Made by a program: the position numbers and the translations under genes
Assembly: GCA_963845755.1 (NCBI GenBank)
Contig: CAWJTV010000034.1
Span: 576,001 to 640,000, forward strand
DNA: 64,000 nucleotides
Reading direction: 5' to 3'
DNA from: an uncultured Planctomycetota bacterium
GTDB taxonomy: Bacteria > Planctomycetota > Planctomycetia > Isosphaerales > Isosphaeraceae
Part shown: positions 1 through 64,000 of the stretch, one piece after another
Layout of the letters: every line of letters begins with the position of its first letter
Numbering within the stretch: the first letter of the stretch is position 1
Notes under the pieces: model-generated
Seen by the model: the letters and a program-made list of their open reading frames with translations, nothing else
Told to the model about the DNA's origin: nothing
Database searches by the model: none

Positions 1-683
1 TCGATGAAACCCTGTTTCAGTCGGATGACCGCCCCGATGCCCGGTAGGAACAACGGCGCACTGGCCTTGACGCCATACCGCATCAGGGCGGCGACATGGC
101 CCATCTCGTGGATGTAGATCGACAAGACCAAGCCCAGAGCAAACCAACCGCCGAATACCGTCCAGTACACGCTGAAGGCCGCGAGCATCGACCAGAACGT
201 ACTCGCCTTGGTCAGACCGAGCAGGAGCAACTTCCCTTTGGAGAGGAGTAAGACCGCCAGAACCTTGAACTTCCAGACAGCCACCGCGACTGTACCGATA
301 ACCCCCGAAACCACGCCTCCCGACCATCGTGAGCCGGTCGCCGGACCGCCCGGGCGGGGCTGGGACTTCGGCGCCGCGGCCGTCCTGGAAACCGGCCGTG
401 ATTCGACCTGTCGGTTCAGCCGGCTGATGCGGCCGGCGATGGTCGCGTGCTGGCGGCTCTCCGGCGGTAGAAGGGTCATCGCCTCCTGCCAGAAAGCCAG
501 GGCGCCGGACGGATCGCCCTGGCGTTCCGCGGCCTCGGCAGAGCCAGCCAGCTCCTTGAGCCGGTCACTGTGGACTAACCAGTGGCAGCCTGGGCAAATC
601 AGGAGATTTGACCCGACCTCGCCACCGCACGACGGGCACCAGAACGCAGAGACAATTGAGGGGCTCGCCGGTTCACCGTTCAT
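1..683 (-). CDS. Site-2 protease (peptidase M50) with N-terminal double CxxC zinc ribbon; runs off the window edge
   Basis: Manual translation (not in the ORF track): MNGEPAS...CPSCGG...CPGCHW...TM helices...SIYIHEMGHVAALMRYG...APLFLPGIGAVI. The HExxH lies in a hydrophobic helix. ATG at 683 overlaps the upstream stop. Confidence 0.85.
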   Translation of the reverse strand, partial: MNGEPASPSIVSAFWCPSCGGEVGSNLLICPGCHWLVHSDRLKELAGSAEAAERQGDPSGALAFWQEAMTLLPPESRQHATIAGRISRLNRQVESRPVSRTAAAPKSQPRPGGPATGSRWSGGVVSGVIGTVAVAVWKFKVLAVLLLSKGKLLLLGLTKASTFWSMLAAFSVYWTVFGGWFALGLVLSIYIHEMGHVAALMRYGVKASAPLFLPGIGAVIRLKQGFI

Positions 684-1671
684 CGTCGATCACCTCGGGG
701 GCCGGTTCGCCGGGATCGGCTGTACCCAGGCGGAACGGCCCGTTGAACGCCAGAACTAACCGCCGATTGATCTTCCAGGCTTCCCACAGGGCGAAGGCGA
801 AGATCAGGCCGGAGATGGGCGCACCGTATGCCGCAAGAATGGGGAAGGTGTAGCACAGACCGATCACAATGACCAAAGCTACGAGGAAATCCGCAAGTTT
901 GGGCGGTGGTTCTTTGTCGGCGGGAACCTCCTTAGCGACCACGTCCTCGGCCGCCTTCTCCGCCTTGGCGTCGTTGGCTACGACGAGTGTGCCATCCGCA
1001 GACGGCGGCGCCGGCTTCGGTGCCGCCTCGGCTTCCTGGGACTTCACCGCCCCGCCCACTGGAGCCACGGCCGCTTTAGCCTTGGTCTTGGCCCGATCGC
1101 GCTCGATCTTCTCGAGCAACGCCTGGGCCTCTTTTTGAGCCTGCTCGGCCTCGCCCTTCTTCACGTGAGCCGCGTTGCCTTCGAGGGCAATGGGGACGAG
1201 CATCGCCGTGATCGCGGAATACGTCAAGAACAGGGCGAGGAACTGGTACCCGAGCCCGCCGCGATTCCCCGACCCCTTTCGGACGGCACCACCGACCATC
1301 AAGCCGATCAGGACCGCAATGATGCCGATATTCCAGCCGGTCGCCCGGATGATTGCGTAATAAATCACAGCCCCGGCAACCGCGGCGATCGAGCCGAGAA
1401 CCAGCGCCTTGATCGCTCGACCGAATCGCGAACCGCCGCGAAAAGCGGCCTCGACCCCGTGGCGACACCGCGCGCAGAACACCTTGCCGCTGAGCTCGTA
1501 GTATTCCTCTGCGATCGGCTGTTTGCAGACCGTGCAGGCCGGACCTGCTGCACTGGCCGGCGCGGCGAACTCCGCCTGGTCGAACTGGAGATCTTCTCCG
1601 GCTTCTTCGGGGAGTGCCTCGTCTCCCGTCGGCGTTGGGAAGGCGTTCGGTTCGGACACGGGCGGCCTCAA
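673..1671 (-). CDS. Membrane protein with N-terminal Zn finger (CTVC...FCARC) and several TM helices
   Basis: 332-aa ORF with two CxxC pairs and hydrophobic segments; overlaps the M50 gene by 11 bp. Confidence 0.7.
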   Translation of the reverse strand: MRPPVSEPNAFPTPTGDEALPEEAGEDLQFDQAEFAAPASAAGPACTVCKQPIAEEYYELSGKVFCARCRHGVEAAFRGGSRFGRAIKALVLGSIAAVAGAVIYYAIIRATGWNIGIIAVLIGLMVGGAVRKGSGNRGGLGYQFLALFLTYSAITAMLVPIALEGNAAHVKKGEAEQAQKEAQALLEKIERDRAKTKAKAAVAPVGGAVKSQEAEAAPKPAPPSADGTLVVANDAKAEKAAEDVVAKEVPADKEPPPKLADFLVALVIVIGLCYTFPILAAYGAPISGLIFAFALWEAWKINRRLVLAFNGPFRLGTADPGEPAPEVIDDER

Positions 1672-1887
1672 GATGATGTCAAACGAGGAGAGCGACTGGC
1701 GGAACGGTACTAGGACCCTTGCATTATAATGACGCTACGGCCGGAACAAAAGCTCACGATTCGCGCGAAGTCACCTCGGGCATTGGACACGGCGTGCTAC
1801 AGGATTGGTGATGGTATCGTGGGGTTGGCATGGGGGATCGGAGCGGACGTCGAAGCGGCCTCCCGAGCCCCTGTTTTTCGGTAATGC

Positions 1888-3268
1888 TCACCGTCGCCCG
1901 CGAAAACGATCGCGAGGTCCCGAGGGTCCGGGGACACGTGGCCCGGTACCACCCGGCGGTCTGGTGATCCGTGGACCGGCCGGGTTGGCTAATGTTGAAG
2001 GGTTCCCCTGAATCTCCCGGTCAATCTCATCTCGAGAGCGGGTGTAGGCGGCGATCAGGCGGTCGAACTCGGACTTGATGCCCGGGGTCGCCTTGAGTTC
2101 GACGAAGCTCCTGGAGGACGCGGTCGATCGCTCGGAGCAGGGGGGGGCCGCTGGATCGAGCGAACGCGGTCCGCTCGTCGGCCTCGAGAGGAGTGAGACT
2201 CCGACCGTGCTGCGCCGCGGCCTTCAATCGCTCGACGGCTCGGGAGATGCGGGCCTCGCCGCCAGGAATCGACGCGGGATCGCGGATCTGGGCATATCCG
2301 TCGGCGATGTCGTTGTAGGCGCTGGCCAGCGCGTCGAGGACGGCCTGATGCGCCGCGGTACCGCTCGCCGTTGCGCTCGATGCGGGACCGGGCTGGGATT
2401 GGGTCGATTCGGCGACCGCGAGGGCAGGGCCTTTCACCCCGGGCTTCGCCCCATCCGCGACGCTCGGTCGATTCGATCTCAGTGCGTTGGAGACGACGGT
2501 ATAGGCAACCGCGAAGGAAAATGCGCCGCTAATCACCCCGCCGGCGATTACGGCATGAGTCACCCACTGGGGCCGTCGTGGCTTCGCGGCCGCCGTTTCC
2601 CGCACGGCGTCCCCGGTACGAACCGGCGAGGCGGGGGCTGCGGGAGCCATCACGGGTGTCGCCGTTGCCTGGAGGCCAGCGCGGGCCGAGATTGCGGGCA
2701 TCGCTTCGGACGAGTCGACTTCCCACCATTCCGGGTCGTCATCGTCCTGGTCCGGGATTGGGATGAAGGTCATCGCGCCGTGATCCGGCCCAAGCTCGGG
2801 GGGCGAGTCGGAATGCGCTCCGTTCGGGACCGACGATTTCGGCAGGGCCGGTACCGGGTTCGGCGCACGTCCCCGGGAGGGTGGCTCAGGCTCCCGGCCC
2901 CGGCTCGCGGGCACCGATTCCCGCACCACCGCTCCAGGAGCGGACCACTGGGATCGTGTCGGAATCGTGAAGATGCCGCGACAGGCCGTACAGCGGCCCT
3001 GCTTCCCCGCCAGTTGCGCCGCGAGCCGGTAGCCGTGACCACAGGTCGGGCAGTTGAAGACGATCTTTTCCGGATTCGCCGGGCCCGCCACTTGCGCTTG
3101 CGGCGGTGACGGCATTGGCCGCTTCACGATCTCCGGCTGCCGGCGCGGATTCGCCGGGACCCGGAAGACTTCCTTGCAGACCTTGCAACGGCCCCGCTTC
3201 CCCCCCAGGTCGGCGGCAAATCGATAGGCGTGTCCGCAATTGGGGCAACAGAATGAGATCTCGGACAT
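1888..3268 (-). CDS. Planctomycete-type protein with two Zn ribbons, Pro-rich linker, one TM and a helical C-domain (frameshift near 2095)
   Basis: MSEISFCCPNCG...GRCKVC and FNCPTCG...GRCTAC repeats. The C-terminus continues in another frame (KATPGIKSEFDRLIAAY...) to TGA at 1888. Confidence 0.6.
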
Positions 3269-3670
3269 GGCCCAACCTGCTAGGAAACTCCCATCCCGGA
3301 CGATCCAACGATCCGGCTGATCGCATCGAACGTCCACCCCCGTGCCGATCTGTGCGCGACACTTCCTCTCTATTGTCTTCTCTCGTGCGGTTTTGTCGAG
3401 TGGCACCTTCGTCCCGTCGTGGTCCATGAGACGTTTGTTCAGGCTGCCGCGGTCCCACATAAAAGCGGTGACTGCGACAGCTTCACCCGATACAGCCTCT
3501 TAACCATCCCGAAGACATGGCAGAAGGTTCAGAGGCTGAGAAACCATGGAGTCAAATTCCCGGACTGCGGATGGTCATAGGATATAAATCCCGTCTACAT
3601 AGGGTATTACGTCAATTGAATCGGGAATCGACGATCCGATTCCACCAGATCCCAGCGCTCGAGGCGAGCA

Positions 3671-5861
3671 TCAACCCGGCAAGAGTCCGCCAACCAGGAG
3701 AGCCACGCCGGCGAGGCAGAGGACGACGGCCCAGGCGTATCGGCCGTGACGGGCATAGCTATTCCGCCGGACGCCATCGACGGTGATCGACTTGAGTTCC
3801 AGGTACGGCACCGGCGCGGCGTCGGAACCAGCCGACCGCCTCGACCGGCTTGCCGGCGAACTGGCCGGCGCGGAACAGTCCGAACAGCCACTCCCAGATG
3901 TGCAGGGGTTGTCGGTAGTCGAGGAACAGGATGCCCGTGCCGTCGCGCATCACGAAGTCCTCGGACCAGATCAAGCCCGGGACACCTTTGCCGATGATCG
4001 TTCCCCGCAACCGGGCCGGCACGGGGCGGACGTTCGACACCTTCACCTTGTGCAGCAGTCCCGCCACCGACAGCGGCGCGAAATAATCGCCCCGGTAGAC
4101 CAGGAACGTCTTGATCAGCGATCCGATGCCGAGTCCCAGCACAGGAAGGCCGATCATGGCGAGCATGGCCTGGGACCCCATGGCCACGACGCCCGCGGCC
4201 AGGCAGGCCGCCGCGGCACCCAGTCCCAGCAGCATCAACAGGAGCGGCAAGAACATCACGAGCAGATCGACCGCGAAATCATCCCAGTAGGATTCGGGTT
4301 TGCGCCGATCGAAGACGACGTAGGGCTCTTGACCCATGACCGCGGCCTGGTCGCCCAGGTACTGGAGCCGATGTGCGATGAGCGGATGCGTCGAACCCAG
4401 CTCATAGAACGTGGCCCACGGGTTCCACAGGTCCCATTGCATCGCGCTCTTGAGGTTTTCCTTGCTGACGGTGGGCTCGCGCAATTCCGTTCCGTCGGGG
4501 CTCGACCGGTCGAATCCCAGCGCGGCGGAGCTGGCCACCATGGCTACGGCCGACTTCCGATCGAAGATCCCCAGTGCGCCGAGGGCGTCCAGGGTCGGGG
4601 CCGCACGCTTCTTCTTGGATTTGGCCTTTCGATCCCCGGACTCGTCTTCGGATTCGGCCGGCGGTACGGTCCCTCGTGCAGCCAGCCCGTAGCCGATCTT
4701 GACCAGCGCCGAGGCCAGAGCACTGGGGTTGCCGGTCACCCGGCCGGCGAAGCGATCGGCGTAATACTCGCGGCAGCGGCTGAACCACAAGACGATGTAC
4801 TCGCTGGCGATGTACAGGACATACGCACCGACGGCCACGATGTACCGGTAGGCGTTATCCTTGCCTCTCCCGCCCGCCTCCATCGCTGTGCGAAAGGCAA
4901 AGTAGAGCAGGAGCGGGACGAGCTGGACGATCGTCATCAGCAGCATGTCCCAGTTCTTGCCGTGGCCGATCTCGTGCGCGACGACACCTTCCACCTCCTC
5001 GGGCTCCAGCAGGTCGAGGATTCCCTGCGTGATCACGATCCGCATATTGTTGGGATGGTGGCCGTACGTGAAGGCGTTCGGGGCCCCGTCGTGGATCAGG
5101 CCGAACCAGGGGACTCGCATATTCTGCTCGGCCGCCACGCGCTCGACGAATTCGCGCAGATGCGCGGGGAGCTGATCCGGCGGGACCCATGAGAACTTGT
5201 AGATCCACCTCAAGGCGAGGTCCATCAGCCACGGGCCGAAGGCGAATTGCAAGACGATGATCGCCACGCCGATCCCGACAGCCACGGCCGTCGTGATCAC
5301 CTGGAGCTCTGCCAGGGCGATCAGGACGAGTCCCAGGATGCCGTAGAGCAGGACCAGTACTCCGGCCGACCGGATCCAGAGATTGGGAAGCGGGAGCATT
5401 CCGGAAGCCAGGTCGCGCATCCGGACGTGACCGCGCTCGTCGAGCGCCGATTCGGTCGGGTCGTTCGCCGAGGAAATCAGGCCCTCGGCGCTCTCGCCGG
5501 CGTCCCAGTCGTCGGCCTCGAGGTTAAAGGCATGGCGGTCGGCCTCCATCGCCTTGGTGAGCTCGCCCGCGTCGAACCAGTAGCCCTCGCACTCGGGGCA
5601 ACGGTTGACCATCAGGTCCGCGCGGAGAAATGGCGACTCTTCCATCGGTATCTGACATCGCGGACAGTGACGGTGTGAGGGAGACGGATCGGCCGGCGCC
5701 TGTCCGAGCATTTGCTCGAGGTCCCTGGGCCTGCGGCTGAACAGGAAGACCTCACCCCGGTCGAGCCAGACTCCCTTGCAGGTCTTGCAGAAGTCGACGA
5801 GCACGCCTCCCTTGGCCATCGTCTCGACCAGGGAGGGTCGTTCACAGTGTGGACAATTCAT
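3671..5861 (-). CDS. htpX: HtpX-like M48 membrane zinc protease fused to two N-terminal zf-TFIIB-like Zn ribbons and a C-terminal extension (frameshift near 3815)
   Basis: PNAFTYG, VVAHEIGH, SRCREYYADRFA, STHPLIAHRL; N-terminal CPHC..CKTCKGVWLD and CPRC..CPECEGYWFD. The tail PVPYLELKS...TM lies in another frame ending at 3671. Confidence 0.8.
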
Positions 5862-6326
5862 CGTCGATGACTCCCTCCAGTGACCAGCGATTCGTGTCGA
5901 AGCCGATGATACGAGGCCGACGCCCGATCGCGCCGGTCCCGCAGTATCTTAGCAAGGGATTCGGATCGTTGGACCAAGTATTTCGGGATTTCACGAGGGT
6001 CTGGATCGTTGGAGACGCGGGACACGCACTGGCCGAGCCGAGTGGCCAAGTACGGGTCAGCCTATCGAAGGGGTCCTCTGAGTGCCGACGGATCAAGGCC
6101 GGAGCGACACGGACCTACGATCGGAGTTCGTGGTTTGTCTTGTTTGCATGGTGATGAAAGAAGACCCTGGCCGGTGCGAGACCATTCTTCTCCGATTCTG
6201 GAGCACATAAACGGATGAGTTGCGCACGCAATGTCGGCCGATCTCCGGCGGCCTAAATGGCCACTTGAGCCCAGCCCCGGGTGAAATCCGGGGTCCGCTT
6301 CGACGGGCCGTTCGCCCGATCGACGA

Positions 6327-8202
6327 TCACCGACCCGCTCCAAGCTTCGCGAACATCGGCGCCAGCGACTGCTCGTAATTTCTCCACCGGCCGACCGAAG
6401 TGAAGTAGATCGGCCGGCGGACCTGCGCGACGCTCGTCGTCCGGACCGGCCGCCGCGCCCGGTCGAAGTCGAGACAAACCGGGTCCCAATCGATGCCACA
6501 CCAGGCCAGGAGTCGACGCGACACTCCTTCCAGGTCGTCGACCATCGCCTCGTATTCCAGCTCGAAGATCGGGCTGGGTAATACGCGTCGCCAGTGATCC
6601 ATCACGCGACGATACTCGCTGATCCGCGAGGCGATATGGTCGGGGTCGCAGGCCCATCGCAGCTCGGCGAAGTGGGTCATCCAGCACGAAAGCGCCACGT
6701 CGCGCAGGTCGCGCCGGCAGTGGATCAGCCTGGCTCGCGGGAACATCGCGGCGATGAGGCCGAGGTAAAGCGTGTTCTCCGGCATCTTGTCGACGACCCG
6801 GTCCGCGTCGCCATCCAGGGCATCGAGAGCGTCGAGGTGGCGTTGGCCAAGAAGTCGGAGCGATTCGCGTTCCAGGTCCGGGACACAATCGAGGGGCGCC
6901 CGGTCGCGATGGCCCGTCACTTCGGGCAAGGTCTCGAACGCCTCGCGGACCAACCGCAGCTCGCCGGCACCGAACGCTCGGGGATGGCTGGCGAGGACCT
7001 GTTCGGCGAGGCTGGTGCCCGACCGCGGCATGCCGACGATGAAGACGGGCCGTTCCGTCTCCATGCCCAGATCTCGCACACGTTCGAAGAACGCGGGCGT
7101 GAACGTCGCGATCAACCGGTCGACGAACGACTGGTGCGATGCAGGATCATATCCCCGGCCCCGCGCCTGGAAGTCGTTTTTTTGCAGAGCATTGGCCTGG
7201 GTGAGGAGGGCGGCGGCAAGTTCGAATTCGCGGCGGGCGTCCCGCGTGTGGGCCAGGCCGAACAGGAGCGGCCACCGTTCACCAGCGGAGAGGTTGGGAT
7301 CGGCCAGGAGGTCCTCGATCGCGATCTGGTCCGCCGCGGAAAGTTTGTCCCCGAGCCGGGTCGCCAGCCGTGCCCAGGCTCCGGCGTGGCTCGGATCGTG
7401 CCCCAGCGCCTCACGAAGCGATGCCTGCGCCTCGTCCAGGTGGCCGAGTTCCTCCAGGACACCGCCCAGGCCGGCATGAGCCGCGGCCAGAGTGGGTTGC
7501 AGCCGGATCGCTTCGCGGAAACAGGCCGCGGCCTCGTCCAACCGGCCGAGTGTGTGCAGGACGTTGCCGAGGTTGGTGCGGGCCGCGTGGAATCCGGGGC
7601 TGAGGCGGACGGCCTCCTGACAGTGGACGAGCGCCTCCAACACCTCACCCAGGTCGTGGAGGATTATCCCGAGGTTGTTCCGCGCCTCGGCCGACGCCGG
7701 ATCCCGCCGCACCGCTTCGCGGAACTGCTCAAGCGCCGCGACCATGTCCCCATGGAGCCGCAGCGCGTTCCCGTAATTGTTCCGCGCGGCTACAAAGTCG
7801 GGGGCGATCCGCACCGCCTCCCGGAAGTGGATCAACGCCGTGTCAACGTCGCCCCGAGCCATGAATGTGGAACCGAGGTTACAATGGACGCCGGGACTCT
7901 CCGGCTCGAGCTGGAGCGCCGGCTCGGCAGCAGGCGATGACCTCGTCGAGTTGCCCCAGTGCCCAGTACGCCTCGCCGAGATTGGCGTGATAGATCGCCT
8001 CGGTCGGTCGCAGGGAGACCGCCCGGTGGATCAGTGCCGCGGCCCTAGTGGGATCCCCACGCTGGAGCGCCACCAGGCCCAGCAGGTGAAGGGCTTCGGG
8101 CTCGTCCGGATCCACGGCCAGAACGGCCTCGTAGATCCGCGCGGCCCGATCGAGGTCGCCCCGTTCGTGGTATGCCAGCGCCTCACTCAAATCCACGGCC
8201 AT
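6327..8202 (-). CDS. TPR-repeat sulfotransferase family protein (frameshift near 7920)
   Basis: TPR repeats in both ORF parts; PAPS-binding PVFIVGMPRSGTSL, VDKMPEN, HCRRDLRDVALSC, VRTTSVAQVRRPIY. Confidence 0.88.
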
Positions 8203-8440
8203 CGTTCACAAGGATCCAAAAGGGGAGAACGTCGCTCGGATTTCCGCTCATCGTACGCTTGGTCCCTTCAGCCTGCCAGCGATCGAGGTTGTCGGGAAGT
8301 CGCGGCGCAATGCCGTTGCGGCTGCCGGAGGGATGAGGTTTTGACCGCTCGGCTCGATGGCCGGTAAGATCGTATGGCATGGCCAGTGTGACGATCGAGT
8401 TGACACAAGACCGAGCAAGAACCAACGGAGGGCCGGCGAC

Positions 8441-9010
8441 GTGGTGCCCGCGAAAGACTTCAAGCGACGGATGGTCGTCGAGATCGACGGCACACCGCAC
8501 ATGATCGAGCAGATCCAGGTCCAGACGCCTTCGGCCCGCGGCGCGGCCACGCTCTACAAGATCAAGGCCCGTAACCTCAAGACGCAAGCCCGGGTCGAGA
8601 AGTCCTACCGCGGCACCGATGCGCTGAATGAGTCGAGCTTCGAGCGACGGGACATCCAGTATCTCTACCGCGACGCCGACGCGCTGCACTTCATGGACTC
8701 GGCCAACTTCAACCAGTTCTCGATCACGGCCGAAGAACTGCGCGACCAGGTGCCGTTCATGACCGAGAACATGGAGGGAATCCAGGCCATGGTCGTGGAC
8801 GACGAGGTGATCGCGATCGAGCTGCCGGACACGGTCGAGCTGCCGATCGTCGAGACGACGCCCGGCGTCCGGGGCAACTCGGCGACCGGCCGCACCAAGC
8901 CCGCCACCCTCTCGACCGGGTTCGTCGTCCAGGTCCCGGAGCACCTCGACCAGGGGGTAACCGTCCGCGTCGATACCCGCACGGGCGAGTACCTGGGACG
9001 GGCGGGGTGA
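8441..9010 (+). CDS. efpL: Elongation factor P-like protein EfpL (YeiP)
   Basis: Loop TPSARGAATLYK (Arg at the tip, as in YeiP/EfpL); QYLY, FMD, KPATLSTG and VDTRTGEYLGRA are EF-P family motifs. GTG start at 8441 follows GGAG. Confidence 0.85.
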   Translation: MVPAKDFKRRMVVEIDGTPHMIEQIQVQTPSARGAATLYKIKARNLKTQARVEKSYRGTDALNESSFERRDIQYLYRDADALHFMDSANFNQFSITAEELRDQVPFMTENMEGIQAMVVDDEVIAIELPDTVELPIVETTPGVRGNSATGRTKPATLSTGFVVQVPEHLDQGVTVRVDTRTGEYLGRAG

Positions 9011-9031
9011 GAGTCGGCCGGGCCGTTCCCT

Positions 9032-12000
9032 TCATTCGCCGCGCGCGAACGGCTCGGCCGGGAAGACCAGGTCGAGCATCAGCAGTCGGAAGTCGGGCAG
9101 GTCGCGGAGCGGGTCGAGGGCAGATTCCCGCTTCATGGCGTCGGTGTAGCGGTAGCCCTGGGCCCCGGCCTTGTGGAGCAGGGTCATCGCCATGTCGGCC
9201 TCGGTCTCGCCTTCTGCGGCCGAGAACCCGGCCTGCGCGCGACCCGAGGCGGCGGCCAGCGCGGCGTGGCAACAGGCAAGCTCGTACCACTCCTCCGCCG
9301 TGGGCGATGGCAGGCCCTCGTACAGGGTGATGGCCCTGCGAGTGTCGGCGACCGCCCCGGCGGCGTCTCCGCTGGCCAGTCGCGTCAGCCCGAGCCGGCG
9401 GATGCTGTAGGCCAGGTGGCTGCGGTACATGGTCAGTGCGGGGTTGGCTTTGACCAACTCTTCTCGGATCGCGATCGCTTTTTCATAGCCCTGCCGCGCC
9501 TCGCCGAACCGATGGAGGACGCGGAGGACGTCTGCGGTATTCGTGTGGCCGCTCGCCAGGGCGTTCTGGAAATACGGAAGGCCGGGGTTCTCGTCGGCCA
9601 GCTTCTGGTAGATCGCTCGTGCCTGTTCAAGTTCATTCAAGGACTCGACGGGTTCACCGCTACCCAACAGCAAAATGCCCATGTTGAGGTGGTTGAGGGC
9701 CATGTCCCTCCGGAACCGCAGGTAAGTCGGGTTCTCGTCGGCCAGCCTCCGCCGGATCGCCAGCGACCTCCGCAACGAGGCCAGGGCTTCGGCCGGCTTG
9801 CCAATCTCCATCAGGTACACGCCGATGAGCTCGTGGCTGTACGCCAGGCTGCTCTGGAACGGGGAAACGGCGGGGTTTTCATCAACCAGCTTCTGCAGGA
9901 TCGCCAAGGCCTCGCGATAAGACTTCAGCGCCTCATCAACCTTTCCCGCATTCCGCAGCAGCGAGCCGATCTCGTTGTGGCTATGAGCCAGGTGGCTCCG
10001 GAACTCGGTGACGGCGGAGTTGTCGTCGACCAGCTTCCGCCGGATCGCCAACGCCTGGCGATGGATATCCAGCGCCTCGGCCGTCTTGCCGATCCTCGAC
10101 AACAAGAGGCCGATGTTGTCCTGGGTGTTCGCCAGATTTCTCCGGAAATCGGTGACTGTGGGGTTCTCTTCGGCCAGCCTTTGCTGGATCTCCAGCGACC
10201 GGCGATACGACTCCAGCGCCTCGGCCGTCTCGACGGTATCGGCCAGCACAAGGCCGATATTGTTGTGGGCGTTCGAGAGTCGGGTCCGGAACTGGATGTC
10301 GTTGGGGTTTTCGTCGGCCAGCTTCTGCCGGATCGCCAGCGCCTGGCGGAAAGCTGCCATCGCGTCGGCCGTCTTCCCCGTGCTCCTGTGCAGGGCCCCG
10401 AGCTGGGTGTAAACCAGGCCGAGCCAGTGGCGACGATCTTCGGAACCCGGGCCGGAAAGGGGCAGGCCCTCGATTAGTTCGCGCGCTTCCTCGAAGTGCG
10501 CGAGGGCCTCGGGCGGCTTGGCCATCGCAAGGTCCAGGATCCCGACCGCGTACAGGCTCCTGGCCACATCGAACCGGGCCTCGACTTCGGCGGCGGACAC
10601 CGAGGCCAGCTCGCGACGAATCGCCAGCCCCTTCTGGTGAGTCTCGAGCGCCGCGACCTGGTCGCCGATCTTCTGGGTCAGATCGCCGAGCTCGAAGTAA
10701 GCATTCCCCATCGACACGCGCGAGGCGCGGTCGAGCTGATCCTTGAGCAGGCCTTCCAGCTTGCCGTAGAACTCGGCGGCGCCCTTGAGGAGCTTATCGC
10801 GCAGCGGCTTGAATTGGTCGGCCTTGAGCACCAGGTCATCGCCGACCTCGCCGTGGAACAGCTTGATCGCCTCCATCGCCAGGTCGAACCGCTGCTTCTC
10901 GCGTATGTTTGCGCGTGCGAGCTCGCTGTTGGCCTGCTGGAGCCGGCCATTGGCCCGAGTCTGCACGGCGAGCACGGCTCCGGTGCCCGCCAGGGCCACC
11001 AGCACCGCGGCCGCCAGTGAAGTGACCGCCGTCCGGTGCCGCCGCGCCCACCGCCGGGCGCGGCGCGACCACGGCTCACGCCAGGCGGTCACCGGCTCGT
11101 CGGCCGCCCACCGCTCCAGGTCCTCGGCCAGCCCACGACAGGAGGCGTAGCGATCCTCGGGTTTCGTCGCCATCGCCTCGAGGCAGACCGCCTCGAGCGC
11201 CTTGTCGATCGACGGGTCGAGCTGGCGCGGCCGGGCGAACTCGCCGCGCTGCACCTTGCGGAGCACCTCGCCGATGTCGTCGCCCTCGAAAGGCGACCGC
11301 CCGGTGAGCAGGCAGTAAAGCGTGGCACCCAGGCTATAGACGTCCGACCGCGGCCCCAGCCGGTCCAGTTCGCCGCAGGCCTGCTCGGGGCTCATGTAGG
11401 CCGGGGTTCCCAGCGCGCTGCCGGGCAGCGTCTCGGCGCTGCCGCTGGCCGAGCTCGGCATCAGCGTTCGCTCCCCGGTGTCTCTCCCGGGTTCAATCCG
11501 GCCCAGCGGCTTGGCCAGGCCCCAATCGACCACCAGCGTCTCGCCGTGCTTGCCGACGATGATGTTCCCCGGCTTGATGTCGCGGTGCAGCACGCCGCGG
11601 CTGTGCGCGTAGTCGATCGCGTTGCAGACGTCCGTGAATCGTCGCAGGAGCTTGCGCAGTTCCAGCGACCGGCGGCCGGGGTTGCCCTTCAGAGCCTCGT
11701 CGGCGTGGAAGTGTTCGATGGCCTCCTTGAGGCTGTCGCCCTTGATGAAACGCATCGCGTAGTAGGGGCGGCCGCCGTCGTACGTGCCCAGCCCATAGAC
11801 CGGCACGATCCCGGGGTGTTCGAGTCCGCCGGTGATCTCGGCCTCGATCAGGAACCGTTGTCGGCTGGACGGGTCGTCGGCGTGGTGCTCGAGGATTTGT
11901 TTCAGCGCCACCTCGCGGTTCAGTTCGGAGTCCAACGCCACGAACACCGCCCCCAGCCCGCCCCGAGCATGCGGCCGGAGTACGCGAAACCGCTGACCGT

Positions 12001-12391
12001 CACTGGTGGCCGATCCGACGGCGTACGACGCCGTGCGGTCCGCGTCTTCGTCGTCGGTCGGGACGTGTGCCGACGGGACATGACCCAGCGTCGCCTCGAT
12101 CTCCGGGTCGCCGATCCGTGCCAGTCTCTCTCTTGTCGATCTGCCGGCCGAGACCGCGGCGAGGCTTTTCTCCACGTCGCCGCCATGGGTTTCCAGGTGA
12201 ACCGCAGCCAGCGCCTCCAGGAGCGCCCGCTTGGCGGGGGTGAGGTCGCCTCGGGCTTCCAGATGGTCGGCCAGGCTCCGGGACTTGTCGAGCGTCCAGG
12301 CCTGGAAGGCGGCCACAAGCTGGCCCTGGTTGATGATCCCGTTCTGCAGCGCGAGCAGTCCGAAGAGGAGATGGCGATCGGCGGCGATCAT
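9032..12391 (-). CDS. Hanks-type Ser/Thr protein kinase with TM and C-terminal TPR repeats
   Basis: ARGGLGAV, VALK, HRDIKPGN, DWGLAK, GTPAYMSPEQ, DVYSLG; then TPR repeats. Start at MIAADRHLLFG. Confidence 0.92.
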   Translation of the reverse strand: MIAADRHLLFGLLALQNGIINQGQLVAAFQAWTLDKSRSLADHLEARGDLTPAKRALLEALAAVHLETHGGDVEKSLAAVSAGRSTRERLARIGDPEIEATLGHVPSAHVPTDDEDADRTASYAVGSATSDGQRFRVLRPHARGGLGAVFVALDSELNREVALKQILEHHADDPSSRQRFLIEAEITGGLEHPGIVPVYGLGTYDGGRPYYAMRFIKGDSLKEAIEHFHADEALKGNPGRRSLELRKLLRRFTDVCNAIDYAHSRGVLHRDIKPGNIIVGKHGETLVVDWGLAKPLGRIEPGRDTGERTLMPSSASGSAETLPGSALGTPAYMSPEQACGELDRLGPRSDVYSLGATLYCLLTGRSPFEGDDIGEVLRKVQRGEFARPRQLDPSIDKALEAVCLEAMATKPEDRYASCRGLAEDLERWAADEPVTAWREPWSRRARRWARRHRTAVTSLAAAVLVALAGTGAVLAVQTRANGRLQQANSELARANIREKQRFDLAMEAIKLFHGEVGDDLVLKADQFKPLRDKLLKGAAEFYGKLEGLLKDQLDRASRVSMGNAYFELGDLTQKIGDQVAALETHQKGLAIRRELASVSAAEVEARFDVARSLYAVGILDLAMAKPPEALAHFEEARELIEGLPLSGPGSEDRRHWLGLVYTQLGALHRSTGKTADAMAAFRQALAIRQKLADENPNDIQFRTRLSNAHNNIGLVLADTVETAEALESYRRSLEIQQRLAEENPTVTDFRRNLANTQDNIGLLLSRIGKTAEALDIHRQALAIRRKLVDDNSAVTEFRSHLAHSHNEIGSLLRNAGKVDEALKSYREALAILQKLVDENPAVSPFQSSLAYSHELIGVYLMEIGKPAEALASLRRSLAIRRRLADENPTYLRFRRDMALNHLNMGILLLGSGEPVESLNELEQARAIYQKLADENPGLPYFQNALASGHTNTADVLRVLHRFGEARQGYEKAIAIREELVKANPALTMYRSHLAYSIRRLGLTRLASGDAAGAVADTRRAITLYEGLPSPTAEEWYELACCHAALAAASGRAQAGFSAAEGETEADMAMTLLHKAGAQGYRYTDAMKRESALDPLRDLPDFRLLMLDLVFPAEPFARGE

Positions 12392-12823
12392 GGCGAGGCT
12401 CCGCTCCAACACGTTGTCCCCAGCAGGCGCGAACACGGGAACGGTGCCCGATCGCTTGGGGAATGTCGCGACGGAGTTAGTATCGCAGGAACGAACGCCC
12501 CGGACAGCCCACGGCACACGCCCGCTCGAGGATTCGCCCCGTTTGAACGATTTTCGACAGGATCGGTTCGGGATGCTGATCGAGCGTCAAACTCGTGGAC
12601 TTTCCGACGCGACTCCAGGCTGACCGAGCTTGTTGCCGACGTCATATCCCGGGCGGCCAGGGTGAACGCGACCCGCCAAGGTCGCGGACTTTCGACCTGT
12701 GTATCTCTTCCGCTCAGACCAAGAAGCGAGTATGATCCTTGCCGGTATTCGGGCGCTCTGCATCGATTGGCTTACGGACATGGGACCAAGCGGGGCGCCG
12801 GTGCAATGCAACAGGAGGTTGCC

Positions 12824-13495
12824 ATGCTGGCATATCGTACCAAGCGGATGTTCTACGTCGTCGCCGGGCCCTTGATGTGGGCCAATGGTGCCATCTACCG
12901 CTCGGTCCGCTCCCCACGGCCGGGAACAGAGCTCGTCAAGGTACAGCTTGGGCCGGGCCAGAAGAATTATCTGCCCGGCTGGGTCAACGTCGACGCGAAC
13001 CTCTTCACCGGGAAGTGTGACGTCTGGGCCGATTTGCGAAACCCGCTCCCGTTTCGCGATGAGAGCGTGGATGTCTTCTACTCACACCACGTGATCGAGC
13101 ATCTGCCCGACCTGGCTTTCCATTTCTCCGAGCTGTTCCGCTGCCTCAAACCCGGGGGGATCTTCCGCGTGGGCGGCCCCAACGGCGACAACGCGATGCG
13201 AAAGTACCTGGAGGGGGACGCCGACTGGTTCATCGAGTTCCCGGACCGGCGGAGCAGCCTGGGAGGTCGATTCGAAAACTTCATCTTCTGCCGCCGAGAA
13301 CACCTGACGATCCTGACCTACTCCTGGCTTCAGGAGCTGGCCGCGGGTGTGGGTCTCGGGAACATCCGCGCCTGCCAGCCCGGCAGGGAGACGGATTATC
13401 CCGGACAGATCGATGCCGCCGTGCTGGCGTTGGAGCCCGAGACGACTCCCGAGTGCCCGCACACCCTGATCGTCGAGGGGCGGAAGCCCTCTTGA
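12824..13495 (+). CDS. Class I SAM-dependent methyltransferase (Methyltransf_11-like)
   Basis: VQLGPG..GWVNVD..DLRNPLPFRDESVDVFYSHHVIEHL..RCLKPGG; AGGAGG RBS before ATG at 12824. Confidence 0.8.
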   Translation: MLAYRTKRMFYVVAGPLMWANGAIYRSVRSPRPGTELVKVQLGPGQKNYLPGWVNVDANLFTGKCDVWADLRNPLPFRDESVDVFYSHHVIEHLPDLAFHFSELFRCLKPGGIFRVGGPNGDNAMRKYLEGDADWFIEFPDRRSSLGGRFENFIFCRREHLTILTYSWLQELAAGVGLGNIRACQPGRETDYPGQIDAAVLALEPETTPECPHTLIVEGRKPS

Positions 13496-13533
13496 CGGCG
13501 GAATGAGCGGGATTGATCCTTCCACTGCGCCCT

Positions 13534-16423
13534 TCAATCCGGTACGACCGCGTATTCGCGTCGTCCCTTGCGGACGACGATGCGAGGCGCGAGCACCTCG
13601 CGGGTGCGGCGAAGCAGCCAGTGGCCGCAGGGGACTAACAACGGCCGGACCAGGGTCGCATCGATGAGGATGCCGACCACCAGGGCGAACCCGAGCTGGC
13701 GGAGTGAGCCCAGTGGGCTGAACAGGAACGAGGCAAAGCTGGTGGCCGTGATCAACGCGGCTGAGCTGATCAGGCCGCCGGTCTGCCCGATCGCCCGGAC
13801 GATCCCGCGACGGAGTCCACGCCTCTGGGACTCCTCGTTCAGGCGGGTCATGAGGAAGACGTTGTAATCGACCCCGACGGCGACCAAGAGCACGAACAGG
13901 AAATACGGCACCTTCCAGTCGAGACCTTCCGCACCCAGAATCGTGACGAAGACCAGATGGGTTGTGCCCAGGGCAAAGAGGTACGTCAGCACCATGGTCG
14001 CTACAAGGTTGAAGCACGACAGCGGGTCGCGGAGGGCGACGAGCAGCACCAGGAACACGCCCACCGGGACGATGAACCAGCTCTGAACCTGGTCGGCGCG
14101 GGTCAGGTCGCGGATGTCCGCCGATTCGGCGTTGGCGCCGGCGACTCGCGCGGTGACCTGGATCCCCTCGTATTCACCCAGGAAGTCGTTGAGGCGGCGC
14201 CGGAGGGTCAGGACCTGGTTCATCGCGTCATTGGAGAAGATCCGGTCGGCCTGGGTCAGGTCGATCCGCGCGGTGGCCGTCGGGCGTGATGTAAGCGGCG
14301 AAGCTCTGGAGCAGCTCGGGATGCTCGTGTACGGTCTGGTCGTCGATGAGGAGTCGATCCAGCGCACGGCGGCCGACCGGATCGTTGAGGATCTCGGCGA
14401 CCTCCCGACGGGCGCGGCCGGCGCCCTCGGCGATCTGCGAGGCACCTTCAGCGGCCCGCGTCAATTCGCGCAGCAAGACCTCCTGAGGGCTCTCGATTCT
14501 CGGCGTGACCGCGGGTTTCGGCTTGATCTCACCGGCAAGGATTCCCGCCGCATTGCCCTTCGCCGGCGCAGGATTCGCACCTTCCACCGGAGCGGCCGGC
14601 GTGGGCTTCGAAGCCTTATCGGGTTTCTCCTTCGATCGGAGTATGGCCTGCGGGTTGAGGGCCTCGAAGGCGCGGCTCAGCGCCGGCAGATTCATGGCCG
14701 CCGGCATCCCCTGGCTCAATTGCATGACGGCCGATGCCTGGTTCAAGCCCGAGGCCAGCGTTTCGCCGGTGGCCTGGGCGCGGGCGACCGACGGGTCGGA
14801 CCGCGGCGTCGTGCCATCAAGGGGCTTTCCCGTCAGCGGTAGCCCGGTTGCCTCCTCCAGCCAGATGGCGGCTCGCAGCTTGGCCGCACCCTGGGTCAGC
14901 CCCTTGCCGAGTTGCTCGGCCCCCGCCTGGAGCAGGCGGAATCCGGCATTCACCTCACCGAGTCGAGAGCTCAGCCGGGCGCGCGAGAACGGCTGCGGGC
15001 TCCCCAACGGTTGCGTCGCGGAGCGCACCTCGTCGAGCCGGCGGTGGTGCGACAGCAACCGACTGATGTCGTCGATCAGCGCCAGGCCCTCCGAGTTGCG
15101 AAAATCGGCGTTCGACTCGAGCACGACCGTCAAGGGGGCCAGCATCCCCGGCTCGAACTTGGAGGCGACCAGCCGGAAATCCTCCACGGACTGCGTGCGT
15201 TTCGGCAGCTCGGTCATCAGGTCCTGGATAAACCCGGTCCGCAGCGCCAGCAGGGACAGCGGGAGCATCGCGAGGATCGTGAACAGCCAGCTCCGCAACG
15301 GCCGCGCCATCGCCGCGGCGCCGAGCCGATCCCAGAGTTCCGTCGAGGTGCCCGCCAGGCCGTCGAAGGCCCGCGGGTGAATCCGCGCCAGCAGGACCAG
15401 GAGCGCCGGCGTCAGGCTCAGCGTTGCCAGGAGCGCCAGGCCCAGCCCCATGGCCACGCTCGGCCCCGTGCTCGAGAACAGCTTGAACTTGGTCGTGCCC
15501 ATAAGGAGCAGGCCGATCATGATGGTCCCGGCGCTCGTGACCAGCGGCATGAACGATCGCGACAGCGTCGCCCGCATCGAGCCGACCGGGTTATTCCGGT
15601 TGAGATGCTCGGCGAACCGCCAGGAGAGGAACAGGCAGAAGTCGGTCCCGGTCCCGAATAGGATCGCGATCAGGAACAGCTCGACCAGCGACGAGACCTC
15701 CCAGCCGCCCCGGATCGTCCAGGCGAGCAATCCTCGCGCGATGATCACGCTGAGACCGATCGTCACCAGCGGCACGAGCGCCAGCCAGAACGATCGGTAG
15801 ACCAGCAGCAGGACGATCATCAGTAAGACGACCGTCGCCACGGCGGCCCGGTCGAGGGACGTCTTGACGTTGGCCATGTAGTCGCGCCCGATCACGGCGT
15901 CGCCCGTCCATCGGATCTCGAGCCCGGAGGGGACGCCGAGTTCCGCGGCGTGTGCCTGGTGCTTCATCCATGCGACCGCTTCGTGCGACGCCGGCGCGAC
16001 GAACGACGAGGCCAGCGATACGGCCACCAACATCAGCGTGCCATCGTGGCTGACCAGTCGCTGGGCGATCTCGGGGATCGCGCCCGGCCCGATCACGCGG
16101 AGGACTTCCCCCGGGCGGCCATCCGCCTCGAATCGCCGGGATAACCTCAGGGCGAACTGCTTGTCGGCATCCGTCAGCCCGGCCGGCCGGTGCAGCACCG
16201 CCACGACCAACGACTCATACGCCTGGTCGGGCCAGCATTGACGGACCAGCTCGGCCGCCCGGCGGCTCTCCGCGCCCGACGCCAGCATCCGCGCCTGACC
16301 CTCGGCCGCCAGACGTGTCAGATCGGGGGAGAACCAGGCAACGACCCCGGCCGCGATCAACCAGGCCGCGACGATCCAACCAGGCTTGCGGCAAACGATC
16401 GTCCCAATGACGTCCAGCGACAT
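13534..16423 (-). CDS. MMPL family RND-type transporter (frameshift near 14265)
   Basis: Two MMPL TM modules: ILFGTGTDFCLFL and VAVGVDYNVFLMTR..TGGLISSAALI..GILIDATLVRPLLVP. Confidence 0.88.
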
Positions 16424-16696
16424 CTCTCGACCACTCCGGGAGACCTGGGTCGCCTCGCCCCGGTTTGCCGTCTCCGGTTTTCCGTGTCCAGAATCGGAAG
16501 GTCTACTTGCTGAACGCGGAACACCGCGGCGAAGCGACGGTTTTCGCAATTTCCAGGGTTCAGGATCATCCGGGCAATCCGGAGATGTTCCGAGCAAGAG
16601 CTTGTCCAATATACAAACTTTTCATGCCCGAGATCAAGCAGAGTTGGTGTGCAGGCAGGCGGCACCGGTGCGTAAAAAATTCCGTTTGCACACATT

Positions 16697-16999
16697 TTAG
16701 CTCGCGGGCTTCGGGTCTGACTTCGTCTCGCCGGCCGGCGGGAACAACGCTCTGACCTCCTCGGACGGGCTGACGGGCACGATCTCGAACTCGACGAGAT
16801 CCCGCCATTGCAACACCCACCTTTGGAGGAGTATCGTGTCGTCGCATTCCATCAGTTGAAAGCACCGGTCGAAGTTGGCATCGACCCAGCTATCGACGTA
16901 ACGGAGGCCCGCCGGGAGGGCGCGGTCTTGTTCGCGAAGGCGGGCGTAGATCGGAGCCGGGTCGCGGTCCTTGAATCGCTCGATGACCATGAAAAGCAT
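16697..16999 (-). CDS. DUF3303 family protein
   Basis: FMVIERF...LPAGLRYVDSWV...RCFQLMECDD...WRDLVEFEIVPV pattern. Confidence 0.75.
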   Translation of the reverse strand: MLFMVIERFKDRDPAPIYARLREQDRALPAGLRYVDSWVDANFDRCFQLMECDDTILLQRWVLQWRDLVEFEIVPVSPSEEVRALFPPAGETKSDPKPAS

Positions 17000-17056
17000 C
17001 TGCGCTCCCAGGATTCCGGGGTGGTGTTCCTCGATCGGTGTCGCCGCTTTGGGAAG

Positions 17057-18429
17057 CTACGGCGCACCCGCGCCGCGATCGGAGCGGGAGGCTTCGGCCG
17101 CCGCCCGGTCCGCGCACCACGGATGATAATCATTGCAAAAATCGATCCGTTCGCCGATGCTCGGATGGCTGGCCCGGAAGACCTTGTAGAACAGGCCGGG
17201 GCGGGGGTTGCCCAGGTTCTCCGCTTGCATCTTGGCGAACGCCTGGGCGGAGGAATGGTTGGCCCGGGTTAGATCGAGGGAGTACTTGTCGGCCTCGTGC
17301 TCCTGGTGCCGACTGTAGGCCAGGGCGACCGGGCTCAAGATCAGTGACGCCACTTCGATCAGCATGAGGACCAGGGGCACCGAGGCGATGTCCGAGAGCC
17401 GATCGAAGCCAAGCCGTCGGGAGTACCGCGCGATCAGCCAGCTTCCCGCACGGTACACGAAATACAACCCGGCGAGAACCACCAGAGAGCCGAGCAGGAT
17501 CGACCGGACGACGTGGCCCAGCACATAGTGACCCATCTCGTGACCCATGACCGCGAGCACCTCGGGCTCGTCGAATTTGTTGAGCATCGTATCCCACAGC
17601 ACGATCCGTTTTGTGCCGAGGACACCCGTCACGTAGGCGTTGACGGCGTTGGTATCGACGCTCTTCTCGACCTCGAACACCCGGCTGCCGTTGATCCCCC
17701 GCGCTCGGCCAGCGCCAGGATCGACCGCTCCAGCGCCTGGTTCTTCATCGGCCCGAACTTGTTGAAAAGGGGATCGATCCAGATCGGCTCCACCATCATC
17801 GTCGCGAACAAGAATGGCACCGCGAGCAGACCGGTGTAGAGCCACCACCGCCGAGGGCTGCGCGCGATGAGCAGGTAGGGCACCCAGGAAAACGCGAACC
17901 CGACCGCCATCATCACGGCCAGCCCGATCACCTTGTCTCCGAACCATTTGCCCAGGGTCTGGTTCGACAGGCCGTAGGCATGCAGGCGCAGATACCCCTG
18001 ATAGAAAGACAGTGGCAGATTGACCAGGAAGACAACCGCCAGATAGAGAAGCACATAGAGGCCGACGCTGAGGAACCAGTTGCCTCCCAGGCGCTGCGCC
18101 AGGCTTCGCAGTCGCGCCGAGGCTCCCGAGAAGGCCAGGGTCCCGGTCAGAAGGATCGCCCAGACCACGTTGAAGACCCATAGCCAGTTACTCGTCCGAT
18201 AAAACTCCATCGCCTTCGCGCTGGGTTCGGGTACCGGGACGGGCTGCAGCTCGTCCGGCCTCGTCGGCGCGGAAACCCTCGCGGCGCCCGGCGATCCCGG
18301 GCTCTCGCGGTCGGACGACTCGGTTTGCCCGAGGCTCGGACAAGCCACGAAGACAAGTAGCGTACCGGCAAGGACGAATGCTTTTTGGAATCGGTTCATC
18401 AGTCTTGGGAAGATTGCGCGATTCTTCAT
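17057..18429 (-). CDS. Ste24/CAAX-protease-like M48 metallopeptidase (frameshift near 17700)
   Basis: N-part: TM helices, YGLSNQT, IDPLFNKF. C-part: NAYVTG..KRIVLWDTML..AVMGHEMGHY..SRHQEHEAD..SHPSIGERI. Confidence 0.85.
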
Positions 18430-18483
18430 CGTGATAGGGGATCCGGACTCTCGAATCCGGAATCGTCGCCCCACTCCATCCCC

Positions 18484-19917
18484 TTAGACAATCCGATGCG
18501 TCGGCCGCTCGCCTTCGTCGGGCTCGGGCTCCGACACGACCTCGAGGGGCGGCTTGTAGTAGAAGAAGGCGACCGCTAGCGCCAGGCCGAAGACCGCCGT
18601 GAGTCCCCAGCCCAGGTAAGCCATGTACTGGGTGCGGACGAGCTGAGTCTGGAGCTCCAGCGTGGCCTTGCCCAGATCGGACTCGCTCAAGGGCGCGAGC
18701 TGGTCGAGCCGATGCTGCCGCCGATCGTTCGATTCCTGGAGGCTGGCGATCTGCTCGCGGAGCTTGGGTGCCTCCTTCGCCTCGGACTCGTTTTTTTCGA
18801 GGTCCTTCTTCGCCGATGCGAGCTGGCCGTCGAGATCGATCAGACGCTTCTCGAGGTCCCTGGCCTGGCCGCCCAGCCGCTCGGTGATCGACCGCTGGAG
18901 CGTGACCTGTCGCTGGGCCTCGTCGCGTTCTCGGGCCGTCTTGTTGTAGCGATCGAGGAACTCTTCCGGCTTGTCGCTACCAACCTTCTGGACCAACGTA
19001 TCCATCGCCAGCCGCTGGTTTTCGCCGAGGTCCTGGACTGCGCGAGCCAGGGCCAGGAAGGACTCGTTCTGGTCCTGGATCCGCGTCTGGAGCTGGTAGA
19101 GCCACATGGCCAGGGCCACGGCCAGCACGCCCAGGAACGTGCCGAGCATGCCGAAGACCGCGGCGATCTGGACCTTCTCAGCCGGTGAGGTCACGGGAAA
19201 ATGTGCAGGTCGGGTGAGCATCTTGAGGAGCTCCGCCTCGAGGCGGGGTGAGATCATGCCACCCCCGCCGCCTTCGGGATTTGGTAGTTTTTCCAGGTCG
19301 TTGACCAGTCGCGCCAGGGCGATCCGCTCGCCGCGGTCGGCCGTCAGGAAATAGCCGCCGACCTGAACCAAGCCGCCGTCGCGCCACTGGAAGAACCCGC
19401 GCGACTGGTTGATCGGGTCGACCACGTAGGCCACCTGGAGCGGCTGGGCGAAAAAATTCTGGTGGATGAACAGGTCGTGGTGCGAGAGGAAGATGCCGAA
19501 GCTCGGGTGGGTGTGATACCAGCCGACGATATCGCAATCCGGGTGGAGCCGGTCGCGCTCGCGGGTGATCTCCTCCCAGGAATCGTGCGTATAAGTGAAG
19601 CTCGCCTGGGTGTTGGCGTAATGCTTGGCCTCGAGCGACTGGGTGACCCAGACGAACGGCAGACCCGTGGCCGAGTCGAGGCACTCCTTGCCCAGCAGGA
19701 TTCCGCCGAGCTCGACGGACGTATCGCTGAGTGCGTGGCGTTCGATGGCGTCGGCGGTCCGCCGGTCGAGGAAAATCGGCAGGTCGATCGGGCCCGGGAC
19801 CTCGTAGGCCAGGCATGTGATTTTCCGGTCCCGGTCGGGGCGTTGCCGGCGCTCCGGCTCGCGGACCTTCATCTCATCGAAGACGATGTCATCCCCGCTC
19901 AACGGCTGAGTCCCCAT
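18484..19917 (-). CDS. JAB/MPN+ (Mov34) metalloprotease, putative Ubl protease, with TM-coiled coil-TM C-terminal half
   Basis: VELGGILLG and IVGWYHTHPSFGIFLSHHD form the complete E..HxHx7SxxD motif; VAYVVDP; two hydrophobic helices flank a heptad-rich region. Confidence 0.9.
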   Translation of the reverse strand: MGTQPLSGDDIVFDEMKVREPERRQRPDRDRKITCLAYEVPGPIDLPIFLDRRTADAIERHALSDTSVELGGILLGKECLDSATGLPFVWVTQSLEAKHYANTQASFTYTHDSWEEITRERDRLHPDCDIVGWYHTHPSFGIFLSHHDLFIHQNFFAQPLQVAYVVDPINQSRGFFQWRDGGLVQVGGYFLTADRGERIALARLVNDLEKLPNPEGGGGGMISPRLEAELLKMLTRPAHFPVTSPAEKVQIAAVFGMLGTFLGVLAVALAMWLYQLQTRIQDQNESFLALARAVQDLGENQRLAMDTLVQKVGSDKPEEFLDRYNKTARERDEAQRQVTLQRSITERLGGQARDLEKRLIDLDGQLASAKKDLEKNESEAKEAPKLREQIASLQESNDRRQHRLDQLAPLSESDLGKATLELQTQLVRTQYMAYLGWGLTAVFGLALAVAFFYYKPPLEVVSEPEPDEGERPTHRIV

Positions 19918-21169
19918 GCCCGGTCCGATTCCCAACACCCCGGTCGCCGGCCAGAAGGAAGAACCCGGAGCTGGCTGGGCCGTCAACGCGCACGATATCG
20001 TAAGGCGGGATGCCGACGCGGGAAAGCGGTTCCTCCGCCAGGCGCGAGGAATCCTCCACCGTGCTGGCGAACTCCGGGAGGGCCGGCTTGCCACAGCTCG
20101 CGCACACGGCCTCGCTGGCGCGGACCTTGACCCGGGGCCTCATCACCCCACCACGCCAGGCGCACCGCGGACACTCGATCGCCACCACCAGCTCGCGGTC
20201 GAGGACCAGGTGCAGCGGACCGTCCAGGTGCTCCCCGGCCGCCTTCAGCAGTTCCGACACCGATGACTCATGTCCCAGCGCCAGCTCGACCGGCTCCGGA
20301 TAAGTCTCGTGGCTCAGGCAATCGTCGCGTCGCGGCAAGCGGGTGGAATAGAACTGGTTCGCCACGCCGTTGAAGACCAGGGCGCTGCCCGCCGCCACGG
20401 GGAGCCCGTGAAGCAGCTTCAACGCCTCCTGAACCTGGAGCGCGGCCATCATCGACGCGATCGTGGGCGCCGTCGGCACCTTGCCTCCCACGATCTCCTC
20501 GCGGCGAAGCAACGGACAGTTATAGCGAAGGTTCAGGAGTTGATAGTCGCGCTCCGTCATGGCGCATTCATAGCAGGCCGAATCGGGCGGGACGAAGACC
20601 TTGACGACCCCCTGGATCTCCTGGATGCCTGCGTCGATCCAGGGCGTACTCACCTTCCAGCACTGCCGGTTCACCCACAGCCGAGCTTCCCGGTTGTCCA
20701 GGCAGCCGATGACCAGGTCGACCTCCGCGAACAGGCCCAGGCCCACGTCGGTGATCACGTCGCCGTGAATCGGAATCAGCGTGATCTCGGGATTCAGCTC
20801 GCGCGTCCGCCGGGCGGCCACCTCCGCCTTGGACTGGCCGCCGTCCTCCGACCGGAACAAGACCGACCGCGACAGATTCGACGGCTCGACTTCATCCAGG
20901 TCGATCACGAAGATCGTACCCAGGCCCACCAGCGCCAGGTTCTTCAGGACCTCGTTGCCCAGGGCACCCGCGCCGACGACCAGCACCCGCGCATCACGCA
21001 GTCGCTCTTGCCGCCACCACGAGATCAATCGCAACCGGTTGTAGCGATCCAGGTCGTCGATGACCAGGGATTCCGGATCGGAATTCTTGCGATCGATGAG
21101 AACCTCCGGCGCGGTTGGCCGATCGGGCTCATTCGGCCCGTCGCGAAGCGTCTGAGGTGGTTCATCCAT
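19889..21169 (-). CDS. E1-like Ubl-activating enzyme (ThiF/UBA family) with catalytic Cys and C-terminal Zn-binding region
   Basis: VLVVGAGALGNE, DLDEVEPSNLSR, SKAEVAA, CLDNREAR, ACYEC, candidate catalytic RYNCPLL, then CPRC...CASC. Confidence 0.9.
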   Translation of the reverse strand: MDEPPQTLRDGPNEPDRPTAPEVLIDRKNSDPESLVIDDLDRYNRLRLISWWRQERLRDARVLVVGAGALGNEVLKNLALVGLGTIFVIDLDEVEPSNLSRSVLFRSEDGGQSKAEVAARRTRELNPEITLIPIHGDVITDVGLGLFAEVDLVIGCLDNREARLWVNRQCWKVSTPWIDAGIQEIQGVVKVFVPPDSACYECAMTERDYQLLNLRYNCPLLRREEIVGGKVPTAPTIASMMAALQVQEALKLLHGLPVAAGSALVFNGVANQFYSTRLPRRDDCLSHETYPEPVELALGHESSVSELLKAAGEHLDGPLHLVLDRELVVAIECPRCAWRGGVMRPRVKVRASEAVCASCGKPALPEFASTVEDSSRLAEEPLSRVGIPPYDIVRVDGPASSGFFLLAGDRGVGNRTGHGDSAVERG

Positions 21170-21188
21170 CGTTGCGATCCGCTTCCGC

Positions 21189-21248
21189 GTAGGGTGCGTG
21201 AAACCCACCAAGAAGTGGCCCGATCGGGGTGTGTTTTACCCACCCTAT
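21189..21248. repeat. GTAG-type REP doublet (hairpin) between the E2 and E1 genes
   Basis: GTAGGGTGCGTGAAACCCACC ... GGTGTGTTTTACCCACCCTAT form an imperfect inverted pair. Confidence 0.6.
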
Positions 21249-21295
21249 CAAGGGCCGGACGTCGTTCTCGGACCGTTCCTGCGCCGTGTTGGAAC

Positions 21296-22180
21296 TCAAT
21301 CGATAAAGACGATTTCGTCGCTCGGCGGTCGCGTCGCCTGGGGCGGTGGCTCCGGCTGCGACGCGGCGGCGGTCTCCACGATCAAGACTTCGTCCTCACG
21401 TCCGACATCACCACGAGACGGAGCGGAGGCGGCCTCGGCGGTCACCAGGGCTTGTAACTCGGGATTTGAGGGGAGGATCCTGTTGAGGAGGTCTTCGGCT
21501 TCCTCGCGACGACGCGTTGACGCCGGCTCATCGTTGGTGCCAAAGACCTTGCCGTATCGCGCGACGAACTTGCGTACCCGCTCGACCGGCCTGTTCGGTT
21601 CGGCGGCGGCCCGGGACGTCGTGGCCCCGGACGATCCGTTGCCTCGGGCCGAGGGTGCATCCGTCTTCCCGCCTGACGACTCTCCCAATCGCCCCAGCGC
21701 CGCCCGAAGATCCCGGAGTGAGCGTTGATCGGTCGGGAACAGGATCGCCGTCTGGTTGGCGACCCAAAGCGCGGCATCGCGGTTATACGGGCTCCGGATG
21801 TCGTAATTGTGGTAGCGCAGCATGTCCCAGAGCATGATGCACAGCTCATCGAGCTGGATACTGGGCACCCAGTGCGTTCCGTAGCCCCCCAGGCAAACCA
21901 TGCCGATTTCCGAGATATTCGGATGGTAGATTGGGGTCAGCCAGCGGAGCTCGGGCATCGTCCGGGGATAGGAGGAGCCCAACTTGACCTCAACATGGTG
22001 CTTCTCCAGGGACTTGATCTTGCCGTGGTCGCGCCATAACCCTCGACCCTGGAAAAGGATCCGATAATATTGCGGCGGTTCTCCCTGGGTGGTGAAGCGG
22101 AAGACCGAGCTCTCCGAGCGGAGCCGCTCCAGCGCCGCGAGGTCATTGCGGAGCCGTCGCATGCGAGGGGATTCGTACAT
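21296..22180 (-). CDS. E2 ubiquitin-conjugating (UBC) enzyme with disordered C-terminal tail
   Basis: RRLRNDL N-helix, YPRTMP, TPIYHPNI..GMVCL..W.PS..L: the canonical HPN motif and catalytic Cys of the UBC fold. Confidence 0.92.
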   Translation of the reverse strand: MYESPRMRRLRNDLAALERLRSESSVFRFTTQGEPPQYYRILFQGRGLWRDHGKIKSLEKHHVEVKLGSSYPRTMPELRWLTPIYHPNISEIGMVCLGGYGTHWVPSIQLDELCIMLWDMLRYHNYDIRSPYNRDAALWVANQTAILFPTDQRSLRDLRAALGRLGESSGGKTDAPSARGNGSSGATTSRAAAEPNRPVERVRKFVARYGKVFGTNDEPASTRRREEAEDLLNRILPSNPELQALVTAEAASAPSRGDVGREDEVLIVETAAASQPEPPPQATRPPSDEIVFID

Positions 22181-22319
22181 GATCGTGCGGCGCCCTGGAA
22201 AGGAGCGAGGGCCTATTGGTGCAAATGGTCCGGAGCTGCCGAGCGGAATGGTTCGTGATCGCGCAACGCCACGGTCGAGAAACCTCGCCCGGGCGCCGCG
22301 ATCTCCGTGAACCGCCCCC

Positions 22320-22619
22320 TCAAATCGAGCCGGCCACAACCTCGGGATAAACGATCAGATGGTCGCCGTTCTGGATCCCGCCCTCCACCAGTGTCCAGCT
22401 CTCGAGCAATCGACGGCCCCCTTCTTTGTGGTCCAGGGCGTAGCTCATCGGCTGTCCGTCGGGACTGGTCGCGGGTAGATTCATCTTGGTGATGATGTTC
22501 GGGATGATCCGGCTTACAGGCACGCTGAAGGCGATGACCGCCTTGACCGATTTGGCTCCAGTCTGATCCAGGAAGGTGACCTGGATACCACTGGGATCGG
22601 CATTTCCGCCGTATGACAT
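22320..22619 (-). CDS. Ubiquitin-like beta-grasp protein (YukD/EsaB-like) ending ...EVVAG-SI
   Basis: 99 aa; TLVEGGIQNGDHLIVYP resembles ubiquitin TLSDYNIQKESTLHLV; Gly is two residues from the C-terminus; strong AGGAGG RBS near 22630-22635; first gene of the E2-E1-JAB run. Confidence 0.85.
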   Translation of the reverse strand: MSYGGNADPSGIQVTFLDQTGAKSVKAVIAFSVPVSRIIPNIITKMNLPATSPDGQPMSYALDHKEGGRRLLESWTLVEGGIQNGDHLIVYPEVVAGSI

Positions 22620-23008
22620 GGTCAGGATACCTCCTCAGCATACCATTCGGGCGTCATCCCGAAATATTGGGGACATGCCGCCCCGTTTTGGGGTATTCCA
22701 GGTGATCCGGCGCCCTGGTCGCAATACCCTAGACAACAGGATAACGCGATTGCCGCCCGCGCGAAACAGGTTGTTCGCCGATTTCTCGCGCCGCGCCGCC
22801 TCCCGGCATCGTGGTCACGGTCCCGAGGGCGTTCGAAAAGCCGCGGAGGGGCGATCCAACTCATGGCCGTGCCTTGAGTTGGATCGCCCCTCCGGAGCGA
22901 CACCGTGCGAGATGAAACGAAGGGACGAAGCCGGCTTTGATGCTTCGTTCCTCACCACCTGACCACGATCGAAAGCATTGCGAGCCTCGCCGCAACCGTT
23001 CGACCTGA

Positions 23009-23188
23009 TCAGGTGACCGTTCGGAACAGGGTCATGCTCAGCACCCCGATGACCGCGAAGACCACCAGGAACACGAAGAACAACACCTTGGCGATATCCT
23101 CAAACCCGCTAGCCAGGCCACCGAACCCGAGCACAGCCGCGATGCCGGCGAACACGAGGAAGATGAGGGCCCACTTGAGCAACGACAT
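23009..23188 (-). CDS. DUF1328 (UPF0391/YtjA-like) small membrane protein
   Basis: Manual translation, 59 aa: [48 protein letters not shown]...; GGAGG RBS. Confidence 0.88.
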
Positions 23189-23361
23189 GGTAATCCTCCA
23201 TCTCGATCGAAGACCGAGGGGTTGTTGGAACTCTTAAGAACCGAGCGTCTTTCAGCCAGGCCGTGGGTCAGCCGGCTCCTGATTCCATCAGAAGTGCAAT
23301 TTCAGTGCCGCTTCGCACCGAGAACCATGCGGTGTGGCCGGATCGAGAACCCCGACGGCTG

Positions 23362-23482
23362 AGAGTCTGTCCCAGAAGGGCGAGCGGGGGCGTCAGTCCC
23401 CTGTCCGGTGAGCGACGGACCTCCAAGACAGGGGGCTGACGCCCCCCGCTCGCCCGGACCGGCCTCGTCTGGGACAGACTCT
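23362..23482. repeat. 121-bp nested palindrome (MITE/REPIN-like)
   Basis: Perfect 15-bp outer IR AGAGTCTGTCCCAGA / TCTGGGACAGACTCT; near-perfect inner IR GGGCGAGCGGGGGCGTCAGTCCCCTGTC / GACAGGGGGCTGACGCCCCCCGCTCGCCC. Confidence 0.8.
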
Positions 23483-23777
23483 TCACCGAGCGACTTGGCC
23501 ACGGAGAATGAGAATCTCCGATCTTCCGCCGAACCGAGCCGGGTCGGCAAGCGGGGCACGGCCGTGATCCCGGCTGCCCTCGGGCGACGCGACAACCTTC
23601 CGGACCCTGACCTGTGGACCGGGACTTCCTCGACGCCAACATCTTGCGATCGGACGCCTGGCGGTCGGGTGCAGCCCTCCAACGGCTCTGGCGCCTGGAA
23701 GGCGTGGACGACCGAGGTGGGCGTGTTCACGCCTCACACGCCCCGGCGTCGATCACCGGCTCCTCGTCGATTCCGAA

Positions 23778-24221
23778 TTAGCGGGTCCCAGCCGCCGTGT
23801 TCGCGGCGTTCCGTGTTGGGGCCGCATAGACCGCGGGATAGCCGAAACCCATCGGCGGAGGGCCGTAAGGATTGGCGTAGTAGGGACAAAGATCTTCCTT
23901 CCCGAGGACGTCGGAGCACCAGTTCCGCAGGGAGAGCTGTCTGAGGACATAGCCATGGGGATGATGATGGCCCATCCCATGGCCGCGCGTATAGGGATAG
24001 CCCAACCCGAGATCGTAAGAGTCAAGCCCGGAACCCCCATGCCCCGGAACGAGATAAGCGGCACCGCCCGTAGGCGTGCCGTAAGCGCCGTAGACGGCAC
24101 CGCTGTCCTGTGCTCTGGCCGAAGATCCCGCGAGGACATAGAGCCCCAATCCCAGGGCGATCGCCCTCGAAGGCAATCGACCAACGATCCGCGCCAGCGA
24201 AATCATGACTATTGTCCTCAC
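23778..24221 (-). CDS. Hypothetical secreted Gly/Tyr/His-rich protein
   Basis: Signal-peptide-like ALGLGLYVLAGSSARA followed by a low-complexity body. Confidence 0.45.
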   Translation of the reverse strand: MRTIVMISLARIVGRLPSRAIALGLGLYVLAGSSARAQDSGAVYGAYGTPTGGAAYLVPGHGGSGLDSYDLGLGYPYTRGHGMGHHHPHGYVLRQLSLRNWCSDVLGKEDLCPYYANPYGPPPMGFGYPAVYAAPTRNAANTAAGTR

Positions 24222-24448
24222 GTGAAATCATTATCACTTCGTCGATTTGCTGAGAGCTGCACCGGAAGGTTCGTCGGGTGAGGCTTGCGGGTTGCCCGGT
24301 CTTCCGCGTCAATTATACAACGGATTTCGGGCCAACTCGGCGTTGAGTGGCTCGTCTTGCTCGTCGTTCGGTTTATCGCGACGATGCGGATTCCACCGAT
24401 CTTGACAGTTCAACCGGACGCGATGATCTCCCTGGCGCCCGGCGGCAC

Positions 24449-25484
24449 TCAGTCATCGACGTGGGTAAGCTCAACGGCCTGCAACCAATAGAGTTGGAGA
24501 CCGAACCACAGATTGTAGTCGTCGATCCTCGCACCGCAGGAGAGGACGACCGAACCGTTGGGTTGACGTTCGATCTTGAGTTGGTCACGCAAAGCCTGCT
24601 TACCAAATTGGGCCTCCGGAAGCCATTCCTCCTTGAGCTTGTCGATATTCACATCAGTACCCGTCTTGGGAGTGTAGACGACACGGAACTCGTCGCGCAG
24701 GAATGAGGCGGTCGCCCCGACAGCGTGGACTTTCTCCTGGGCCTTGGGAACGTGCCGGAGCATCCACGCCGGGGCGTCGAAGTCAACCTGTTTCCATTCG
24801 GGCAAGTTATCAGGGAGAGCACGAGCCTGGGGAGCCTCATCCACCCGCCGGAGCACCGATTCGAGATAGCGATCGCTGCTCGCGCAGAGCACCGTGTTGG
24901 GCTTGAGCAGGACGTAGTACGTTCCCTGCCACTTGGTCTGAATGAACCCAGACTCCATGACCGTCGTTGAAGGAAATACGAAGACTTCGCGACCGACCAG
25001 GGTCCTCACGGCCCTGGCTCCTTTGCGGAGACTTTCCGTCCATTCCTTGGCCACATTGCCGAGGTCTTTCTCGAAGACGATGATCGCGCAACTTTCACTG
25101 CGGCAGACTGCCGAAACTGCTGACACTCTCGAAGTTCCTGGCGCCGTTGACGATGCATTCGATCTTGCGGCTCCGCAGGGGCTTCGAATACTTCCCGTCG
25201 TCCAGATACAGATCACCGGTCGCCAAGCCCACCCCGATATCCTGCCACCGAACCTTCTCGGGTCCGTCCGGATTGCGATCCGGCAGGGTCACGGAACGGG
25301 CCACGAATAGGGTTTCGGTGTCTTCCGGAAGCCATCGCAATACGCGTTCGACACTCGGAGGCAGCCGTCTGGGCGGATCGTCTTTCGCGAACAGATAGTG
25401 CGGGGCCAGGCACAGGAGCGCCAGGGCAAGTAGCAGCCGGCAGGGAAGTCTCAACGGTTCGCCTTGATGGGGAGCAACTCGCAT
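24449..25484 (-). CDS. Hypothetical exported protein (frameshift near 25100)
   Basis: Signal peptide LLLALALLCLAPHYLFA; two contiguous ORF halves with globular composition. Confidence 0.5.
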
Positions 25485-25653
25485 CGCGGCTCCTTCCTCC
25501 AAATCGGATCTCCGGTCTAATGAAGGCTCCCTCGAGGATACCGCACCAAAGGTTTTGTCGCGAGATTCCGCCTCTCGACAACGCGGCGCGTCTGGCCCAT
25601 ACTCGCGACAATCGCGGGCGTCCGTCCCGCATATTCTCGATCTGGGAGTCGCC

Positions 25654-26739
25654 ATGAGGATCTTTTTCGACGGCCACCTGGACCTGTCATGGAACGCGCT
25701 TTCCTGGGGCCGGGATATCACGCTCGACCTGGACGCCTTGAACGCGAGCGAGCGGGGGATGACGGATCATCCGGCGCGGGGTCGAGCGACGACCACGCTG
25801 CCAGAGATGCGCCGGGGTTCGATCGCGGCCTGTCAGGCGACCCTGCTGGCCCGGGCCCGTCCCGAGGGACGGCCGCACGACGGACCGACTCGATTGAACC
25901 TCGACTTCGCCAACCAGGAAATCGCCTCGGCGACGGCCCGCGGCCAGCTCGCCTATTACGAGTTGCTCGAGCGCCGCGGGCTGATGCGGATGATCCGGAC
26001 CGTGGGCGAGCTCGACGCCCACTGGCAGAGCTGGTCAACCGATCCGGATTCCACGCCGATCGGTTATATCCTGGCCATGGAAGGCGCCGATCCGATCGTC
26101 GATGTCGATCACGCCGCCGCCTGGTGGGAACTGGGGCTCCGCTCGGTGAACCTGGCCCACTACGGCAAGAGCCGGTACGCGGTCGGGACCGGGGGCGACG
26201 GACCGCTCACTCCGGACGGAATCCTGCTCCTGAAGGAGTTCGAACGGCTCGGCATGATACTAGACGCGACCCACCTCTCGGACACCAGCTTCTTCCAGGC
26301 GCTCGACGTCTTCAGTGGGCCGGTGCTGGCCAGTCACAACAACTGCCGGGTGCTCGTCCCCGACGGCCGGCAGTTCAGCGACGAGCAGATCCGACTGCTG
26401 ATCGACCGCGGTGCCGTCATCGGCGCGGCCCTCGACGCCTGGATGCTCGTCCCCGGCTGGATCCGGGGCCAGACCACGCGCGAAGCGGTCGGTCTCGAGG
26501 CCGTGGCCGACCACATCGATCGCGTCTGCCAGATCGCCGGTAACGCCCGTCACGCCGCCATCGGCAGCGACCTCGACGGCGGCTTCGGCACCGAGCAGGT
26601 CCCGATCGGCCTCGACCGGATTTCGGAACTCCAGAAGGTCAACGGCATCCTGTCCGATCGCGGCTATCCTTCCGAAGACATCGACGCCATCTTCCACGGC
26701 AACTGGCTCCGGTTCTTCCGGGAGCACCTTCCGCGCTGA
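25654..26739 (+). CDS. Membrane dipeptidase (peptidase M19)
   Basis: FDGHLD, LAMEGAD, ILDATHLSD, ASHNN, IGSDLDGG, GNWLRF. Confidence 0.92.
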   Translation: MRIFFDGHLDLSWNALSWGRDITLDLDALNASERGMTDHPARGRATTTLPEMRRGSIAACQATLLARARPEGRPHDGPTRLNLDFANQEIASATARGQLAYYELLERRGLMRMIRTVGELDAHWQSWSTDPDSTPIGYILAMEGADPIVDVDHAAAWWELGLRSVNLAHYGKSRYAVGTGGDGPLTPDGILLLKEFERLGMILDATHLSDTSFFQALDVFSGPVLASHNNCRVLVPDGRQFSDEQIRLLIDRGAVIGAALDAWMLVPGWIRGQTTREAVGLEAVADHIDRVCQIAGNARHAAIGSDLDGGFGTEQVPIGLDRISELQKVNGILSDRGYPSEDIDAIFHGNWLRFFREHLPR

Positions 26740-26811
26740 GCCTGGTAGCCAAGAAACCGGGGTGGTAGAATTCCGTTTAGGCTGTCAAGAGGGCGGATCG
26801 GGGAGACGGTT

Positions 26812-27339
26812 GTGGCGAAACGAGATGCGGTGGCACGGAAGCGGAGGACGAGGGAGCACATCATCGCGTCCATCAGCCGCAATTACGTGGAGAGGTTTAT
26901 TCTTGCAAAGGGCCATACTTCGGAGCGTCGGGTCAACGACTATGGTATCGACCTTAACGTGGGAACTTTCGATGAGGATGGATACCCCGAAGGTGGGTTA
27001 GTACTGATCCAGCTCAAGGCTACCGACCAGCTCGTAAGGTGGAAACGCGACGAGTGTGTTTGGGTCAACATCGAGGTGGGGCATTATTTGGGGTGGATTG
27101 ATGAGCCGATGCCGGTCTTCCTGATCCTCTACGATGCCCAACAAGAAAGCGCGTATTGGGTCCACATCCAGGATTACTTCGCGGCGGATCCTTCACAGAG
27201 ACCGAAGCGAGGCGCCAAGACACTCAGGATGTACATCCCGCTGGCCAACGAGTTCACGGGCGATACTGTTGATTACATGAGGGCCAAGAAAGCTGAGATC
27301 CTGGCCAAGGATCGACGAAGGAGGAGACGCCGTGGTTAA
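26812..27339 (+). CDS. DUF4365 PD-(D/E)xK-like protein, copy 1
   Basis: RTREHII..NDYGID..IQLKAT..PVFLILYDA..AYW. Confidence 0.8.
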   Translation: MAKRDAVARKRRTREHIIASISRNYVERFILAKGHTSERRVNDYGIDLNVGTFDEDGYPEGGLVLIQLKATDQLVRWKRDECVWVNIEVGHYLGWIDEPMPVFLILYDAQQESAYWVHIQDYFAADPSQRPKRGAKTLRMYIPLANEFTGDTVDYMRAKKAEILAKDRRRRRRRG

Positions 27340-27754
27340 GAACGTTACCTATGGTCAGCTCCGGAAGGTCTTGTTGTCCCTCGGTTGCGAACCGGTTCCC
27401 TCGAAGGAGAATCACTTCGTTTTCGATCACCCGAGGAGTAATCTTCTCATCATTCTCCGACGGGGTACCGACGACCAACTCGTGCGGCCCATGGACTTGT
27501 CGAGTGTTCGGAGTCAGCTCGTAGGTCATGGTCTGATCAAGGACGATGAAGAGGCGTTTGATTCACTTTTCCTGATCCGGAAAGGCGACCGCCTGATCTG
27601 GACCGACCCGAAGACCGGGAAGGAAGCGAAGGTCACGGCAGCGGCCGGAGAAAGCGATGGGTTAGTGGTCGTCAAGGAGAATGGTCGGCTGGTGCCATGT
27701 CCGGTCGATCAGGTGAAGCGGGTCAATCGCGCTGCGACGGCCAGCAGGAAGTGA
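27332..27754 (+). CDS. HicA-like domain plus small C-terminal beta-barrel domain, copy 1
   Basis: TYGQLRKVLLSLG...ENHFVFDHP fits the HicA pattern with His retained; overlaps the upstream gene by 8 bp. Confidence 0.55.
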   Translation: MVKNVTYGQLRKVLLSLGCEPVPSKENHFVFDHPRSNLLIILRRGTDDQLVRPMDLSSVRSQLVGHGLIKDDEEAFDSLFLIRKGDRLIWTDPKTGKEAKVTAAAGESDGLVVVKENGRLVPCPVDQVKRVNRAATASRK

Positions 27755-27804
27755 CAGGTTGGACGATCCGAAACTCGTGCCGGCAAAGGGATTGCGGAGG
27801 CAAT

Positions 27805-28332
27805 ATGGCGACGCCCGATGCGATGGACCGCATGCCGGAACGAACCCGAGAGCACGTCATCGCCGCCATGGGTTTCATCCATGTTCTGAAAGCATTCATC
27901 GACAAGGTGCATATAGGTGATCGACCCCGTGAGGACTACGGCTACGATCTGATCGCCACGACCTTCGACGAGAGCGGATACCAGGAGGACGGCGAAATCC
28001 GGGTCCAGATCAAGGCTACCGATATACTTGAGAAGTACCGACATAAGGGTTTCCTGGCGTGCGAGATCGAACGCAAGCATTACAACTTGTGGATGAATAC
28101 GGATATGCCGGTCTTTCTCATCCTGTATGACGCTCAGGAAAAGAGGGCCTATTGGCGATACGTGCAGCCGTATTTCGTCGCGGGATCGCGGCGAAGGCCG
28201 AAGGCAGGCACCAAGACAGTCACGGTCCGCATCCCTATGACCCATGAGTTCTCTGAGGACACAGTTGATTATATGCGGGCCAAGAAGGCTGCAATCCTGG
28301 CCCAACAGGGAAAGGTGATTCACCATGATTGA
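27805..28332 (+). CDS. DUF4365 PD-(D/E)xK-like protein, copy 2
   Basis: RTREHVI..EDYGYD..VQIKAT..PVFLILYDA..AYW; GGAGG before ATG at 27805. Confidence 0.8.
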   Translation: MATPDAMDRMPERTREHVIAAMGFIHVLKAFIDKVHIGDRPREDYGYDLIATTFDESGYQEDGEIRVQIKATDILEKYRHKGFLACEIERKHYNLWMNTDMPVFLILYDAQEKRAYWRYVQPYFVAGSRRRPKAGTKTVTVRIPMTHEFSEDTVDYMRAKKAAILAQQGKVIHHD

Positions 28333-28744
28333 GAAGATCACCTATGCAAAATTCCGCGAAGTGCTGTCGTCCCTGGGTTATGCCCCTGAAGAGTTCGGAG
28401 GCAATAGTGTCGTCTTCCGCAATCCCAAACACCGTTTAAGAGTCTTCCTACCGAAGCTCTCCGATAGGCAATTCGTGCCGCCTATCGAGTTGATGAGCGC
28501 CCGCAACAGTCTGATTGGAAACGGCGTCGTTCGCGATGAATACGGATTCGACTCGCTCTTCCTGATCCGCAAAGGCGACCGGTTGCTCTGGACCGACCCG
28601 GAGACCGGGAAGGAAGCGAAGGTCACGGCAGCGGCCGGGGAGAGCGATGGGTTAGTAGTCGTCAAGCAGAACGGCACGTTGTTGCCGTGTCCGGTCGATC
28701 AGGTGAAGCGGGTCAAGCGGGCCGCGACGGCCACCAGGAAATAG
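28325..28744 (+). CDS. HicA-like domain plus C-terminal beta-barrel domain, copy 2
   Basis: TYAKFREVLSSLGY..GNSVVFRNP (His absent); C-terminal half is nearly identical to copy 1. Confidence 0.55.
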   Translation: MIEKITYAKFREVLSSLGYAPEEFGGNSVVFRNPKHRLRVFLPKLSDRQFVPPIELMSARNSLIGNGVVRDEYGFDSLFLIRKGDRLLWTDPETGKEAKVTAAAGESDGLVVVKQNGTLLPCPVDQVKRVKRAATATRK

Positions 28745-28748
28745 CACG

Positions 28749-31700
28749 TTGGACGACCTTAACGCGGTGACAGCGGCCTGGCGCGAGGCAGCACGCGGGC
28801 TCTGTGGAACAACCGCCGGGATCCCGGTGGACGGCGCCGCGCGCACCGGCAATGGCGCGTCCGCGACCCTGGTGGACCGGCTCGATGCCATCGGGGAGGG
28901 GATCCGGCTGAGGCGCCGGCTCGATGGGCTGGTCCAGGATGAGGCGACCGAATCGAGCCGGCGCGCGGTGGTGTACCAGTTAAGCGACCTGCAACGGTCC
29001 GCGGGCGAGGAGCTGACCGGGTTGAGGCCCGGCACGGCCCGGCACCGTGAGGTCGCGACCCGCGCCCGGGAATGGCTGGCTGAGGCGCGGGTCGCCGTGC
29101 GGAACGCGCTGACCGTGCTCCAGTTCGAGCCGTTACACCAGGCCATGGCGCTGGAGGCGCTGCGGGCCGACCTCGAATGGTTGAGCGCCGTCGTGGCCCG
29201 GCTCGACGGCGAGGCGCCGCTGGCCCCGACGGTCTGGATGGACGTCGAGGTGGAGCGGTTGCGCAGCTCGCTGAGCCCGCCGGACGGCCGGCATCCCGAT
29301 CCGCAAGATGAGCCCTTGTGCACCCGTTGCGAACGGATGAAGGCGGGACTGCTGGAGCGTCGAGTCCGTCGCGAGCTGGCCCGGCCGATGTTCGGTGCCA
29401 GTCCTGAGCCGCTCTGGATCCAGCGGTTCCACCTGTCGCGGCTCCAGGCCCAGGTCGCCGCCCTGGACCTGGCCGCGGACGCAAACCTCAGCCCCGCGGG
29501 CGTTTCCGAAAAGCCCGGCGATTGGTTGGAAGACCTGAGCCGGCGTCGCGTCGAGCTGGCCGCCGCGGCCGACGATCGCATGGCGGCATTGCCGCCGTCC
29601 GGCCGCCGCGAAGCCTCCACCGCGATCATCCCGGCGGCTTTCGACGAGGTCGGCGAGATCACGGCGTTCCTCGGCCAGATGCCGCCCCGCCGCGCCGTCC
29701 GCCGGCTGGAGCTCGCCGAGGAGGACCTGGGTCGGCTCGCCGAATCGTGCCGGCGCTGGGCCAGCGACGCCGCGCGCGGCTCCGACCCCCCGTCCCACCC
29801 CGATTCGCTCCGGCCGACCGGGAGTGCGGACATCGCGGCGCCCGCCGATGACCCGAACGCCAGTTCGATCGGCATCGCGGAGGAGGCGGACGAATTGTCT
29901 CGGACCGACGATCGTGCCGAGGCACGCGAGGCGGCCGCGCTCCTGCGGCGCCAGTCTCGCCGGGTCGATCGCCTCGCGCCACGGGTCCACCGAGAATGGC
30001 AGGAGACGCTGTTGAATCTCCGCCTGACCTCGCTCCTCGGCCGCCGCGTGGTGACCTTCCTCGAGAACCTGGTACTGATCCTGATCCCGGTGCTCATCGG
30101 GCTCATCGCCGCCGAGTATCTGCTCGAGAGATCGCATCCGCTCTCGGCCGCCCAGCACCGGTTCTTCGCCTGGGCCGATCTGGCCGTCTGCTCGGTGTTC
30201 CTCCTCGATCTGGGCCTCAAGCTCTGCCTGGCTCCGGATCGGTTGGCGTACTTCCTCCACCACCTGGTGGTCAACCTGATCCCCTCGCTCCCGTTCGGGT
30301 TCGTCTCCCACGAGATCGACCTGGCCGACCTCGGTACGGCGGCGGCCAGCGAATCGGGCACTCTGGAAGTCCTGGCCGAATACGGACGGATGGCCCAGGT
30401 GCTCCGTTTTGCCCGGCTGGTGCTGCCCATCGCCCGACTCACACGGGTGGGCCTGATCTTCCTGAGACTGAGCGATCGACTGGTCCGCCGCATGGCCGTC
30501 CTGCTCAACCGCAATATCATCCTGTTCGAGCCGTCAACGACGCAGAAGCCCGAATCCAGCGATCGGCACCGACTGCTGGCGATCCGGAGCGAGCTGGAGC
30601 ACGCCCGAGCGGCGATCGAAAGCCGGCTTGACCGGGAACAGCGCAGGGAGCTGGTCGCCCGGGTCCTGTCCGACTTCGATGGCCTGATCCAGGGGCTGCC
30701 CGCCCCGGCCCTGGAGGGGACTCATCCGGACGAGGAGCAACGCGAGATCCCGGTCGAGGCGGTGGTCGAGCGGCTGATCCAGATGACTCCCGAGCGGCTC
30801 ATCGACCGGATGGGCCCGTCGTCCGTTCTCGCCGTGGACCGGTATCTCCGCCTGCTCAACGCCCCACTGATCCGCCGCCTGCCGCTGGCTCGAAAGCTAG
30901 CGAGCGTCCGCGAGAAGAGCCCGGCGGAGGCGGTGGCCCTGGCCGCCAACTACCTGGGTCACCTGATCCAGCGCGGGCTGGATGCCGCCTACTTCCTGGC
31001 CGACTTGCAGGGCACGCTCTCCCCGCCGGTCTTCCTCGACCGCCTGGGCGCCACGATCGTCAACGCCACTCGTACACCGGCCAAGCGGCTGCTCTGGCTC
31101 GGCTCCGCCTGCTTCATCCTGTTCCTGATCGTCAATGTCGTCGCCTTCCCGAAACCGATCGTCCGGGTGGTCAACAAGATCCAGACCTTGCTCGGCTGGC
31201 CGGTAATCGTCCTGGGCGTGATCTGCCTGGCCTTGTGGACCCTGGGGGCGTGGTTCCGCAAGATCGCCAACCAGGCGGCCGATTTCAGCGAGCGGATCGT
31301 GGAGGCGCAGTTCGCCGCCCATACCAAGAGCTTGAAATCCCGGCGCCGCGATCAGGATGCCCAGTTCCTGGCCGAGCGAGTCATCGACCCGGAGCTGCTC
31401 CTCCGTTCCTCGGACGATCGGATCGTGATGCCCGCGGGCTCGGGCGAGGCCGAGGCGGCCGCGCGGTCCGGCTGGGTCCTCTTCGAGAACCGCGAGCTGG
31501 CGTTCTTGCGGAACGTCCGCCTGCTGTACCAGGATTACCTGGACGGCTCGCCGCTGCACCGCAGCGACACCAAGGCCTCGATCCAGCTCCTGGGCAACCT
31601 GGCGCTGACCAACCTGCGGCGCAGCCATCTCCGGCACCTGCTGCGAGAGAGCCGAACGCTCGACCGTCTCGACCTGAGCCGGTCCGGCGGCCTGTTCGGC

Positions 31701-33376
31701 GGCCCCTACCTCTGGTTCAACTACATCACCCGGATGCTCGTCCAGGAAACGGCGATCCTGATCCTGGATTATAATCGTCACGCCGTGCCGATGGACCGGC
31801 TGGCATGCTCGCCCGAGTCGGTCCGCCGCGCGTTCCGCACCTGGCTGGCCCACCGGATGAAGATCGACCTGGCCGACGTCTGGCTGCCGGAGTCGGTGAA
31901 ACCCGCATCGACGGGGGCCCCTGTCGCGTCGGCGTCGGTCTCCCTCGCGAGTTGCGAGGGACTCGCGGCGCCCCGCGTCATCGCCAGCCGGCCAGCGATC
32001 GGATCCAATCCCGGCAGCCACGGCGGGCGGCGTCGGGAGGCCGAGGCGTTCCTGGAGACGGTCGAGTTCACCGCGGTCAACTTCCTCGCCGACGACGCCG
32101 ATCGCGACACCGAGATCCGCTCCCGGTTCGGGCCCCAGGTCGCCGAGCTGGTGCGGCGCGACCGCCAGCAGAACGTCCGCCGGGCCTTCCGGAGCTTCCC
32201 CCTCCACGAGCTGCCGACCTCCTCACGAACGATCAACCCGTACAACCTCTACGAGACCTTCCTCTCCGGCGGCCGGGTCGCTCTCCTCCCTGTCTTCGTG
32301 ATCGGGGCCCTGGCCCGCGTCCTGGGGTTGGCGGTGAGGAGCGTCTTCCGCGTCGTTCACGAGATCCTCCATCCCCAGGTCGACCAGGATCGCACCGTCC
32401 CGCCCGACACTTACTGGGCAGCCCTGCGGAAGATCCACCGCATGCGCAAGCCGGTGTTCATGGGATCGCTCTGGCTGCGGGCCCGCTTCGACGTGGAGTA
32501 CCTGGGCTTGGCCCTGCCCACGGCACCGCCGGGGATCGCCGCCGAGTCGCTGATGGAGGCCGACCTCGATTACATCGGCGCGACCCGTCAGGACCGGATC
32601 ATCGCCGAGCAGGTCCGGCGCGAGCATCACGAGCGGCTGGAGTGGATCACCGGCTGGCTGCACCAGTTCGTCTGGACCTTCGATGAGTTGCCGAACTACC
32701 TGCGCGCGAGATCCCCTTCCTGGCCAATCGCGGGGGCGAGGCGCTGCGGGCGCTCATCACCGCCTGCGTCCTCGACCACGACGACATCGCGACGCTCGCC
32801 CTCTCGATCGAAGGGCTCAAACGAGTCCTGGCCCAGGCCGCCGATGCCGCGCAAGATCCCCGGCTGCTCCCCGCCGACCTCCCCGAGCCGATCGTCGGCC
32901 TCCGGACGCTCTGGCACCCGGTGCATCGCTGCCGGCGCCCCATCGGCGACCTCTTCGGACTCCCGTGTTTCCCGGCTTACGACTCGGCCCAGAGGACCCG
33001 TATCACCCGATATCTCCGCCGACACCGCCGCGCCGTCCGGGGCTGGATCAAGGTGGTCCTCGGCCAGGGCGGCCCCGATCCCTGGGCGACGGTCAAGGCC
33101 CGGATGCGCGACGTCATGCTCCGCACCGACCTCTGGAGCGACCAGATCCTGGTCCTCCGCGCCGTCCAGAGCTTGACCATGCTCGACGTCCAGCACAACT
33201 GCGAGCTGGTCTGGGCCCTGGGCGGTTACACTAGCCCCGAACCGGGAGGCGCCGAGCCCGAAGCCAGGCCCCCCGCCTCCCTCCTTCGCCGTGACGACGA
33301 CGAGGCACCGAACACGCCCGCCGCACCGGATGGCTCGATCTCATCCGGCCAGGAAACGTCGTCCGTAATCGCATGA
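28749..33376 (+). CDS. Very large membrane protein with an ion-transport/voltage-sensor-like S1-S4 module (frameshift near 32705)
   Basis: 1475-aa ORF continued by the frame of ORF 32921-33376; FLENLVLILI..DLAVCSVFLLDLGLKL..NLIPSLPF..LRFARLVLPIARLTRV. The start position is uncertain. Confidence 0.65.
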
Positions 33377-33730
33377 GGGAGAGCCAAACCCGAGGTCTCC
33401 GACGAGCGAATCCGTCGATCCGCCTCTCGGGACGATCCTGCCCGGGATTGTGGGAACGGTCGGGACCCTCGCGGTCACGGACACGTATTCCGACCCCCTG
33501 GGCGGGAATATCGCCTTCCAGCTTGTCGGCCCGAACTCCATATCGCTTCTGGACGTCACCGGCGCCGCTTCACTCACCGACTCGATGTTCGACGTCAGCC
33601 AGATGGACGGGTTCCAACCCACCAGCGGTGAGATCTTCGAGATCATGACGTCGGCCGGCCTGGGCGTGGCGATGTTCATGAATCCGATCTTCCAGGTCGG
33701 GAACCTCACGTGTACTGCGTCCTACATCAA

Positions 33731-35624
33731 CGCCGATTTTCGCGGAGGGAAATCGACTAACACTCCTGGCCTCATCAGCCCGTGCCAGCGTAGGTGAAGC
33801 GGAGCGTCCTGCCACCGGCCCAGGGAATCGCTCCGGCTTTGGCGTCGAGCCCCGCTTGCCTCAGGATCGGATTGTGCGACCGCCTCTGGAAGTGGACATG
33901 GATCTGGTCTCTTGTGACGCGAACCGTCCCACCCGTCTCGATGATCTTGCGGCAGAGCCGCTTGGGCTTCGCCTCGGCAAAGCCGTCCAGTTCGCTCGCC
34001 AGCCAGCGATAGCACCCATTGGCCAGGACCGTCAAGGCCGCGTCCAGGTCGGCGTTGAGAGGGACTTCGCTGGCCAGGCAGTCAAGATGGAAGAAGTTGA
34101 CGCCGCTACCCAGGGAATCCTCGATCCCGTTGCGGCTCGTATAGCGCGTGATGATCTGCCGAGCCGTTGCCTCAAGATTGTTGCTCAAGACGAGCGTGGG
34201 TTTGTCTCGCCCCAATCCGGTGATGGCGATCTGCCGCAATCCCCCCTCGTAGTCGGCGACCCGGATGGTCTGCTCAAGATCTCGGATGTTCCGATGTCGG
34301 CGGTGCGGGGTGTCGATCACGGTGCGTCGCCATGCGGATGGCGGCTGCTTTTCCAATCCCCGGAGGATCCGGCTGCCTCGCCGTCGGATGGTGATGAACC
34401 AGGTCTTACCACGGAGGTTGAGTCGGTTCATCTCGGCGTAGGTCGTGAGCCTCGAATCGAAATAGACCCAGGTGGGATCCGCGCCAGGATCGACCGGCAG
34501 AACTCGACGAATTTCAGCAATTGTCCCGGGGCTCCGTCGCGGATGACGGTGGCGTCCGAGTAGCACAACAGCCGGGATTTCACGGCTTGAGCGAAGAACG
34601 TGAGGATGCTGGGGACGGCTTTACCACGCATCGGCACATAATGATTTTCCAACCCGGTGTCCTCGCCGCGATGCGGCACGGAGTGGAAGTCCAGGCTGAA
34701 CGCCTCCGGCGCGGGATCCAGCCGCGGCAGGAGCCGGGAGACCCATCCGGCGAGCAACTGTCGTTGATTCTCCCGGACCGTGCGGTACGAATAGTCGGTG
34801 GCGAAGGTCGCCTTGGGCAAGATATTCAAGCCGGCGAAGAGCCCCAGGGCCTCGTCGAAATTGAAGTCGCTGATGTGACTGCGTCGTTCCTTGTCGATCC
34901 GTTTCAGGGCCAGCAGACTCCACAGGGCCGAGGTGGCCGGGACCATGTCGGATCCGGGATAACCGGCCTGCTTGACCAGGTCGTCGAAGCCCAGTTGCAC
35001 CAGGAGCGGCCAGAAGGCGAAGAGGCCCGCGACGCGGGTCTCCAACGGCGCCGTCATTTCCTGGAACGAGCAGTTCCGGACATCGGCGACGGGGGCGGTG
35101 AGTGGAAGGCACGAGCGATCGCGATCCGTGCGTGATGGCCTGCCGACCTTCGGCTTGTGAAAAAGGGGGGAGGCGAACCGGAGTGGATCGCGCTCCGAAA
35201 CTGATGGACCAGTTGCCGGATGCTCCCGTGCGTATAGCCGTATCGGTCAGCGACGTCGTTCTGGCGAAGGCCGTCAACGAAGATGGCGCGCAACGCCTCG
35301 TATTGGCGGTGATAGGTCGCGGAATCCGCATCCGTGAAGAACTGGCGGCAAGAGGTATCCTCCATGGCTGCACTCCGAGTGTGAGGTGGTTTTCAGCGAA
35401 GTCCTCCTCTCAACCGTCGTATCAAAATGGGAGGCCTGGGGCCAAGCGGGAGGGTACTCGAAGCTTGGAAAAAAGGGAGAGACGGCGGGATCGACCAGTC
35501 ATCCAGCAGGATCACTCGGCCACGGCCGCTGAAAACCGGCTAACACGAGCCGGAGCCGGATCGCGGGAACACGCTGATCCTGCACCGAGAACTGTGAGTG
35601 AATTTCCCTCCGCGAAAATCGGCG
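33731..35624 (-). mobile_element. 1894-bp insertion sequence (DDE type, family not assigned)
   Basis: Perfect 23-bp TIR CGCCGATTTTCGCGGAGGGAAAT at 33731-33753 and 35602-35624; 4-bp target duplication TCAA at 33727-33730 and 35625-35628. Confidence 0.92.
33775..35365 (-). CDS. Transposase: N-terminal HTH plus DDE domain, in three frames (shifts near 35165 and 34485)
   Basis: HRQYEALRA..VADRYGY HTH; FSLDFH, VYFDSR and YTSRNGIED supply candidate D, D and E; lies between the TIRs. Confidence 0.82.
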
Positions 35625-36436
35625 TCAACAATGATACGGACGTCCTGCTCACCGTCAGCGGCAGCGCGGTGCTGGAGCCGGCATCGCTCGTGATGCTCGG
35701 CCTGGGCGTCGCGGGCATCGCGGTCTTCATGGCTCGCAAGTCCCGATTAGCGGGTCGAAGTTGAGGCAGTTTGGGACGACGACGCAGTCTCCCGAAGAAT
35801 AGAAATCCGCAAGATTTTTATGTCTCAGTCGGGCCAAGAATTGCGCCGAAAAATCGGGCCAATTCTCCGATAGGTGCATTAACCGAATTCCAAACCTGCG
35901 GCATACTGATTAGAGGGGGATGGCGCGTGCGCGAGCGGTCTGGTCTGGCTCGGCCCGTTGTCCCCGTCTCAGGTAGGCTCTCCTCCCATCTTCACCGACG
36001 ACGGTTCTCGCTCTGGCCGACCCTGCCGCAGGTCGAGGACCGTGCACCCTGCGCCGGAAACCCGCCGAAACGTTGCCAACGAGTGCAAGTTGGTGACACA
36101 GGTTTTCCGCCCGAAATCCAATGAGAAAAAGGATTTAATTCAAGACGAGTCGAACTGGGCCGAAAGCGCGAGAGTGCCAGGGCCCGCGGCTGTGCCACGT
36201 TCCTGGAAAAGCCGGCCTCAGGATCACTCGGGCTCTGAACGCACAGACCCATCGGCCGAACCTGAATCGTTGCAAGCGAACCATAATGATCTCGTGGAAC
36301 GGGCGAGTGCGGCCTTTTCACCGCTCAAACCTGGCGCCGCCGAGACAACTCGAAAGTCCGGCCGGTCGGTCGTCACTCGGCAGCGGGATGGCGCGATGTT
36401 GCGGAACTCTTTGGGGAAAGCGATGCGCCGGGATGC

Positions 36437-36465
36437 TTGACAAGGTAGGAGCGATTCTCTAAAGT
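36437..36465 (+). promoter_or_regulatory. Sigma70-type promoter for tex
   Basis: TTGACA-17 bp-TAAAGT, about 160 bp upstream of the ATG. Confidence 0.55.
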
Positions 36466-36623
36466 GACCGAACTTATTTGTCAGCCAAGTACCTCCGTGC
36501 GCTCGAATCTTTGGACTGCCAGCGAAACGAGATGCCTCCGGGGCGATGGTTTTGAGTTGGTTCGCTGAGCCGTCCTCCATCTCATCGCCGCCCGAAACTC
36601 ACCAGGTGCAGAGTAGAGTCTCC

Positions 36624-39600
36624 ATGGACAACCCGATCCAGGTCAACCTGGGGCGCATTGCGCAGGACCTGCAAATTCGGCGCGTGCAAGTGGAGAGTGT
36701 CGTCCAGCTCCTGGACGAGGGGAATACCGTCCCCTTCATCACTCGCTATCGGAAGGAACGGACGGGCAACCTCAACGAGGTGACGATCCGGGAGATCCAG
36801 CTCCGGGTGCAGCGATTGCGCGAGTTGGCCGACCGCAAGGAGACGATCCTCAAGGCGATCGAGGCCCAGGGGAAGCTGACTCCCGACCTGACCGCGGCCA
36901 TTCGCGCGGCCGACAACCCCAAGCGGCTCGAAGACCTTTACCTGCCGTTCAAGCCCAAGAAGCGCACCAAGGCGTCCGACGCCCGCGAGCGGGGCCTCGA
37001 GCCCCTGGCCTTCCGGATCTGGACCCGCGACGACACCCTCGCCGACCTCGACGCGGCTGCCCAGGAGCTGGTGAACGCCGAGAAGGGCGTCGAATCGGTC
37101 GAGAAGGTCCTGGAAGGTGTCGGCCATATCCTCGCCGAGGCGATCAGCGAGATGGCCATGGTCCGCGACGCCGTGCGCAAGGTCGTGTGGAAGACCGGCA
37201 AGATCGTCACCAACAAGGCCGAGATCCCGGAAGGCCAGGGACTCGAGTACCGCGATTACTTCGACTACTCCGAGCCGGTCGCCCAGATTCCGCCTCATCG
37301 TGTGCTGGCAATTAATCGTGGGGATAAGGAAGGGCCGCTGAAGGTGAAGCTCGAGGTATCCCGGCCCGATGTGGAGGCCGTGCTTTTCACCCAGCTCCCG
37401 CTGGATGGCCATCCGCAGGCCGAGCTGTTCCGCGCCGCGGCGATCGACGCGCTGGATCGGCTGATCCTCCCGAGCATGGAACGCGAAGTCCGACGCGACC
37501 TGACCGAGGCCGCCGAGAAGCACGCCGTCGAGGTCTTCGCCCGTAACCTCGGCAGCTTACTGCTCCAGCCACCGATCCCGAAACAAGTGGTCCTGGCCGT
37601 CGATCCGGGGTTCCGCACAGGCTGCAAGGTCGCCGTGCTCGATCCGAGCGGGAATCTGCTGGATCAGGTGGTCATCTTTCCCCATCCTCCCCAGAATCGT
37701 CGGTCCGAGGCCAAGGTGGTGCTCAAGGACCTGGTGGGCAAGCACCATGTGAACGTGGTGGCAATCGGCAACGGGACGGCGTGCCGTGAGACCGAGGAGT
37801 TGATCGCCGAGATCATTGCCGAGGGGACGCGTTTTAGTCAGGGTGAAGGCGCCGCGGCCCCCGAATCCCCGCCCGAGATTGCCGAAATGCTCGCTCTCGT
37901 GGAGGAAGGTGCTGGCGAGTCCCGCACGGCGGCCGCAACGTCCGACGACGAGGTCGCCCCGGGCGAGGAGTCGAGCATCCCGGCGGAGCCTGCAATCGAT
38001 CCTGCCGGCGAGCCGGCGTTCGCAGTGGTCAGCGACCAGACGTCTCCCGACAACAGCGAGTCGGATCCGCCAATACCAGCGGAGCCCGCCCCGGACGAAC
38101 CGATGGCGTCGGAGGAAAACAGTCTCGGGAATGGGTCTGGCGGTGACTCGCACGCGCGGGCGGAAACGCATACCTCGACCCCGACGGAAGCGACGGTCCA
38201 GATGCTGCCGCCGATTTCGGGAGGGGCCCTGGACGCCGACCCCCCGTCAACCGAACCCGAAGGCGGATCCGAGGCCGGACTGCACGAACCACCTTCGACG
38301 GAAGGTGTATCCACCGCTCTGATGGAAGGAGCCGGGACGGGCTTCGGCGACCCGGGCGCCGCACGATCGCAAGAGGAGCCCGCCGCAGCCGAGCCGGTTT
38401 CGACCGGCGACCACCAACCTGCCCCCTCGGGGGCGGCTCCGGAACCGACCGCGGTCGGTCCGATCGAGGGGCAAGACGCAACTGCTGTCCCGGAAGCCAA
38501 CCATAGAGAGGCCGCAGGCCCGGACTCGACCAGTGAGTCGATCTCCCCGGCGGCCGCGGATCTCGGCGAGATGACCGCTGAGCCGACTCCTACCGGGGAC
38601 CATCAGCCGGTCCCATCAGCAGAGTCGACTCCGTCTGCGCCGACAGACGAGTCGTCGACGATTTCCGCTCCGAGCGAGGCAACGTCCAGTGTCCCGGTCG
38701 GATCCGCGGCGGCGCCCGGCGGTCGGCCTCCTCGCCAGGGCCGCGGTGGCGGCCAGGGGAAATCGGAGTCTCGTCGGCCGCCTCGTGCTAAGCCCTCCGC
38801 GACCCCACCCCCTCCGCCATCGCCCCCGCAGCCGCACCCGGCCGACGCCTTGCTCGCCCAGCTTGCCTACGTGATTGTGAACGAGGCCGGGGCCAGCGTT
38901 TACTCGACCAGTCAGGTCGGCCGCGACGAGCTGCCGGACTCGGATCCGACTTTGCGGAGCACCATCTCGATCGGACGACGACTCCAGGATCCTCTGTCTG
39001 AACTGGTCAAGATCGAGCCCCAGAACATCGGCGTCGGTCTCTATCAGCACGACGTCAATCCTAAGCAGCTCAAGGAAACGCTCGAGTCGGTCATCTCGAG
39101 CTGCGTCAACTTCGTCGGGGTCAACCTGAACACGGCGAGCGTTCCGTTGCTTCGCCATGTCTCCGGCCTCAACCAGTTGACGGCGCGACGGATCGTCGAA
39201 TTCCGCATGGAACACGGCCCCTACCGACGGCGCACTCAGTTGACGGAGGTCGAGGGGGTTGGCCCGGCGACGTTCACGCAGGCCGCTGGCTTCCTCAAGC
39301 TCCTCGATGGCGAGGATCCGCTGGATCGCACGTGGGTCCACCCCGAGAGTTACCCGGCCGCCATGAAGCTGGTGGAGAAGTTTGGATTCACGCCAGAGGT
39401 CGTGCGAGACAAGGTAAGCCTGCCCGAACTGCGCACGCAGTTGACCCAGGCCGACGTCCCGGGTCTGGTCACGGAGCTGGAGATCGGCGAGTTCACGCTC
39501 CGCGACATCATTGAAGCGCTCGGTTCAACCGGATCGCGACCCGCGCGATGACTTGCCCAAGCCGATCTTCAAGAAAGGCGTGCTCAAGCTGGAGGACCTC

Positions 39601-40545
39601 ACCGCCGGCATGGAGCTGAAGGGAACGGTCCTCAACGTCGTGGATTTCGGCGCGTTCGTCAACATCGGCCTGAAAGATTCCGGGCTGGTCCACATCAGTC
39701 AACTGGCCAACCGGTACGTCAAGAGCCCACACGACGTCGTCAGCGTCAGCGACGTGGTAACAGTGTGGGTCATGGGTGTGGACCAGGAACGGAAACGGGT
39801 CTCACTGACCATGGTCAAGCCGGGTACAGAACGGCATCGGGGCGCCCCGAGTGGCGGCCGTCGTGGTGGCGGCCCTGGCGGCGATCCTCGAGACCCGAAC
39901 CGCGAGCGTGAGCCGCGCGGCGGGCCGCCTGGCCAGGGGCGTCGCGGTGGCCCCGGCGGCAACCGTGGTCCGCGTCCGACCGGCTCCGCGCTGACTTCCC
40001 CGCCGGTAGGTGCCCCTTCGGTCGCGGTCCTTGCCGAGACGCCGTCTCGCCGGTCAGATCGGGATCATGGTCGCGGCCCGGGACCGGGTCCCGGCGGCGG
40101 CCCGCGCGCTGGCGAGGCATCCGGCGCAGGACCGGCTCCTCCACGGTTTGGCCGTGGACCGGGTTCCGGTGGTGGTCCGCCTGGCTCGAGAGGCCCTCAG
40201 CATGGTCACGGAGGCGGCCGGCCACAGCGGTACGATCGCGATCGCATCCAGGATCGAGGAGCACCCCCACGGTCGCCCAGCCGTCCCTCCCGACCCAGCT
40301 CACCGCCGCCCCCACTCTCCAAAGATGCCCTGGCCGGCAACGTCCCGCTCCGAACCTTCGGCCAGCTCAAGCAACTCTGGGAAGCCCGCGTTGAAGGGCC
40401 CGAGTCAGCCGATGTCCCTCAGTCGGAAGCCGAGACCGGGCCGTCCTCCGCTCAGGTTCAATCTCCGCACGAGTCGCAACCCCCCGATTCGACCAATACC
40501 CCAGTGACCCCGGCCGAGCCGGAGCCGCCGTCGAACCCCAACTAA
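36624..40545 (+). CDS. tex: Tex family RNA-binding transcriptional accessory protein with a large internal insertion (frameshift near 39525)
   Basis: LLDEGNTVPFITRYRKERTG, LEDLYLPFK, DPGFRTGCK, IGNGTACRET, VNEAGASVYS, IGVGLYQHD, and the S1 domain NVVDFGAFV..GLVHISQL. Confidence 0.93.
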
Positions 40546-40790
40546 GCTCGCCGCGTATCCACATTGAGACGGGACGTCCATCTGCCCTACCATGGCGATT
40601 GTGCAATGTTGAATGGAGTGATGCATTTGCATAAGACCCTCTGGCGGAGCCGGCCGTCGAATTGCTCACCTTGGGTGAATTGGTGGGAGCCGCTATAATT
40701 TCGGAAGGTGATTGCTCGCGGGTGGCTTCCGCACACCGGAACCCCTTCGAGATGACCGGGTATCGATGGTCTGCTGAGGATAGATCGGTA

Positions 40791-41996
40791 ATGGGTGTAT
40801 TCGCCTGGCGGAACTTGCTCACACGGCCGCTTCGGACGATCTTGGCGTTAGTGGGGTTGTCGATCCCGATCCTCGGTGTATTAGGGCTGTTCTGCGTCTC
40901 GAACGGTTTGCGGAATCTGGTGGGTGAGACCCTGGGCGGAATTGAGGGGTTGATCGTACTGGGCGATAACCAGCCCAGCCCGGTCTTCAGCACCATCCCC
41001 GCGACCCTGGCCGACGAACTGAGGCGGATGCCCAAGATTCGGGCGGTCGCACCGGAGGTCTGGGGGATCGCTCCGTCGATCGAGGGATGGGGCATGATCT
41101 CTGGTCTCTTCTCCGGGAAGAAGACAACAATCTTCGACCAGCCGGTGATCGCCGGCCAGGAGATCGTCGCTCATCAGAATCTCCGCAGCGCCGTCTTCCC
41201 GAGGGCACTCCGGGAGCACGGTGAAGGACGATTCCTCCTGCCCAGCGATGAAGGTCAGCCGAATATCGTCATCAGCCGCAAGATCGCCCGCGATCACCCC
41301 AACGCTCAGGGCCAGCCCAGGAAAGTTGGCGATTCGCTGGATATCGGCGGCAAGCCGTTCCGAATCGTCGGCCTCTATGAAACGGGCTCGATGCTCCTGG
41401 ATGTTGTGATCCTCATGGACATCGGGATGGCGCGAAGCGTCTTGAATCGGCCTCCCGGGTCGGTCTCCTGCATCTATGTCGAGGGAGAAGATCCCGTGGA
41501 TAACACCGCACTCTCCGCGGCGATCGAGAAGGCTCATCCCAGCGTCAACGCCCGGAGTATGCGAGAGGCGCAGGCCAATTTCAGCTCCTTGTTGGGACAA
41601 GTCGACACTTTCTTACTGATGACGGTCAGCCTGGCCCTCATCGTGGGGATCGTCGGCATCATCAATACCATGCTGATGAGCACGACCGAGCGGTTCACCG
41701 AGTTCGGCGTACTCCGCACCAACGGCTGGTCTCAGGGCAACATCCTGACGCTGGTCACCCTCGAGAGTGCCTATCTGGGTCTACTCTCCGGTCTGGTCGG
41801 CTGCGGCCTGGCGTGGGCCGGCATCCTGGTGGCCAATCAGTTCATCTCCGGGGGGATGCACCTGGACTTGACGCCCTCGCTCGCGGCGCTAGGCATCGGA
41901 CTGTCGGTCGCAATGGGCATGCTGGGCGGATTGTATCCAGCCTGGAAGGCCGCCCGGATGGTCCCCATGGAGGCGATCCGGTTGGGATCGCATTGA
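40791..41996 (+). CDS. ABC transporter permease (MacB/FtsX family)
   Basis: AWRNLLTRPLRTIL, GIINTMLMSTTER..EFGVLR, GGLYPAWKAARM.P.EAIR. Confidence 0.9.
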   Translation: MGVFAWRNLLTRPLRTILALVGLSIPILGVLGLFCVSNGLRNLVGETLGGIEGLIVLGDNQPSPVFSTIPATLADELRRMPKIRAVAPEVWGIAPSIEGWGMISGLFSGKKTTIFDQPVIAGQEIVAHQNLRSAVFPRALREHGEGRFLLPSDEGQPNIVISRKIARDHPNAQGQPRKVGDSLDIGGKPFRIVGLYETGSMLLDVVILMDIGMARSVLNRPPGSVSCIYVEGEDPVDNTALSAAIEKAHPSVNARSMREAQANFSSLLGQVDTFLLMTVSLALIVGIVGIINTMLMSTTERFTEFGVLRTNGWSQGNILTLVTLESAYLGLLSGLVGCGLAWAGILVANQFISGGMHLDLTPSLAALGIGLSVAMGMLGGLYPAWKAARMVPMEAIRLGSH

Positions 41997-42001
41997 ATCT
42001 T

Positions 42002-42166
42002 GGCAGTAGGCAGTCGGCGGTGAAAACCGGGACAGGAAGTCGGATTCGGAATCTTGCCGCACTTTGAACTGCGGTCGCTGTACTCTATGAGGATCGTTCG
42101 AGGGGAGAAAGACCACCAGGCAGACTGAAAAACTTCCACAATTCCTCCTACTGCCTACTGCCTACC
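42002..42166. repeat. Inverted short heptamer runs (AGGCAGT / ACTGCCT) bracketing the intergenic spacer
   Basis: GGCAGTAGGCAGTCGGCGG at 42002 and CCTACTGCCTACTGCCTACC at 42147. Confidence 0.55.
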
Positions 42167-42186
42167 ATTTCGCGAGAGGTCTCCCG

Positions 42187-42897
42187 ATGATCGATGTGAG
42201 GAACGTTCATAAGTCCTACCAAAGCGGCAGTCGTTGGGTCGAGGCCTTGCGTGGGGTCACTTGCGAGATCGAGCGAGGGCGATTCGCATTCATCGTCGGA
42301 CCGAGCGGGTCGGGCAAGAGCACGCTCCTCTACCTCATCGGGTCCCTGGACCGTCCGACGTCGGGCGAGATCATCGTCGAGGGTCAGAATCTCGTCACGA
42401 TGTCGGCGGCCGAACAGAACGCGTATCGTCGCGACCAGATCGGCTTCATTTTCCAGTCATTCAACCTGATCAGTAACCTGACGGCGCTGGAGAACGTGCT
42501 GGTCCCGTTCCTGCCGCGGGGCGTGTCGGCGGAACAGCGGCAGAGGGCGATCTCCTTGCTGAAAGATGTCGGCCTGGAGGATCGCATCGATCACCGGCCG
42601 TATCAGCTCTCCGGCGGCGAGCAGCAGCGGGTGGCGATCGCCCGAGCGCTGGTCAAGCAACCCGTGCTCATCCTCGCCGACGAGCCGACCGGCGAGCTGG
42701 ACTCCAAATCCGGAGACGAGATCTACAGGATCCTTCGCAGGCTCCAGGAAGCCTCGGGGACCACTTTGGTCATCGTGACCCACGATCGCCGATTCATCAC
42801 CGCCGACGACATGGTCCTCGAGATCCAGGACGGTCAACTCGCCAACGGGCAAGACTCCGAAACCGTGGATTACTCGGCCGCGTTGAGCCCGCGATGA
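42187..42897 (+). CDS. ABC transporter ATP-binding protein (LolD/MacB-like)
   Basis: [35 protein letters not shown]. Confidence 0.95.
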
Positions 42898-42925
42898 CCT
42901 TCATCGGCATGAGCGGGTTTTGTCA

Positions 42926-43909
42926 TCACAATCGCAAGATCACCTTGCCGAAGACCTGATTGGATTCCATCCGCTCCTGGGCGGCATGAACATCTTTGAA
43001 CGCGAAGGTCGAATCGACCACGGGGCGAACCGTTCCGCGAGCCAGCCAGGGGACGACCTGTTCGGCAAACTGCCGCGTGGCGGCGATCTTCTCTTCGAGC
43101 GGCCGAGCTCGGAGCGTGGTCCCGACGATCGTCAGCCGTTTGCGAAGCATCAGGTTGAGGTCGAACGGGGCATTGGTGCCCCCCAGCAAGCCGACGAGCA
43201 CCAAGCGGCCCTTTGGTGCCAGCGCCGCAAGGTTTCCCGCAAGCGCTGAGGCGCCGATCAAGTCGATCACGACGTGGACCCCCGCACCGGCGGTCTCAGA
43301 CCGGACCACCGCGGCGAAGTCCTCACGAGCGGTATCGATCCCGTGATCCAGCCCCAGGAGTGCCGCTTGATCGAGCTTCGCCGTGGTCCGCGACGTGCCA
43401 AACACAGTGCAGCCCATCGCGTTGGCAACCTGGAGGACCGCCGTTCCGACGCCGCTGCCTACTGCGTGGATCAGGACGCGCTGGCCCGGCGCGAGACGAC
43501 CTTGGGTCAGCAAGGCGTCGTGCGCGGTAATAAACGCCTCGGGAACGGCCGCGGCCTCCACGAAATCCAGATTCGTCGGGATCGGCACGACCAGGCGCTC
43601 GTGGGTCAGGACGAGTTCGGCTTGCCCGCCACCGCCGACGATCCCGAAGACCCGGTCGCCCGGCTTCAGCGAACCAGTCACATCCGGACCCAGAGCATCG
43701 ACCTCGCCGGCGTACTCCAGTCCGGGAATGTCCGCCGGCACTCCCGGCGGTGCGGGATACATTCCCCGGCATTGTAAAACGTCGGCCCGGTTCAACCCGC
43801 ATGCCCGCACTCGGACCCGCACCTGCTCGCCCTTCGGTTCGGGCGTGGGGACGTCGCGAAACTGAAGCACTTCCGGTCCGCCGATGCCCGTGATGACGAT
43901 GGCTATCAT
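42926..43909 (-). CDS. NAD(P)H:quinone oxidoreductase, PIG3/MDR family
   Basis: GLNRADVLQ..G.YPAP..IPGLE, VLIHAVGSGVG, IVGTTLRAR, GKVIL. Confidence 0.92.
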   Translation of the reverse strand: MIAIVITGIGGPEVLQFRDVPTPEPKGEQVRVRVRACGLNRADVLQCRGMYPAPPGVPADIPGLEYAGEVDALGPDVTGSLKPGDRVFGIVGGGGQAELVLTHERLVVPIPTNLDFVEAAAVPEAFITAHDALLTQGRLAPGQRVLIHAVGSGVGTAVLQVANAMGCTVFGTSRTTAKLDQAALLGLDHGIDTAREDFAAVVRSETAGAGVHVVIDLIGASALAGNLAALAPKGRLVLVGLLGGTNAPFDLNLMLRKRLTIVGTTLRARPLEEKIAATRQFAEQVVPWLARGTVRPVVDSTFAFKDVHAAQERMESNQVFGKVILRL

Positions 43910-44245
43910 GGGGATGTCATTTCGTTGGGGTCGTCAAGACTGCGCTAACAGATCGGCCCGCACAAATCCTCGGACTCCGAAGAGGCTCATGTCGGGAAAT
44001 TGGTGGTGGCCTATCCTGTCGTGGCGGATGACAGCCGGACAACGCGCCTGAAGGCCCTCGGAGACCAGGTGTTCGGCCCGCGGTGGCCGGCGGTTTGGCC
44101 CTGGCCAGTCTGGTGTCCCACCGAATTCCCCCCATGCGCCACTCCTCAATCCGATCGTGCGGTCCCCCTCTGTTCCACGCGGGTTTACAATGTCATGATG
44201 GTCCAAAGATCATGGTATTTGCTTCCTGAGTGATAACCAAGCCAC

Positions 44246-45079
44246 ATGCTGACGAAGGATCCGGAGTTATTGGATTGGGATCCCGAAACGGACGTGCCTG
44301 CACTCGCGCCCGCCGAGGTTCGAGTCTGGGTCGTCGAACTCGATGCCGGTCAGGCGCCGGACGATGACCCGGATGCCGCCGAGCCCGGTCCGGAGCTGGC
44401 GATCCTCTCGGAGGACGAACGGGCTAGGGCCGCGCGGTTCGTCCGGGCGCGGGACCGGCGTCGGTTCGCACGCTGTCGCGCCGCGCTCAGGGAGATCCTC
44501 GGCCGTTTGCGGGACGAGCCAGCCAGCTCGCTGCGATTCCGGGCGGCGGCGGTGGGCAAACCGGGGCTGGATGATGGCCCGGGCGATCATCATCCCGCGC
44601 TGCGATTCAACGTCTCGCATTCGTCGCACCTGGCGCTCATCGCCGTCTGTATCGGGCGTGAGGTCGGAGTTGATATCGAGCGGATCCGGCCCATCTCGGA
44701 GGCGGTCCGGATCGTCGAGTCCTTCTTCACCGCGGCCGAGTTTGCTGAGTTCACGGCGATCGCCGAAGACGCCAGACTCATGGCCTTCCATCGGGGGTGG
44801 ACGCGGAAAGAGGCGGTTCTGAAGGGATTCGGGACGGGGATTTCCGGCCTGTCTGCGCGGCACGAGACGGGGTTCGGCTCGACTGCGCTGACGCCTCGGT
44901 TCACGCCCGCGTCTCCGTCGCCTCGAGTGGATCGGTGGATGCTGTGGGAAGCCGCGCCGCGGCCGGGATTCGTCGCCGCGCTGGCCGTTGATCAGGGGTG
45001 TGCCGCCGGACCGGAGCCAACCGGTGACCAGTCGCCGGCGCCGGATGGCTCGTTGCCCGCGCCGCCCGGGAGACCGTAG
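44246..45079 (+). CDS. Sfp-type 4'-phosphopantetheinyl transferase
   Basis: GKP, FNVSHS, VGVDIE, WTRKEAVLKG.G.G. Confidence 0.92.
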   Translation: MLTKDPELLDWDPETDVPALAPAEVRVWVVELDAGQAPDDDPDAAEPGPELAILSEDERARAARFVRARDRRRFARCRAALREILGRLRDEPASSLRFRAAAVGKPGLDDGPGDHHPALRFNVSHSSHLALIAVCIGREVGVDIERIRPISEAVRIVESFFTAAEFAEFTAIAEDARLMAFHRGWTRKEAVLKGFGTGISGLSARHETGFGSTALTPRFTPASPSPRVDRWMLWEAAPRPGFVAALAVDQGCAAGPEPTGDQSPAPDGSLPAPPGRP

Positions 45080-45186
45080 ACTAGACAGGACGGCCGCGAG
45101 GCGCGGCGCCCCTGCGGTCCTTGCGGATCGCTCGCACGCGCCGCCGGGCTGCCGAGACGTGGCCGGAAAGGCGGGTTCAGCGACCC

Positions 45187-46020
45187 ATGGAACTGGTCGT
45201 CCTCGGTCTGATCGTCCTGCTGCTGTACCTGTTCATCCGGCTGCTGACATCGTTCAGCGCCTGGATGAGTGGGGCGCGGTATCGGGCCTACCGTCATCTC
45301 GCCGTGCAACATCACGGCCGGTACGAGAGCCGGGGGCTGTCGGACCCACCCACCGTCAGCTTTAACCACAACGGGTCAACGATCCGGGTGGGCCTGGCGC
45401 CGACGGTGGCCGGTCAGCCGTCCCAGGTCCCTCGGACTCGCGTCGTTGCGCGATTCGGCCGCGGCATCCCGTTCCGGCTCGAGCTGGCTCCTGTCGCCCG
45501 CCCGGCCCCGCCTCAGGCGCCCCGGGGAACCCGGTTGGTCAAGCTCGGCGACGCGGCGTTCGACCGCGCCTTCGTCGCCCAGGCCAACGACCTGGAAATG
45601 GCCCGCGACTTCCTCGGCACTCGGGTGCGAGGCTCCGTCGGGAACTTGCAGCGAATGGTCCATCCCGGCGGGATGCTGGTTTCGATCAACCCCGAGCGGA
45701 TGCTCGTCCAGATCGACCGCAACCTCGGTCAGAGCGTTGAGGCGCTGGGCGCAGCGGTCAAGGAAGCCCTGGTCATTCACGATGGGCTGCTCGATGGCGT
45801 GTTGCGACGCATGAACCAGGGGATCGCGATCGTCGACCAGCCGGACGCCTGGGTCGAGGACACCGGCCCTCCCATCTGCAAGGTCTGCGGCGAGCCGATC
45901 CAGGCCTGCGCCGTCATCGTCTGTGCCTCTTGCAATACGCCTCATCACCGCGATTGCTGGGAATACGTCGGCGCCTGCTCGATCTACGGCTGCAACGGGA
46001 AAGTCGGTGTGACGGAGTAG
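45187..46020 (+). CDS. Membrane-anchored protein with C-terminal prokaryotic RING finger (Prok-RING_1-like)
   Basis: N-terminal TM MELVVLGLIVLLLYLF; C-terminal CKVC-x11-CASCNTPHHRDCW-x5-CSIYGC. Confidence 0.8.
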   Translation: MELVVLGLIVLLLYLFIRLLTSFSAWMSGARYRAYRHLAVQHHGRYESRGLSDPPTVSFNHNGSTIRVGLAPTVAGQPSQVPRTRVVARFGRGIPFRLELAPVARPAPPQAPRGTRLVKLGDAAFDRAFVAQANDLEMARDFLGTRVRGSVGNLQRMVHPGGMLVSINPERMLVQIDRNLGQSVEALGAAVKEALVIHDGLLDGVLRRMNQGIAIVDQPDAWVEDTGPPICKVCGEPIQACAVIVCASCNTPHHRDCWEYVGACSIYGCNGKVGVTE

Positions 46021-46085
46021 GACGTAGCGTCCGCTTTCGCGACGTATTTCACCGTGGTCTCCTCGTGGGAAATGGAGATATCCCC

Positions 46086-46502
46086 ATGAATTCGCCGCGA
46101 CGAAGCCGATTCGTCATTCTGTCGTTCGTACTGGCGTTCCTGTCGATCGCCCCAGCCGCGCCCGACGCGCCGCCCCAGCCCTCGCCGCTGGCCAATGCCC
46201 GGTACCAGTCGGCCCTCAAGCAGTACGAGATTGCCTGGTCCTATTATCAGCAGGCCCGGATCGACTCGTATCAGGTCTACGTCTGGTCGCGGCTGATTGT
46301 GGACTCGCGCCGCGACCAGAGCAGCAAGCCGGCCGACCGGATCGCCGCCCTGGAGGAGCACCTCGACCGGATGAAAAAGCTCGAGACTCTGATCATCAAG
46401 ATCCGACGTCTGGGTTTCGGACGGTCGTCCGACGTCGGCGCTTCGGAGTATTACCGCCTGGAGGCCGAGGTCTGGCTGGACCAGGCACGAAGCGGACGGT
46501 AG
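46086..46502 (+). CDS. Hypothetical secreted helical protein
   Basis: Signal peptide RRSRFVILSFVLAFLSIAPA; GGAG RBS. Confidence 0.6.
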   Translation: MNSPRRSRFVILSFVLAFLSIAPAAPDAPPQPSPLANARYQSALKQYEIAWSYYQQARIDSYQVYVWSRLIVDSRRDQSSKPADRIAALEEHLDRMKKLETLIIKIRRLGFGRSSDVGASEYYRLEAEVWLDQARSGR

Positions 46503-46686
46503 TCGTTGGCAATGCGTGGCTGGCTGGAAAGACAGTTCTCGCGCTTGGTTCGCTTTCGAATCAGAGGGCGGATCTTCCGCCGAATGCCCATCTCACGGGA
46601 ATAATAACCCCTCGAGAAGGGGTCTCCAGGGATGAGCCCCAATCCTGGGTACCGAAAGCCTGTTGACACGGAACTTGCACGGCAGC

Positions 46687-46703
46687 GGGGCATGGAATCT
46701 GCA
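46687..46703 (+). promoter_or_regulatory. Possible sigma54 -24/-12 site
   Basis: GGGGCATGGAATCTGCA has GG-N10-GC spacing; a similar TGACACGGAACTTGCA lies just upstream. Confidence 0.3.
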
Positions 46704-46825
46704 TGACTATAAATAACCAAAGCAGGGATGCGCCGGAATCCGGCCGAGAAGGCGTCCCGATCGAGCTTCGCGGAGCAATGCTCCCCGTGTGGAACTGCGA
46801 ACGCAACCTTATCAAGGACATTCCA

Positions 46826-47773
46826 ATGTTTTCACCACTGCGGGGCGGAATCCGATTCCCCCTGACGGCCGTTGGCTTGGCCTTTGTTATCTGGGTCCCG
46901 TCCGGTTCGCTGGCCATGGCCCAAGGAGGAGGGGCCGGTGGCGCCGGTGGGGGAAGTGCCGGTGGCGGAGGGATCGGCGGCGGCCAGGCGGCCGGTGGTA
47001 TGGGTGGCATGGGTCACATGGGTGCCTTTGGTATGAGCGGTGCCAGTGCAGGCAATGTCGGTGGCTGGGGTGGTACGGGTGGCACGAACAACATGGGCGG
47101 CATCGGCAACGTGGCGGGCACAAGCGGCCTGAGCGGTTACGGTTACGGCTACGCCAATGGCGGTCCGGGCTATGGCAATCCGGGCTTGTCACCCGGCTAT
47201 CCGGGTGGTGGCGCCTACGGCTCGGGATACGGTGGTTACGGTTACGGCTCTCCCTATGGCGGCGGTGCTGCGATGGGTTATGGCTATCCGAATGCAGGCG
47301 GCGTCGGGCGGGCCTGGGGCGGCTGTGGCTCCCCGTACTATAGTGGCGCTCCGATGGGCTATGTCTATCCGTATTATGGTGGCTATGGGATGGGCTACGG
47401 CTATCCCAACACGACGGTGGCTTACACCGCGCCCACGGCGGGTTTCGGCTATTCATCGGCCTACGTGTCTCCGGCCACGGGAGCCACCAACGCGGTAGCC
47501 CGAGGCCATTATCTCGGAATCGACGAGGAGCCGGTGATCGACACCGGGGGCGTGCGTAGCATCAAGGTCGCCAAGGTCTATCCCGGCACCGCAGCGGAGC
47601 AGGCGGGTCTTCATGTCGGCGACGTGCTGCACTCGATCAATGGTTACCTTACTCAACAGCGCGGAAACCTGGCCTGGATCATTGCCAATGCGGCTCCCGA
47701 CAAGATCCTCAAGATGAACGTGCACACGGTGCGTGATGGCAAGGAGTACACCGTCACGGCCCGGGTTCCATGA
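46826..47773 (+). CDS. Secreted Gly/Tyr-rich protein with C-terminal PDZ domain
   Basis: Signal peptide, long G/Y/M low-complexity tract, then YLGI..VYPGTAAEQAGLHVGDVLHSING. Confidence 0.78.
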   Translation: MFSPLRGGIRFPLTAVGLAFVIWVPSGSLAMAQGGGAGGAGGGSAGGGGIGGGQAAGGMGGMGHMGAFGMSGASAGNVGGWGGTGGTNNMGGIGNVAGTSGLSGYGYGYANGGPGYGNPGLSPGYPGGGAYGSGYGGYGYGSPYGGGAAMGYGYPNAGGVGRAWGGCGSPYYSGAPMGYVYPYYGGYGMGYGYPNTTVAYTAPTAGFGYSSAYVSPATGATNAVARGHYLGIDEEPVIDTGGVRSIKVAKVYPGTAAEQAGLHVGDVLHSINGYLTQQRGNLAWIIANAAPDKILKMNVHTVRDGKEYTVTARVP

Positions 47774-47923
47774 TCGGACGTCAGTATGACGTGGAGTCTG
47801 GGTTGGGAGTCCCCGGATCTGGCGGGAATCGAAACTGCCGAGACCAGTGAAGAAGGGGACAGGCGCCTCGCAGACTCGGAGGCAGTCCCCTCTCGTTTCA
47901 GGGTTCTACTCTTTCCGGGCGGT

Positions 47924-50283
47924 TCACTCCGGATCGCGCGGAGTATTGCTGTTGCGGCTGGGCGATTCGGCACCGCTTTGTTTGGGGCTCGACCGTGGAC
48001 GAGACTTGCGCTTTGGTGTCGGCGTCACGCCGGATTGCGAGCCGAGCCTTCGTTCCAGGGTCCGTGTCGCCTTTCGGGCGGCCGCCTTGAGACGCGAATC
48101 GGGGCTCTGTTGGGCGTCGCGTAGTTCGGGTAGGCATTTCTCGGTACCGACGGTTTCTAGCATCAGGCAGGCCAAGGTGCGCGCCTGATCGGAGCCGTTC
48201 TCCAGGAGCTTCAGCAGGGCCGGCTCCGCCGCGGGCCCGTAGTTTCGAACGGCCGTCCGAACCTCCCTCTCCAACGGGCGTTCCTCGACCAGGGCAACGA
48301 TTTTGTCGATGACCTCCAGGTCCTTGGCCTTGCTCAGTGCCTTGATCGCCGCGGAACGCACGGAGGAGTTCTGGTTGTCGAGGAGCGCGCGGAGCGCGTG
48401 AAGGTCGCTCGGCCTGGCCCAGACGCCCAGCACGCCGAGGGCGTTCTCCCGAACGGAGGCGTTTGGATCGGCGAACAGGCTCATCATCGTCAACACCACG
48501 GCTTTCTGGAAGTTCGGATCCACCGGTTCCTTCGCGAGTTTCTGGAGCGCGCTGATGCGCGTTGAGGAATCGCCCTCCTTGGCCGTCTTCAAGGCCCGCG
48601 GGATCGTCTCGCTACGGGCGAGGTCGCGGCCGTGGATGATGGCGTCGGCGATGGCTTTTCGCGTCTTGGGGTCGGCCTCGTTCTGGAGTCGATCGAGAGC
48701 TTCCTGAACGTGTTTCTTGACAAAGGGATTGTCCGACCAGATCTCCATGGTCAGTGCGGGGAGGTTATCGATCGTCGCCCATTTCACGAGGGCGCGCACG
48801 GCCGCGGTGGGTTCCCTCAGCTCGTCCCTGGGCTGCGTCAGCATCAATTCCAGGGCCTTGGCGATCTCCGCCCGGAGCGGTTCATCGGCAGTCGGGCCGA
48901 TACCGGCCAGCAGGGCAGCGGCCTGCATCCGGCTAAATGTCGTATTACCCCGAAGTCCTTCGAGAGCGGAGACCACGATGTGAGATGATGCTCTCGCGGG
49001 GGCAGGAGCTTCCGGAGGGGCAAGCGCAGTGGGCGCGTCTTCCTTCGTGGCGAAGGGTGCCATCGGCGTAACCGCCGGGGGCGTAATCACACGGGCGCGG
49101 CGCCCTTGGTCGCGGCGAGGTTGACCGGCCGGTTCACGCCCCGGGACTGGAGCTGCATCTGTGCCCGTTCGCGAGCTTTTTCGATCGCTGGCAGCAACAT
49201 CGCAATCATCGCGCCGACCAGGGCGGCCGGAGCGACGAGCCCGAAAATCATCAGCGCCCACGCCGCGAGCGGAGTCTTCGGAACGGTCCGCTCGGCCATC
49301 GGAATGCCGATCGCCTCGGAGTAAGGGTCTTCGACCACGGTCGTGCGCGGCTTCGCGCCGGGTGCGAACGACCGCCGGTACTGCGCCGTGATCGTCAGGA
49401 CGAACCAGGGGACCGTGACCAGTAAACCGAGGAACACGAACAGCATTCCCGAGCCGGCGATCACCGCGATGGCGATGTAGAAGAGCACGCCCGTTAACCA
49501 CTCGCGCCGGAGCGTGCGGAAGCTCGTTGACAAGGCCGCGACCGCTCCCATCCGGCCGTCTACGATCAGGTGCAACGTGAACATCGACAGCGCCGCGACG
49601 ATCAGTCCAGGGACGATCAGGAAAACACCGCCGATCATCGTCAGGATGTTAACAAGGATCATCCCTTTGAACACTCGTACCGCATTTCCCGGCCCTCCGA
49701 GAGCGAACATGTCGCCGATCCCGATCTCGCGGCCATCGATCTGCTTCAAAGCCATTCGGATGAGGCCCGCGCCCAACCAGCCCTGTATTCCCACGTTGAG
49801 CAGGAAAAATACCGGCATCACGAATGGGAACGGGTGCGGTCCAAGGAGGTACACTTCCGCGAGGTACAACCCGACCATCAGCGCCTGGAGGAAGATTCCC
49901 ACGCCGGCGATCAGCACGAACATCACGAAGGTGGCGAGCACCCAGGTGACGAACTCCGATCGCAGCAATTGCCATCCTAATCCAATGGCACCATACGAGA
50001 GGACTCGGCCGGATGGCCCGTCGGGCACATTCAGATCCTCCTCCCAAACGTCCTCGTGGTCGCTGCTGGGCTTCGAGTTGAGAACCGCCACCGGCATCGG
50101 TGGTGGCACGGATCGGGAGTCGCTCTTGTGGACCGTATCCGCCAGCGGATTTGCCGGGGACCCCGACGGGACCACCACGGCGGTTCCGCACCACGGACAC
50201 TTCCCAGGGCGTCCCGCGGAGTCGTCCGTCACGGTCAGGTTCTTGGCGCAGGACTCGTTCGGGCAACGGAATCGGATTGACAT
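47924..50283 (-). CDS. Zn-ribbon + multi-TM + HEAT-repeat protein (frameshift near 49100)
   Basis: MSIRFRCPNESC..GKCPWCG; TM block; HEAT repeats such as DPNASVRENALGVL and DNQNSSVRSAAIKAL. Confidence 0.65.
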
Positions 50284-50860
50284 CGTTGTCTCGTCCAGAA
50301 GGAAGACCTTGGGGTGGTCGCTCGAATCATCGCTTGCTATCGTAAATCCGAGCATTGAGGAAGACCGCTGCCAGATGAAGCGGTTCATGTCGATAATCTA
50401 GAACTCGCTCGGCCCGGAGGGGCGTCCCACGGTCCAGCCTCGGTGCGGAGTATCACCGTTAGTGTGCCGAGTTCCCGGCTCAGCAAACGTAAATGGAGTC
50501 CGCTGTATCGGTCGGGGCCATCCACCGATCGAATTGGCCCTCGCGATGATCTGGGCGTTCATGATCGCCATGTGCGCAGGTGGGTCGAACCTCGAACGCC
50601 CCTGATATCGTTCGGAAAGATCGAGGCAACCCAGGCGCGAAGGACGACCGTCTCCTCGGTCAAACCCGTCTTCGGGTCTCTGCCGGCGGGTTCTCGTACG
50701 GCAATCCCACGTACTCCGAAAAGAGTGGGTTCGGCAGCGCGACACATCGGCCTTCAGCTCTGTACTTGAGGCTCTCCGGGACGTTCCGCTCTTGACGCCG
50801 CTCGCGTAATCGGGATGTTACCAAGAAGGAGATCTTCGAATGCGGGGAGTCACGCGCACC

Positions 50861-52246
50861 ATGAACACATGGCTGAAGAATCTGGGGCTGGACCGTCCGG
50901 AGCTCCGGGCCTGGGCGATGTACGACTGGGCGAACTCGGCGATGGTATGCACGATCATCACGGCCGTATTCCCCATTTATTATTCGAGTGTGGCTTGCGG
51001 CGGGGTGATGAAGGAAGAGGGGGCGACGCGCTGGTACGCCATCGCGACGACCGTCGGGATGGTCATCATCGCCGTGATCTCGCCGCTGCTGGGTACCATG
51101 GCCGATTTCAACGGCCGGAAGAAACGGATGCTCGGCGGGTTTCTGACGCTCGGGGTCGGATCGGTCGCCGCGATGTTCTTTATCTACAAGGGCAACTGGA
51201 TCCTGGCCTCGATCCTCTTCATCCTGGCCAACATCGGAGCCAATGGCAGCTTCGTCTTCTACGATGCGCTGTTACCCCACATCGCTCGCAAGGATGAGGT
51301 CAACCGAGTCTCGACAGCCGGCTACGCCCTGGGCTACCTCGGCGGCGGCGTGCTGCTCGCAATGAACCTGGCCTGGATCCAGAAGCCGGAGTGGTTCGGG
51401 CTGCCGTCAGGGGAGAATCTGACGATGGCCCAGGCCACGCTCCCCGCGCGGCTGTCGTTCGTGTCGGTGGCGATCTGGTGGCTGGTCTTCTCGATCCCGC
51501 TGTTCCGTCGCGTGCCGGAGCCCAGGGCGACCGGGTTGCCCGTCGGGTACGAAGCCGAGGCCGGTTCGTCGCTCCCGATCCGAGCGGCCGTCGCCCGGTT
51601 GGGCGAGACGTTTCGAGCCCTACGCCGTTATCGCCAGGCGTTCGTCATGCTTCTGGCCTTCCTGATCTTCAACGACGGCATCGGCACGATCATGCGGATG
51701 GCGACCATCTACGCGACCGAGCTCAAGATCGATCAGGGGATCACGATCGCCTCGATCCTGATCGTGCAGTTCGTCGGCATCCCGTTTGCTTTCCTCTTCG
51801 GGATGCTGGCCGGCCGGATCGGCGCCAAGCTCTCGATCGCGCTGGGGCTACTGGTCTACGTGGGGATCTGCGTTTTCGGCTACTTCATGACCAATGGTAC
51901 GCATTTCCTGATCCTGGCCATCCTGGTCGGAACCGTGCAGGGAGGAACCCAGGCCCTGAGCCGCTCTCTCTTCGCCACGTTGATCCCGCGCGACAAGTCG
52001 GGCGAGTTCTTCGGATTCTTCGGCGTCGCCGAGAAATTCGCCGGGATCTTCGGGCCGGCCATCTTCGCCGTGATCAACTTCCTGAGCGGCTCCAGCCGCG
52101 GCGCGATCATCTCGGTCATCGCGTTCTTCATCGTCGGCGGCGGATTGCTCGCGATGGTTGATGTCCCGGAGGGTCAGCGAATCGCTCGCGAGGAAGAGGA
52201 TCATACCGACCACACACGGACGGCACTCGACCTCGAATCGAGCTGA
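50861..52246 (+). CDS. MFS transporter, UMF1/Atg22 family
   Basis: AWAMYDWANSA, FYDALLP, GYALGYLGG, FNDGIGT, GGTQALSRSLF..EFFGF. Confidence 0.9.
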   Translation: MNTWLKNLGLDRPELRAWAMYDWANSAMVCTIITAVFPIYYSSVACGGVMKEEGATRWYAIATTVGMVIIAVISPLLGTMADFNGRKKRMLGGFLTLGVGSVAAMFFIYKGNWILASILFILANIGANGSFVFYDALLPHIARKDEVNRVSTAGYALGYLGGGVLLAMNLAWIQKPEWFGLPSGENLTMAQATLPARLSFVSVAIWWLVFSIPLFRRVPEPRATGLPVGYEAEAGSSLPIRAAVARLGETFRALRRYRQAFVMLLAFLIFNDGIGTIMRMATIYATELKIDQGITIASILIVQFVGIPFAFLFGMLAGRIGAKLSIALGLLVYVGICVFGYFMTNGTHFLILAILVGTVQGGTQALSRSLFATLIPRDKSGEFFGFFGVAEKFAGIFGPAIFAVINFLSGSSRGAIISVIAFFIVGGGLLAMVDVPEGQRIAREEEDHTDHTRTALDLESS

Positions 52247-52264
52247 CCGCCGTGCCGCCGTCTC

Positions 52265-53081
52265 TCATAATTCCTGTTCGGGACTGGCTGGTGTCCGCTT
52301 CACCCAGTGGGCCACGCTGATCGCCCACGACGCACCAGGTAGAGCACGGGGTAGCTCAACGAAGCCCAGGTCCCCCACAGCGTGGCCGCATCCCGTTGTG
52401 ATGCCGAGTCCGGTAGATTGTAGATCATCCAGACCAATGAGAAGGTCCAGGGGATGCCGAGGATCGACATGAACCGGTTGAACTTGCCCGGCAATGAGGG
52501 GTACAGGTAGCGGGACGGTACGAATGTGAGCAGGGCCAGCACGACGACGACCGCCAGCGAGACCCAGCTCCCGAACGGCAGTGCGTAGAGATACACGGCC
52601 ACCACGTTCCAGAGCGACGGGAAGCCGAGGAAATAGCCGTCGTCGGTCTTGGCCTGGACCTGGCAGAAGCCATAGGCACTGGCCACTAATGGGAGGAAGA
52701 GCCAGGCTTCATATCCGGCTGGCAGGATCCCCGCGCGATAGATCAGCATCAAGGGAAGGAACGTGTAGGTCAGGAAATCGATGATATCGTCCAGGCGGCG
52801 GCCATCGAAGCTGGGAACGGCCTCCTTGATCCGGACCCGCCGCGCCAGTGTGCCGTCGGTCGCGTCGACGACCGTGGCGATCACCATCAGCAAGAACGAC
52901 CCGCGAAACGCACCGGTCCTCCGTGGATGAGCAACACCGCGATCATCCCGGCGAGGATCAGTCCCAGCCCTGTGTAGGCGTGGACGCACCAACCCTGGAC
53001 CCGTTGGAGCAGCCCCGGCGCACGCCACTCGCGCTTCGGTTTCGCCACTTTCCGACGTCTACGTACTTGCAACTTGACCAT
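52265..53081 (-). CDS. pcs: Phosphatidylcholine synthase (CDP-alcohol phosphatidyltransferase) (frameshifts near 52915 and 52335)
   Basis: VHAYTG.G, DATDGTLARR..FDGRRLDDIIDFLTY, KTDDGYFLGFPSLWN, LTFVP..YLYP match the Pcs subfamily. Confidence 0.82.
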
Positions 53082-53187
53082 CGAAGCCTCCTGGGGTACG
53101 CCCCGGCAGGATGAACGATGACTCAACCCGGTCTGACTCAACCTTCATCGTTCCCATCCCATCCCTGCCCCATGCAGGGTGAGGGAC

Positions 53188-54753
53188 CTACGACCTACGA
53201 CCTACTGGCCAAGCATGCTCCACCAATATCCCCGACTTCCTGCGCTGCACCAACTGATAGTAAACCGCGCCAGCGGCGAGCAAGACCAGGGTTGACAAGG
53301 GGGCGGCGAAACGGCCCAAGGGGTCCGGTCCGTAAATCTCGGCCCGCGGCCAACTGATATTCAGGACAACGAAGATGCCCCAGGCGACCGCGAAGGCGTT
53401 GACCGGCAGGCCGAGCCGACCAATCGAGAAGAGACCAGAACGATCGGCGACGGCCTCGACCTGGATGACCGAGCGACGGTCTGCGTGCGGTCCACTTCGA
53501 CGGAACCGCGCGAGCAACATCGGGAAGGTCACCAGCAGGTACGCCAGGTTCACCCAGACGATGGCGACCGAGCAGAGAGTCTCGATGACCCGCGGCAAGT
53601 TGATGTTCACGATCAACAGCGCGGCCGCCAGTCCGCCGATCAGGATCGGCGGCAGGATCGGGGCCTGCGTCCGCTCGGGCACGTGGCCGAGCAACCGCGC
53701 AAACGGGAGATTGTTGTCCCGAGCCATCGCGAAGACCAACCGGACCGTCCCGGCGTGGACGGCGAGCACGCAGACGAACACGGCGAGGATGACGTCGGCC
53801 AGGAACAAGGTGCCGATACCGGAGCCCAGTACATCCTTGATCAGGAAGGAAAGGCCGCCCGAGATCCGGCCGAGTTCAGGGAGGGTCGGGTCGCTCACCG
53901 CGAGGATGCTGAAAAGGATCAGCAACCCACCGGTCACGGTGGCGGCGCTGAGTGCCAGGAGGATCGCCCGAGGCGCACGGCGACGCGGCTGCCCGGTCTC
54001 CTCGGCCAGGGTACCAGCGGTGTCAAATCCATAGAGGACGTAAGATGCCATCAGTGCCGCTGCCAGGAATGACCCAATATAGCCGAGCGGTTGCCCGCTA
54101 CCCCGCCCCTGCGTGTCGAACAAGACGATCGGTCCACGAACGGCCCGCGCAGCCAGCAGGCCGATCAGCAAGACCACCCCAACCAGCTCGGCGGCGACCC
54201 CGACGTTGTTGATGCGCGCCATGAGCCGCACGCCGGCCACATTGATAACGGTGGTCGCTGCGATCAACACGCAGCCGAGTATCACCGCGTTGCGGGCGGT
54301 GTCCGAGAGGTTCGACGAGTCACCGATCAATTGGAACACCGGTGAGATCTGCGGGAGCGTGGCCTGCGGCGCCAGGGCGACCGCCGATAGCGAGATCACT
54401 GAGCCGCACAAATAGACCCAACCGGCCATCCAACCGACGGCGCGGCCGCCGGTCCGCCGAGACCACTGGTAGATCCCCCCCGACAGCGGATATTGCGCCG
54501 AGAGCTCGGCGAAGCACAACGCCACGGTCAGTTGCCCCAGGAACACGGCCGGCCAGGTCCAGAAGAAGGCGGGACCCCCGGCCCCATAGCCCACGTAGAA
54601 CATCTGGAACACGCCGGTCAGGATCGAGATATACGAGAACCCTGCGGCGAACGCGGAAAAGCTGCCGAGCGTCCGGTCGAGCACCGGCTTGTAGCCGAAG
54701 GACGCCAGATCCCGACTATCATCCGGGAAGGATGAAGGATCAACGTTTTCCAT
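53188..54753 (-). CDS. APC-family amino acid/amine permease
   Basis: FSAFAAGFSYISILTG, FAELSAQYPLSGGIYQW, GFDTAGTLAEET, RLVFAMARD. Confidence 0.9.
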   Translation of the reverse strand: MENVDPSSFPDDSRDLASFGYKPVLDRTLGSFSAFAAGFSYISILTGVFQMFYVGYGAGGPAFFWTWPAVFLGQLTVALCFAELSAQYPLSGGIYQWSRRTGGRAVGWMAGWVYLCGSVISLSAVALAPQATLPQISPVFQLIGDSSNLSDTARNAVILGCVLIAATTVINVAGVRLMARINNVGVAAELVGVVLLIGLLAARAVRGPIVLFDTQGRGSGQPLGYIGSFLAAALMASYVLYGFDTAGTLAEETGQPRRRAPRAILLALSAATVTGGLLILFSILAVSDPTLPELGRISGGLSFLIKDVLGSGIGTLFLADVILAVFVCVLAVHAGTVRLVFAMARDNNLPFARLLGHVPERTQAPILPPILIGGLAAALLIVNINLPRVIETLCSVAIVWVNLAYLLVTFPMLLARFRRSGPHADRRSVIQVEAVADRSGLFSIGRLGLPVNAFAVAWGIFVVLNISWPRAEIYGPDPLGRFAAPLSTLVLLAAGAVYYQLVQRRKSGILVEHAWPVGRRS

Positions 54754-54838
54754 CCTTCAGCCCTCGGCCTTCGGCGTTCCGAAGACGCTTTTAGCGATCC
54801 GAAGACACGTTCAGCCTTTGTCCCCTCTCATTCATCCT

Positions 54839-55672
54839 TCAGCCCTCATCCTTCGGCCTTCCCGAGGGAGCGGAGCGAGCGAGGTAGATGCCCCATTTCA
54901 TATCGACGGCCTGGCAGAAGCCGACCTTCATCGCCCAACGCTCGACGAGGTAATTCAGGTCGGCCTCCGAGAACGACGCGAGGAACTCGGCGCGGTGATT
55001 GGTCAGTCGGTCCATCTCGGCCTGAAGGATCTCGACGAATTTGGCGGTGGCGTCGTCAACAACAACATCCACGAATCCGGCAGCGCGGAGTCGTTCGCCG
55101 TATTGCTCGGGCTCGATCACGCTGTAGCCGGTCTTCTCGATGTAGCGCTCGAATTCCGCCGAGCCGGGCGACTTGCCGCGCACGTAATCGGTGATCGCCA
55201 GCCGGCCGCCGGGGGCCATGAGCTGATAAAGCCGGGAGAATAGTCGATCTTTATCGGGGATGTGCATGAAGGCGTCCCGGCTCCAGATGACATCGAACGG
55301 CTCGGAGAACGTCGTCTCGAGCACGTCGCCGAGCAGGAAGTTCACCGAGTCACCCATCCCGAGTCGCGCGGTCTGCTCGACGGCGATGGCGACCATTTCC
55401 TCGGCGAGGTCGATCCCCGTGACCTTCGCCCCATAGGCACGGGCCACGTGGAACGCGGCACCGCCGATCCCGCTGCCCACGTCGAGCACGCGCGCCCCCG
55501 GCCGAAGTGCCGAGCCCAGCCGGGCGCAGAGGTCCTCGGTCGTCGCGTGGCCGCCGGTGCTGATGTATCCCTCACCGAAGATCTTCTCGTATCTCAGGAT
55601 CGAGGTACGGCTGTACTGTCCATTGTTGTCGAACTTCGAACTGGCCGTCGGGGCGGTTTGGAGCGTCGTCAT
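54839..55672 (-). CDS. Phosphoethanolamine N-methyltransferase-like (PMT/PEAMT, single domain)
   Basis: QYSRTSILRYEKIFGEGYISTGG, VLDVGSGIGG, FDVIWSRDAFMHIPDK, ITDY, and the terminal KWG match plant/Plasmodium PMT signatures. Confidence 0.8.
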   Translation of the reverse strand: MTTLQTAPTASSKFDNNGQYSRTSILRYEKIFGEGYISTGGHATTEDLCARLGSALRPGARVLDVGSGIGGAAFHVARAYGAKVTGIDLAEEMVAIAVEQTARLGMGDSVNFLLGDVLETTFSEPFDVIWSRDAFMHIPDKDRLFSRLYQLMAPGGRLAITDYVRGKSPGSAEFERYIEKTGYSVIEPEQYGERLRAAGFVDVVVDDATAKFVEILQAEMDRLTNHRAEFLASFSEADLNYLVERWAMKVGFCQAVDMKWGIYLARSAPSGRPKDEG

Positions 55673-55829
55673 GGGATGCCTGAATTCCGAGGTTTCCGTC
55701 CACTCCCGGCACAGCGGCCGGGAGAAACTCGCTAAAGCGAATATTATGCGAAGGTTACGCGAAGAATGTAAAGACCGCGTTCGCCGGCCGCATCCCCTGA
55801 TAGGGAGACCGAGCAGACTGACCGCGGCA

Positions 55830-56776
55830 CTACGAGGTTCCTCCAGGAGGTGTCGGTGCGACGGAATCCAGCCGCCGTCGGGCCGTTCGATACGCCTCAA
55901 AGTTCTCGCGGGCATACCGTCCATAATCGAAGTCGATGTCGGAGTTCAACGACTGGATGACCGCCCAGAGAGCCTCGCGGAGCAGCGACACGGCCTGAAA
56001 GATTCGCAGCTCGGCGAGATCGCGCGGGTCGGGCTTAACGGTCTCACGATAGGCCGACAACAAGGCAATCTCCTGGTCCTCGGCAAGTGCGGCATTGGCC
56101 GAGACGTTGGCCAGGTCGAACAGGGGATGGCCGACCCCGCCGTATTCCCAGTCAACCAGCCAGAGCCGACAGCCATCGTCGATCAGGTTGGCCGGCAGCA
56201 GATCGTTGTGGCAAAGTACCGGCCGGAACGGTGCGATCCGCCATGATAATTGGCGGGCGTCCTCGAGCATCGCGGCGATGTCGAATGGCGTTTCCGCGCC
56301 GAGCCGGGCCGCCGTGCGCAGCGTATGTGCGTACGGTCTGGAACGGACAGAAATACAGGACCTCGCCGGCCAGTGAGTCCCATGCCCCGTGAAGGCGGCG
56401 GAGCAGGGCCGACCAGGCGATCGAGTACGTCCGGCGAGGAAACATCGGTCGCCGCCAGGGTCCGCCCCTCGACGAAACGGGTGATGAGTAAACCGTCCTC
56501 GTGATGGATGGTTTCCGGCGCGAGTCCCCAGGCGCTGACCACTTCTTGACAGACCGCCTCGTTGCGGCGGTCGATGCCCAGCAACGGACGCGGTACGCAG
56601 AGCCGCGCAACATAGGACTCGGCCGCGCTGCCACCGATTCGGATCGCGAAGTTCCGGTTGGTGATCCCTCCGGTGATTGGCCGGATCGCCGGGTCGTTGC
56701 GCCAGAGTCCCAGCTCGTTCAGCCGGCGGATCAACGCGGGCCGTGGGTCCGTGGGGGCATCGTGGCCATCGAGCAT
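55830..56776 (-). CDS. Choline/ethanolamine kinase family protein (frameshifts near 56330-56410)
   Basis: GGITNRNF, GIDRRNE, Brenner motif CHNDLLPANL, choline kinase motif LVDWEYGG..FDLAN. Confidence 0.82.
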
Positions 56777-56856
56777 CTTGGTCCTGTTCTCCAGAGCCAG
56801 AGACATTCGGTCGAACATTTCGTCAGGGTCGTGAGATACCCGCCGAACCGGAGGAA

Positions 56857-58399
56857 TCAGGGTATCATCTGATAGGTCACAAAGGCGATCTTGCGGCCAT
56901 CGGGCGACCAGCACGGGACGTTGATCGTCCCCTGACCGCCGAAGAACCGACCCAGAACGTCGATCTTCTTGGTCGCCAGGGTCAGCTTGCGCAGGCTGAC
57001 ATCCTTGTTGGGCGGGTGGCCCGTCACATCCTTATCGTAGGAGAGGAACACCAGCGAGCGGCCGTCCGGCGCAAGGTGAGGGAACCAGTTGTTGAACGCG
57101 TCGGCGGTGACCGGTTCCTGCTCGCTGCCGTCGGGCTTCATGCGCCAGATCTGCATCGTGCCGGTTCGCACGGAGTTGAAGTAGATGAAGCGGCCGTCGG
57201 GCGAATACTCCGGGCCGTCGTCCAGGCCCTTGGCGGTGGTCAAGCGGGTCTCCGCACCGCCCGCGGCGGGAATCGTGTAGATATCGAACTCGCCGCCGCG
57301 CTCGCCGCAGAAAGCCAGGGTGCGGCCGTCGGGTGACCAGCCGTGCCAGTAGGAGGGGCCCGTCGGAGTGATGAGCTGCGGCGTGCCGCCGGTGATCGGG
57401 AGCGTGTAGATGAGGGACTGCCGCTTTCCCTGAGATTGGTCGCTGATGGCCAGCAAGGTGCCATCCGGAGAGATCCCGTGATCATTATTGCAACGGGTGG
57501 CGAAGCCGGTGTCGATCACCGCCGGCTCGCCGCCGGCCGCGGGGATGCGGTAGATCCGGCCGCCACTGTTGTAAATCAACGAACGGCCGTCGCTCAGCCA
57601 GTTGGGCGCCTCGATCCGGGTGGGAGTGACGTAGACCACGCGCCGATCCGTCGAGGCCATCGTCTGAGTTTCGAGAGTGCTGTAGACGACCGGCCGGCCC
57701 GATGAAGCTGCGAACGAATTGGTCAGCTCCACGTTCGAGAACACGGCCTTCTCCGTCACGTCGTCGTTGTGAGCGCAGACTCCGAGTCCGACGTAGAACG
57801 GCTCCTGGAAGGTCATCGGCACCGCGGCCCCCGAGAATGTCAGCTTGTCCCCCGAAGCCAGATACATCAGGACATATTTCCCCTTCTTCTCAAGACGCAA
57901 CCGTTTCGGTGCCGAGACGTTGGCCTGAACTTCGTGGGTGGCGGCGCCTTGGGCCTCGCGGAATTGTAGGGACGTCAGCCCGTCGCCGTGAAGCGCGATG
58001 TCAACATAAGCCGAGTCGGCATCGAGCGACTGACGAATCACCAGGCACGCCTTGCGATGCAGCTCCGTGCCGGTTCCGAGGAATGAGACGTCGGCTGTGA
58101 GTGCGAGGTCGCCCGTCGTTTTCTTCCAGACATAATGGAACGCGTCGCGGGCCGCCCACATGTTCGCGCCGCTGCCGGCCACGGTGAAGCGGCGTCAGGC
58201 CGCGTCGTACTCGACCGACCCCGGATGCCGGACGGTGCCGACATCCTGGTGCCCTTCAAAGATCCCGATAGCCTCGGCTCTCGCCCTGAGCCGGCGAGGG
58301 TGGCCGGCGTCGCGGTCGATGGGAAGAGGCGGCGTATACGTGAATCCAGCCAACGAGCAGGAAAGGTACGAATCCGAATGTGATCAGGGAGGGTCTCAT
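56857..58399 (-). CDS. Exported TolB-like PD40 beta-propeller protein with N-terminal ConA-like domain (frameshifts near 58190-58300)
   Basis: [55 protein letters not shown]. Confidence 0.82.
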
Positions 58400-58486
58400 G
58401 GCGTTTTTCCTCGGACATCTCGAATCGGGAATATCGAATCCGAATGAGTCAACTCGCACGATGGAGCGAAGCGAAGGCCAGGGTCG

Positions 58487-59516
58487 TCACGACGGCGACC
58501 AGGTCGCCGGAGGCGGGGTGAGTCGGCGATGACCGATTCGCCTCCGACCGTTGGGCCGAGCGGACCAGCCAGCGCGACGACCAGCAGGCCGATCACAATC
58601 AACGGGATCCAGGGCACGAGCGCAACCAGCAGGAACAAGAGGGACTTGCCGAACGCGGTGAGCGCATCCAGAGAGCGGAAGAAGGTATGGCCGAGCTGGG
58701 CCTGGAGCGTCATCGGGGCAGGGGGCGTGTAGTCCTTCCACTCGGTCGCCGTGACGGTGACGGTGCTCAATCCGCGCGGTTGGCGAGGAAGCGGAGCCGG
58801 CCCTGCATCTGCTCGACCTCGCCGCGGACCCGCGTCAGCTCGCGCTCGACGCTCAGGATATCCTCGAGCTTGCCGGTCGAGTCGGCGAGGTGCTTGAGCA
58901 GGCGTTTCTCCTCCTCCTGCTTGTTGCGGATCCGGGCCTCGATGTCGTAATACTCCTCCGTCACATCCTGCGATCCGACGTGATTGGTCCGCACTTCGCC
59001 GATCTGGCTCACGGCACTCACGAACGAATCGAAGCGGTCGACCGGCACGCGGACTCGCCAGGTCGCATCGCGCTGGGTACCGGTCTGGGCGGAGATGGTC
59101 GACTCGGCAAGGAATCCACCGTTCGTCTTTGATCAGGTCGAGGATCGCTCCGCTCGGTGGCGCTGAGGCTCTTGACGAGCAGCTCGATGCGAGCGTCGTA
59201 GATGATCTTCCGGGGCATGGCGGGCGGAGGTGTGGGCGGCTTCGACTGATCCGTAGTCTGCCTCGCGGGCGTCGCCGAGGTCTCGGTAGGTTCGGCATTG
59301 ATGAAACGAACACTTCCATCCGCGTTCTGGACGTCGGAGTCGCTCTTCGCGACCGACTGTGCAAAGTTCCGCGCGTTGATGTTCGCGCCGGAGCTTCGGG
59401 GCCTCCTCGGCACAGCCGCCGGAGAATGCGGCCAGGATCATGGCCAGGCAAAGGAACACCGCCGGTTCGATCGTTGGTCGAGGATGCGGATGACTGTCAA
59501 TCCGGACGGCTTTCAT
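58487..59516 (-). CDS. DUF4349 domain lipoprotein (several frameshifts)
   Basis: Lipobox-like AFSGGC; RKIIYDARIEL; QDVTEEYYDIEAR..ILSVERELTRVRGEVEQMQG; C-terminal TM. Confidence 0.75.
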
Positions 59517-59964
59517 GGGATGACTCCAGTGCCTCGAGAGACAGGATGAGCGGATTGAGATGTCGAGTATCAGTTCCGTGACGGAGATGGGTGCGCGGCG
59601 GCCCACTCGGTCCCAACCGGCATTATGAGGGTGTGCGCACCGATTTCCAAAGAGGGGAGATACTCGTCGCGTCGAGATGTCCGGGCCAATCGCCGTCAGC
59701 GAGTATTATGGTCCCACTGGCTCAATGATGCCGATGTCGCCGTGAGAAAGGGCCGGGGAGTGTCCGGAGAAGACAGGACAAGCGGAGCGGGGCGTTTCGG
59801 TGGGTCCGAGATGGCCAAGGCCCTGGTGCTGGTCGCGACGAACGTCGGGGGCTTGAGCCGGATGCGAACCCCAGCCGAGGTCGTGATCGGTGGCAACGCG
59901 GTCCCGCCCGGGCGAGCGGCCGCGCCGTATCGAGCCGGTCAGAGGCGAAAAAGGGGGACGGCTT

Positions 59965-60629
59965 TTACGCTTGCTCTTTGCGAGGCCGGCCTCGGGGACG
60001 CAAGCACGACTCGAGCCCCAGCCGAATCGCGGTCTTCCGGGTCCAGGCCTCTCCGCCGAACGGTCGGCCCCGTGACACCGAGTGCCGCAACCGCTGGAGG
60101 TCGCCGGCCGATGAGCGGCTCGTTGACGCGCTCCAGCCACCGATCATCGCGGACCGGCACCCGGCCCCGCCACAGCAACGGATCGCGACGCAGCCAGCCG
60201 GGGAGGCTCGACCACGTCCAGTCCTCGGCTCGTGAGACCAGTTCGGCCCGCAACGCATTCCGTTCGACGTAGCGGAGCACCGTGACCAGATGGTCGTCAC
60301 TCTGGACGGGGAACGCCTGGAACCGCCCCTGCCAGATGTGCCCCGAGGTGCCGTAATGGCGATGGTAGCGGCGCGCGTGGGCCGTGAGCAGCCACTGCAT
60401 CCAGCGACCCAGGTCGCCATCCTGCTTGGTTCTCAGCACCAAGTGGAAGTGGTTGGGCATCAGGCAATAGCCGAGGAGGTCAAACCGGGAGGCGGGCGCG
60501 AGCGTCAACCATCGCCTCGACGAAGGCGTCATAATCACCAGGCTTGTGGAAAACGGCCTCGCGGCGATTGCCCCGATTCAGGGCGTGATACCACATCCCA
60601 CCGACCGAGGCGCGAGCGGTTCGCGGCAT
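59965..60629 (-). CDS. REP-associated tyrosine transposase (RAYT, HUH Y1) (frameshifts near 60490 and 60115)
   Basis: MPRTAR..YHALNRGN, YCLMPNHFHL (HUH), GHIWQGRF, RYVERNALRA..AEDWTWSS, C-terminal RPRGRPRK. Confidence 0.9.
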
Positions 60630-60636
60630 GCCGCTC

Positions 60637-60665
60637 ACTGTACTCAACGAGGTCCCGGCTGTCAA
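60637..60665 (-). promoter_or_regulatory. Sigma70-type promoter of the RAYT gene, probably giving a leaderless mRNA
   Basis: TTGACA (60665-60660)-17 bp-TACAGT (60642-60637), followed by only 7 nt before the ATG at 60629; no SD sequence. Confidence 0.6.
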
Positions 60666-60845
60666 TAAAGCGCTATGTCCCCGTTTTTCCTGCGTTTTTC
60701 CCCTTGTCAATAAAGCGCTATGTCCCCGTTTTTCCCGTATGTCCCCGTTTTTCCCGTCCCCACTGAAGACCTATACCTTTGCACGGCGCACTATGTCCCC
60801 GTTTTTCCCCCTTGTCCCCGTTTTTCCCCCTGTCCCCGTTTTTCC
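60660..60845. repeat. Cluster of six TGTCCCCGTTTTTCC REP-like repeats upstream of RAYT
   Basis: Copies at about 60676, 60721, 60740, 60794, 60813 and 60831; TGTCAATAAAGCGCTATGTCCCCGTTTTTCC occurs twice. Confidence 0.9.
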
Positions 60846-61796
60846 TGCTCCCCTATGGCGTGACCGTTTCCGTTGTCGCCGGACGTACGCGAGTGAGCCG
60901 ACAGCGCCCATGCTGAGAAGGGCGAGGGTAGAGGGTTCTGGAATAGAGTTGTTGAAAGTAAGCCGGGCCACTCAAGCCGCCACCGCCGAAATCGTTGATA
61001 AACGCCCCTGTCGTGCCATTGAAACGCAGCATGACATTATTGTTAAAGTCGCTAACTAGGAGATCGCCTCCCATGAACGCTAGCCCAACGAGATTTGCTG
61101 CTGAAAAGGGGATCAGTGGCGAAGACGTTCATAAATGCGCCTGTCGTCCCGTTGAAACGCACAACATCACCACTGAAACCGCCGCTGACATAGAGGTTCC
61201 CGTCTGGCCCGAAGACCATTCCTCCGGCTCCATTCGAGCCCGCCACCAGAGGCGAAGACATTCATAAATGCGCCTGTCGTCCCATTGAAACGGAGGACAT
61301 TATTGTTGTGGAAATCGCTGACGTACAGATTGCCATCCCGTCCAAAGATTAGATCCTCGGGTTCAACCAGTCCTCCACCGGAGGCGAAAGTACCCAGAAG
61401 AGCTCCGGTCTTGCCGTCGAATCGCTCAATTCGGTCACCAACGCCGATGTAAAGATCGCCGTCCGGCCCGAAAACCAGGCCATTCAGTTCACCCGAGCCG
61501 CCGCCGCCAGTCGGAATAAATACATTCACAAATGTTCCATTCAATCCATTATAACTCAGAACACTTCTGGAATTAAAGCTTGTAACGTAAAAGTTGCCAT
61601 CGGGCCCGAAAGTCTGATCCACTGGTCCATCCAATCCCCCACCAGAGGCGAAGGTGCCGAGAAAGGCCCCCGTCGTCGTATCATAACGCAGCACGCTGTT
61701 GGTGAAATAGCTGCTGACTATCAGATCCGCCTTTGCTCGCCCCACTGCTCCCAGGAGCGAAGCCAAGGCCGCCAAGCCCCATGCGATTCGTTTCAT
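60771..61796 (-). CDS. PEP-CTERM protein with NHL/Vgb-like beta-propeller repeats (several frameshifts; 3' end uncertain)
   Basis: Signal peptide ..GRAKA; repeated FGPDGNLYV..VLRFNGTTGAF; IPEPSTLALLSMGAVGSLAYVRRQRK. Confidence 0.8.
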
Positions 61797-61878
61797 CGTT
61801 GTGTCTCACACTTGAGGTTAGCACCTATCGGTGGGATGAGGTCTGACTCCACACCTCCGGACCGCACGCCTCCGGGAA

Positions 61879-62027
61879 ATAACTAGAAACTAGGTCTGCC
61901 CACAAGCCTCCCAAGGTCTGCCCACAAGCCTCCCAAGCCTCCCATAACTAGAAACTAGGTCTGCCCACAAGCCTCCTTAAAGCGCTATGTCCCCGTTTTT
62001 CCAAGCTTCTCTATGTCCCCGTTTTTC
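61879..62027. repeat. Mixed repeat cluster between PEP-CTERM genes
   Basis: ATAACTAGAAACTAGGTCTGCCCACAAGCCTCC x2 plus partial copies, then TAAAGCGCTATGTCCCCGTTTTTCC (identical to the RAYT-proximal motif) and CTATGTCCCCGTTTTTC. Confidence 0.88.
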
Positions 62028-62093
62028 TTTCCAGTTTTAGTGTCGCCTGACAGACCCTGCCCCCGCTTTCTCTCTGGGTAGTATCACAAAGGG

Positions 62094-62931
62094 TCAGCCA
62101 CGAAGGCGAAGGGATCGACGGTGCCAGCCGCAGGCAAGCCCGATCACTGCTACGGTACCACACATCACCAGGGTGGAGGGTTCAGGTACGCTGCTTGCCT
62201 GTGCATATCCGAGATTGGCCGAATTAGCATTCATGATCTGATCGAAATTTAATGATATTTTTTTATCCACTTCTGAATTCGATATGCTGAAAGGAACGCT
62301 GAAATCTACCGTCATCAGGGTGGCGATCGTAGTCGACCCAGATGTTGTCACCGCGAAGTCGCTGGGTGAGAACGCCCCAGATGTCGTCAACACACCATCA
62401 ACGAGGGAGGCGCCGGCCGAAAAAAGAGTCTGCCCATTGAGAAGAAGCTGAAATGACATGGCCGACGAGGCACTACCCCGGTTGACCAGGAAGGGGTCGA
62501 TGTGGAGCTTGAAGATACCCAGGTTGAACACTTGCCTGGAAAACGAGGATACCGTCTGCGTCTGCTGAGGCAAAGACGGCGGATGTTTGTTTCGTCCCGG
62601 CATCTGTAAGGGCGTTCGTAGAAACGTCAAAGCCAAACTCAGACGTTACACTAGAAGCAAATGTGTCAGCAAATGAAAAAGTGTGCATTGGTACCGCAGT
62701 TCCTTCTGCTTGACCGGACACGCTGGCAACGACGCCGGTATCTAGATCGGCGAAGTCGGCTCCATCGGAACTCGTAGCACCTATGGCCGCGATACAAGGA
62801 TTCGGTGTAAAGACGAGACCAGGGATTTGAGGAATTAGAATTGCGCCCGCCCACGCGTCGGACCTTGAGCTGACGAGGGTCATGGATAATGCGATCAGGA
62901 ACGCGGTCGAGCGAGGCATGGAACGCGACAC
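62094..62931 (-). CDS. PEP-CTERM surface protein (frameshift near 62530)
   Basis: AGGAGG then GTG at 62931; signal peptide; S/T/F-rich body; SSVPEPSTLVMCGTVAVIGLACGWHRR. Confidence 0.78.
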
Positions 62932-62963
62932 GGTCTTTACCTCCTTGAGGGGAAAAGAGGGAA

Positions 62964-63254
62964 CCAAAAAGGGGGACAGGCCAAAAAGGGGGACATAAGG
63001 CCAAAAAGGGGGACAGGCCAAAAAGGGGGACATAAGGCCAAAAAGGGGGACAGGCCAAAAAGGGGGACATAAGGCCAAAAAGGGAGACAGGCCAAAAAGG
63101 GGGACATAGCACATATTTGGGCATGCCCTACGTCCCCGTTTTCTCATGTTGGGCCAAAAAGGGGGACATAGCGCATATTTGGGCATGCCCTACGTCCCCG
63201 TTTTCTCATGTTGCGATCCGACCGGGGCAAAAACTTGAAACTAGGTCTGACCCC
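62964..63254. repeat. Tandem REP/REPIN array
   Basis: Alternating CCAAAAAGGGGGACAGG and CCAAAAAGGGGGACATAAGG (37-bp period); then two 62-bp hairpin units AAAAAGGGGGACATAG...CTACGTCCCCGTTTT; then GAAACTAGGTCTGACCCC. Confidence 0.9.
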
Positions 63255-63312
63255 GAGCCACCCCCGAGGGGCGATCCCCTGAGGGCGACCCAGCCCGGTC
63301 CTCACTTTCACT

Positions 63313-64000
63313 TCACTTGCCTGACCGGCGCCGGCGAGCGACGCAGCCCAGGCCTGCCAGAAAGGCTGTGCCCGCCATGACCAAGGATGCGGGCTCGGGC
63401 ACCCCGGCCACGGCGATGTTGTTCACGGCGACGGGGCTGAAGCTTCCGCTCAGTATGGAACTGAAGAGCGGCGTGGAGGATTCGAAGGCGAACCCCAATC
63501 CGATGGTCCTGCTCGACACAAGTAGGCTCGCGAACGGGGAGCTAGCGGCACTGGACCCGGCCGTGATGTTGTTGACCAGCAGGTCGAAGCGGTTGCCCAT
63601 CGAGCTCTCGTTGTATTGGACCCCTTCAACGGTCCCGGAGAAATAACTGCCCACGGTGAGCGACGCGGTGGACGCGGGGAAGAACTGGGCCACGTTAACC
63701 CCGAACGCAGTTCCCGTCCCGACCAAGTTGAAGCTCCCTGAGACCGAGACTGGCGCGCCTACGATCGGGTCCGAGGCGAAAGACGATCCCGTGACGAAGT
63801 CCCCAGTGAAGTTCAGGACGCCAGCGCTCATGCTTGCAGTCCCGTTCGAATTGAGCGACCCGCCGTTGCTCAGCTCTATGACGGGCCCGGAGGGCGGAGG
63901 CGGAGTCGGAGGCAGGACGCATTGACAGGTGGTCATCACGTCGAGGGGGCTTCCATGCTTGTCCTTGATCGTAACGTCGAATGTCGCGCACATGTCCGGA
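63313..64000 (-). CDS. PEP-CTERM surface protein (5' end outside the window)
   Basis: AGVPEPASLVMAGTAFLAGLGCVARRRR at the C-terminus; the frame is open to the window edge. Confidence 0.85.
   Translation of the reverse strand, partial: PDMCATFDVTIKDKHGSPLDVMTTCQCVLPPTPPPPSGPVIELSNGGSLNSNGTASMSAGVLNFTGDFVTGSSFASDPIVGAPVSVSGSFNLVGTGTAFGVNVAQFFPASTASLTVGSYFSGTVEGVQYNESSMGNRFDLLVNNITAGSSAASSPFASLLVSSRTIGLGFAFESSTPLFSSILSGSFSPVAVNNIAVAGVPEPASLVMAGTAFLAGLGCVARRRRSGK

Follow-up and report, generated by a model that had tools for sequence, protein, structure and literature searches.

Does a compact cluster of ubiquitin-like genes in a planctomycete encode a complete protein-tagging pathway, and if so, does this pathway serve defence or a standing function of the cell? 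The window, a stretch of 64,000 nucleotides from an uncultured member of the Isosphaeraceae, had been described in an earlier note as carrying a complete operon for a ubiquitin-like protein (Ubl), an E2, an E1 and a JAB peptidase. These four genes are open and intact and all lie on the minus strand (18484-22619); a 29-bp overlap joins the end of E1, stop codon included, to the first ATG of JAB, and the remaining intergenic gaps are 139 and 126 bp, which agrees with the co-oriented, unbroken genes and the E1/JAB overlap of the note. Since a conserved motif lies directly 3' of the first ATG, the JAB start should be in or near the overlap. The third-position GC of 0.73-0.86 fits real genes, and dN/dS values against relatives, where computable, are 0.005-0.078 for the Ubl (6 pairs), 0.06-0.19 for the E2 (6 pairs) and 0.13-0.22 for the E1 (5 pairs). 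The profile searches that the note had proposed, for YukD, UQ_con, ThiF and JAB, each matched the expected gene, and the catalytic residues (E1 Cys218, E2 HPN and Cys96, the JAB E-HxH-S-D set and Ubl Gly97) are invariant in the in-frame homologues.

The Ubl (22320-22619, minus strand) is a YukD-like beta-grasp protein of 99 residues, as had been recognised from the sequence (Pfam PF08817, YukD, E 9.5e-13), and its profile weakly matches ubiquitin and the PDB entries 6fj7, 2mqj and 6fnn, named 'Ubiquitin-like protein' (E 0.01-0.02). Its sequence closes with YPEVVAG-SI, and the mature protein is predicted to end at Gly97. The terminal Gly is present in 79/79 closed frames, forming the exact end in 25 and preceding a variable tail in the rest, the same pattern that is described for Bil Ubls (PMC10557695); a distant homologue (L091) lacks it. 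Basic residues are conserved at K23, K26, R37 and K45.

The E1 (19889-21169, minus strand) has 426 residues and, as the earlier note had claimed, a single adenylation domain. This is of ThiF/MoeB type (ThiF, 2.2e-58), and the motifs GAGALG and RYNCPLL and two Zn sites are present. Only 40 residues precede it, and the Cys loop is about 30 long. At the C-terminus follows a UFD-like domain whose Zn ribbon (C333/336/356/359) is optional, 3 homologues having lost its cysteines. The Zn site C199/C202/C284/H287 and the candidate catalytic Cys218 are invariant across 26 sequences. In the structural model (pLDDT 89), residues 1-369 align with UBA3 (2nvu_B; Z 30.2, rmsd 8.1, 305 aligned) and UBA1 (9mc4_A; Z 28.4, rmsd 6.1), and MoeB aligns over residues 1-248 only; the UFD-like assignment derives from these whole-E1 alignments, which reach residue 369 with an rmsd of 6-8 over the whole. 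MoeB also has a Cys in the equivalent loop, and Cys218 alone is therefore no proof of a thioester.

The E2 (21296-22180, minus strand; 294 residues; UQ_con 3.9e-13) consists of a UBC core of about 155 residues followed by a variable low-complexity tail. Its motifs YHPNI and MVCL contain the HPN triad (86-88) and the catalytic Cys96; all 36 sequences aligned have H86, P87, N88 and C96, the distant homologues L097, L099 and L100, which lack the Cys, having been left out of this alignment. The best PDB match is yeast Ubc13 (5.5e-11), in keeping with the eukaryote-like E2 with YHPNI..VCL that the sequence had suggested. At the extreme C-terminus (21299-21322, minus strand) lies an acidic-hydrophobic motif with the consensus [DE][DE]I[VL]F[IL][DE], which ends 69/78 E2 frames against 7/5407 background C-termini, the pattern having been derived from the same E2 tails in which it was then counted. 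Similar motifs are found on the E1 and the JAB. A SUMO-interacting motif (SIM) is a four-residue hydrophobic core with an acidic flank, which binds the groove of its Ubl as an added beta-strand; the E2 tail matches this sequence pattern, and the basic residues of the Ubl are conserved. Through these tail motifs, all three enzymes would probably contact the Ubl non-covalently, much as SIMs do with SUMO. The predicted complex of Ubl and E2 tail scored 0.44 against 0.02 for the best control and returned no interface (contact agreement at least 86%, partner pLDDT at least 51). The mark used for such predictions is reached by 116/157 solved and 2/215 mismatched pairs, with 18 of the solved pairs and both mismatches at 0.60 or below, and since 0.44 falls in that range, support for binding of the Ubl to the E2 tail is weak. 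According to a 2025 review, a prokaryotic system sharing the SIM-binding groove is not yet known (PMC12687455).

The JAB/JAMM metallopeptidase (18484-19917, minus strand; 477 residues; PF01398 6.5e-9, PF14464 1.1e-6) has the metal-motif residues E69, H135, H137, S145 and D148, retained by all in-frame homologues. Its N-terminal catalytic domain is followed by a transmembrane (TM) helix, a segment of about 165 residues that is likely a coiled coil, judging from its sequence, and a second TM helix. A TM scan places these hydrophobic helices at about 251-269 and 434-452 and finds two helices in 37/46 family JAB frames. The full metal motif and the membrane attachment given in the earlier note both hold.

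Although the set of Ubl, E2, E1 and JAB is complete, the operon membership given in the earlier note was not, a fifth member having been missed. This is a membrane-anchored RING protein of 277 residues (45187-46020, plus strand; PF14446, Prok-RING_1, E 9e-9, over the cut-off), split from the operon at this locus by an inversion and now about 23 kb away. In 30/55 family genomes its gene is no more than 2.5 kb away from the Ubl, and in 12/14 loci of other families it follows downstream of the Ubl; it is linked to the system in two different gene orders, and is retained though unlinked, distant on the same contig, in 7/55 genomes. The four genes and this displaced gene very probably encode one ubiquitin-like protein-tagging pathway, of which the RING protein is likely the E3.

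The RING protein combines an N-terminal TM anchor (3-21), a middle domain (about 28-212) and a Prok-RING_1 finger with eight conserved ligands (C231, C234, C246, C249, H254, C257, C264, C269). In its model (pLDDT 79 overall, 55-73 in the finger), the middle domain matches TtfA (PDB 6t84; Z 14.3, rmsd 3.8, 161 aligned) and CCDC47 (PDB 7tut, 7tm3, 6w6l; Z 12.8), followed by an SND3-translocon chain (Z 10.5) and the next match at 7.8; no similarity to TtfA or CCDC47 was found at the sequence level (identity 6-12%). The two share with the planctomycete protein an N-terminal TM anchor and a cytoplasmic fold, whereas the latter protein has a RING-type finger fused to this domain; in the relevant passages of PMC6593404 and PMC9816642, TtfA partners MmpL3 from the cytoplasmic side, held by a TM anchor (2-24), CCDC47 assists the biogenesis of multipass membrane proteins, and neither is described as a ligase. 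By analogy, these fold relatives, both helpers of multipass membrane proteins, may hint at the targets of the ligase, although a fold alone is no proof of function.

Burroughs, Iyer and Aravind reportedly predicted prokaryotic operons of YukD-like Ubl, E1, E2, JAB and Prok-RING_1 proteins in 2011, and the system belongs to this class. It shares with it the YukD-like Ubl, HPN-type E2, UFD-like E1, JAB, membrane RING and planctomycete host, and the class features that were checked (Ubl terminal Gly, E2 HPN and Cys, UFD-like E1 end, linked JAB and PF14446 RING) are present. Passages of later papers cite its planctomycete operons (PMC4197634) and rare bacterial RING E3s (PMC10557695) and describe the class as sporadic and mobile (PMC4197634, PMC3417536), whereas the Isosphaeraceae subtype is near-core. 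The class itself is not new, having been predicted by comparative genomics, while the distinction that the earlier note drew from type II Bil stands, given the single adenylation domain, the lack of a large CYS insertion and the lack of a PADLOC BilA, BilB or BilC match. The TtfA/CCDC47-like RING domain, the two-TM JAB and the SIM-like tails were not met in our literature searches, and the 2011 survey or Arcas et al. 2013 may already list the locus.

Type I and II Bil (BilABCD; Chambers et al., PMC10557695; Gong et al., 10.1101/2024.11.21.623966) also have separate Ubl, E2, JAB and E1 genes, a conserved Ubl Gly followed by a trimmed tail, and predicted Cys-based chemistry. Type II BilD, however, comprises IAD, AAD and a CYS domain of about 80 residues, with no UFD (PMC10557695), whereas the planctomycete E1 has neither the inactive adenylation domain nor the helical CYS domain of 80 residues, and does have a UFD-like domain; since these extra domains are lacking, the system is not Bil. 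It further differs in its canonical HPN E2, membrane-bound JAB and linked RING. The PADLOC BilA-BilD profiles gave no match for Ubl or E2 at E 0.05, BilD weakly matched the E1 adenylation core only (9.5e-8), and the JAB matched generic JAB models only. With Bub (Ye et al., 10.1101/2024.11.21.623953) the system has Ubl, E1, E2 and peptidase in common, but Bub has fusions, oxyester non-Cys chemistry and DUF6527, while here the genes are separate, the cysteines invariant, and DUF6527 absent from the Pfam matches of locus and neighbours. E1 domain make-up and PADLOC profiles set the system apart from Bil, and separate genes and cysteines from Bub. The Caldiarchaeum subterraneum Ub/E1/E2/RING/Rpn11 operon, as far as the relevant part of PMC5654768 describes it, is likewise a compact five-part cascade with an HPN E2, a RING and a minimal E1; the planctomycete system differs in its YukD-like Ubl, which has one terminal Gly, in the membrane anchoring of E3 and JAB, and in a genome where a 20S proteasome was not found.

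Within the Isosphaeraceae, the Ubl and the E1 are each present in 54/60 genomes and the RING protein in 55/60, usually with one copy of this system type per genome, and the cultured genera Singulisphaera, Aquisphaera, Tautonia and Tundrisphaera have the system. Similarity to this genome follows that of rpoB (Spearman 0.80 for E1 and 0.71 for RING, n=47, kin not being independent). One genus, g16, has lost Ubl, RING, JAB and E1 together (each 0/5 genomes). The sporadic, mobile distribution of the class is therefore absent within the family, whereas across the phylum the E2 is patchy (38/300 genomes). Because most family members keep the set like core genes, a standing job at the cell membrane, beyond virus defence, is suggested.

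The neighbourhood speaks less directly. Downstream lie an M48 (Ste24/CAAX-type) membrane protease (17057-18474, minus strand), whose PF16491 and PF01435 parts are in separate frames here and in one protein in two related loci (L134 and L141), and an MMPL-family transporter (PF03176; 13534-16609, minus strand), also split over two frames. M48 is downstream in 29/44 family loci and MMPL in 22/44 (8-kb flank), both in 0/14 other loci; the genus without the system retains M48 and, in 5/5 genomes, an MMPL orthologue at 49-54%. The earlier note was thus right about a housekeeping-like context and the lack of a defence island, but its argument from membrane-protease neighbours is weak, as M48 and MMPL are conserved beside the operon only in Isosphaeraceae and persist in the system-less genus. 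M48 is a conserved neighbour and at most a putative component, and the transporter a speculative candidate client of the TtfA-like domain. Among 68 neighbouring proteins picked in the window and in 11 related loci, those with names are mostly housekeeping (GroEL/ES, EamA, EF-P, PriA, GlnD), and PADLOC on 71 proteins returned only generic kinase, methylase and AAA domains and two DUF4365 proteins.

Genes, residues, folds, synteny and distribution are what the analysis documents; that the five-gene system carries out conjugation at all is very probable. For its role, we lean towards reversible, membrane-localised tagging of inner-membrane proteins as a standing cellular function, a reading drawn from genes, folds and distribution. 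The tethered JAB would trim the Ubl after Gly97; the E1, probably a MoeB-like homodimer, would adenylate it and form a thioester at Cys218, and its UFD-like domain would present the E2, so that the Ubl could pass to Cys96. The middle domain of the RING protein would hold the membrane client and the finger the E2~Ubl, leading to tagging on the cytoplasmic face of the inner membrane, and the JAB would take the tag off again. As no 20S genes were found, the tag would more likely change what becomes of membrane proteins, how they assemble or how they are proteolysed than deliver them to a proteasome.

Against a standing role it may be held that the characterised bacterial E1-E2 pathways in the reviewed literature are all antiphage or suggested to be so, that one genus lives without the system and the E2 is patchy at phylum level, and that M48 and MMPL are neither co-lost with it nor beside the operon outside Isosphaeraceae. 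The main rival is a domesticated antiphage or conflict system, which would tag phage proteins at the membrane, on entry or during assembly, just as Bil tags tail proteins, and which most of the family would simply have retained. Bil and CBASS provide the precedent, a defensive role has been predicted for other operons with a RING (PMC10557695), such operons count as mobile, restriction-modification-like elements for Aravind et al. (PMC3417536), and both the Bil-like gene order and the patchiness in the phylum would fit. Such a role nevertheless appears unlikely in view of the near-core, usually single-copy presence, the divergence tracking rpoB, the very low Ubl dN/dS, the retention of unlinked RING genes, the mostly housekeeping neighbours, and the single, distant E2 match among 72,556 plasmids. 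The two DUF4365 genes 4 kb away have weak PADLOC matches, but in the 10 close relatives that were compared, the DNA upstream contains no match to the pair.

It is also conceivable, if rather improbable, that E2~Ubl serves signalling and not quality control, by modifying the system's own components, soluble proteins or a lipid; the finger would then bind peptides as a ZZ/PHD-like module instead of activating the E2 as a RING. The structure matches of the finger are indeed tied, ZZ domains (Z 5.2-5.5) being level with or slightly above RING/U-box (Z 4.3-4.7); the 88%-complete genome yielded neither 20S proteasome nor Pup ligase, its lone PF00227 match being HslV; a paralogous system has FHA and Zn-ribbon membrane proteins; and SIM-like motifs would fit scaffolding. 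Yet Pfam places the finger in Prok-RING_1, the E2 keeps a RING-type HPN with Ubc13 as its best match, and the finger protein is co-inherited with E1 and Ubl. A pure sulfur-carrier pathway, in which adenylation and thiocarboxylation would be all that happens to the Ubl, as with ThiS and MoaD, seems very remote. The E1 core is closest to ThiF/MoeB (1zud, E 2e-23; 1jw9, Z 32.6), as are its best NCBIfam matches, which lie below cut-off, but the linked E2 with its invariant Cys and the RING protein speak otherwise, none of the scanned neighbours was named as a sulfurtransferase, and the genome's separate, more distant ThiF/MoeB-like genes (on C33 and C39) remain in the system-less genus.

Returning to the standing membrane role, its most specific form, which we regard as doubtful, is a housekeeping, ERAD-like pathway of the Isosphaeraceae, in which the CCDC47/TtfA-fold RING protein would pick multipass clients (MMPL being a candidate), the membrane JAB would reverse the tagging, and all enzymes would dock on the Ubl through SUMO-style SIMs. 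If true, it would be the first case of a bacterial E1-E2-E3 cascade that works outside defence, and also the first SIM-type interaction in a prokaryote. In the reviewed literature, ubiquitin-like conjugation in bacteria has to date been demonstrated for defence systems only, and there without a RING E3. The TtfA/CCDC47 fold on the probable ligase offers a concrete idea of its targets, and as a highly conserved, single-copy set of five genes in cultured genera, the cascade makes it possible to test whether an E1-E2-E3 relay that depends on a RING operates in bacteria, whether it can serve membrane housekeeping, and whether SIM-like recognition is older than eukaryotes.

Four open frames on the minus strand, which the earlier note had read as Ubl, E2, E1 and JAB genes, were borne out, with matches to the Pfam families YukD (Ubl, 22320-22619; 9.5e-13), UQ_con (E2, 21296-22180; 3.9e-13), ThiF (E1, 19889-21169; 2.2e-58) and JAB (JAB, 18484-19917; 6.5e-9), and their codon-position GC and low dN/dS indicate that they are real genes. 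A scan for promoters and terminators returned nothing above shuffles. Homologues were sought in whole genomes by tblastn and family searches, and the search for relatives gave at least 507 related stretches, of which the best 80 were kept; the closest named relatives of the Ubl among the matches listed (88-93% identity) are Aquisphaera, Singulisphaera, Tundrisphaera, Paludisphaera and Tautonia sociabilis, all Isosphaeraceae. The C-terminus of the Ubl reads PE[VI][VI]AG and is followed by a variable tail, with the terminal Gly present in all 79 closed frames, 25 of which stop exactly there. Since this Gly is invariant and the tail variable, Gly97 marks the predicted mature end of the Ubl, which would leave trimming of the tail as the job of the JAB; the accessible text of PMC10557695 describes the same pattern for the Ubl of Bil, a known bacterial conjugation system. 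Immediately upstream of the Ubl, here and in the closest relatives, lies a gene for a small PRK13682-like membrane protein (23009-23188, minus strand).

The three enzymes retain the residues expected of their families. Across 26 E1 sequences with identities as low as 40% (frameshifted rows excluded), there is no variation in the Zn ligands C199, C202, C284 and H287 or in the loop Cys218. The structural model of the E1 (pLDDT 89) matches MoeB only over its core, and its match to UBA3 and UBA1 extends to model residue 369, reaching their C-terminal domain. The HPN motif and Cys96 of the E2, whose best PDB match is Ubc13, are invariant in 36 of 40 collected homologues, the four exclusions being two frameshifted or partial sequences and two distant forms without the Cys (loci L097 and L099). 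The JAB keeps E69, H135, H137, S145 and D148, and two TM helices are found in 37 of 46 family JAB frames. E2-like proteins lacking the catalytic Cys occur at L097, L099 and L100, with no other Ubl-system gene detected within 19.5 kb; those of L097 and L099 end in a Zn ribbon and have an MMPL gene alongside.

The earlier note had called this four-gene operon complete, which did not hold, as a linked RING gene had been missed. This gene lies at 45187-46020 on the plus strand, with a Prok-RING_1 match at 45874-45981, one of three such matches in the genome and the only one within the window. Among the 48 family loci whose flanks are long enough, 29 have the RING gene at most 2.5 kb upstream of the Ubl and in the same orientation, and outside the family, mostly in Pirellulaceae, it lies downstream of the Ubl in 12 of 14 loci. 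DNA comparison with relative loci, five of which keep the joined order of RING and operon, shows it displaced here by an apparent inversion of 23233-46490, whose ends fall at about 23.2 and 46.5 kb. Near these ends, a 116-bp inverted match of 75% (23737-23850 and 47440-47554) connects two Gly/Tyr-rich, secreted-looking genes. Across 60 family genomes, each at least 90% complete, the Ubl and the E1 were each detected in 54 and the RING in 55. A single genus, g16, accounts for five of the misses, in the same five genomes each time; there the JAB gave no match and all E1 matches are of ThiF/MoeB length. The sixth miss is a genome in 600 contigs, in which the RING is present. Among 55 genomes with both Ubl and RING, the two are at most 2.5 kb apart in 30, far apart on one contig in 7 and on different contigs in 18. 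This retention when unlinked, together with the joint loss in g16, which counts as one event, argues for the RING protein as a functional partner of the Ubl system.

The model of the RING protein (pLDDT 79) consists of a TM helix, an alpha/beta domain and a finger, for which ZZ and RING structures tied as matches. Only two Foldseek matches fell under an E of 0.001, TtfA (5.5e-7) and an SND3 translocon chain. A wide structure search ranked TtfA at Z 14.3 (rmsd 3.8, 161 aligned), CCDC47 at 12.8 (rmsd 7.7; chain 4 of 7tut, which we take to be CCDC47) and the SND3-translocon chain at 10.5, with the next match at 7.8. A comparison with PDB sequences did not tie the RING protein to TtfA or CCDC47 by sequence, and cluster look-ups for 10 of its distant homologues gave no useful names. 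It belongs to a large family, with 1075 representatives at E 1e-10. In the accessible parts of their descriptions, TtfA is a cytoplasm-facing protein that is anchored via residues 2-24 and binds MmpL3 (PMC6593404), and CCDC47 aids the biogenesis of multipass membrane proteins (PMC9816642). The main texts of the openly accessible literature yielded no paper linking either protein to a RING. At four loci (L179, L180, L181 and L185) the operon is expanded, with as many as three RING-TtfA-like genes, a pair of E2s and a pair of JABs, one of them short and soluble.

In the E2, a variable tail of 24-183 residues precedes a C-terminal motif, [DE][DE]I[VL]F[IL][DE], whose pattern was fitted to these same tails and which occurs in 69 of 78 frames versus 7 of 5407 crude background C-termini; the misses include three near-variants and several frames that look frameshifted. 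Looser motifs occur at 60 of 72 JAB N-termini and at 65 of 70 E1 N-termini, where they are possibly structural. The accessible text of PMC12751080 describes a SIM as a hydrophobic core flanked by acidic residues, a description that these terminal sequences fit, and the Ubl conserves K23, K26, R37 and K45. When the Ubl was folded with the last 35 residues of the E2, the complex scored 0.44 versus 0.02 for the best control (contacts agreeing by 86% or more, partner pLDDT 51 or higher). Of 157 solved pairs, 116 came up to this mark, as did 2 of 215 mismatched ones, but just 18 of the solved pairs and both mismatches did so at 0.60 or under; no interface was returned. The modelling thus weakly supports a predicted binding between Ubl and E2 tail.

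A paralogous second Ubl system in the same genome is divided between two contigs: Ubl, E1, JAB-TM, TM-FHA and Zn ribbon-TM genes at C36:264888-269689 (L031), and Zn ribbon-TM, two RING proteins and an E2 with a Zn ribbon at C11:25842-29419 (L032). The set forms one contiguous block in L104, L105 and L108, and its E2s end in the Zn ribbon instead of the SIM-like motif. Its Ubl and E1 share one reading frame on C36, through fusion or a sequencing indel, and are separate in L108; its membrane partners include FHA, Zn-ribbon, RING and trypsin-like proteins.

The placement of the operon beside membrane proteases, as the earlier note had it, holds within the family, where the M48 protease lies downstream in 29 of 44 loci and the MMPL transporter in 22, but not elsewhere (0 of 14 loci). 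Since neither is adjacent outside the family and both persist in g16 rather than being lost with the system, M48 and MMPL are not components but neighbours, and clients at most. Both genes are frameshift-split in the window (M48, 17057-18474; MMPL, 13534-16609) and single proteins in relatives; these are probably long-read errors, as similar indels occur in many related assemblies.

By analogy, Ubl, E2, E1, JAB and RING together would work like a ubiquitin-like E1-E2-RING-JAMM cascade. The system belongs to the YukD-like Ubl/Prok-RING class, reportedly predicted by Burroughs in 2011. A sulfur-carrier assignment was rejected in view of the linked E2, with its invariant Cys, and the RING. The defining features of Bil and of Bub, another known bacterial system, as far as the accessible text of their descriptions gives them, are lacking here, so the distinction drawn earlier from type II Bil stands. 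The class is treated in PMC4197634, PMC3417536 and PMC10557695, and an archaeal analogue of the cascade in PMC5654768, while YukD of B. subtilis is itself not conjugated (PMC1779556), each according to its accessible text; the main texts of the openly accessible literature yielded no bench study of the class. Compared with the accessible parts of these later descriptions, the near-core status, the ligase of TtfA/CCDC47 fold and the SIM-like tails set the system apart.

What such a cascade is for can be argued both ways. Antiphage defence would agree with its patchiness, the E2 being found in just 38 of 300 genomes of the phylum and the whole system missing from g16, and with the published bacterial cascades put to test, all of which are, in the accessible text, defensive or proposed to be so. 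Against defence, and in line with the housekeeping role favoured in the earlier note, the system is near-core in the family and its similarity tracks that of rpoB (rho 0.80 for the E1 and 0.71 for the RING, n=47, partial rpoB matches dropped, kin not independent); its neighbours, 68 proteins selected from 122 called frames and three genes of the window, are mostly housekeeping, and PADLOC found only generic domain matches among them. A tandem duplicate at 26812-28744 (70% DNA identity), comprising a DUF4365 gene and a small uncharacterised gene, gave weak REase-like PADLOC matches. Of proteasome components, only HslV was found, and no 20S proteasome or Pup ligase, in this 88% complete genome, which speaks against a proteasome link. 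Viral contigs held only three E2s, distant and from giant viruses, annotated phages gave no Ubl match, and plasmids a single distant E2 (31%; NC_019754.1, 40587-41036, Crinalium epipsammum), a near-absence that speaks against a mobile-element origin. Together with near-core presence, rpoB tracking, the neighbours and the PADLOC result, this scarcity on plasmids and phages supports a housekeeping role for the system in the Isosphaeraceae.

What the first reader, a model, noticed from the sequence alone, without database searches (positions are those of the whole stretch)
45187..46020. Membrane-anchored RING protein: candidate E3 for the Ubl system
Seen: an N-terminal TM and a C-terminal CxxC..CxxCxxxHHxxCW..CxxxGC. 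Known: Prok-RING_1 domains were described in association with prokaryotic E1/E2/JAB systems. Inference: this may be the E3 missing from the operon 23 kb away. With the TM-anchored JAB it suggests tagging of membrane substrates. It is not co-operonic, so the link is unproven.
Basis: partly seen in the sequence, partly recalled or inferred. Interest (0 to 1): 0.7.

Follow-up and report, generated by a model that had tools for sequence, protein, structure and literature searches.

The report
Displaced membrane RING ligase of planctomycetes
This gene encodes a membrane-anchored RING-finger protein whose counterparts in dozens of related planctomycetes sit directly in front of the ubiquitin-like tagging genes that lie 23 kb away here, so it is likely that system's tag-attaching ligase, a kind of protein predicted in 2011 for which I found no test in bacteria.

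Summary
45187-46020 encodes a 277-aa protein with one N-terminal transmembrane helix, a middle domain, and a C4HC3 finger above the Prok-RING_1 cut-off. In 121 genomes of the family, full-length orthologues occur in 107 and the E2 orthologue in 105; 102 have both. In 55 of the 102 (35 genera) the RING gene lies directly upstream of Ubl-E2, and genus g50 lacks both. A same-genus genome keeps the order RING-Ubl-E2-E1-JAB; here a single rearrangement, an inversion relative to that genome, separates them. The modelled finger is RING-like. The modelled middle domain resembles mycobacterial TtfA (Z 14.8) and eukaryotic CCDC47 (Z 13.7), both partners of membrane-protein machines. Best reading: the cognate membrane E3, with that domain likely capturing membrane substrates. 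E3 activity is inferred, not shown. The class was predicted by Burroughs et al. 2011, and this scan noted the same system before, on other genomes and on this window. New member of a known kind.

The parts
45187..46020 (+). TM - TtfA/CCDC47-like (DUF3137-related) domain - Prok-RING_1 protein, 277 aa; likely E3
45193..45249 (+). N-terminal transmembrane segment, residues 3-21
   Evidence: hydropathy 2.72; helix 2-41 in the model
45319..45816 (+). Middle alpha/beta domain, about residues 45-210; predicted TtfA/CCDC47-like fold
   Evidence: Foldseek 6t84 E 4.6e-7; VIA Z 14.8 (6t84), 13.7 (7tut_4), 11.0 (9i78_4); DUF3137 at E<=0.01 in 60 of 91 homologues, not in this protein itself
45877..45993 (+). 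C4HC3 zinc finger C231-C269, Prok-RING_1
22320..22619 (-). YukD-like ubiquitin-like protein ending PEVVAG plus a 2-residue tail (precursor, inferred)
   Evidence: PF08817 49 bits; PE[VI]VAG with a variable or absent tail in relatives
21296..22183 (-). E2 (UQ_con) with HPN motif, catalytic Cys, W-x-P loop and a low-complexity tail
19889..21211 (-). E1 (ThiF family)
18484..19902 (-). JAB peptidase with two predicted TM segments
23300..46500 (.). Block inverted relative to same-genus genome G046; its ends separate the RING gene from Ubl (left break within 23224-23865, right break just after 46486)
46086..46502 (+). 138-aa gene of unknown function; lies between RING and Ubl in 3 of 15 relatives examined
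   Evidence: (no family)
13534..18474 (-). M48 peptidase (frameshifted, 17057-18474) and MMPL-like transporter (frameshifted, 13534-16609); frequent downstream neighbours, probably a separate module
   Evidence: the MMPL label is from my reading of the sequence, not from a family scan

Best explanation
This protein is a membrane-anchored RING-finger protein that likely serves as the E3 ligase of the Ubl-E2-E1-JAB operon at 18484-22619, from which an inversion-type rearrangement likely separated it. Shown: the domain order, conservation of the zinc ligands, co-occurrence with the E2, and the gene order RING-Ubl-E2(-E1-JAB) in relatives. Inferred steps: (1) the JAB trims the Ubl precursor to its conserved PEVVAG end; (2) E1 adenylates it and passes it to the E2 cysteine; (3) the RING protein sits in the inner membrane with its C-terminus in the cytoplasm, as TtfA does; (4) the finger binds the E2~Ubl through the conserved V233 and Y267 positions against the E2 W-x-P loop; (5) the TtfA/CCDC47-like domain with the TM helix holds a membrane protein whose cytoplasmic lysine receives the Ubl; (6) the TM-anchored JAB reverses the tag. 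Near-core retention across the family points to a standing job in regulating or triaging membrane proteins rather than a mobile defence island (inference).
For: Prok-RING_1 over cut-off. RING orthologue in 107 of 121 and E2 orthologue in 105 of 121 genomes; both 102, neither 11, including all 8 of genus g50. Five g50 genomes of 93-98% completeness show no Prok-RING_1 and no Ubl match. RING is directly upstream of E2, same strand, <=2.5 kb, in 55 of 102 genomes from 35 genera, median gap 586 nt. Ubl fills that gap in all 15 such loci examined (chosen for adjacency), whereas the other neighbour, the PPTase gene, is beside RING in only 5 of the 15. Same-genus G046 has RING-x-Ubl-E2-E1-JAB; window 44271-46486 and 23224-21295 are 97 nt apart there. 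Among 300 other genomes of the phylum, all 6 with an E2 at E<1e-50 are among the 8 that have a middle-domain-plus-finger homologue. The finger model (pLDDT 82) returns mostly RING/U-box entries in its top 50 structural matches, Z 3.9-5.2. Position 233 is V/I/F and 267 is Y/F in 91 of 91 homologues. The E2 keeps HPN, the Cys and W-x-P; that these are the RING-contact loops is from my knowledge of UbcH5, not from a call. The second E2 of the genome falls in a separate, well supported clade (100/99) and has its own two RINGs. TtfA residues 1-205 (TM plus this fold) bind the multipass transporter MmpL3 (bioRxiv 10.1101/581447, passages read).
Against: No activity data. Structural Z-scores for the finger are low, and ZZ domains score within 1 unit. 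Foldseek gives no E<=0.001 and ranks PHD fingers first; 33 of 91 homologues hit PHD weakly. The residue after the last Cys is not a conserved Arg (G 52, Q 14, R 10 of 91), so the canonical RING linchpin (recalled) is absent. In the 6 distant genomes the E2 operon has no RING gene within the contig stretch fetched, and the one JAB read in full there is a 190-aa protein with no C-terminal extension. Two genomes, G003 (92% complete, 600 contigs) and G011 (84%), have the RING but no E2, Ubl or JAB match; three other RING-only genomes do hold the JAB. Related genomes are not independent. Bil systems conjugate without a dedicated E3 (PMC10557695, passages), so an E3 is not obligatory.
Confidence: 0.72

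Rival explanations
1. It belongs to the system, but the finger is a PHD/ZZ-like reader or scaffold that binds a peptide, the Ubl or the JAB and localises the enzymes at the membrane, without activating E2~Ubl.
For: C4HC3 order and CxxC-x4-H spacing resemble PHD; Foldseek's first rows are PHD fingers; ZZ domains tie with RINGs in the whole-protein search; no linchpin Arg.
Against: PHD matches cover only about 30-36 columns in the best rows, whereas RING/U-box chains align over 44-55 of 56 residues and fill most of the top 50. A review states that C4HC3 is the prokaryotic RING arrangement (PMC11354881, one passage).
Confidence: 0.13
2. It is mainly the target or membrane anchor of the Ubl: it is modified itself, and the tag regulates a TtfA-like cofactor job on a transporter such as the neighbouring MMPL protein.
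For: TtfA-like fold and topology; an MMPL gene lies within 12 kb of the E2 in 47 of 105 genomes.
Against: Genus g50 lacks RING and E2 yet keeps M48-MMPL. The 6 distant E2 operons show no MMPL or M48 nearby. The cytoplasmic part of this protein has only three lysines.
Confidence: 0.07
3. It is an E3 of an anti-phage conjugation system that tags phage proteins at the membrane, like Bil.
For: Uncharacterised bacterial Ubl/E1/E2/RING operons are predicted to be antiviral (PMC10557695 discussion passage).
Against: Present in 107 of 121 family genomes, mostly as one copy at 40-94% identity, in a conserved neighbourhood, unlike patchy defence islands. This rival differs only in substrate and does not exclude the best explanation.
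Confidence: 0.05
4. In this genome it is uncoupled from the operon, or serves the second E2 on contig C11.
For: It lies 23 kb away on the opposite strand; a second E2 exists.
Against: Gene intact and 94% identical to the operon-linked copy in G046. Most family genomes have only the first E2 type. Ten other genomes keep both genes on one contig after separation.
Confidence: 0.03

Closest known systems
Prok-RING_1 (PF14446) proteins of prokaryotic Ubl/E1/E2/JAB operons, Burroughs, Iyer and Aravind 2011 (Mol Biosyst 7:2261; paper not held; seen only through citing passages in PMC4197634, PMC10557695, PMC7159879)
   Same: Finger family over cut-off; planctomycete operon with Ubl, E1, E2, JAB; membrane anchor (that bacterial members have TM helices is recalled from the Pfam entry).
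   Different: Here displaced from the operon. It carries a middle domain with a predicted TtfA/CCDC47-like fold; I cannot tell whether the 2011 paper covers this architecture, and databases already label some homologues 'Prok-RING_1/DUF3137'.
Archaeal Caldiarchaeum E1/E2/RING cascade (operon described in PMC4197634, passage; reconstitution paper seen only as a reference title)
   Same: Five-gene set Ubl, E1, E2, RING, JAB.
   Different: That system uses eukaryote-like ubiquitin; here the Ubl is YukD-like with a single conserved Gly, and RING and JAB have TM segments.
Bil and Bub bacterial ubiquitination systems (PMC10557695, PMC11601603, passages)
   Same: Ubl, E1, E2, DUB conjugation logic.
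   Different: Bil has no dedicated E3 and is antiviral; this system has a RING gene and is near-core in its family.
TtfA (PDB 6t84) and CCDC47 (7tut_4; 9i78_4, identified as CCDC47 by its residue range in PMC12572126 methods; 7tut_4 by inference)
   Same: N-terminal TM helix followed by the same predicted globular fold: Z 14.8 over 161 residues (rmsd 3.8) and Z 13.7 over 223 (rmsd 6.2).
   Different: 8-14% identity; no sequence-level match to either in the PDB profile search; neither has a RING; a shared fold shows no shared function.

Membership tests
Prok-RING_1 (PF14446) | Score above the curated cut-off | tested here: met
   36 bits vs 29.1; 91 of 91 homologues match at E<=0.01
Prok-RING_1 (PF14446) | Eight conserved zinc ligands in C4HC3 order | tested here: met
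Prok-RING_1 (PF14446) | Genomic association with Ubl/E1/E2/JAB | tested here: met
   55 of 102 adjacent, 102 of 107 co-occurring; not adjacent in this genome
RING-type E3 ligase | RING-like three-dimensional fold | tested here: inconclusive
   Predicted model only; RING/U-box entries fill most of the top 50 at Z 3.9-5.2 with ZZ within 1 unit; Foldseek has no E<=0.001
RING-type E3 ligase | Conserved E2-contact hydrophobic residues | tested here: met
   233 is V/I/F and 267 is Y/F in 91 of 91; their mapping to the E2 face is recalled, not shown
RING-type E3 ligase | Linchpin Arg after the last Cys (common, not universal; recalled) | tested here: not met
   N in this protein; G 52, Q 14, R 10, K 4 of 91
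RING-type E3 ligase | Stimulates Ubl transfer from E2 to a substrate | not testable with these tools
   needs a discharge or conjugation assay
PHD finger | Pfam PHD score and full-length PHD fold | tested here: inconclusive
   no PHD hit for this protein at E<=0.01; weak hits in 33 of 91 homologues, best E 1.1e-4; partial structural matches
DUF3137 (PF11335) | Pfam match | tested here: inconclusive
   none in this protein or genome; 60 of 91 homologues at E<=0.01, best 4.9e-9
TtfA / CCDC47 globular domain | Same fold after an N-terminal TM helix | tested here: met
   predicted model vs 6t84 E 4.6e-7, Z 14.8; next unrelated fold Z 7.4
TtfA / CCDC47 globular domain | Binds an MmpL transporter or a translocon | not tested
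Bil anti-phage system | No dedicated E3; antiviral activity | tested here: not met
   RING gene linked to the operon in 55 of 102 genomes; antiviral activity not testable; PADLOC not scanned

The most novel reading that the evidence does not exclude
A bacterial counterpart of ER membrane-protein triage: an E3 built by fusing a RING to a TtfA/CCDC47-like membrane-protein chaperone domain recognises multipass inner-membrane proteins (newly made or faulty ones, possibly the MMPL transporter encoded beside the operon) and tags them reversibly with a YukD-like Ubl, as housekeeping in a whole planctomycete family.
Probability: 0.2. Interest if true: 0.82.

Novelty: new member of a known kind. Interest (0 to 1): 0.43.

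Why it matters
My paper searches found no experimental test of a RING E3 in a bacterial Ubl operon; a 2023 preprint still calls such operon families uncharacterised (PMC10557695). This subfamily is a clean test case: mostly single-copy, near-core in a family that has cultured members, and paired with one specific E2 by gene order and joint loss. The predicted TtfA/CCDC47-like domain names a candidate substrate-binding module and points to membrane proteins as targets. The class itself was predicted in 2011 and this scan has noted it in at least 11 genomes, so the surprise is moderate.

Tried and rejected
RING(222-277):E2 complex prediction with two Zn gave no verdict: 0.53 against a control at 0.45; not used either way. 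Sequencing runs: five with shares of 0.05-0.08, no RNA holder listed; laid contigs were short scattered pieces and none bridged the right-hand break, so I cannot say whether the inversion is real or a misassembly. Burroughs 2011 and the 2012 review are not held; their text and supplements may already show this operon and architecture. M48 and MMPL as fixed parts of the system: rejected as obligatory, since g50 keeps them without RING or E2 and distant operons lack them. Inverted paralogues of a Gly/Tyr-rich PDZ-type gene (23737-24406 and 46703-47773) as the recombination site: only 116 nt at 75% identity, and the left copy lies inside the block colinear with G046; unproven. The right flank beyond 46.5 kb had no colinear match in G046 45-125 kb, so more than one event is possible. 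Promoter scan uninformative. Atlas search returned only Prok-RING_1 clusters. PDB profile searches matched only the finger, best a cellulose-synthase RING at E 5.7e-4. No paper joining DUF3137 with RING/ubiquitin or TtfA with CCDC47 appeared in the listings. Scan look-up by sequence found nothing.

Full report
Observation. The ORF at 45187-46020 (+) encodes 277 aa. Pfam Prok-RING_1 scores 36 bits against a cut-off of 29.1. A homology search found 702 proteins at E<=0.001; all 120 listed carry PF14446, one is named from Isosphaerales and several are labelled Prok-RING_1/DUF3137. A profile search of 50%-identity representatives found 705 at E<=1e-10, many matching over the whole length. The putative zinc ligands C231, C234, C246, C249, H254, C257, C264, C269 and W258 are invariant in 33 rows and nearly so in 91 diverse homologues. 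The gene is real and conserved.

The operon in the window. On the minus strand lie a YukD-like Ubl (22320-22619), an E2 (21296-22183), a ThiF-family E1 (19889-21211) and a JAB (18484-19902). The Ubl ends PEVVAG-SI; relatives keep PE[VI]VAG with a variable or absent tail, the pattern expected of a precursor trimmed to a Gly (inference). The E2 keeps HPN, the catalytic Cys and a W-x-P loop in 33 rows. The JAB has two hydrophobic stretches. The genome also holds a second system: Ubl-E1-JAB on contig C36, and two Prok-RING_1 genes next to a second E2 on C11. The finding's protein is the only full-length member of its architecture in this 88% complete genome.

Linkage. I searched 121 genomes of the order (one family, 53 genera) with the RING protein and with the E2 core. 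I counted as orthologues the best matches at E<=2.3e-45 for the RING and E<=6.1e-46 for the E2, and dropped the finger-only hit in G065 and the second-type E2 hit in G064. RING 107, E2 105, both 102, RING only 5, E2 only 3, neither 11. Of the 102, 55 from 35 genera have the RING gene directly upstream of the E2 on the same strand within 2.5 kb (median gap 586 nt), 3 within 10 kb, 11 elsewhere on the same contig (this genome included), and 33 on different contigs. In 15 adjacent loci examined, chosen for adjacency, the Ubl lies between RING and E2 in all 15, E1 follows in 13, and the PPTase neighbour is present in only 5. All 8 genomes of genus g50 lack both; five of them, 93-98% complete, also show no Prok-RING_1 and no Ubl. 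Of the five RING-only genomes, three hold the JAB (two of them near a contig end), and two (G003, G011) show no Ubl, E2 or JAB; these are fragmented or incomplete assemblies but stay unexplained. G004, counted as E2-only, has a partial RING homologue by the wider profile. Kin are not independent, so no P value is given.

Outside the family. Among 300 other genomes of the phylum, 6 have an E2 at E<1e-50 and 8 have a middle-domain-plus-finger homologue; the 6 are among the 8. In those 6 the operon holds Ubl, E2 and JAB (E1 seen in 4) with no RING, M48 or MMPL in the stretch fetched, and the one JAB read in full is a short 190-aa protein. So co-occurrence extends beyond the family but adjacency does not.

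Why it is 23 kb away here. In same-genus G046, window 44271-46486 maps to 96442-98648 and window 23224-21295 maps to 98745-100649, 97 nt apart; window 23865-46486 is colinear and 1973-23224 reversed. Inverting one block therefore restores RING-(138 aa gene)-(small membrane gene)-Ubl-E2-E1-JAB. The joined order occurs across 35 genera, so the split is likely the derived state. A palindromic repeat with many copies in the genome sits at 23358-23482 near the left break. Reads could not test the junction, and frameshifts in several neighbouring genes suggest an error-prone assembly, so misassembly is not excluded; in that case the gene would simply be co-operonic.

Structure. The full model (pTM 0.69) shows a helix 2-41, a confident domain 45-210, a disordered linker and a less confident finger. 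The middle domain matches TtfA (Foldseek E 4.6e-7; Z 14.8, 161 residues, rmsd 3.8) and chains of two multipass translocon structures (Z 13.7 and 11.0), above YbjN/type III chaperone-like folds at Z<=7.4. The residue range of 9i78_4 fits CCDC47 (PMC12572126, passages). TtfA has an N-terminal TM helix and a cytoplasmic domain, and residues 1-205 bind MmpL3 (10.1101/581447, passages). The finger alone, from 54 sequences, models at pLDDT 82; RING and U-box entries fill most of the top 50 at Z 3.9-5.2, with ZZ domains close; Foldseek is not significant and lists PHD fingers first. Conserved hydrophobic positions 233 and 267 fit an E2-binding face (mapping recalled); the linchpin Arg is absent.

M48 and MMPL. 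A frameshifted M48 peptidase and an MMPL-like transporter follow the JAB. An MMPL match lies within 12 kb of the E2 in 47 of 105 genomes, further on the same contig in 16, on another contig in 38, and 4 had no strong match listed (93 weaker matches were not listed). With the TtfA-like domain this is suggestive, but g50 keeps M48-MMPL without the Ubl system, so the transporter does not need it. I treat MMPL as a candidate substrate only.

Mechanism and rivals. Most likely (0.72) the protein is the cognate membrane E3: the finger recruits E2~Ubl, the TM-plus-TtfA-like part holds a membrane substrate, and the TM-anchored JAB matures and removes the tag. Architecture and genomic coupling are shown; topology, E2 binding, activity and substrate are inferred. 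Rivals: reader or scaffold without E2 activation (0.13), itself the target (0.07), antiviral substrate (0.05), uncoupled here (0.03).

Prior knowledge. Burroughs et al. 2011 could not be read. Citing passages say related operons occur in Actinobacteria, Planctomycetes and Acidobacteria and are uncharacterised (PMC4197634), and that RING-type E3s are rare examples in bacterial operons (PMC10557695). I saw passages only of PMC7159879, PMC11601603, PMC11354881, PMC3417536, PMC10936438 and PMC7203096, and no supplements. Eight searches listed no experimental study of this RING type; most subscription papers are outside the library. The scan's notes hold 16 findings in at least 11 genomes on such operons, one on this window reaching the same displaced-ligase reading; I had recorded that reading before seeing them.

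Verdict. Observation confirmed; interpretation supported by genomics, untested biochemically. New member of a known, predicted kind. The TtfA/CCDC47-like domain is the added detail. Interest 0.43.

Noticed in passing
G217 and G300 (family f23), whole genomes: 36 and 39 matches to the RING-protein profile at E<=0.001, mostly finger-only in proteins of varied length, with one E2 found in G300 and none in G217: a possible many-E3, one-E2 expansion.
   Followed up: no
L006:7843-11905 (G000 C11) and L105:4910-7137 (G000 C36): Second Ubl system of this genome in two pieces: zinc-ribbon/TM gene, two Prok-RING_1 genes (one apparently fused to a trypsin-like protease, frameshifted; label from reading the sequence) and an E2 on C11; Ubl-E1-JAB on C36.
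   Followed up: partly
window 23358-23482: About 125-nt palindromic repeat with many 93-97% identical copies across contigs, at the left inversion break.
   Followed up: partly
window 23737-24406 (-) and 46703-47773 (+): Two related Gly/Tyr-rich genes in inverted orientation near the two breaks; the right one has a PDZ domain, the left one stops just after the start of the matching stretch.
   Followed up: partly
window 13534-18474 and 36546-40545: Frameshifts in the MMPL-like, M48 and Tex genes; likely assembly errors.
   Followed up: no
window 23009-23187 (-): Small membrane-protein gene upstream of the Ubl, conserved in G046; resembles DUF1328 (recalled, not scanned).
   Followed up: no
window 26812-28332 and 28749-33176: Two DUF4365 genes followed by a 1475-aa ORF with no Pfam match; colinear in G046.
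   Followed up: no
window 2027-5861: A zinc-ribbon repeat protein and a second M48 peptidase fused to TFIIB-type zinc ribbons.
   Followed up: no

Follow-up and report, generated by a model that had tools for sequence, protein, structure and literature searches.

The stretch of DNA analyzed here (the window; 64,000 nucleotides) belongs to a genome labelled G000, which is 88% complete. It carries, all on the minus strand, genes for a choline/ethanolamine kinase, a phosphoethanolamine N-methyltransferase (PMT) homologue, an APC permease and a phosphatidylcholine synthase (Pcs), in the orientation and at the coordinates that the initial annotation had given (Table 1). Its family calls also stand, with matches of PF01633 to both kinase pieces, of PF13520 to the permease and, for pcs, of the Pcs models far above PssA; the PMT motifs it quoted are present in the window as QYSRTSILRYEKIFGEGYISTGG and SRDAFMHIPDK. 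The ATG22/UMF1-like gene is a conserved neighbor, found at 27 of 41 loci (the window counted in).

Table 1. Genes and other features of the locus, with positions in the window
Feature	Position	Strand	Remarks
Choline/ethanolamine kinase family gene	55830..56776	-	PF01633 on both pieces; HNDL and DWEY motifs
Sigma-70-like site TTTACA-N18-CATAAT	55743..55772	-	10/12 consensus matches; ~100 nt before PMT start
Phosphoethanolamine N-methyltransferase (PMT) homologue	54839..55672	-	277 aa, intact, single-domain
APC-superfamily permease	53188..54753	-	521 aa, intact; PF13520 E 6.2e-46
Phosphatidylcholine synthase (Pcs) gene, pcs	52265..53081	-	Five Pcs models best
ATG22/UMF1-like MFS transporter	50840..52246	+	PF11700 E 1.2e-59; convergent on pcs

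The kinase and pcs reading frames are each broken across three frames in the window. Relative to two related genomes, single bases are surplus in the kinase gene near 56412 and 56320 and missing from pcs near 52915 and 52337; the contig of one relative carries an added base at 52914. Broken frames of this kind are frequent in the assembly: multi-frame matches in G000 were obtained for 15 of 39 test ORFs taken from relatives, a set that includes some antisense shadow ORFs. The single-base indels in the two genes are probably assembly errors. The kinase gene lies upstream of the promoter-like site, and a TTTACA element with a -10-like hexamer occurs 103-170 nt ahead of the PMT start at 21 of 41 loci, whether or not a kinase gene lies upstream. 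The site suggests that PMT, permease and pcs form a putative transcription unit of their own.

The methyltransferase matched AtPMT2 at E 1.7e-67, and its best 11 PDB sequence matches, as well as the best 15 fold matches of its AlphaFold model (pLDDT 95.1), were all PMTs. Most PMTs gave fold Z scores of 35-37.5 (AtPMT1 37.5, HcPMT2 37.4, CePMT2 37.2, PfPMT 36.2). A sarcosine/dimethylglycine N-methyltransferase (SDMT) was rejected as its identity, with a Z score of 28.8 and 67.3 bits against the NF041675 cut-off of 550; the Aquisphaera giovannonii homologue WP_148594107.1, annotated as SDMT, is probably mislabelled. Sequence matches, folds and residues thus all group the enzyme with PMTs, as first proposed, and not with SDMT or lipid methyltransferases.

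Residues Q18, Y19, Y27, D128, H132, Y160, Y181 and K247 (PfPMT numbering) are conserved in the window PMT. The catalytic pair Tyr19/His132 and Asp128, which we take to be a catalytic-site residue alongside them (Y20, H137 and D133 in P0002), are unchanged in 119-120 of 120 close homologues, as are the phosphobase-ligand positions Gln18 (presumably a ligand itself), Tyr27, Tyr160, Tyr181 and Lys247. In PfPMT, Tyr19 and His132 are described as catalytic and Arg179 as a phosphobase ligand (PMC6705855). The window PMT has Thr for R179 and Arg for G243, the new Arg lying one turn from Lys247; of 120 close homologues, 119 have Thr at position 179 and all have Arg at position 243. Among 77 diverse homologues, 40 had only R179, 31 only R243, 6 neither and none both, an exchange that has no significance once tree-corrected (4 independent pairs). 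A canonical Arg179-type PMT (PfPMT, plant C-terminal domain) was rejected, Arg179 being absent, and the protein was placed in the Arg243 subgroup. By sequence and fold, the methyltransferase is a true PMT homologue of the PfPMT and plant C-terminal-domain type, in an Arg243 variant. In a quick tree, the Isosphaeraceae PMTs fell outside a 57-row Arg179 clade (SH-aLRT 92) that includes all four named eukaryotic rows. With the Arg243 bacterial PMTs placed outside the eukaryotic clade, bacterial phosphobase methylation may predate its eukaryotic textbook form.

In NCBIfam, pcs matched five Pcs models best, at 140 bits; PssA reached 27. The same five models were the only matches at E 1e-8 for six intact relatives, which scored 92-161 bits and did not reach the five lineage-specific cut-offs of 300-440. 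The window frame contains the motif DG-x2-AR-x12-G-x3-D-x3-D (PF01066 E 0.0019), which we take to be the Pcs-type spacing of the CDP-alcohol phosphotransferase motif. The predicted pcs product was classed as a Pcs-family homologue from outside the lineages that the models represent.

PMT was detected in 77 of 121 Isosphaeraceae genomes and in none of 400 other Planctomycetota genomes. The tie between PMT and pcs is family-wide, as the latter is also present in 75 of the 77; the two genomes lacking it are only 76% and 61% complete. Linkage was counted at 40 relatives' loci picked from the 77 PMT-positive genomes, with the window as the 41st locus. Within 7 kb of PMT, pcs occurred at 32 of the 40 loci, the permease at 26, the kinase at 20 and all four genes at 12, so that the four-gene linkage, for which a conservation survey had been proposed, exceeds chance. 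The cluster had been described as having no phosphatase or cytidylyltransferase, and none was found among the neighbors scanned (88 of 110 neighbor representatives and extra ORFs).

The C-terminal piece of the kinase scored 55.7 bits on PF01633 (gathering 29), its intact relatives also exceed the cut-off, and one of these had 3dxq (E 1.4e-28) and the choline kinase 4r77 (E 5.7e-17) as best PDB matches. PMT accompanies the kinase orthologue in 45 of 48 genomes. Of the 28 high-quality PMT genomes, 8 contain the orthologue and 12 have no PF01633 protein at all. The kinase would offer an optional way in for salvaged ethanolamine or its methylated forms. The permease scored 513.9 bits with TIGR03428, 151.5 with TIGR00907 and 43.5 with TIGR00908, each below its cut-off; for TIGR00908, the ethanolamine permease, which was rejected, the cut-off is 381.75. 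It directly precedes pcs in five PMT-negative genomes that are 97-99% complete (G098, G110, G111, G112 and G114), and the permease-pcs pair stands alone in genomes negative for both PMT and kinase. Because the pair also exists in PMT-less genomes, the permease is most likely a choline importer for Pcs. Taken together, the rarity of the kinase, the low TIGR00908 score and the occurrence of permease-pcs without PMT speak against ethanolamine import plus kinase as the main route, which the initial annotation had put forward.

Compared with import plus kinase, a predicted phosphoserine decarboxylase whose gene lies at another place in the genome is the better source of phosphoethanolamine. In G000, an orthologue of SMUL_1544 lies outside the window (G000:C20:346913-348146), in two frames and 64-71% identical to the orthologue tested. 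The SMUL-type protein resembled 6oux more than it did CobD or HisC, both in sequence (E 7.8e-106, next match 3.4e-27) and in fold (E 7.6e-38 vs 5.1e-21). The 6oux structure (43% identity, TM 0.83) is SMUL_1544 of Sulfurospirillum multivorans, for which Keller et al. are said to have found L-serine-O-phosphate decarboxylase activity. It is described as proposed to form ethanolamine phosphate (PMC4585668). In that bacterium the gene stands beside cbiB, in norcobamide synthesis, whereas 46 of the 50 holders among the 121 Isosphaeraceae genomes have no CbiB (4 of 50 do); 50 of 50 carry pcs and 46 of 50 PMT.

All 28 high-quality PMT genomes contain a CobD-family O-phosphoamino-acid decarboxylase, which is SMUL-type in 18, CobD paralogue A in 4 and CobD paralogue B in 6, these last six all lacking CbiB. 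Across the 121 genomes the SMUL-type gene never co-occurs with either paralogue. Paralogue A is found in 14 genomes, every one PMT-positive, and adjoins PMT in G042, G052, G061, G083 and G115-G119. Paralogue B without CbiB occurs in 10 genomes, all PMT-positive, and the nine PMT-negative holders of paralogue B all have CbiB. In an independent lineage, a Desulfobacteraceae operon has the order PMT, SMUL-type decarboxylase (6oux, E 7.9e-117) and plant N-terminal-type PMT domain; of 80 metagenome loci, 7 have the same triplet, and these are all closely related to that operon. The SMUL-type gene was beside PMT or pcs at 0 of 22 orthologue loci read and, elsewhere, the family is often located in polysaccharide-type loci; phosphoethanolamine may accordingly be put to a different use. 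No PMT match was obtained in four SMUL-type genomes; in three of these pcs or the permease is at a contig edge, and in the fourth, G065, the 2.5 kb upstream of permease-pcs contain no PMT. The SMUL-type genomes, being kin, may represent one acquisition.

Psd was present in just 6 of 47 high-quality genomes, PssA was absent from all 5 genomes checked, and no PmtA was found beyond OlsG. Neither LicC nor CCT was found in G000: its six PF12804 matches are MocA, MobA, GlmU, ManC, a MurU-like protein and RmlA, and its PF01467 matches, by inspection, CoaD, NadD and three RfaE-like proteins. The eukaryotic phosphobase pathway as a whole, with CCT and CPT downstream of PMT, was rejected for this 88%-complete genome. 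As to a phosphatase, the PF06888 family has no match in G000, nor has the HAD protein of the Desulfobacteraceae operons a homologue there, and a PhnX-like HAD protein was discarded as its occurrence is not correlated with PMT. The hybrid pathway first envisaged is supported in its PMT and in the tie of PMT to pcs, and no PE/PmtA or CDP-choline route was found; its ethanolamine/kinase entry is not supported as the main route.

We consider it quite probable that PC is made here by a de novo choline route free of lipid intermediates, of which the cluster forms the downstream half. A PLP-dependent decarboxylase of the CobD family, whose gene is present in G000 and whose activity is that expected of the family, would convert O-phosphoserine to phosphoethanolamine. 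The single-domain PMT would then form phosphocholine with SAM; all three methylations are ascribed to it since G000 and five relatives yielded no PMT partner of the N-terminal type. A putative, probably broad-specificity phosphatase, to which no gene is assigned, would release choline, and Pcs, by the established chemistry of its family, would join this to CDP-DAG to give PC. The permease would bring in choline for Pcs whenever available, and the kinase would serve as the optional salvage entry.

Other readings were weighed against this one. That imported ethanolamine, kinase and PMT are the main supply of Pcs, the decarboxylases serving something else, accords with the four genes standing together at 12 of 40 loci, the kinase near PMT at 20, PMT in 45 of 48 kinase-orthologue genomes, and adjacent kinase and PMT genes in the marine bacteria L081, L088 and L099; it is nevertheless unlikely, given the kinase in only 8 of 28 PMT genomes (12 without PF01633), the five PMT-negative genomes with permease-pcs, the weak TIGR00908 score and the promoter-like site between kinase and PMT. 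Phosphocholine might instead feed the synthesis of betaine or an osmolyte, or decorate the surface, its link to pcs being no more than shared choline metabolism. Marine PMT homologues do have as neighbors ABC transporters of the betaine type, GcvT-like oxidoreductases, or genes for Rieske and GMC oxidoreductases, pcs gave no match there, and no phosphatase gene is assigned to the pathway; yet pcs is close to PMT at 32 of 40 loci and present in 75 of 77 PMT genomes, and G000 has no OpuAC match, only one partial GMC-oxidoreductase match (28%) and no LicC-type activator, which makes this quite improbable.

It is also very unlikely that the enzyme resembles nematode PMT-2 and finishes scavenged mono- or dimethyl-phosphoethanolamine, or that its altered phosphate site accepts another phosphobase. 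HcPMT2 and CePMT2 are among its best folds, Thr replaces R179, a related branch of Arg243 type that carries other site changes lies inside a PEP-mutase cluster of Nocardia (L089), and PMT-2 enzymes, as nematode C-terminal-type PMTs, are described as mostly skipping the first step (PMC10269165). Against this, PfPMT and T. canis PMT are described as performing that step alone (PMC10269165, PMC2824672), G000 and five relatives have no N-terminal-type PMT, yet in 28 of 28 genomes the PMT is accompanied by a decarboxylase predicted to make unmethylated phosphoethanolamine, and the closest PepM match in G000 (38%) is, by inspection, a PrpB-type lyase. Least credible is a scheme without phosphatase, in which the Pcs-like enzyme, with or without an unrecognized cytidylyltransferase, uses phosphocholine via CDP-choline and DAG in the manner of eukaryotic CPT. 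The lack of a conserved phosphatase among the neighbors scanned, the Pcs scores under all five cut-offs and three RfaE-like HXGH nucleotidyltransferases in G000, as putative candidates, would fit it; the retained Pcs-type motif spacing, permease-pcs alone in PMT- and kinase-negative genomes, and six PF12804 matches of which none is LicC do not.

The route from phosphoserine through choline to PC shares with the eukaryotic phosphobase pathway (PfPMT, plant PEAMT, nematode PMT-1/PMT-2) a homologous methyltransferase of the same fold, its catalytic Tyr/His pair and, as described for PfPMT, methylation of a soluble phosphobase (PMC2824672). It differs at the entry (predicted phosphoserine and one decarboxylase, versus serine decarboxylase and kinase), at the exit (Pcs and CDP-DAG, versus CCT and CPT) and in the phosphobase site (Thr179/Arg243, versus Arg179/Gly243). 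With the bacterial Pcs pathway of Sinorhizobium, Agrobacterium, Pseudomonas, Legionella and Borrelia it has in common a Pcs-family synthase and an adjacent putative choline permease; that pathway is described as needing exogenous choline (PMC8590670, PMC10434233), whereas here Pcs is paired with genes predicted to make choline inside the cell. The PmtA pathway also ends in PC after SAM-dependent triple N-methylation, and the Treponema LicCA/CPT pathway also makes PC with phosphocholine as an intermediate; unlike both, most of these genomes have no PE-synthesis genes, and no PmtA beyond OlsG, LicC or CCT was found. SDMT shares the class I SAM fold and small-amine N-methylation.

Bacterial PC routes are given in reviews as four: PmtA, Pcs, CDP-choline and acylation (PMC8590670, PMC10434233). 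The PfPMT paper restricts PMTs to protozoa, nematodes, frogs and plants (PMC2824672). No account of the predicted route was found in the literature searched. We lean towards regarding it as a fifth bacterial PC route in Isosphaeraceae, comprising fully de novo lipid-independent choline, recruited decarboxylases and an Arg243-type PMT, with a possibly greater age of phosphobase methylation in bacteria; the dephosphorylation step may use a dedicated, previously undescribed enzyme. Within the fifth-route reading, the B12-pathway decarboxylase would have been recruited in three ways (replacement, duplication and retention), and the Arg243-type bacterial PMT would perform all three methylations.

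The major lipids of an Isosphaeraceae member are reported as TMOL, PC, PG and PA (PMC12493201); the medium contained yeast extract and peptone, and this PC is therefore no proof of de novo synthesis. Genes have already been deleted in a member of the family. The cluster and its genome-wide partners lead to the prediction of a soluble route by which a large family of planctomycetes, having PC and mostly no PE-synthesis genes, would make choline de novo. If true, it would explain the source of Isosphaeraceae PC, give SMUL_1544/CobD-type decarboxylases a non-B12 job, put right the SDMT label given to cultured strains and provide, for laboratory E. coli, a two-gene module from serine metabolism to phosphocholine.

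The four co-oriented genes of the initial annotation, encoding a choline/ethanolamine kinase family protein, a phosphoethanolamine N-methyltransferase (PMT) homologue, an APC permease and phosphatidylcholine synthase (Pcs), were all located where that annotation had placed them. The window corresponds to G000:C34:576001-640000 of the source assembly (G000), which comprises 14.3 Mb and is 88% complete. By comparison with two relatives, the kinase and pcs genes each contain two single-base indels. Since both genes are unbroken in most relatives and frame-splitting is common in G000 (∼15 of 39 test ORFs from relatives, some of them shadow ORFs, are split), these breaks are very probably assembly errors. 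At 52914, a public contig of one relative carries an added base. Among the matches listed for four runs, in which contigs were sparse and short, no near-identical read contigs spanned the four indel sites, and no RNA data set among the matches listed carried the cluster. A TTTACA-N18-CATAAT site lies between the kinase and PMT genes, and a similar promoter-like site was located 5' of the PMT gene in 21 of 41 loci. Elsewhere in the window, a transposase-like ORF (59939-60538) and a lower-GC stretch (61167-63993) were observed, the latter with three ORFs that terminate in PEP-CTERM-like tails, recognised by eye.

Coordinates of the cluster genes (window positions) and of two further genes of the source assembly G000 (C, contig; L232, the locus around the decarboxylase gene)
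Feature	Location	Strand	Remarks
Choline/ethanolamine kinase family gene	56776-55830	minus	split by two single-base indels
PMT-family methyltransferase gene	55672-54839	minus	
APC permease gene	54753-53188	minus	
pcs	53081-52265	minus	split by two single-base indels
SMUL_1544-type decarboxylase gene	G000:C20:346913-348146 (= L232:4411-5650)	minus (L232)	two frames, frameshift
Long Psd-family (PF02666) gene	G000:C33:114966-116210		amid insertion sequences

Named homologues of the window methyltransferase were from Isosphaeraceae, including Aquisphaera; that of Aquisphaera giovannonii is WP_148594107.1. Its 11 best PDB sequence matches were all PMTs (E 1.7e-67 to 1.9e-39), followed by a match at 8.8e-22, with the sarcosine/dimethylglycine methyltransferase (SDMT) 2o57 at 1.2e-15. 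The AlphaFold model (pLDDT 95.1) gave a Z score of 37.5 against AtPMT1 (rmsd 1.9 over 263 residues) and 36.2 against PfPMT, versus 28.8 for SDMT. In PfPMT numbering, transferred by way of an aligned relative with 66% identity, residues Gln18, Tyr19, Tyr27, Asp128, His132, Tyr160, Tyr181 and Lys247 are conserved in 119-120 of 120 close homologues, while Arg179 is replaced by Thr and Gly243 by Arg. In the model, the new Arg is situated on helix 236-254, four residues ahead of the Lys247 equivalent, and could thus stand in for Arg179 in the phosphate site. Among 77 diverse homologues (two rows dropped), 40 carry Arg179 only, 31 Arg243 only, six neither and none both. Of 666 column pairs, this one excluded a double Arg most strongly, with just four independent pairs behind the exchange, which is statistically not significant. 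The enzyme is single-domain and of the C-terminal type, and a search of G000 and five relatives gave no N-terminal-type PMT. Nematode PMT-2 enzymes are described as mostly skipping the first methylation (PMC10269165), and PfPMT and T. canis PMT as performing it (PMC10269165; PMC2824672). One 553-residue protein (P0124) contains two PMT-like stretches and, at E 2.9e-103, scores close to the Isosphaeraceae PMT; it may have arisen by tandem fusion or through misassembly.

PMTs from other bacteria were collected with a generic SAM motif, as a sample and not a census. Among the matches listed, canonical Arg179 PMTs occurred in marine Gammaproteobacteria and others, without pcs. The neighbours of five marine representatives (L077, L081, L084, L088 and L099) included a choline/ethanolamine kinase, a betaine-type ABC transporter, a GcvT-like oxidoreductase, and Rieske and GMC oxidoreductases, which suggests that these PMTs feed betaine metabolism. 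In a quick, provisional tree, the Isosphaeraceae PMTs fell outside the Arg179 clade (57 rows, SH-aLRT 92), which holds the marine bacterial PMTs together with four named eukaryotic rows; a recent transfer from plants is therefore not supported. No PMT match was detected in phages, and one was detected in plasmids: a PMT-derived methyltransferase (39%) of Burkholderia sp. FERM BP-3421 (L334:8977-9771; NZ_CP117780.1), whose gene adjoins that of a TauD dioxygenase and is divergent from a thiaminase/thymidylate-synthase-like gene cluster. Another PMT-derived methyltransferase, from Nocardia sp. CDC153 (L089:7944-8735), carries Arg, Ser and Tyr at the positions of Gln18, Tyr27 and His132 and is clustered with a PEP mutase and a class V aminotransferase; it is possibly an aminophosphonate N-methyltransferase. 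PMT homologues in Burkholderia have reportedly been reviewed, so bacterial homologues as such are not new.

PMT was detected in 77 of 121 Isosphaeraceae genomes (28 of the 47 of high quality) and in none of the 400 genomes sampled across other Planctomycetota families. The pcs gene was present in 86 of the 121, including 75 of the 77 with PMT. In 40 loci drawn from the PMT genomes, selected for long contigs and genus spread, pcs was located within 7 kb of PMT in 32, the permease gene in 26 and the kinase gene in 20, and all four genes occurred together in 12. The cluster is composed of two modules, the permease-pcs pair being the tighter. This pair is adjacent in five genomes that lack PMT and are 97-99% complete (G098, G110, G111, G112 and G114), and in nine others in which PMT is located elsewhere (G053, G107-G109, G115-G118 and G120). 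Its occurrence in such genomes fits a permease that imports choline for the ordinary Pcs route. The permease scored 43.5 bits on the ethanolamine-permease model, and the nearer models were TIGR03428 and TIGR00907, the latter of which we take to be the family of the yeast choline permease Hnm1. The cluster kinase is dispensable, since an orthologue occurs in just 8 of the 28 high-quality PMT genomes and 12 of them lack any PF01633 protein. On these findings, the entry initially proposed, by ethanolamine import and the kinase, was not upheld as the principal route. A second, distant (37%) gene of the kinase family is located at G000:C8:6826-7842 and also occurs in some genomes without the cluster kinase.

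A different source of phosphoethanolamine is indicated by CobD-family PLP enzymes, one of which adjoins PMT in several genera. Two paralogues were told apart by how closely they match the query and by their neighbours. Paralogue A was found in 14 genomes, all with PMT, and adjoins PMT in nine. Paralogue B was found in 30, often beside cobQ and cbiB; the 10 holders without CbiB are all PMT-positive, and the nine PMT-negative holders all possess CbiB. Neither paralogue was found in G000, which encodes a third type, orthologous to SMUL_1544 (PDB 6oux; TM 0.83, 43% identity). SMUL_1544 has reportedly been assayed as an L-serine-O-phosphate decarboxylase. It has also been proposed to supply norcobamide synthesis with ethanolamine phosphate (PMC4585668). 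Orthologues occur in G000 and 49 other genomes (E 7.8e-106 to 6oux, the next match being 3.4e-27; one distant 32% match in G056 is omitted), of which all 50 carry pcs, 46 PMT, four CbiB and none paralogue A or B. At least one of the three types was present in 72 of the 77 PMT genomes and in all 28 of high quality; the five genomes without any are 54-76% complete. At L232, two neighbours of the SMUL-type gene recur in 9-10 of 23 loci; one resembles Gfo/Idh/MocA oxidoreductases, the other sugar isomerases.

Several observations count against phosphoserine entry. None of the 22 Isosphaeraceae orthologue loci that were read had the SMUL-type gene near PMT or pcs; in other phyla the gene is often found in polysaccharide-type loci; one genome (G065) carries permease-pcs and the decarboxylase with no PMT match; and the decarboxylase/PMT counts are among kin, probably representing three or four independent events. 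The polysaccharide-type loci L267-L333 are on low-GC contigs, often with a small HAD-like gene after the SMUL_1544-type gene, which in L290 is preceded by an asparagine-synthase-like amidotransferase. Agreement with phosphoserine entry comes from an independent lineage. A Desulfobacteraceae contig (L080:7143-9904) encodes a PMT, a decarboxylase 52% identical to the planctomycete SMUL-type enzyme, and then a plant N-terminal-type PMT domain. This triplet was observed in 7 of 80 metagenome loci, all close kin, and the decarboxylase with the N-terminal-type domain in three more. With a C-terminal-type PMT and a stand-alone N-terminal-type domain, L080 and L254-L260 present in bacteria a counterpart to the PMT-1 and PMT-2 pair of nematodes.

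Competing routes gave no matches in the genomes tested. PssA was found in none of five genomes, and G000 has no PssA match; PmtA-like proteins were represented by OlsG alone, one copy per genome, barring weak matches (two in G014, one in G075). G000 yielded neither LicC nor a eukaryote-type CCT, its PF01467 matches being named by inspection. The Psd family is patchy (28 of the 121 genomes; 6 of the 47 of high quality). Group II decarboxylases (PF00282), considered as a general serine-decarboxylase source, are absent from two of five genomes tested and were discarded in that role. Against phosphonate (AEP) methylation, the PepM-like match of G000 reads by inspection as a PrpB-type lyase and the AEP-transaminase-like match as a serA-linked aminotransferase. 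For Singulisphaera acidiphila grown with yeast extract and peptone, TMOL, phosphatidylcholine (PC), PG and PA are described as major lipids (PMC12493201). This species has been shown to be amenable to gene deletion.

As described in PMC8590670, Pcs joins free choline to CDP-DAG, so phosphocholine must lose its phosphate. The PHOSPHO1/PECP family (PF06888) was not found in G000. A PhnX-like HAD (TIGR03351) adjoins PMT in one locus (L053); it was rejected because, among the 49 of 121 genomes that carry it, PMT-negative genera are represented, whereas several complete genomes with PMT lack it. The TIGR01548-like HAD that follows the triplet in the Desulfobacteraceae-type operons of L258-L260 is a candidate phosphocholine phosphatase there, and has no homologue in G000. 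As a working guess, a broad-specificity phosphatase would act, and G000 encodes several unassigned HAD proteins. A TIGR03364-like FAD oxidoreductase is paired with a PhnX-like HAD at G000:C43:28121-29994, and in G115 such a pair follows CobD paralogue A, beside PMT.

Alongside the observed gene identities, residues, distribution and linkage, a complete route from phosphoserine to PC appears fairly likely. The CobD-family decarboxylase would convert phosphoserine to phosphoethanolamine, PMT would methylate it three times to phosphocholine, a phosphatase would release choline, and Pcs would incorporate the choline into PC; the permease would supply choline from outside, and the kinase may provide an optional salvage entry. 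Full-text searches, covering few subscription journals, found no paper connecting a PMT of bacteria with either Pcs or a phosphoserine decarboxylase. Every part of the proposed route belongs to a known family, and their combination had no counterpart in the literature searched.
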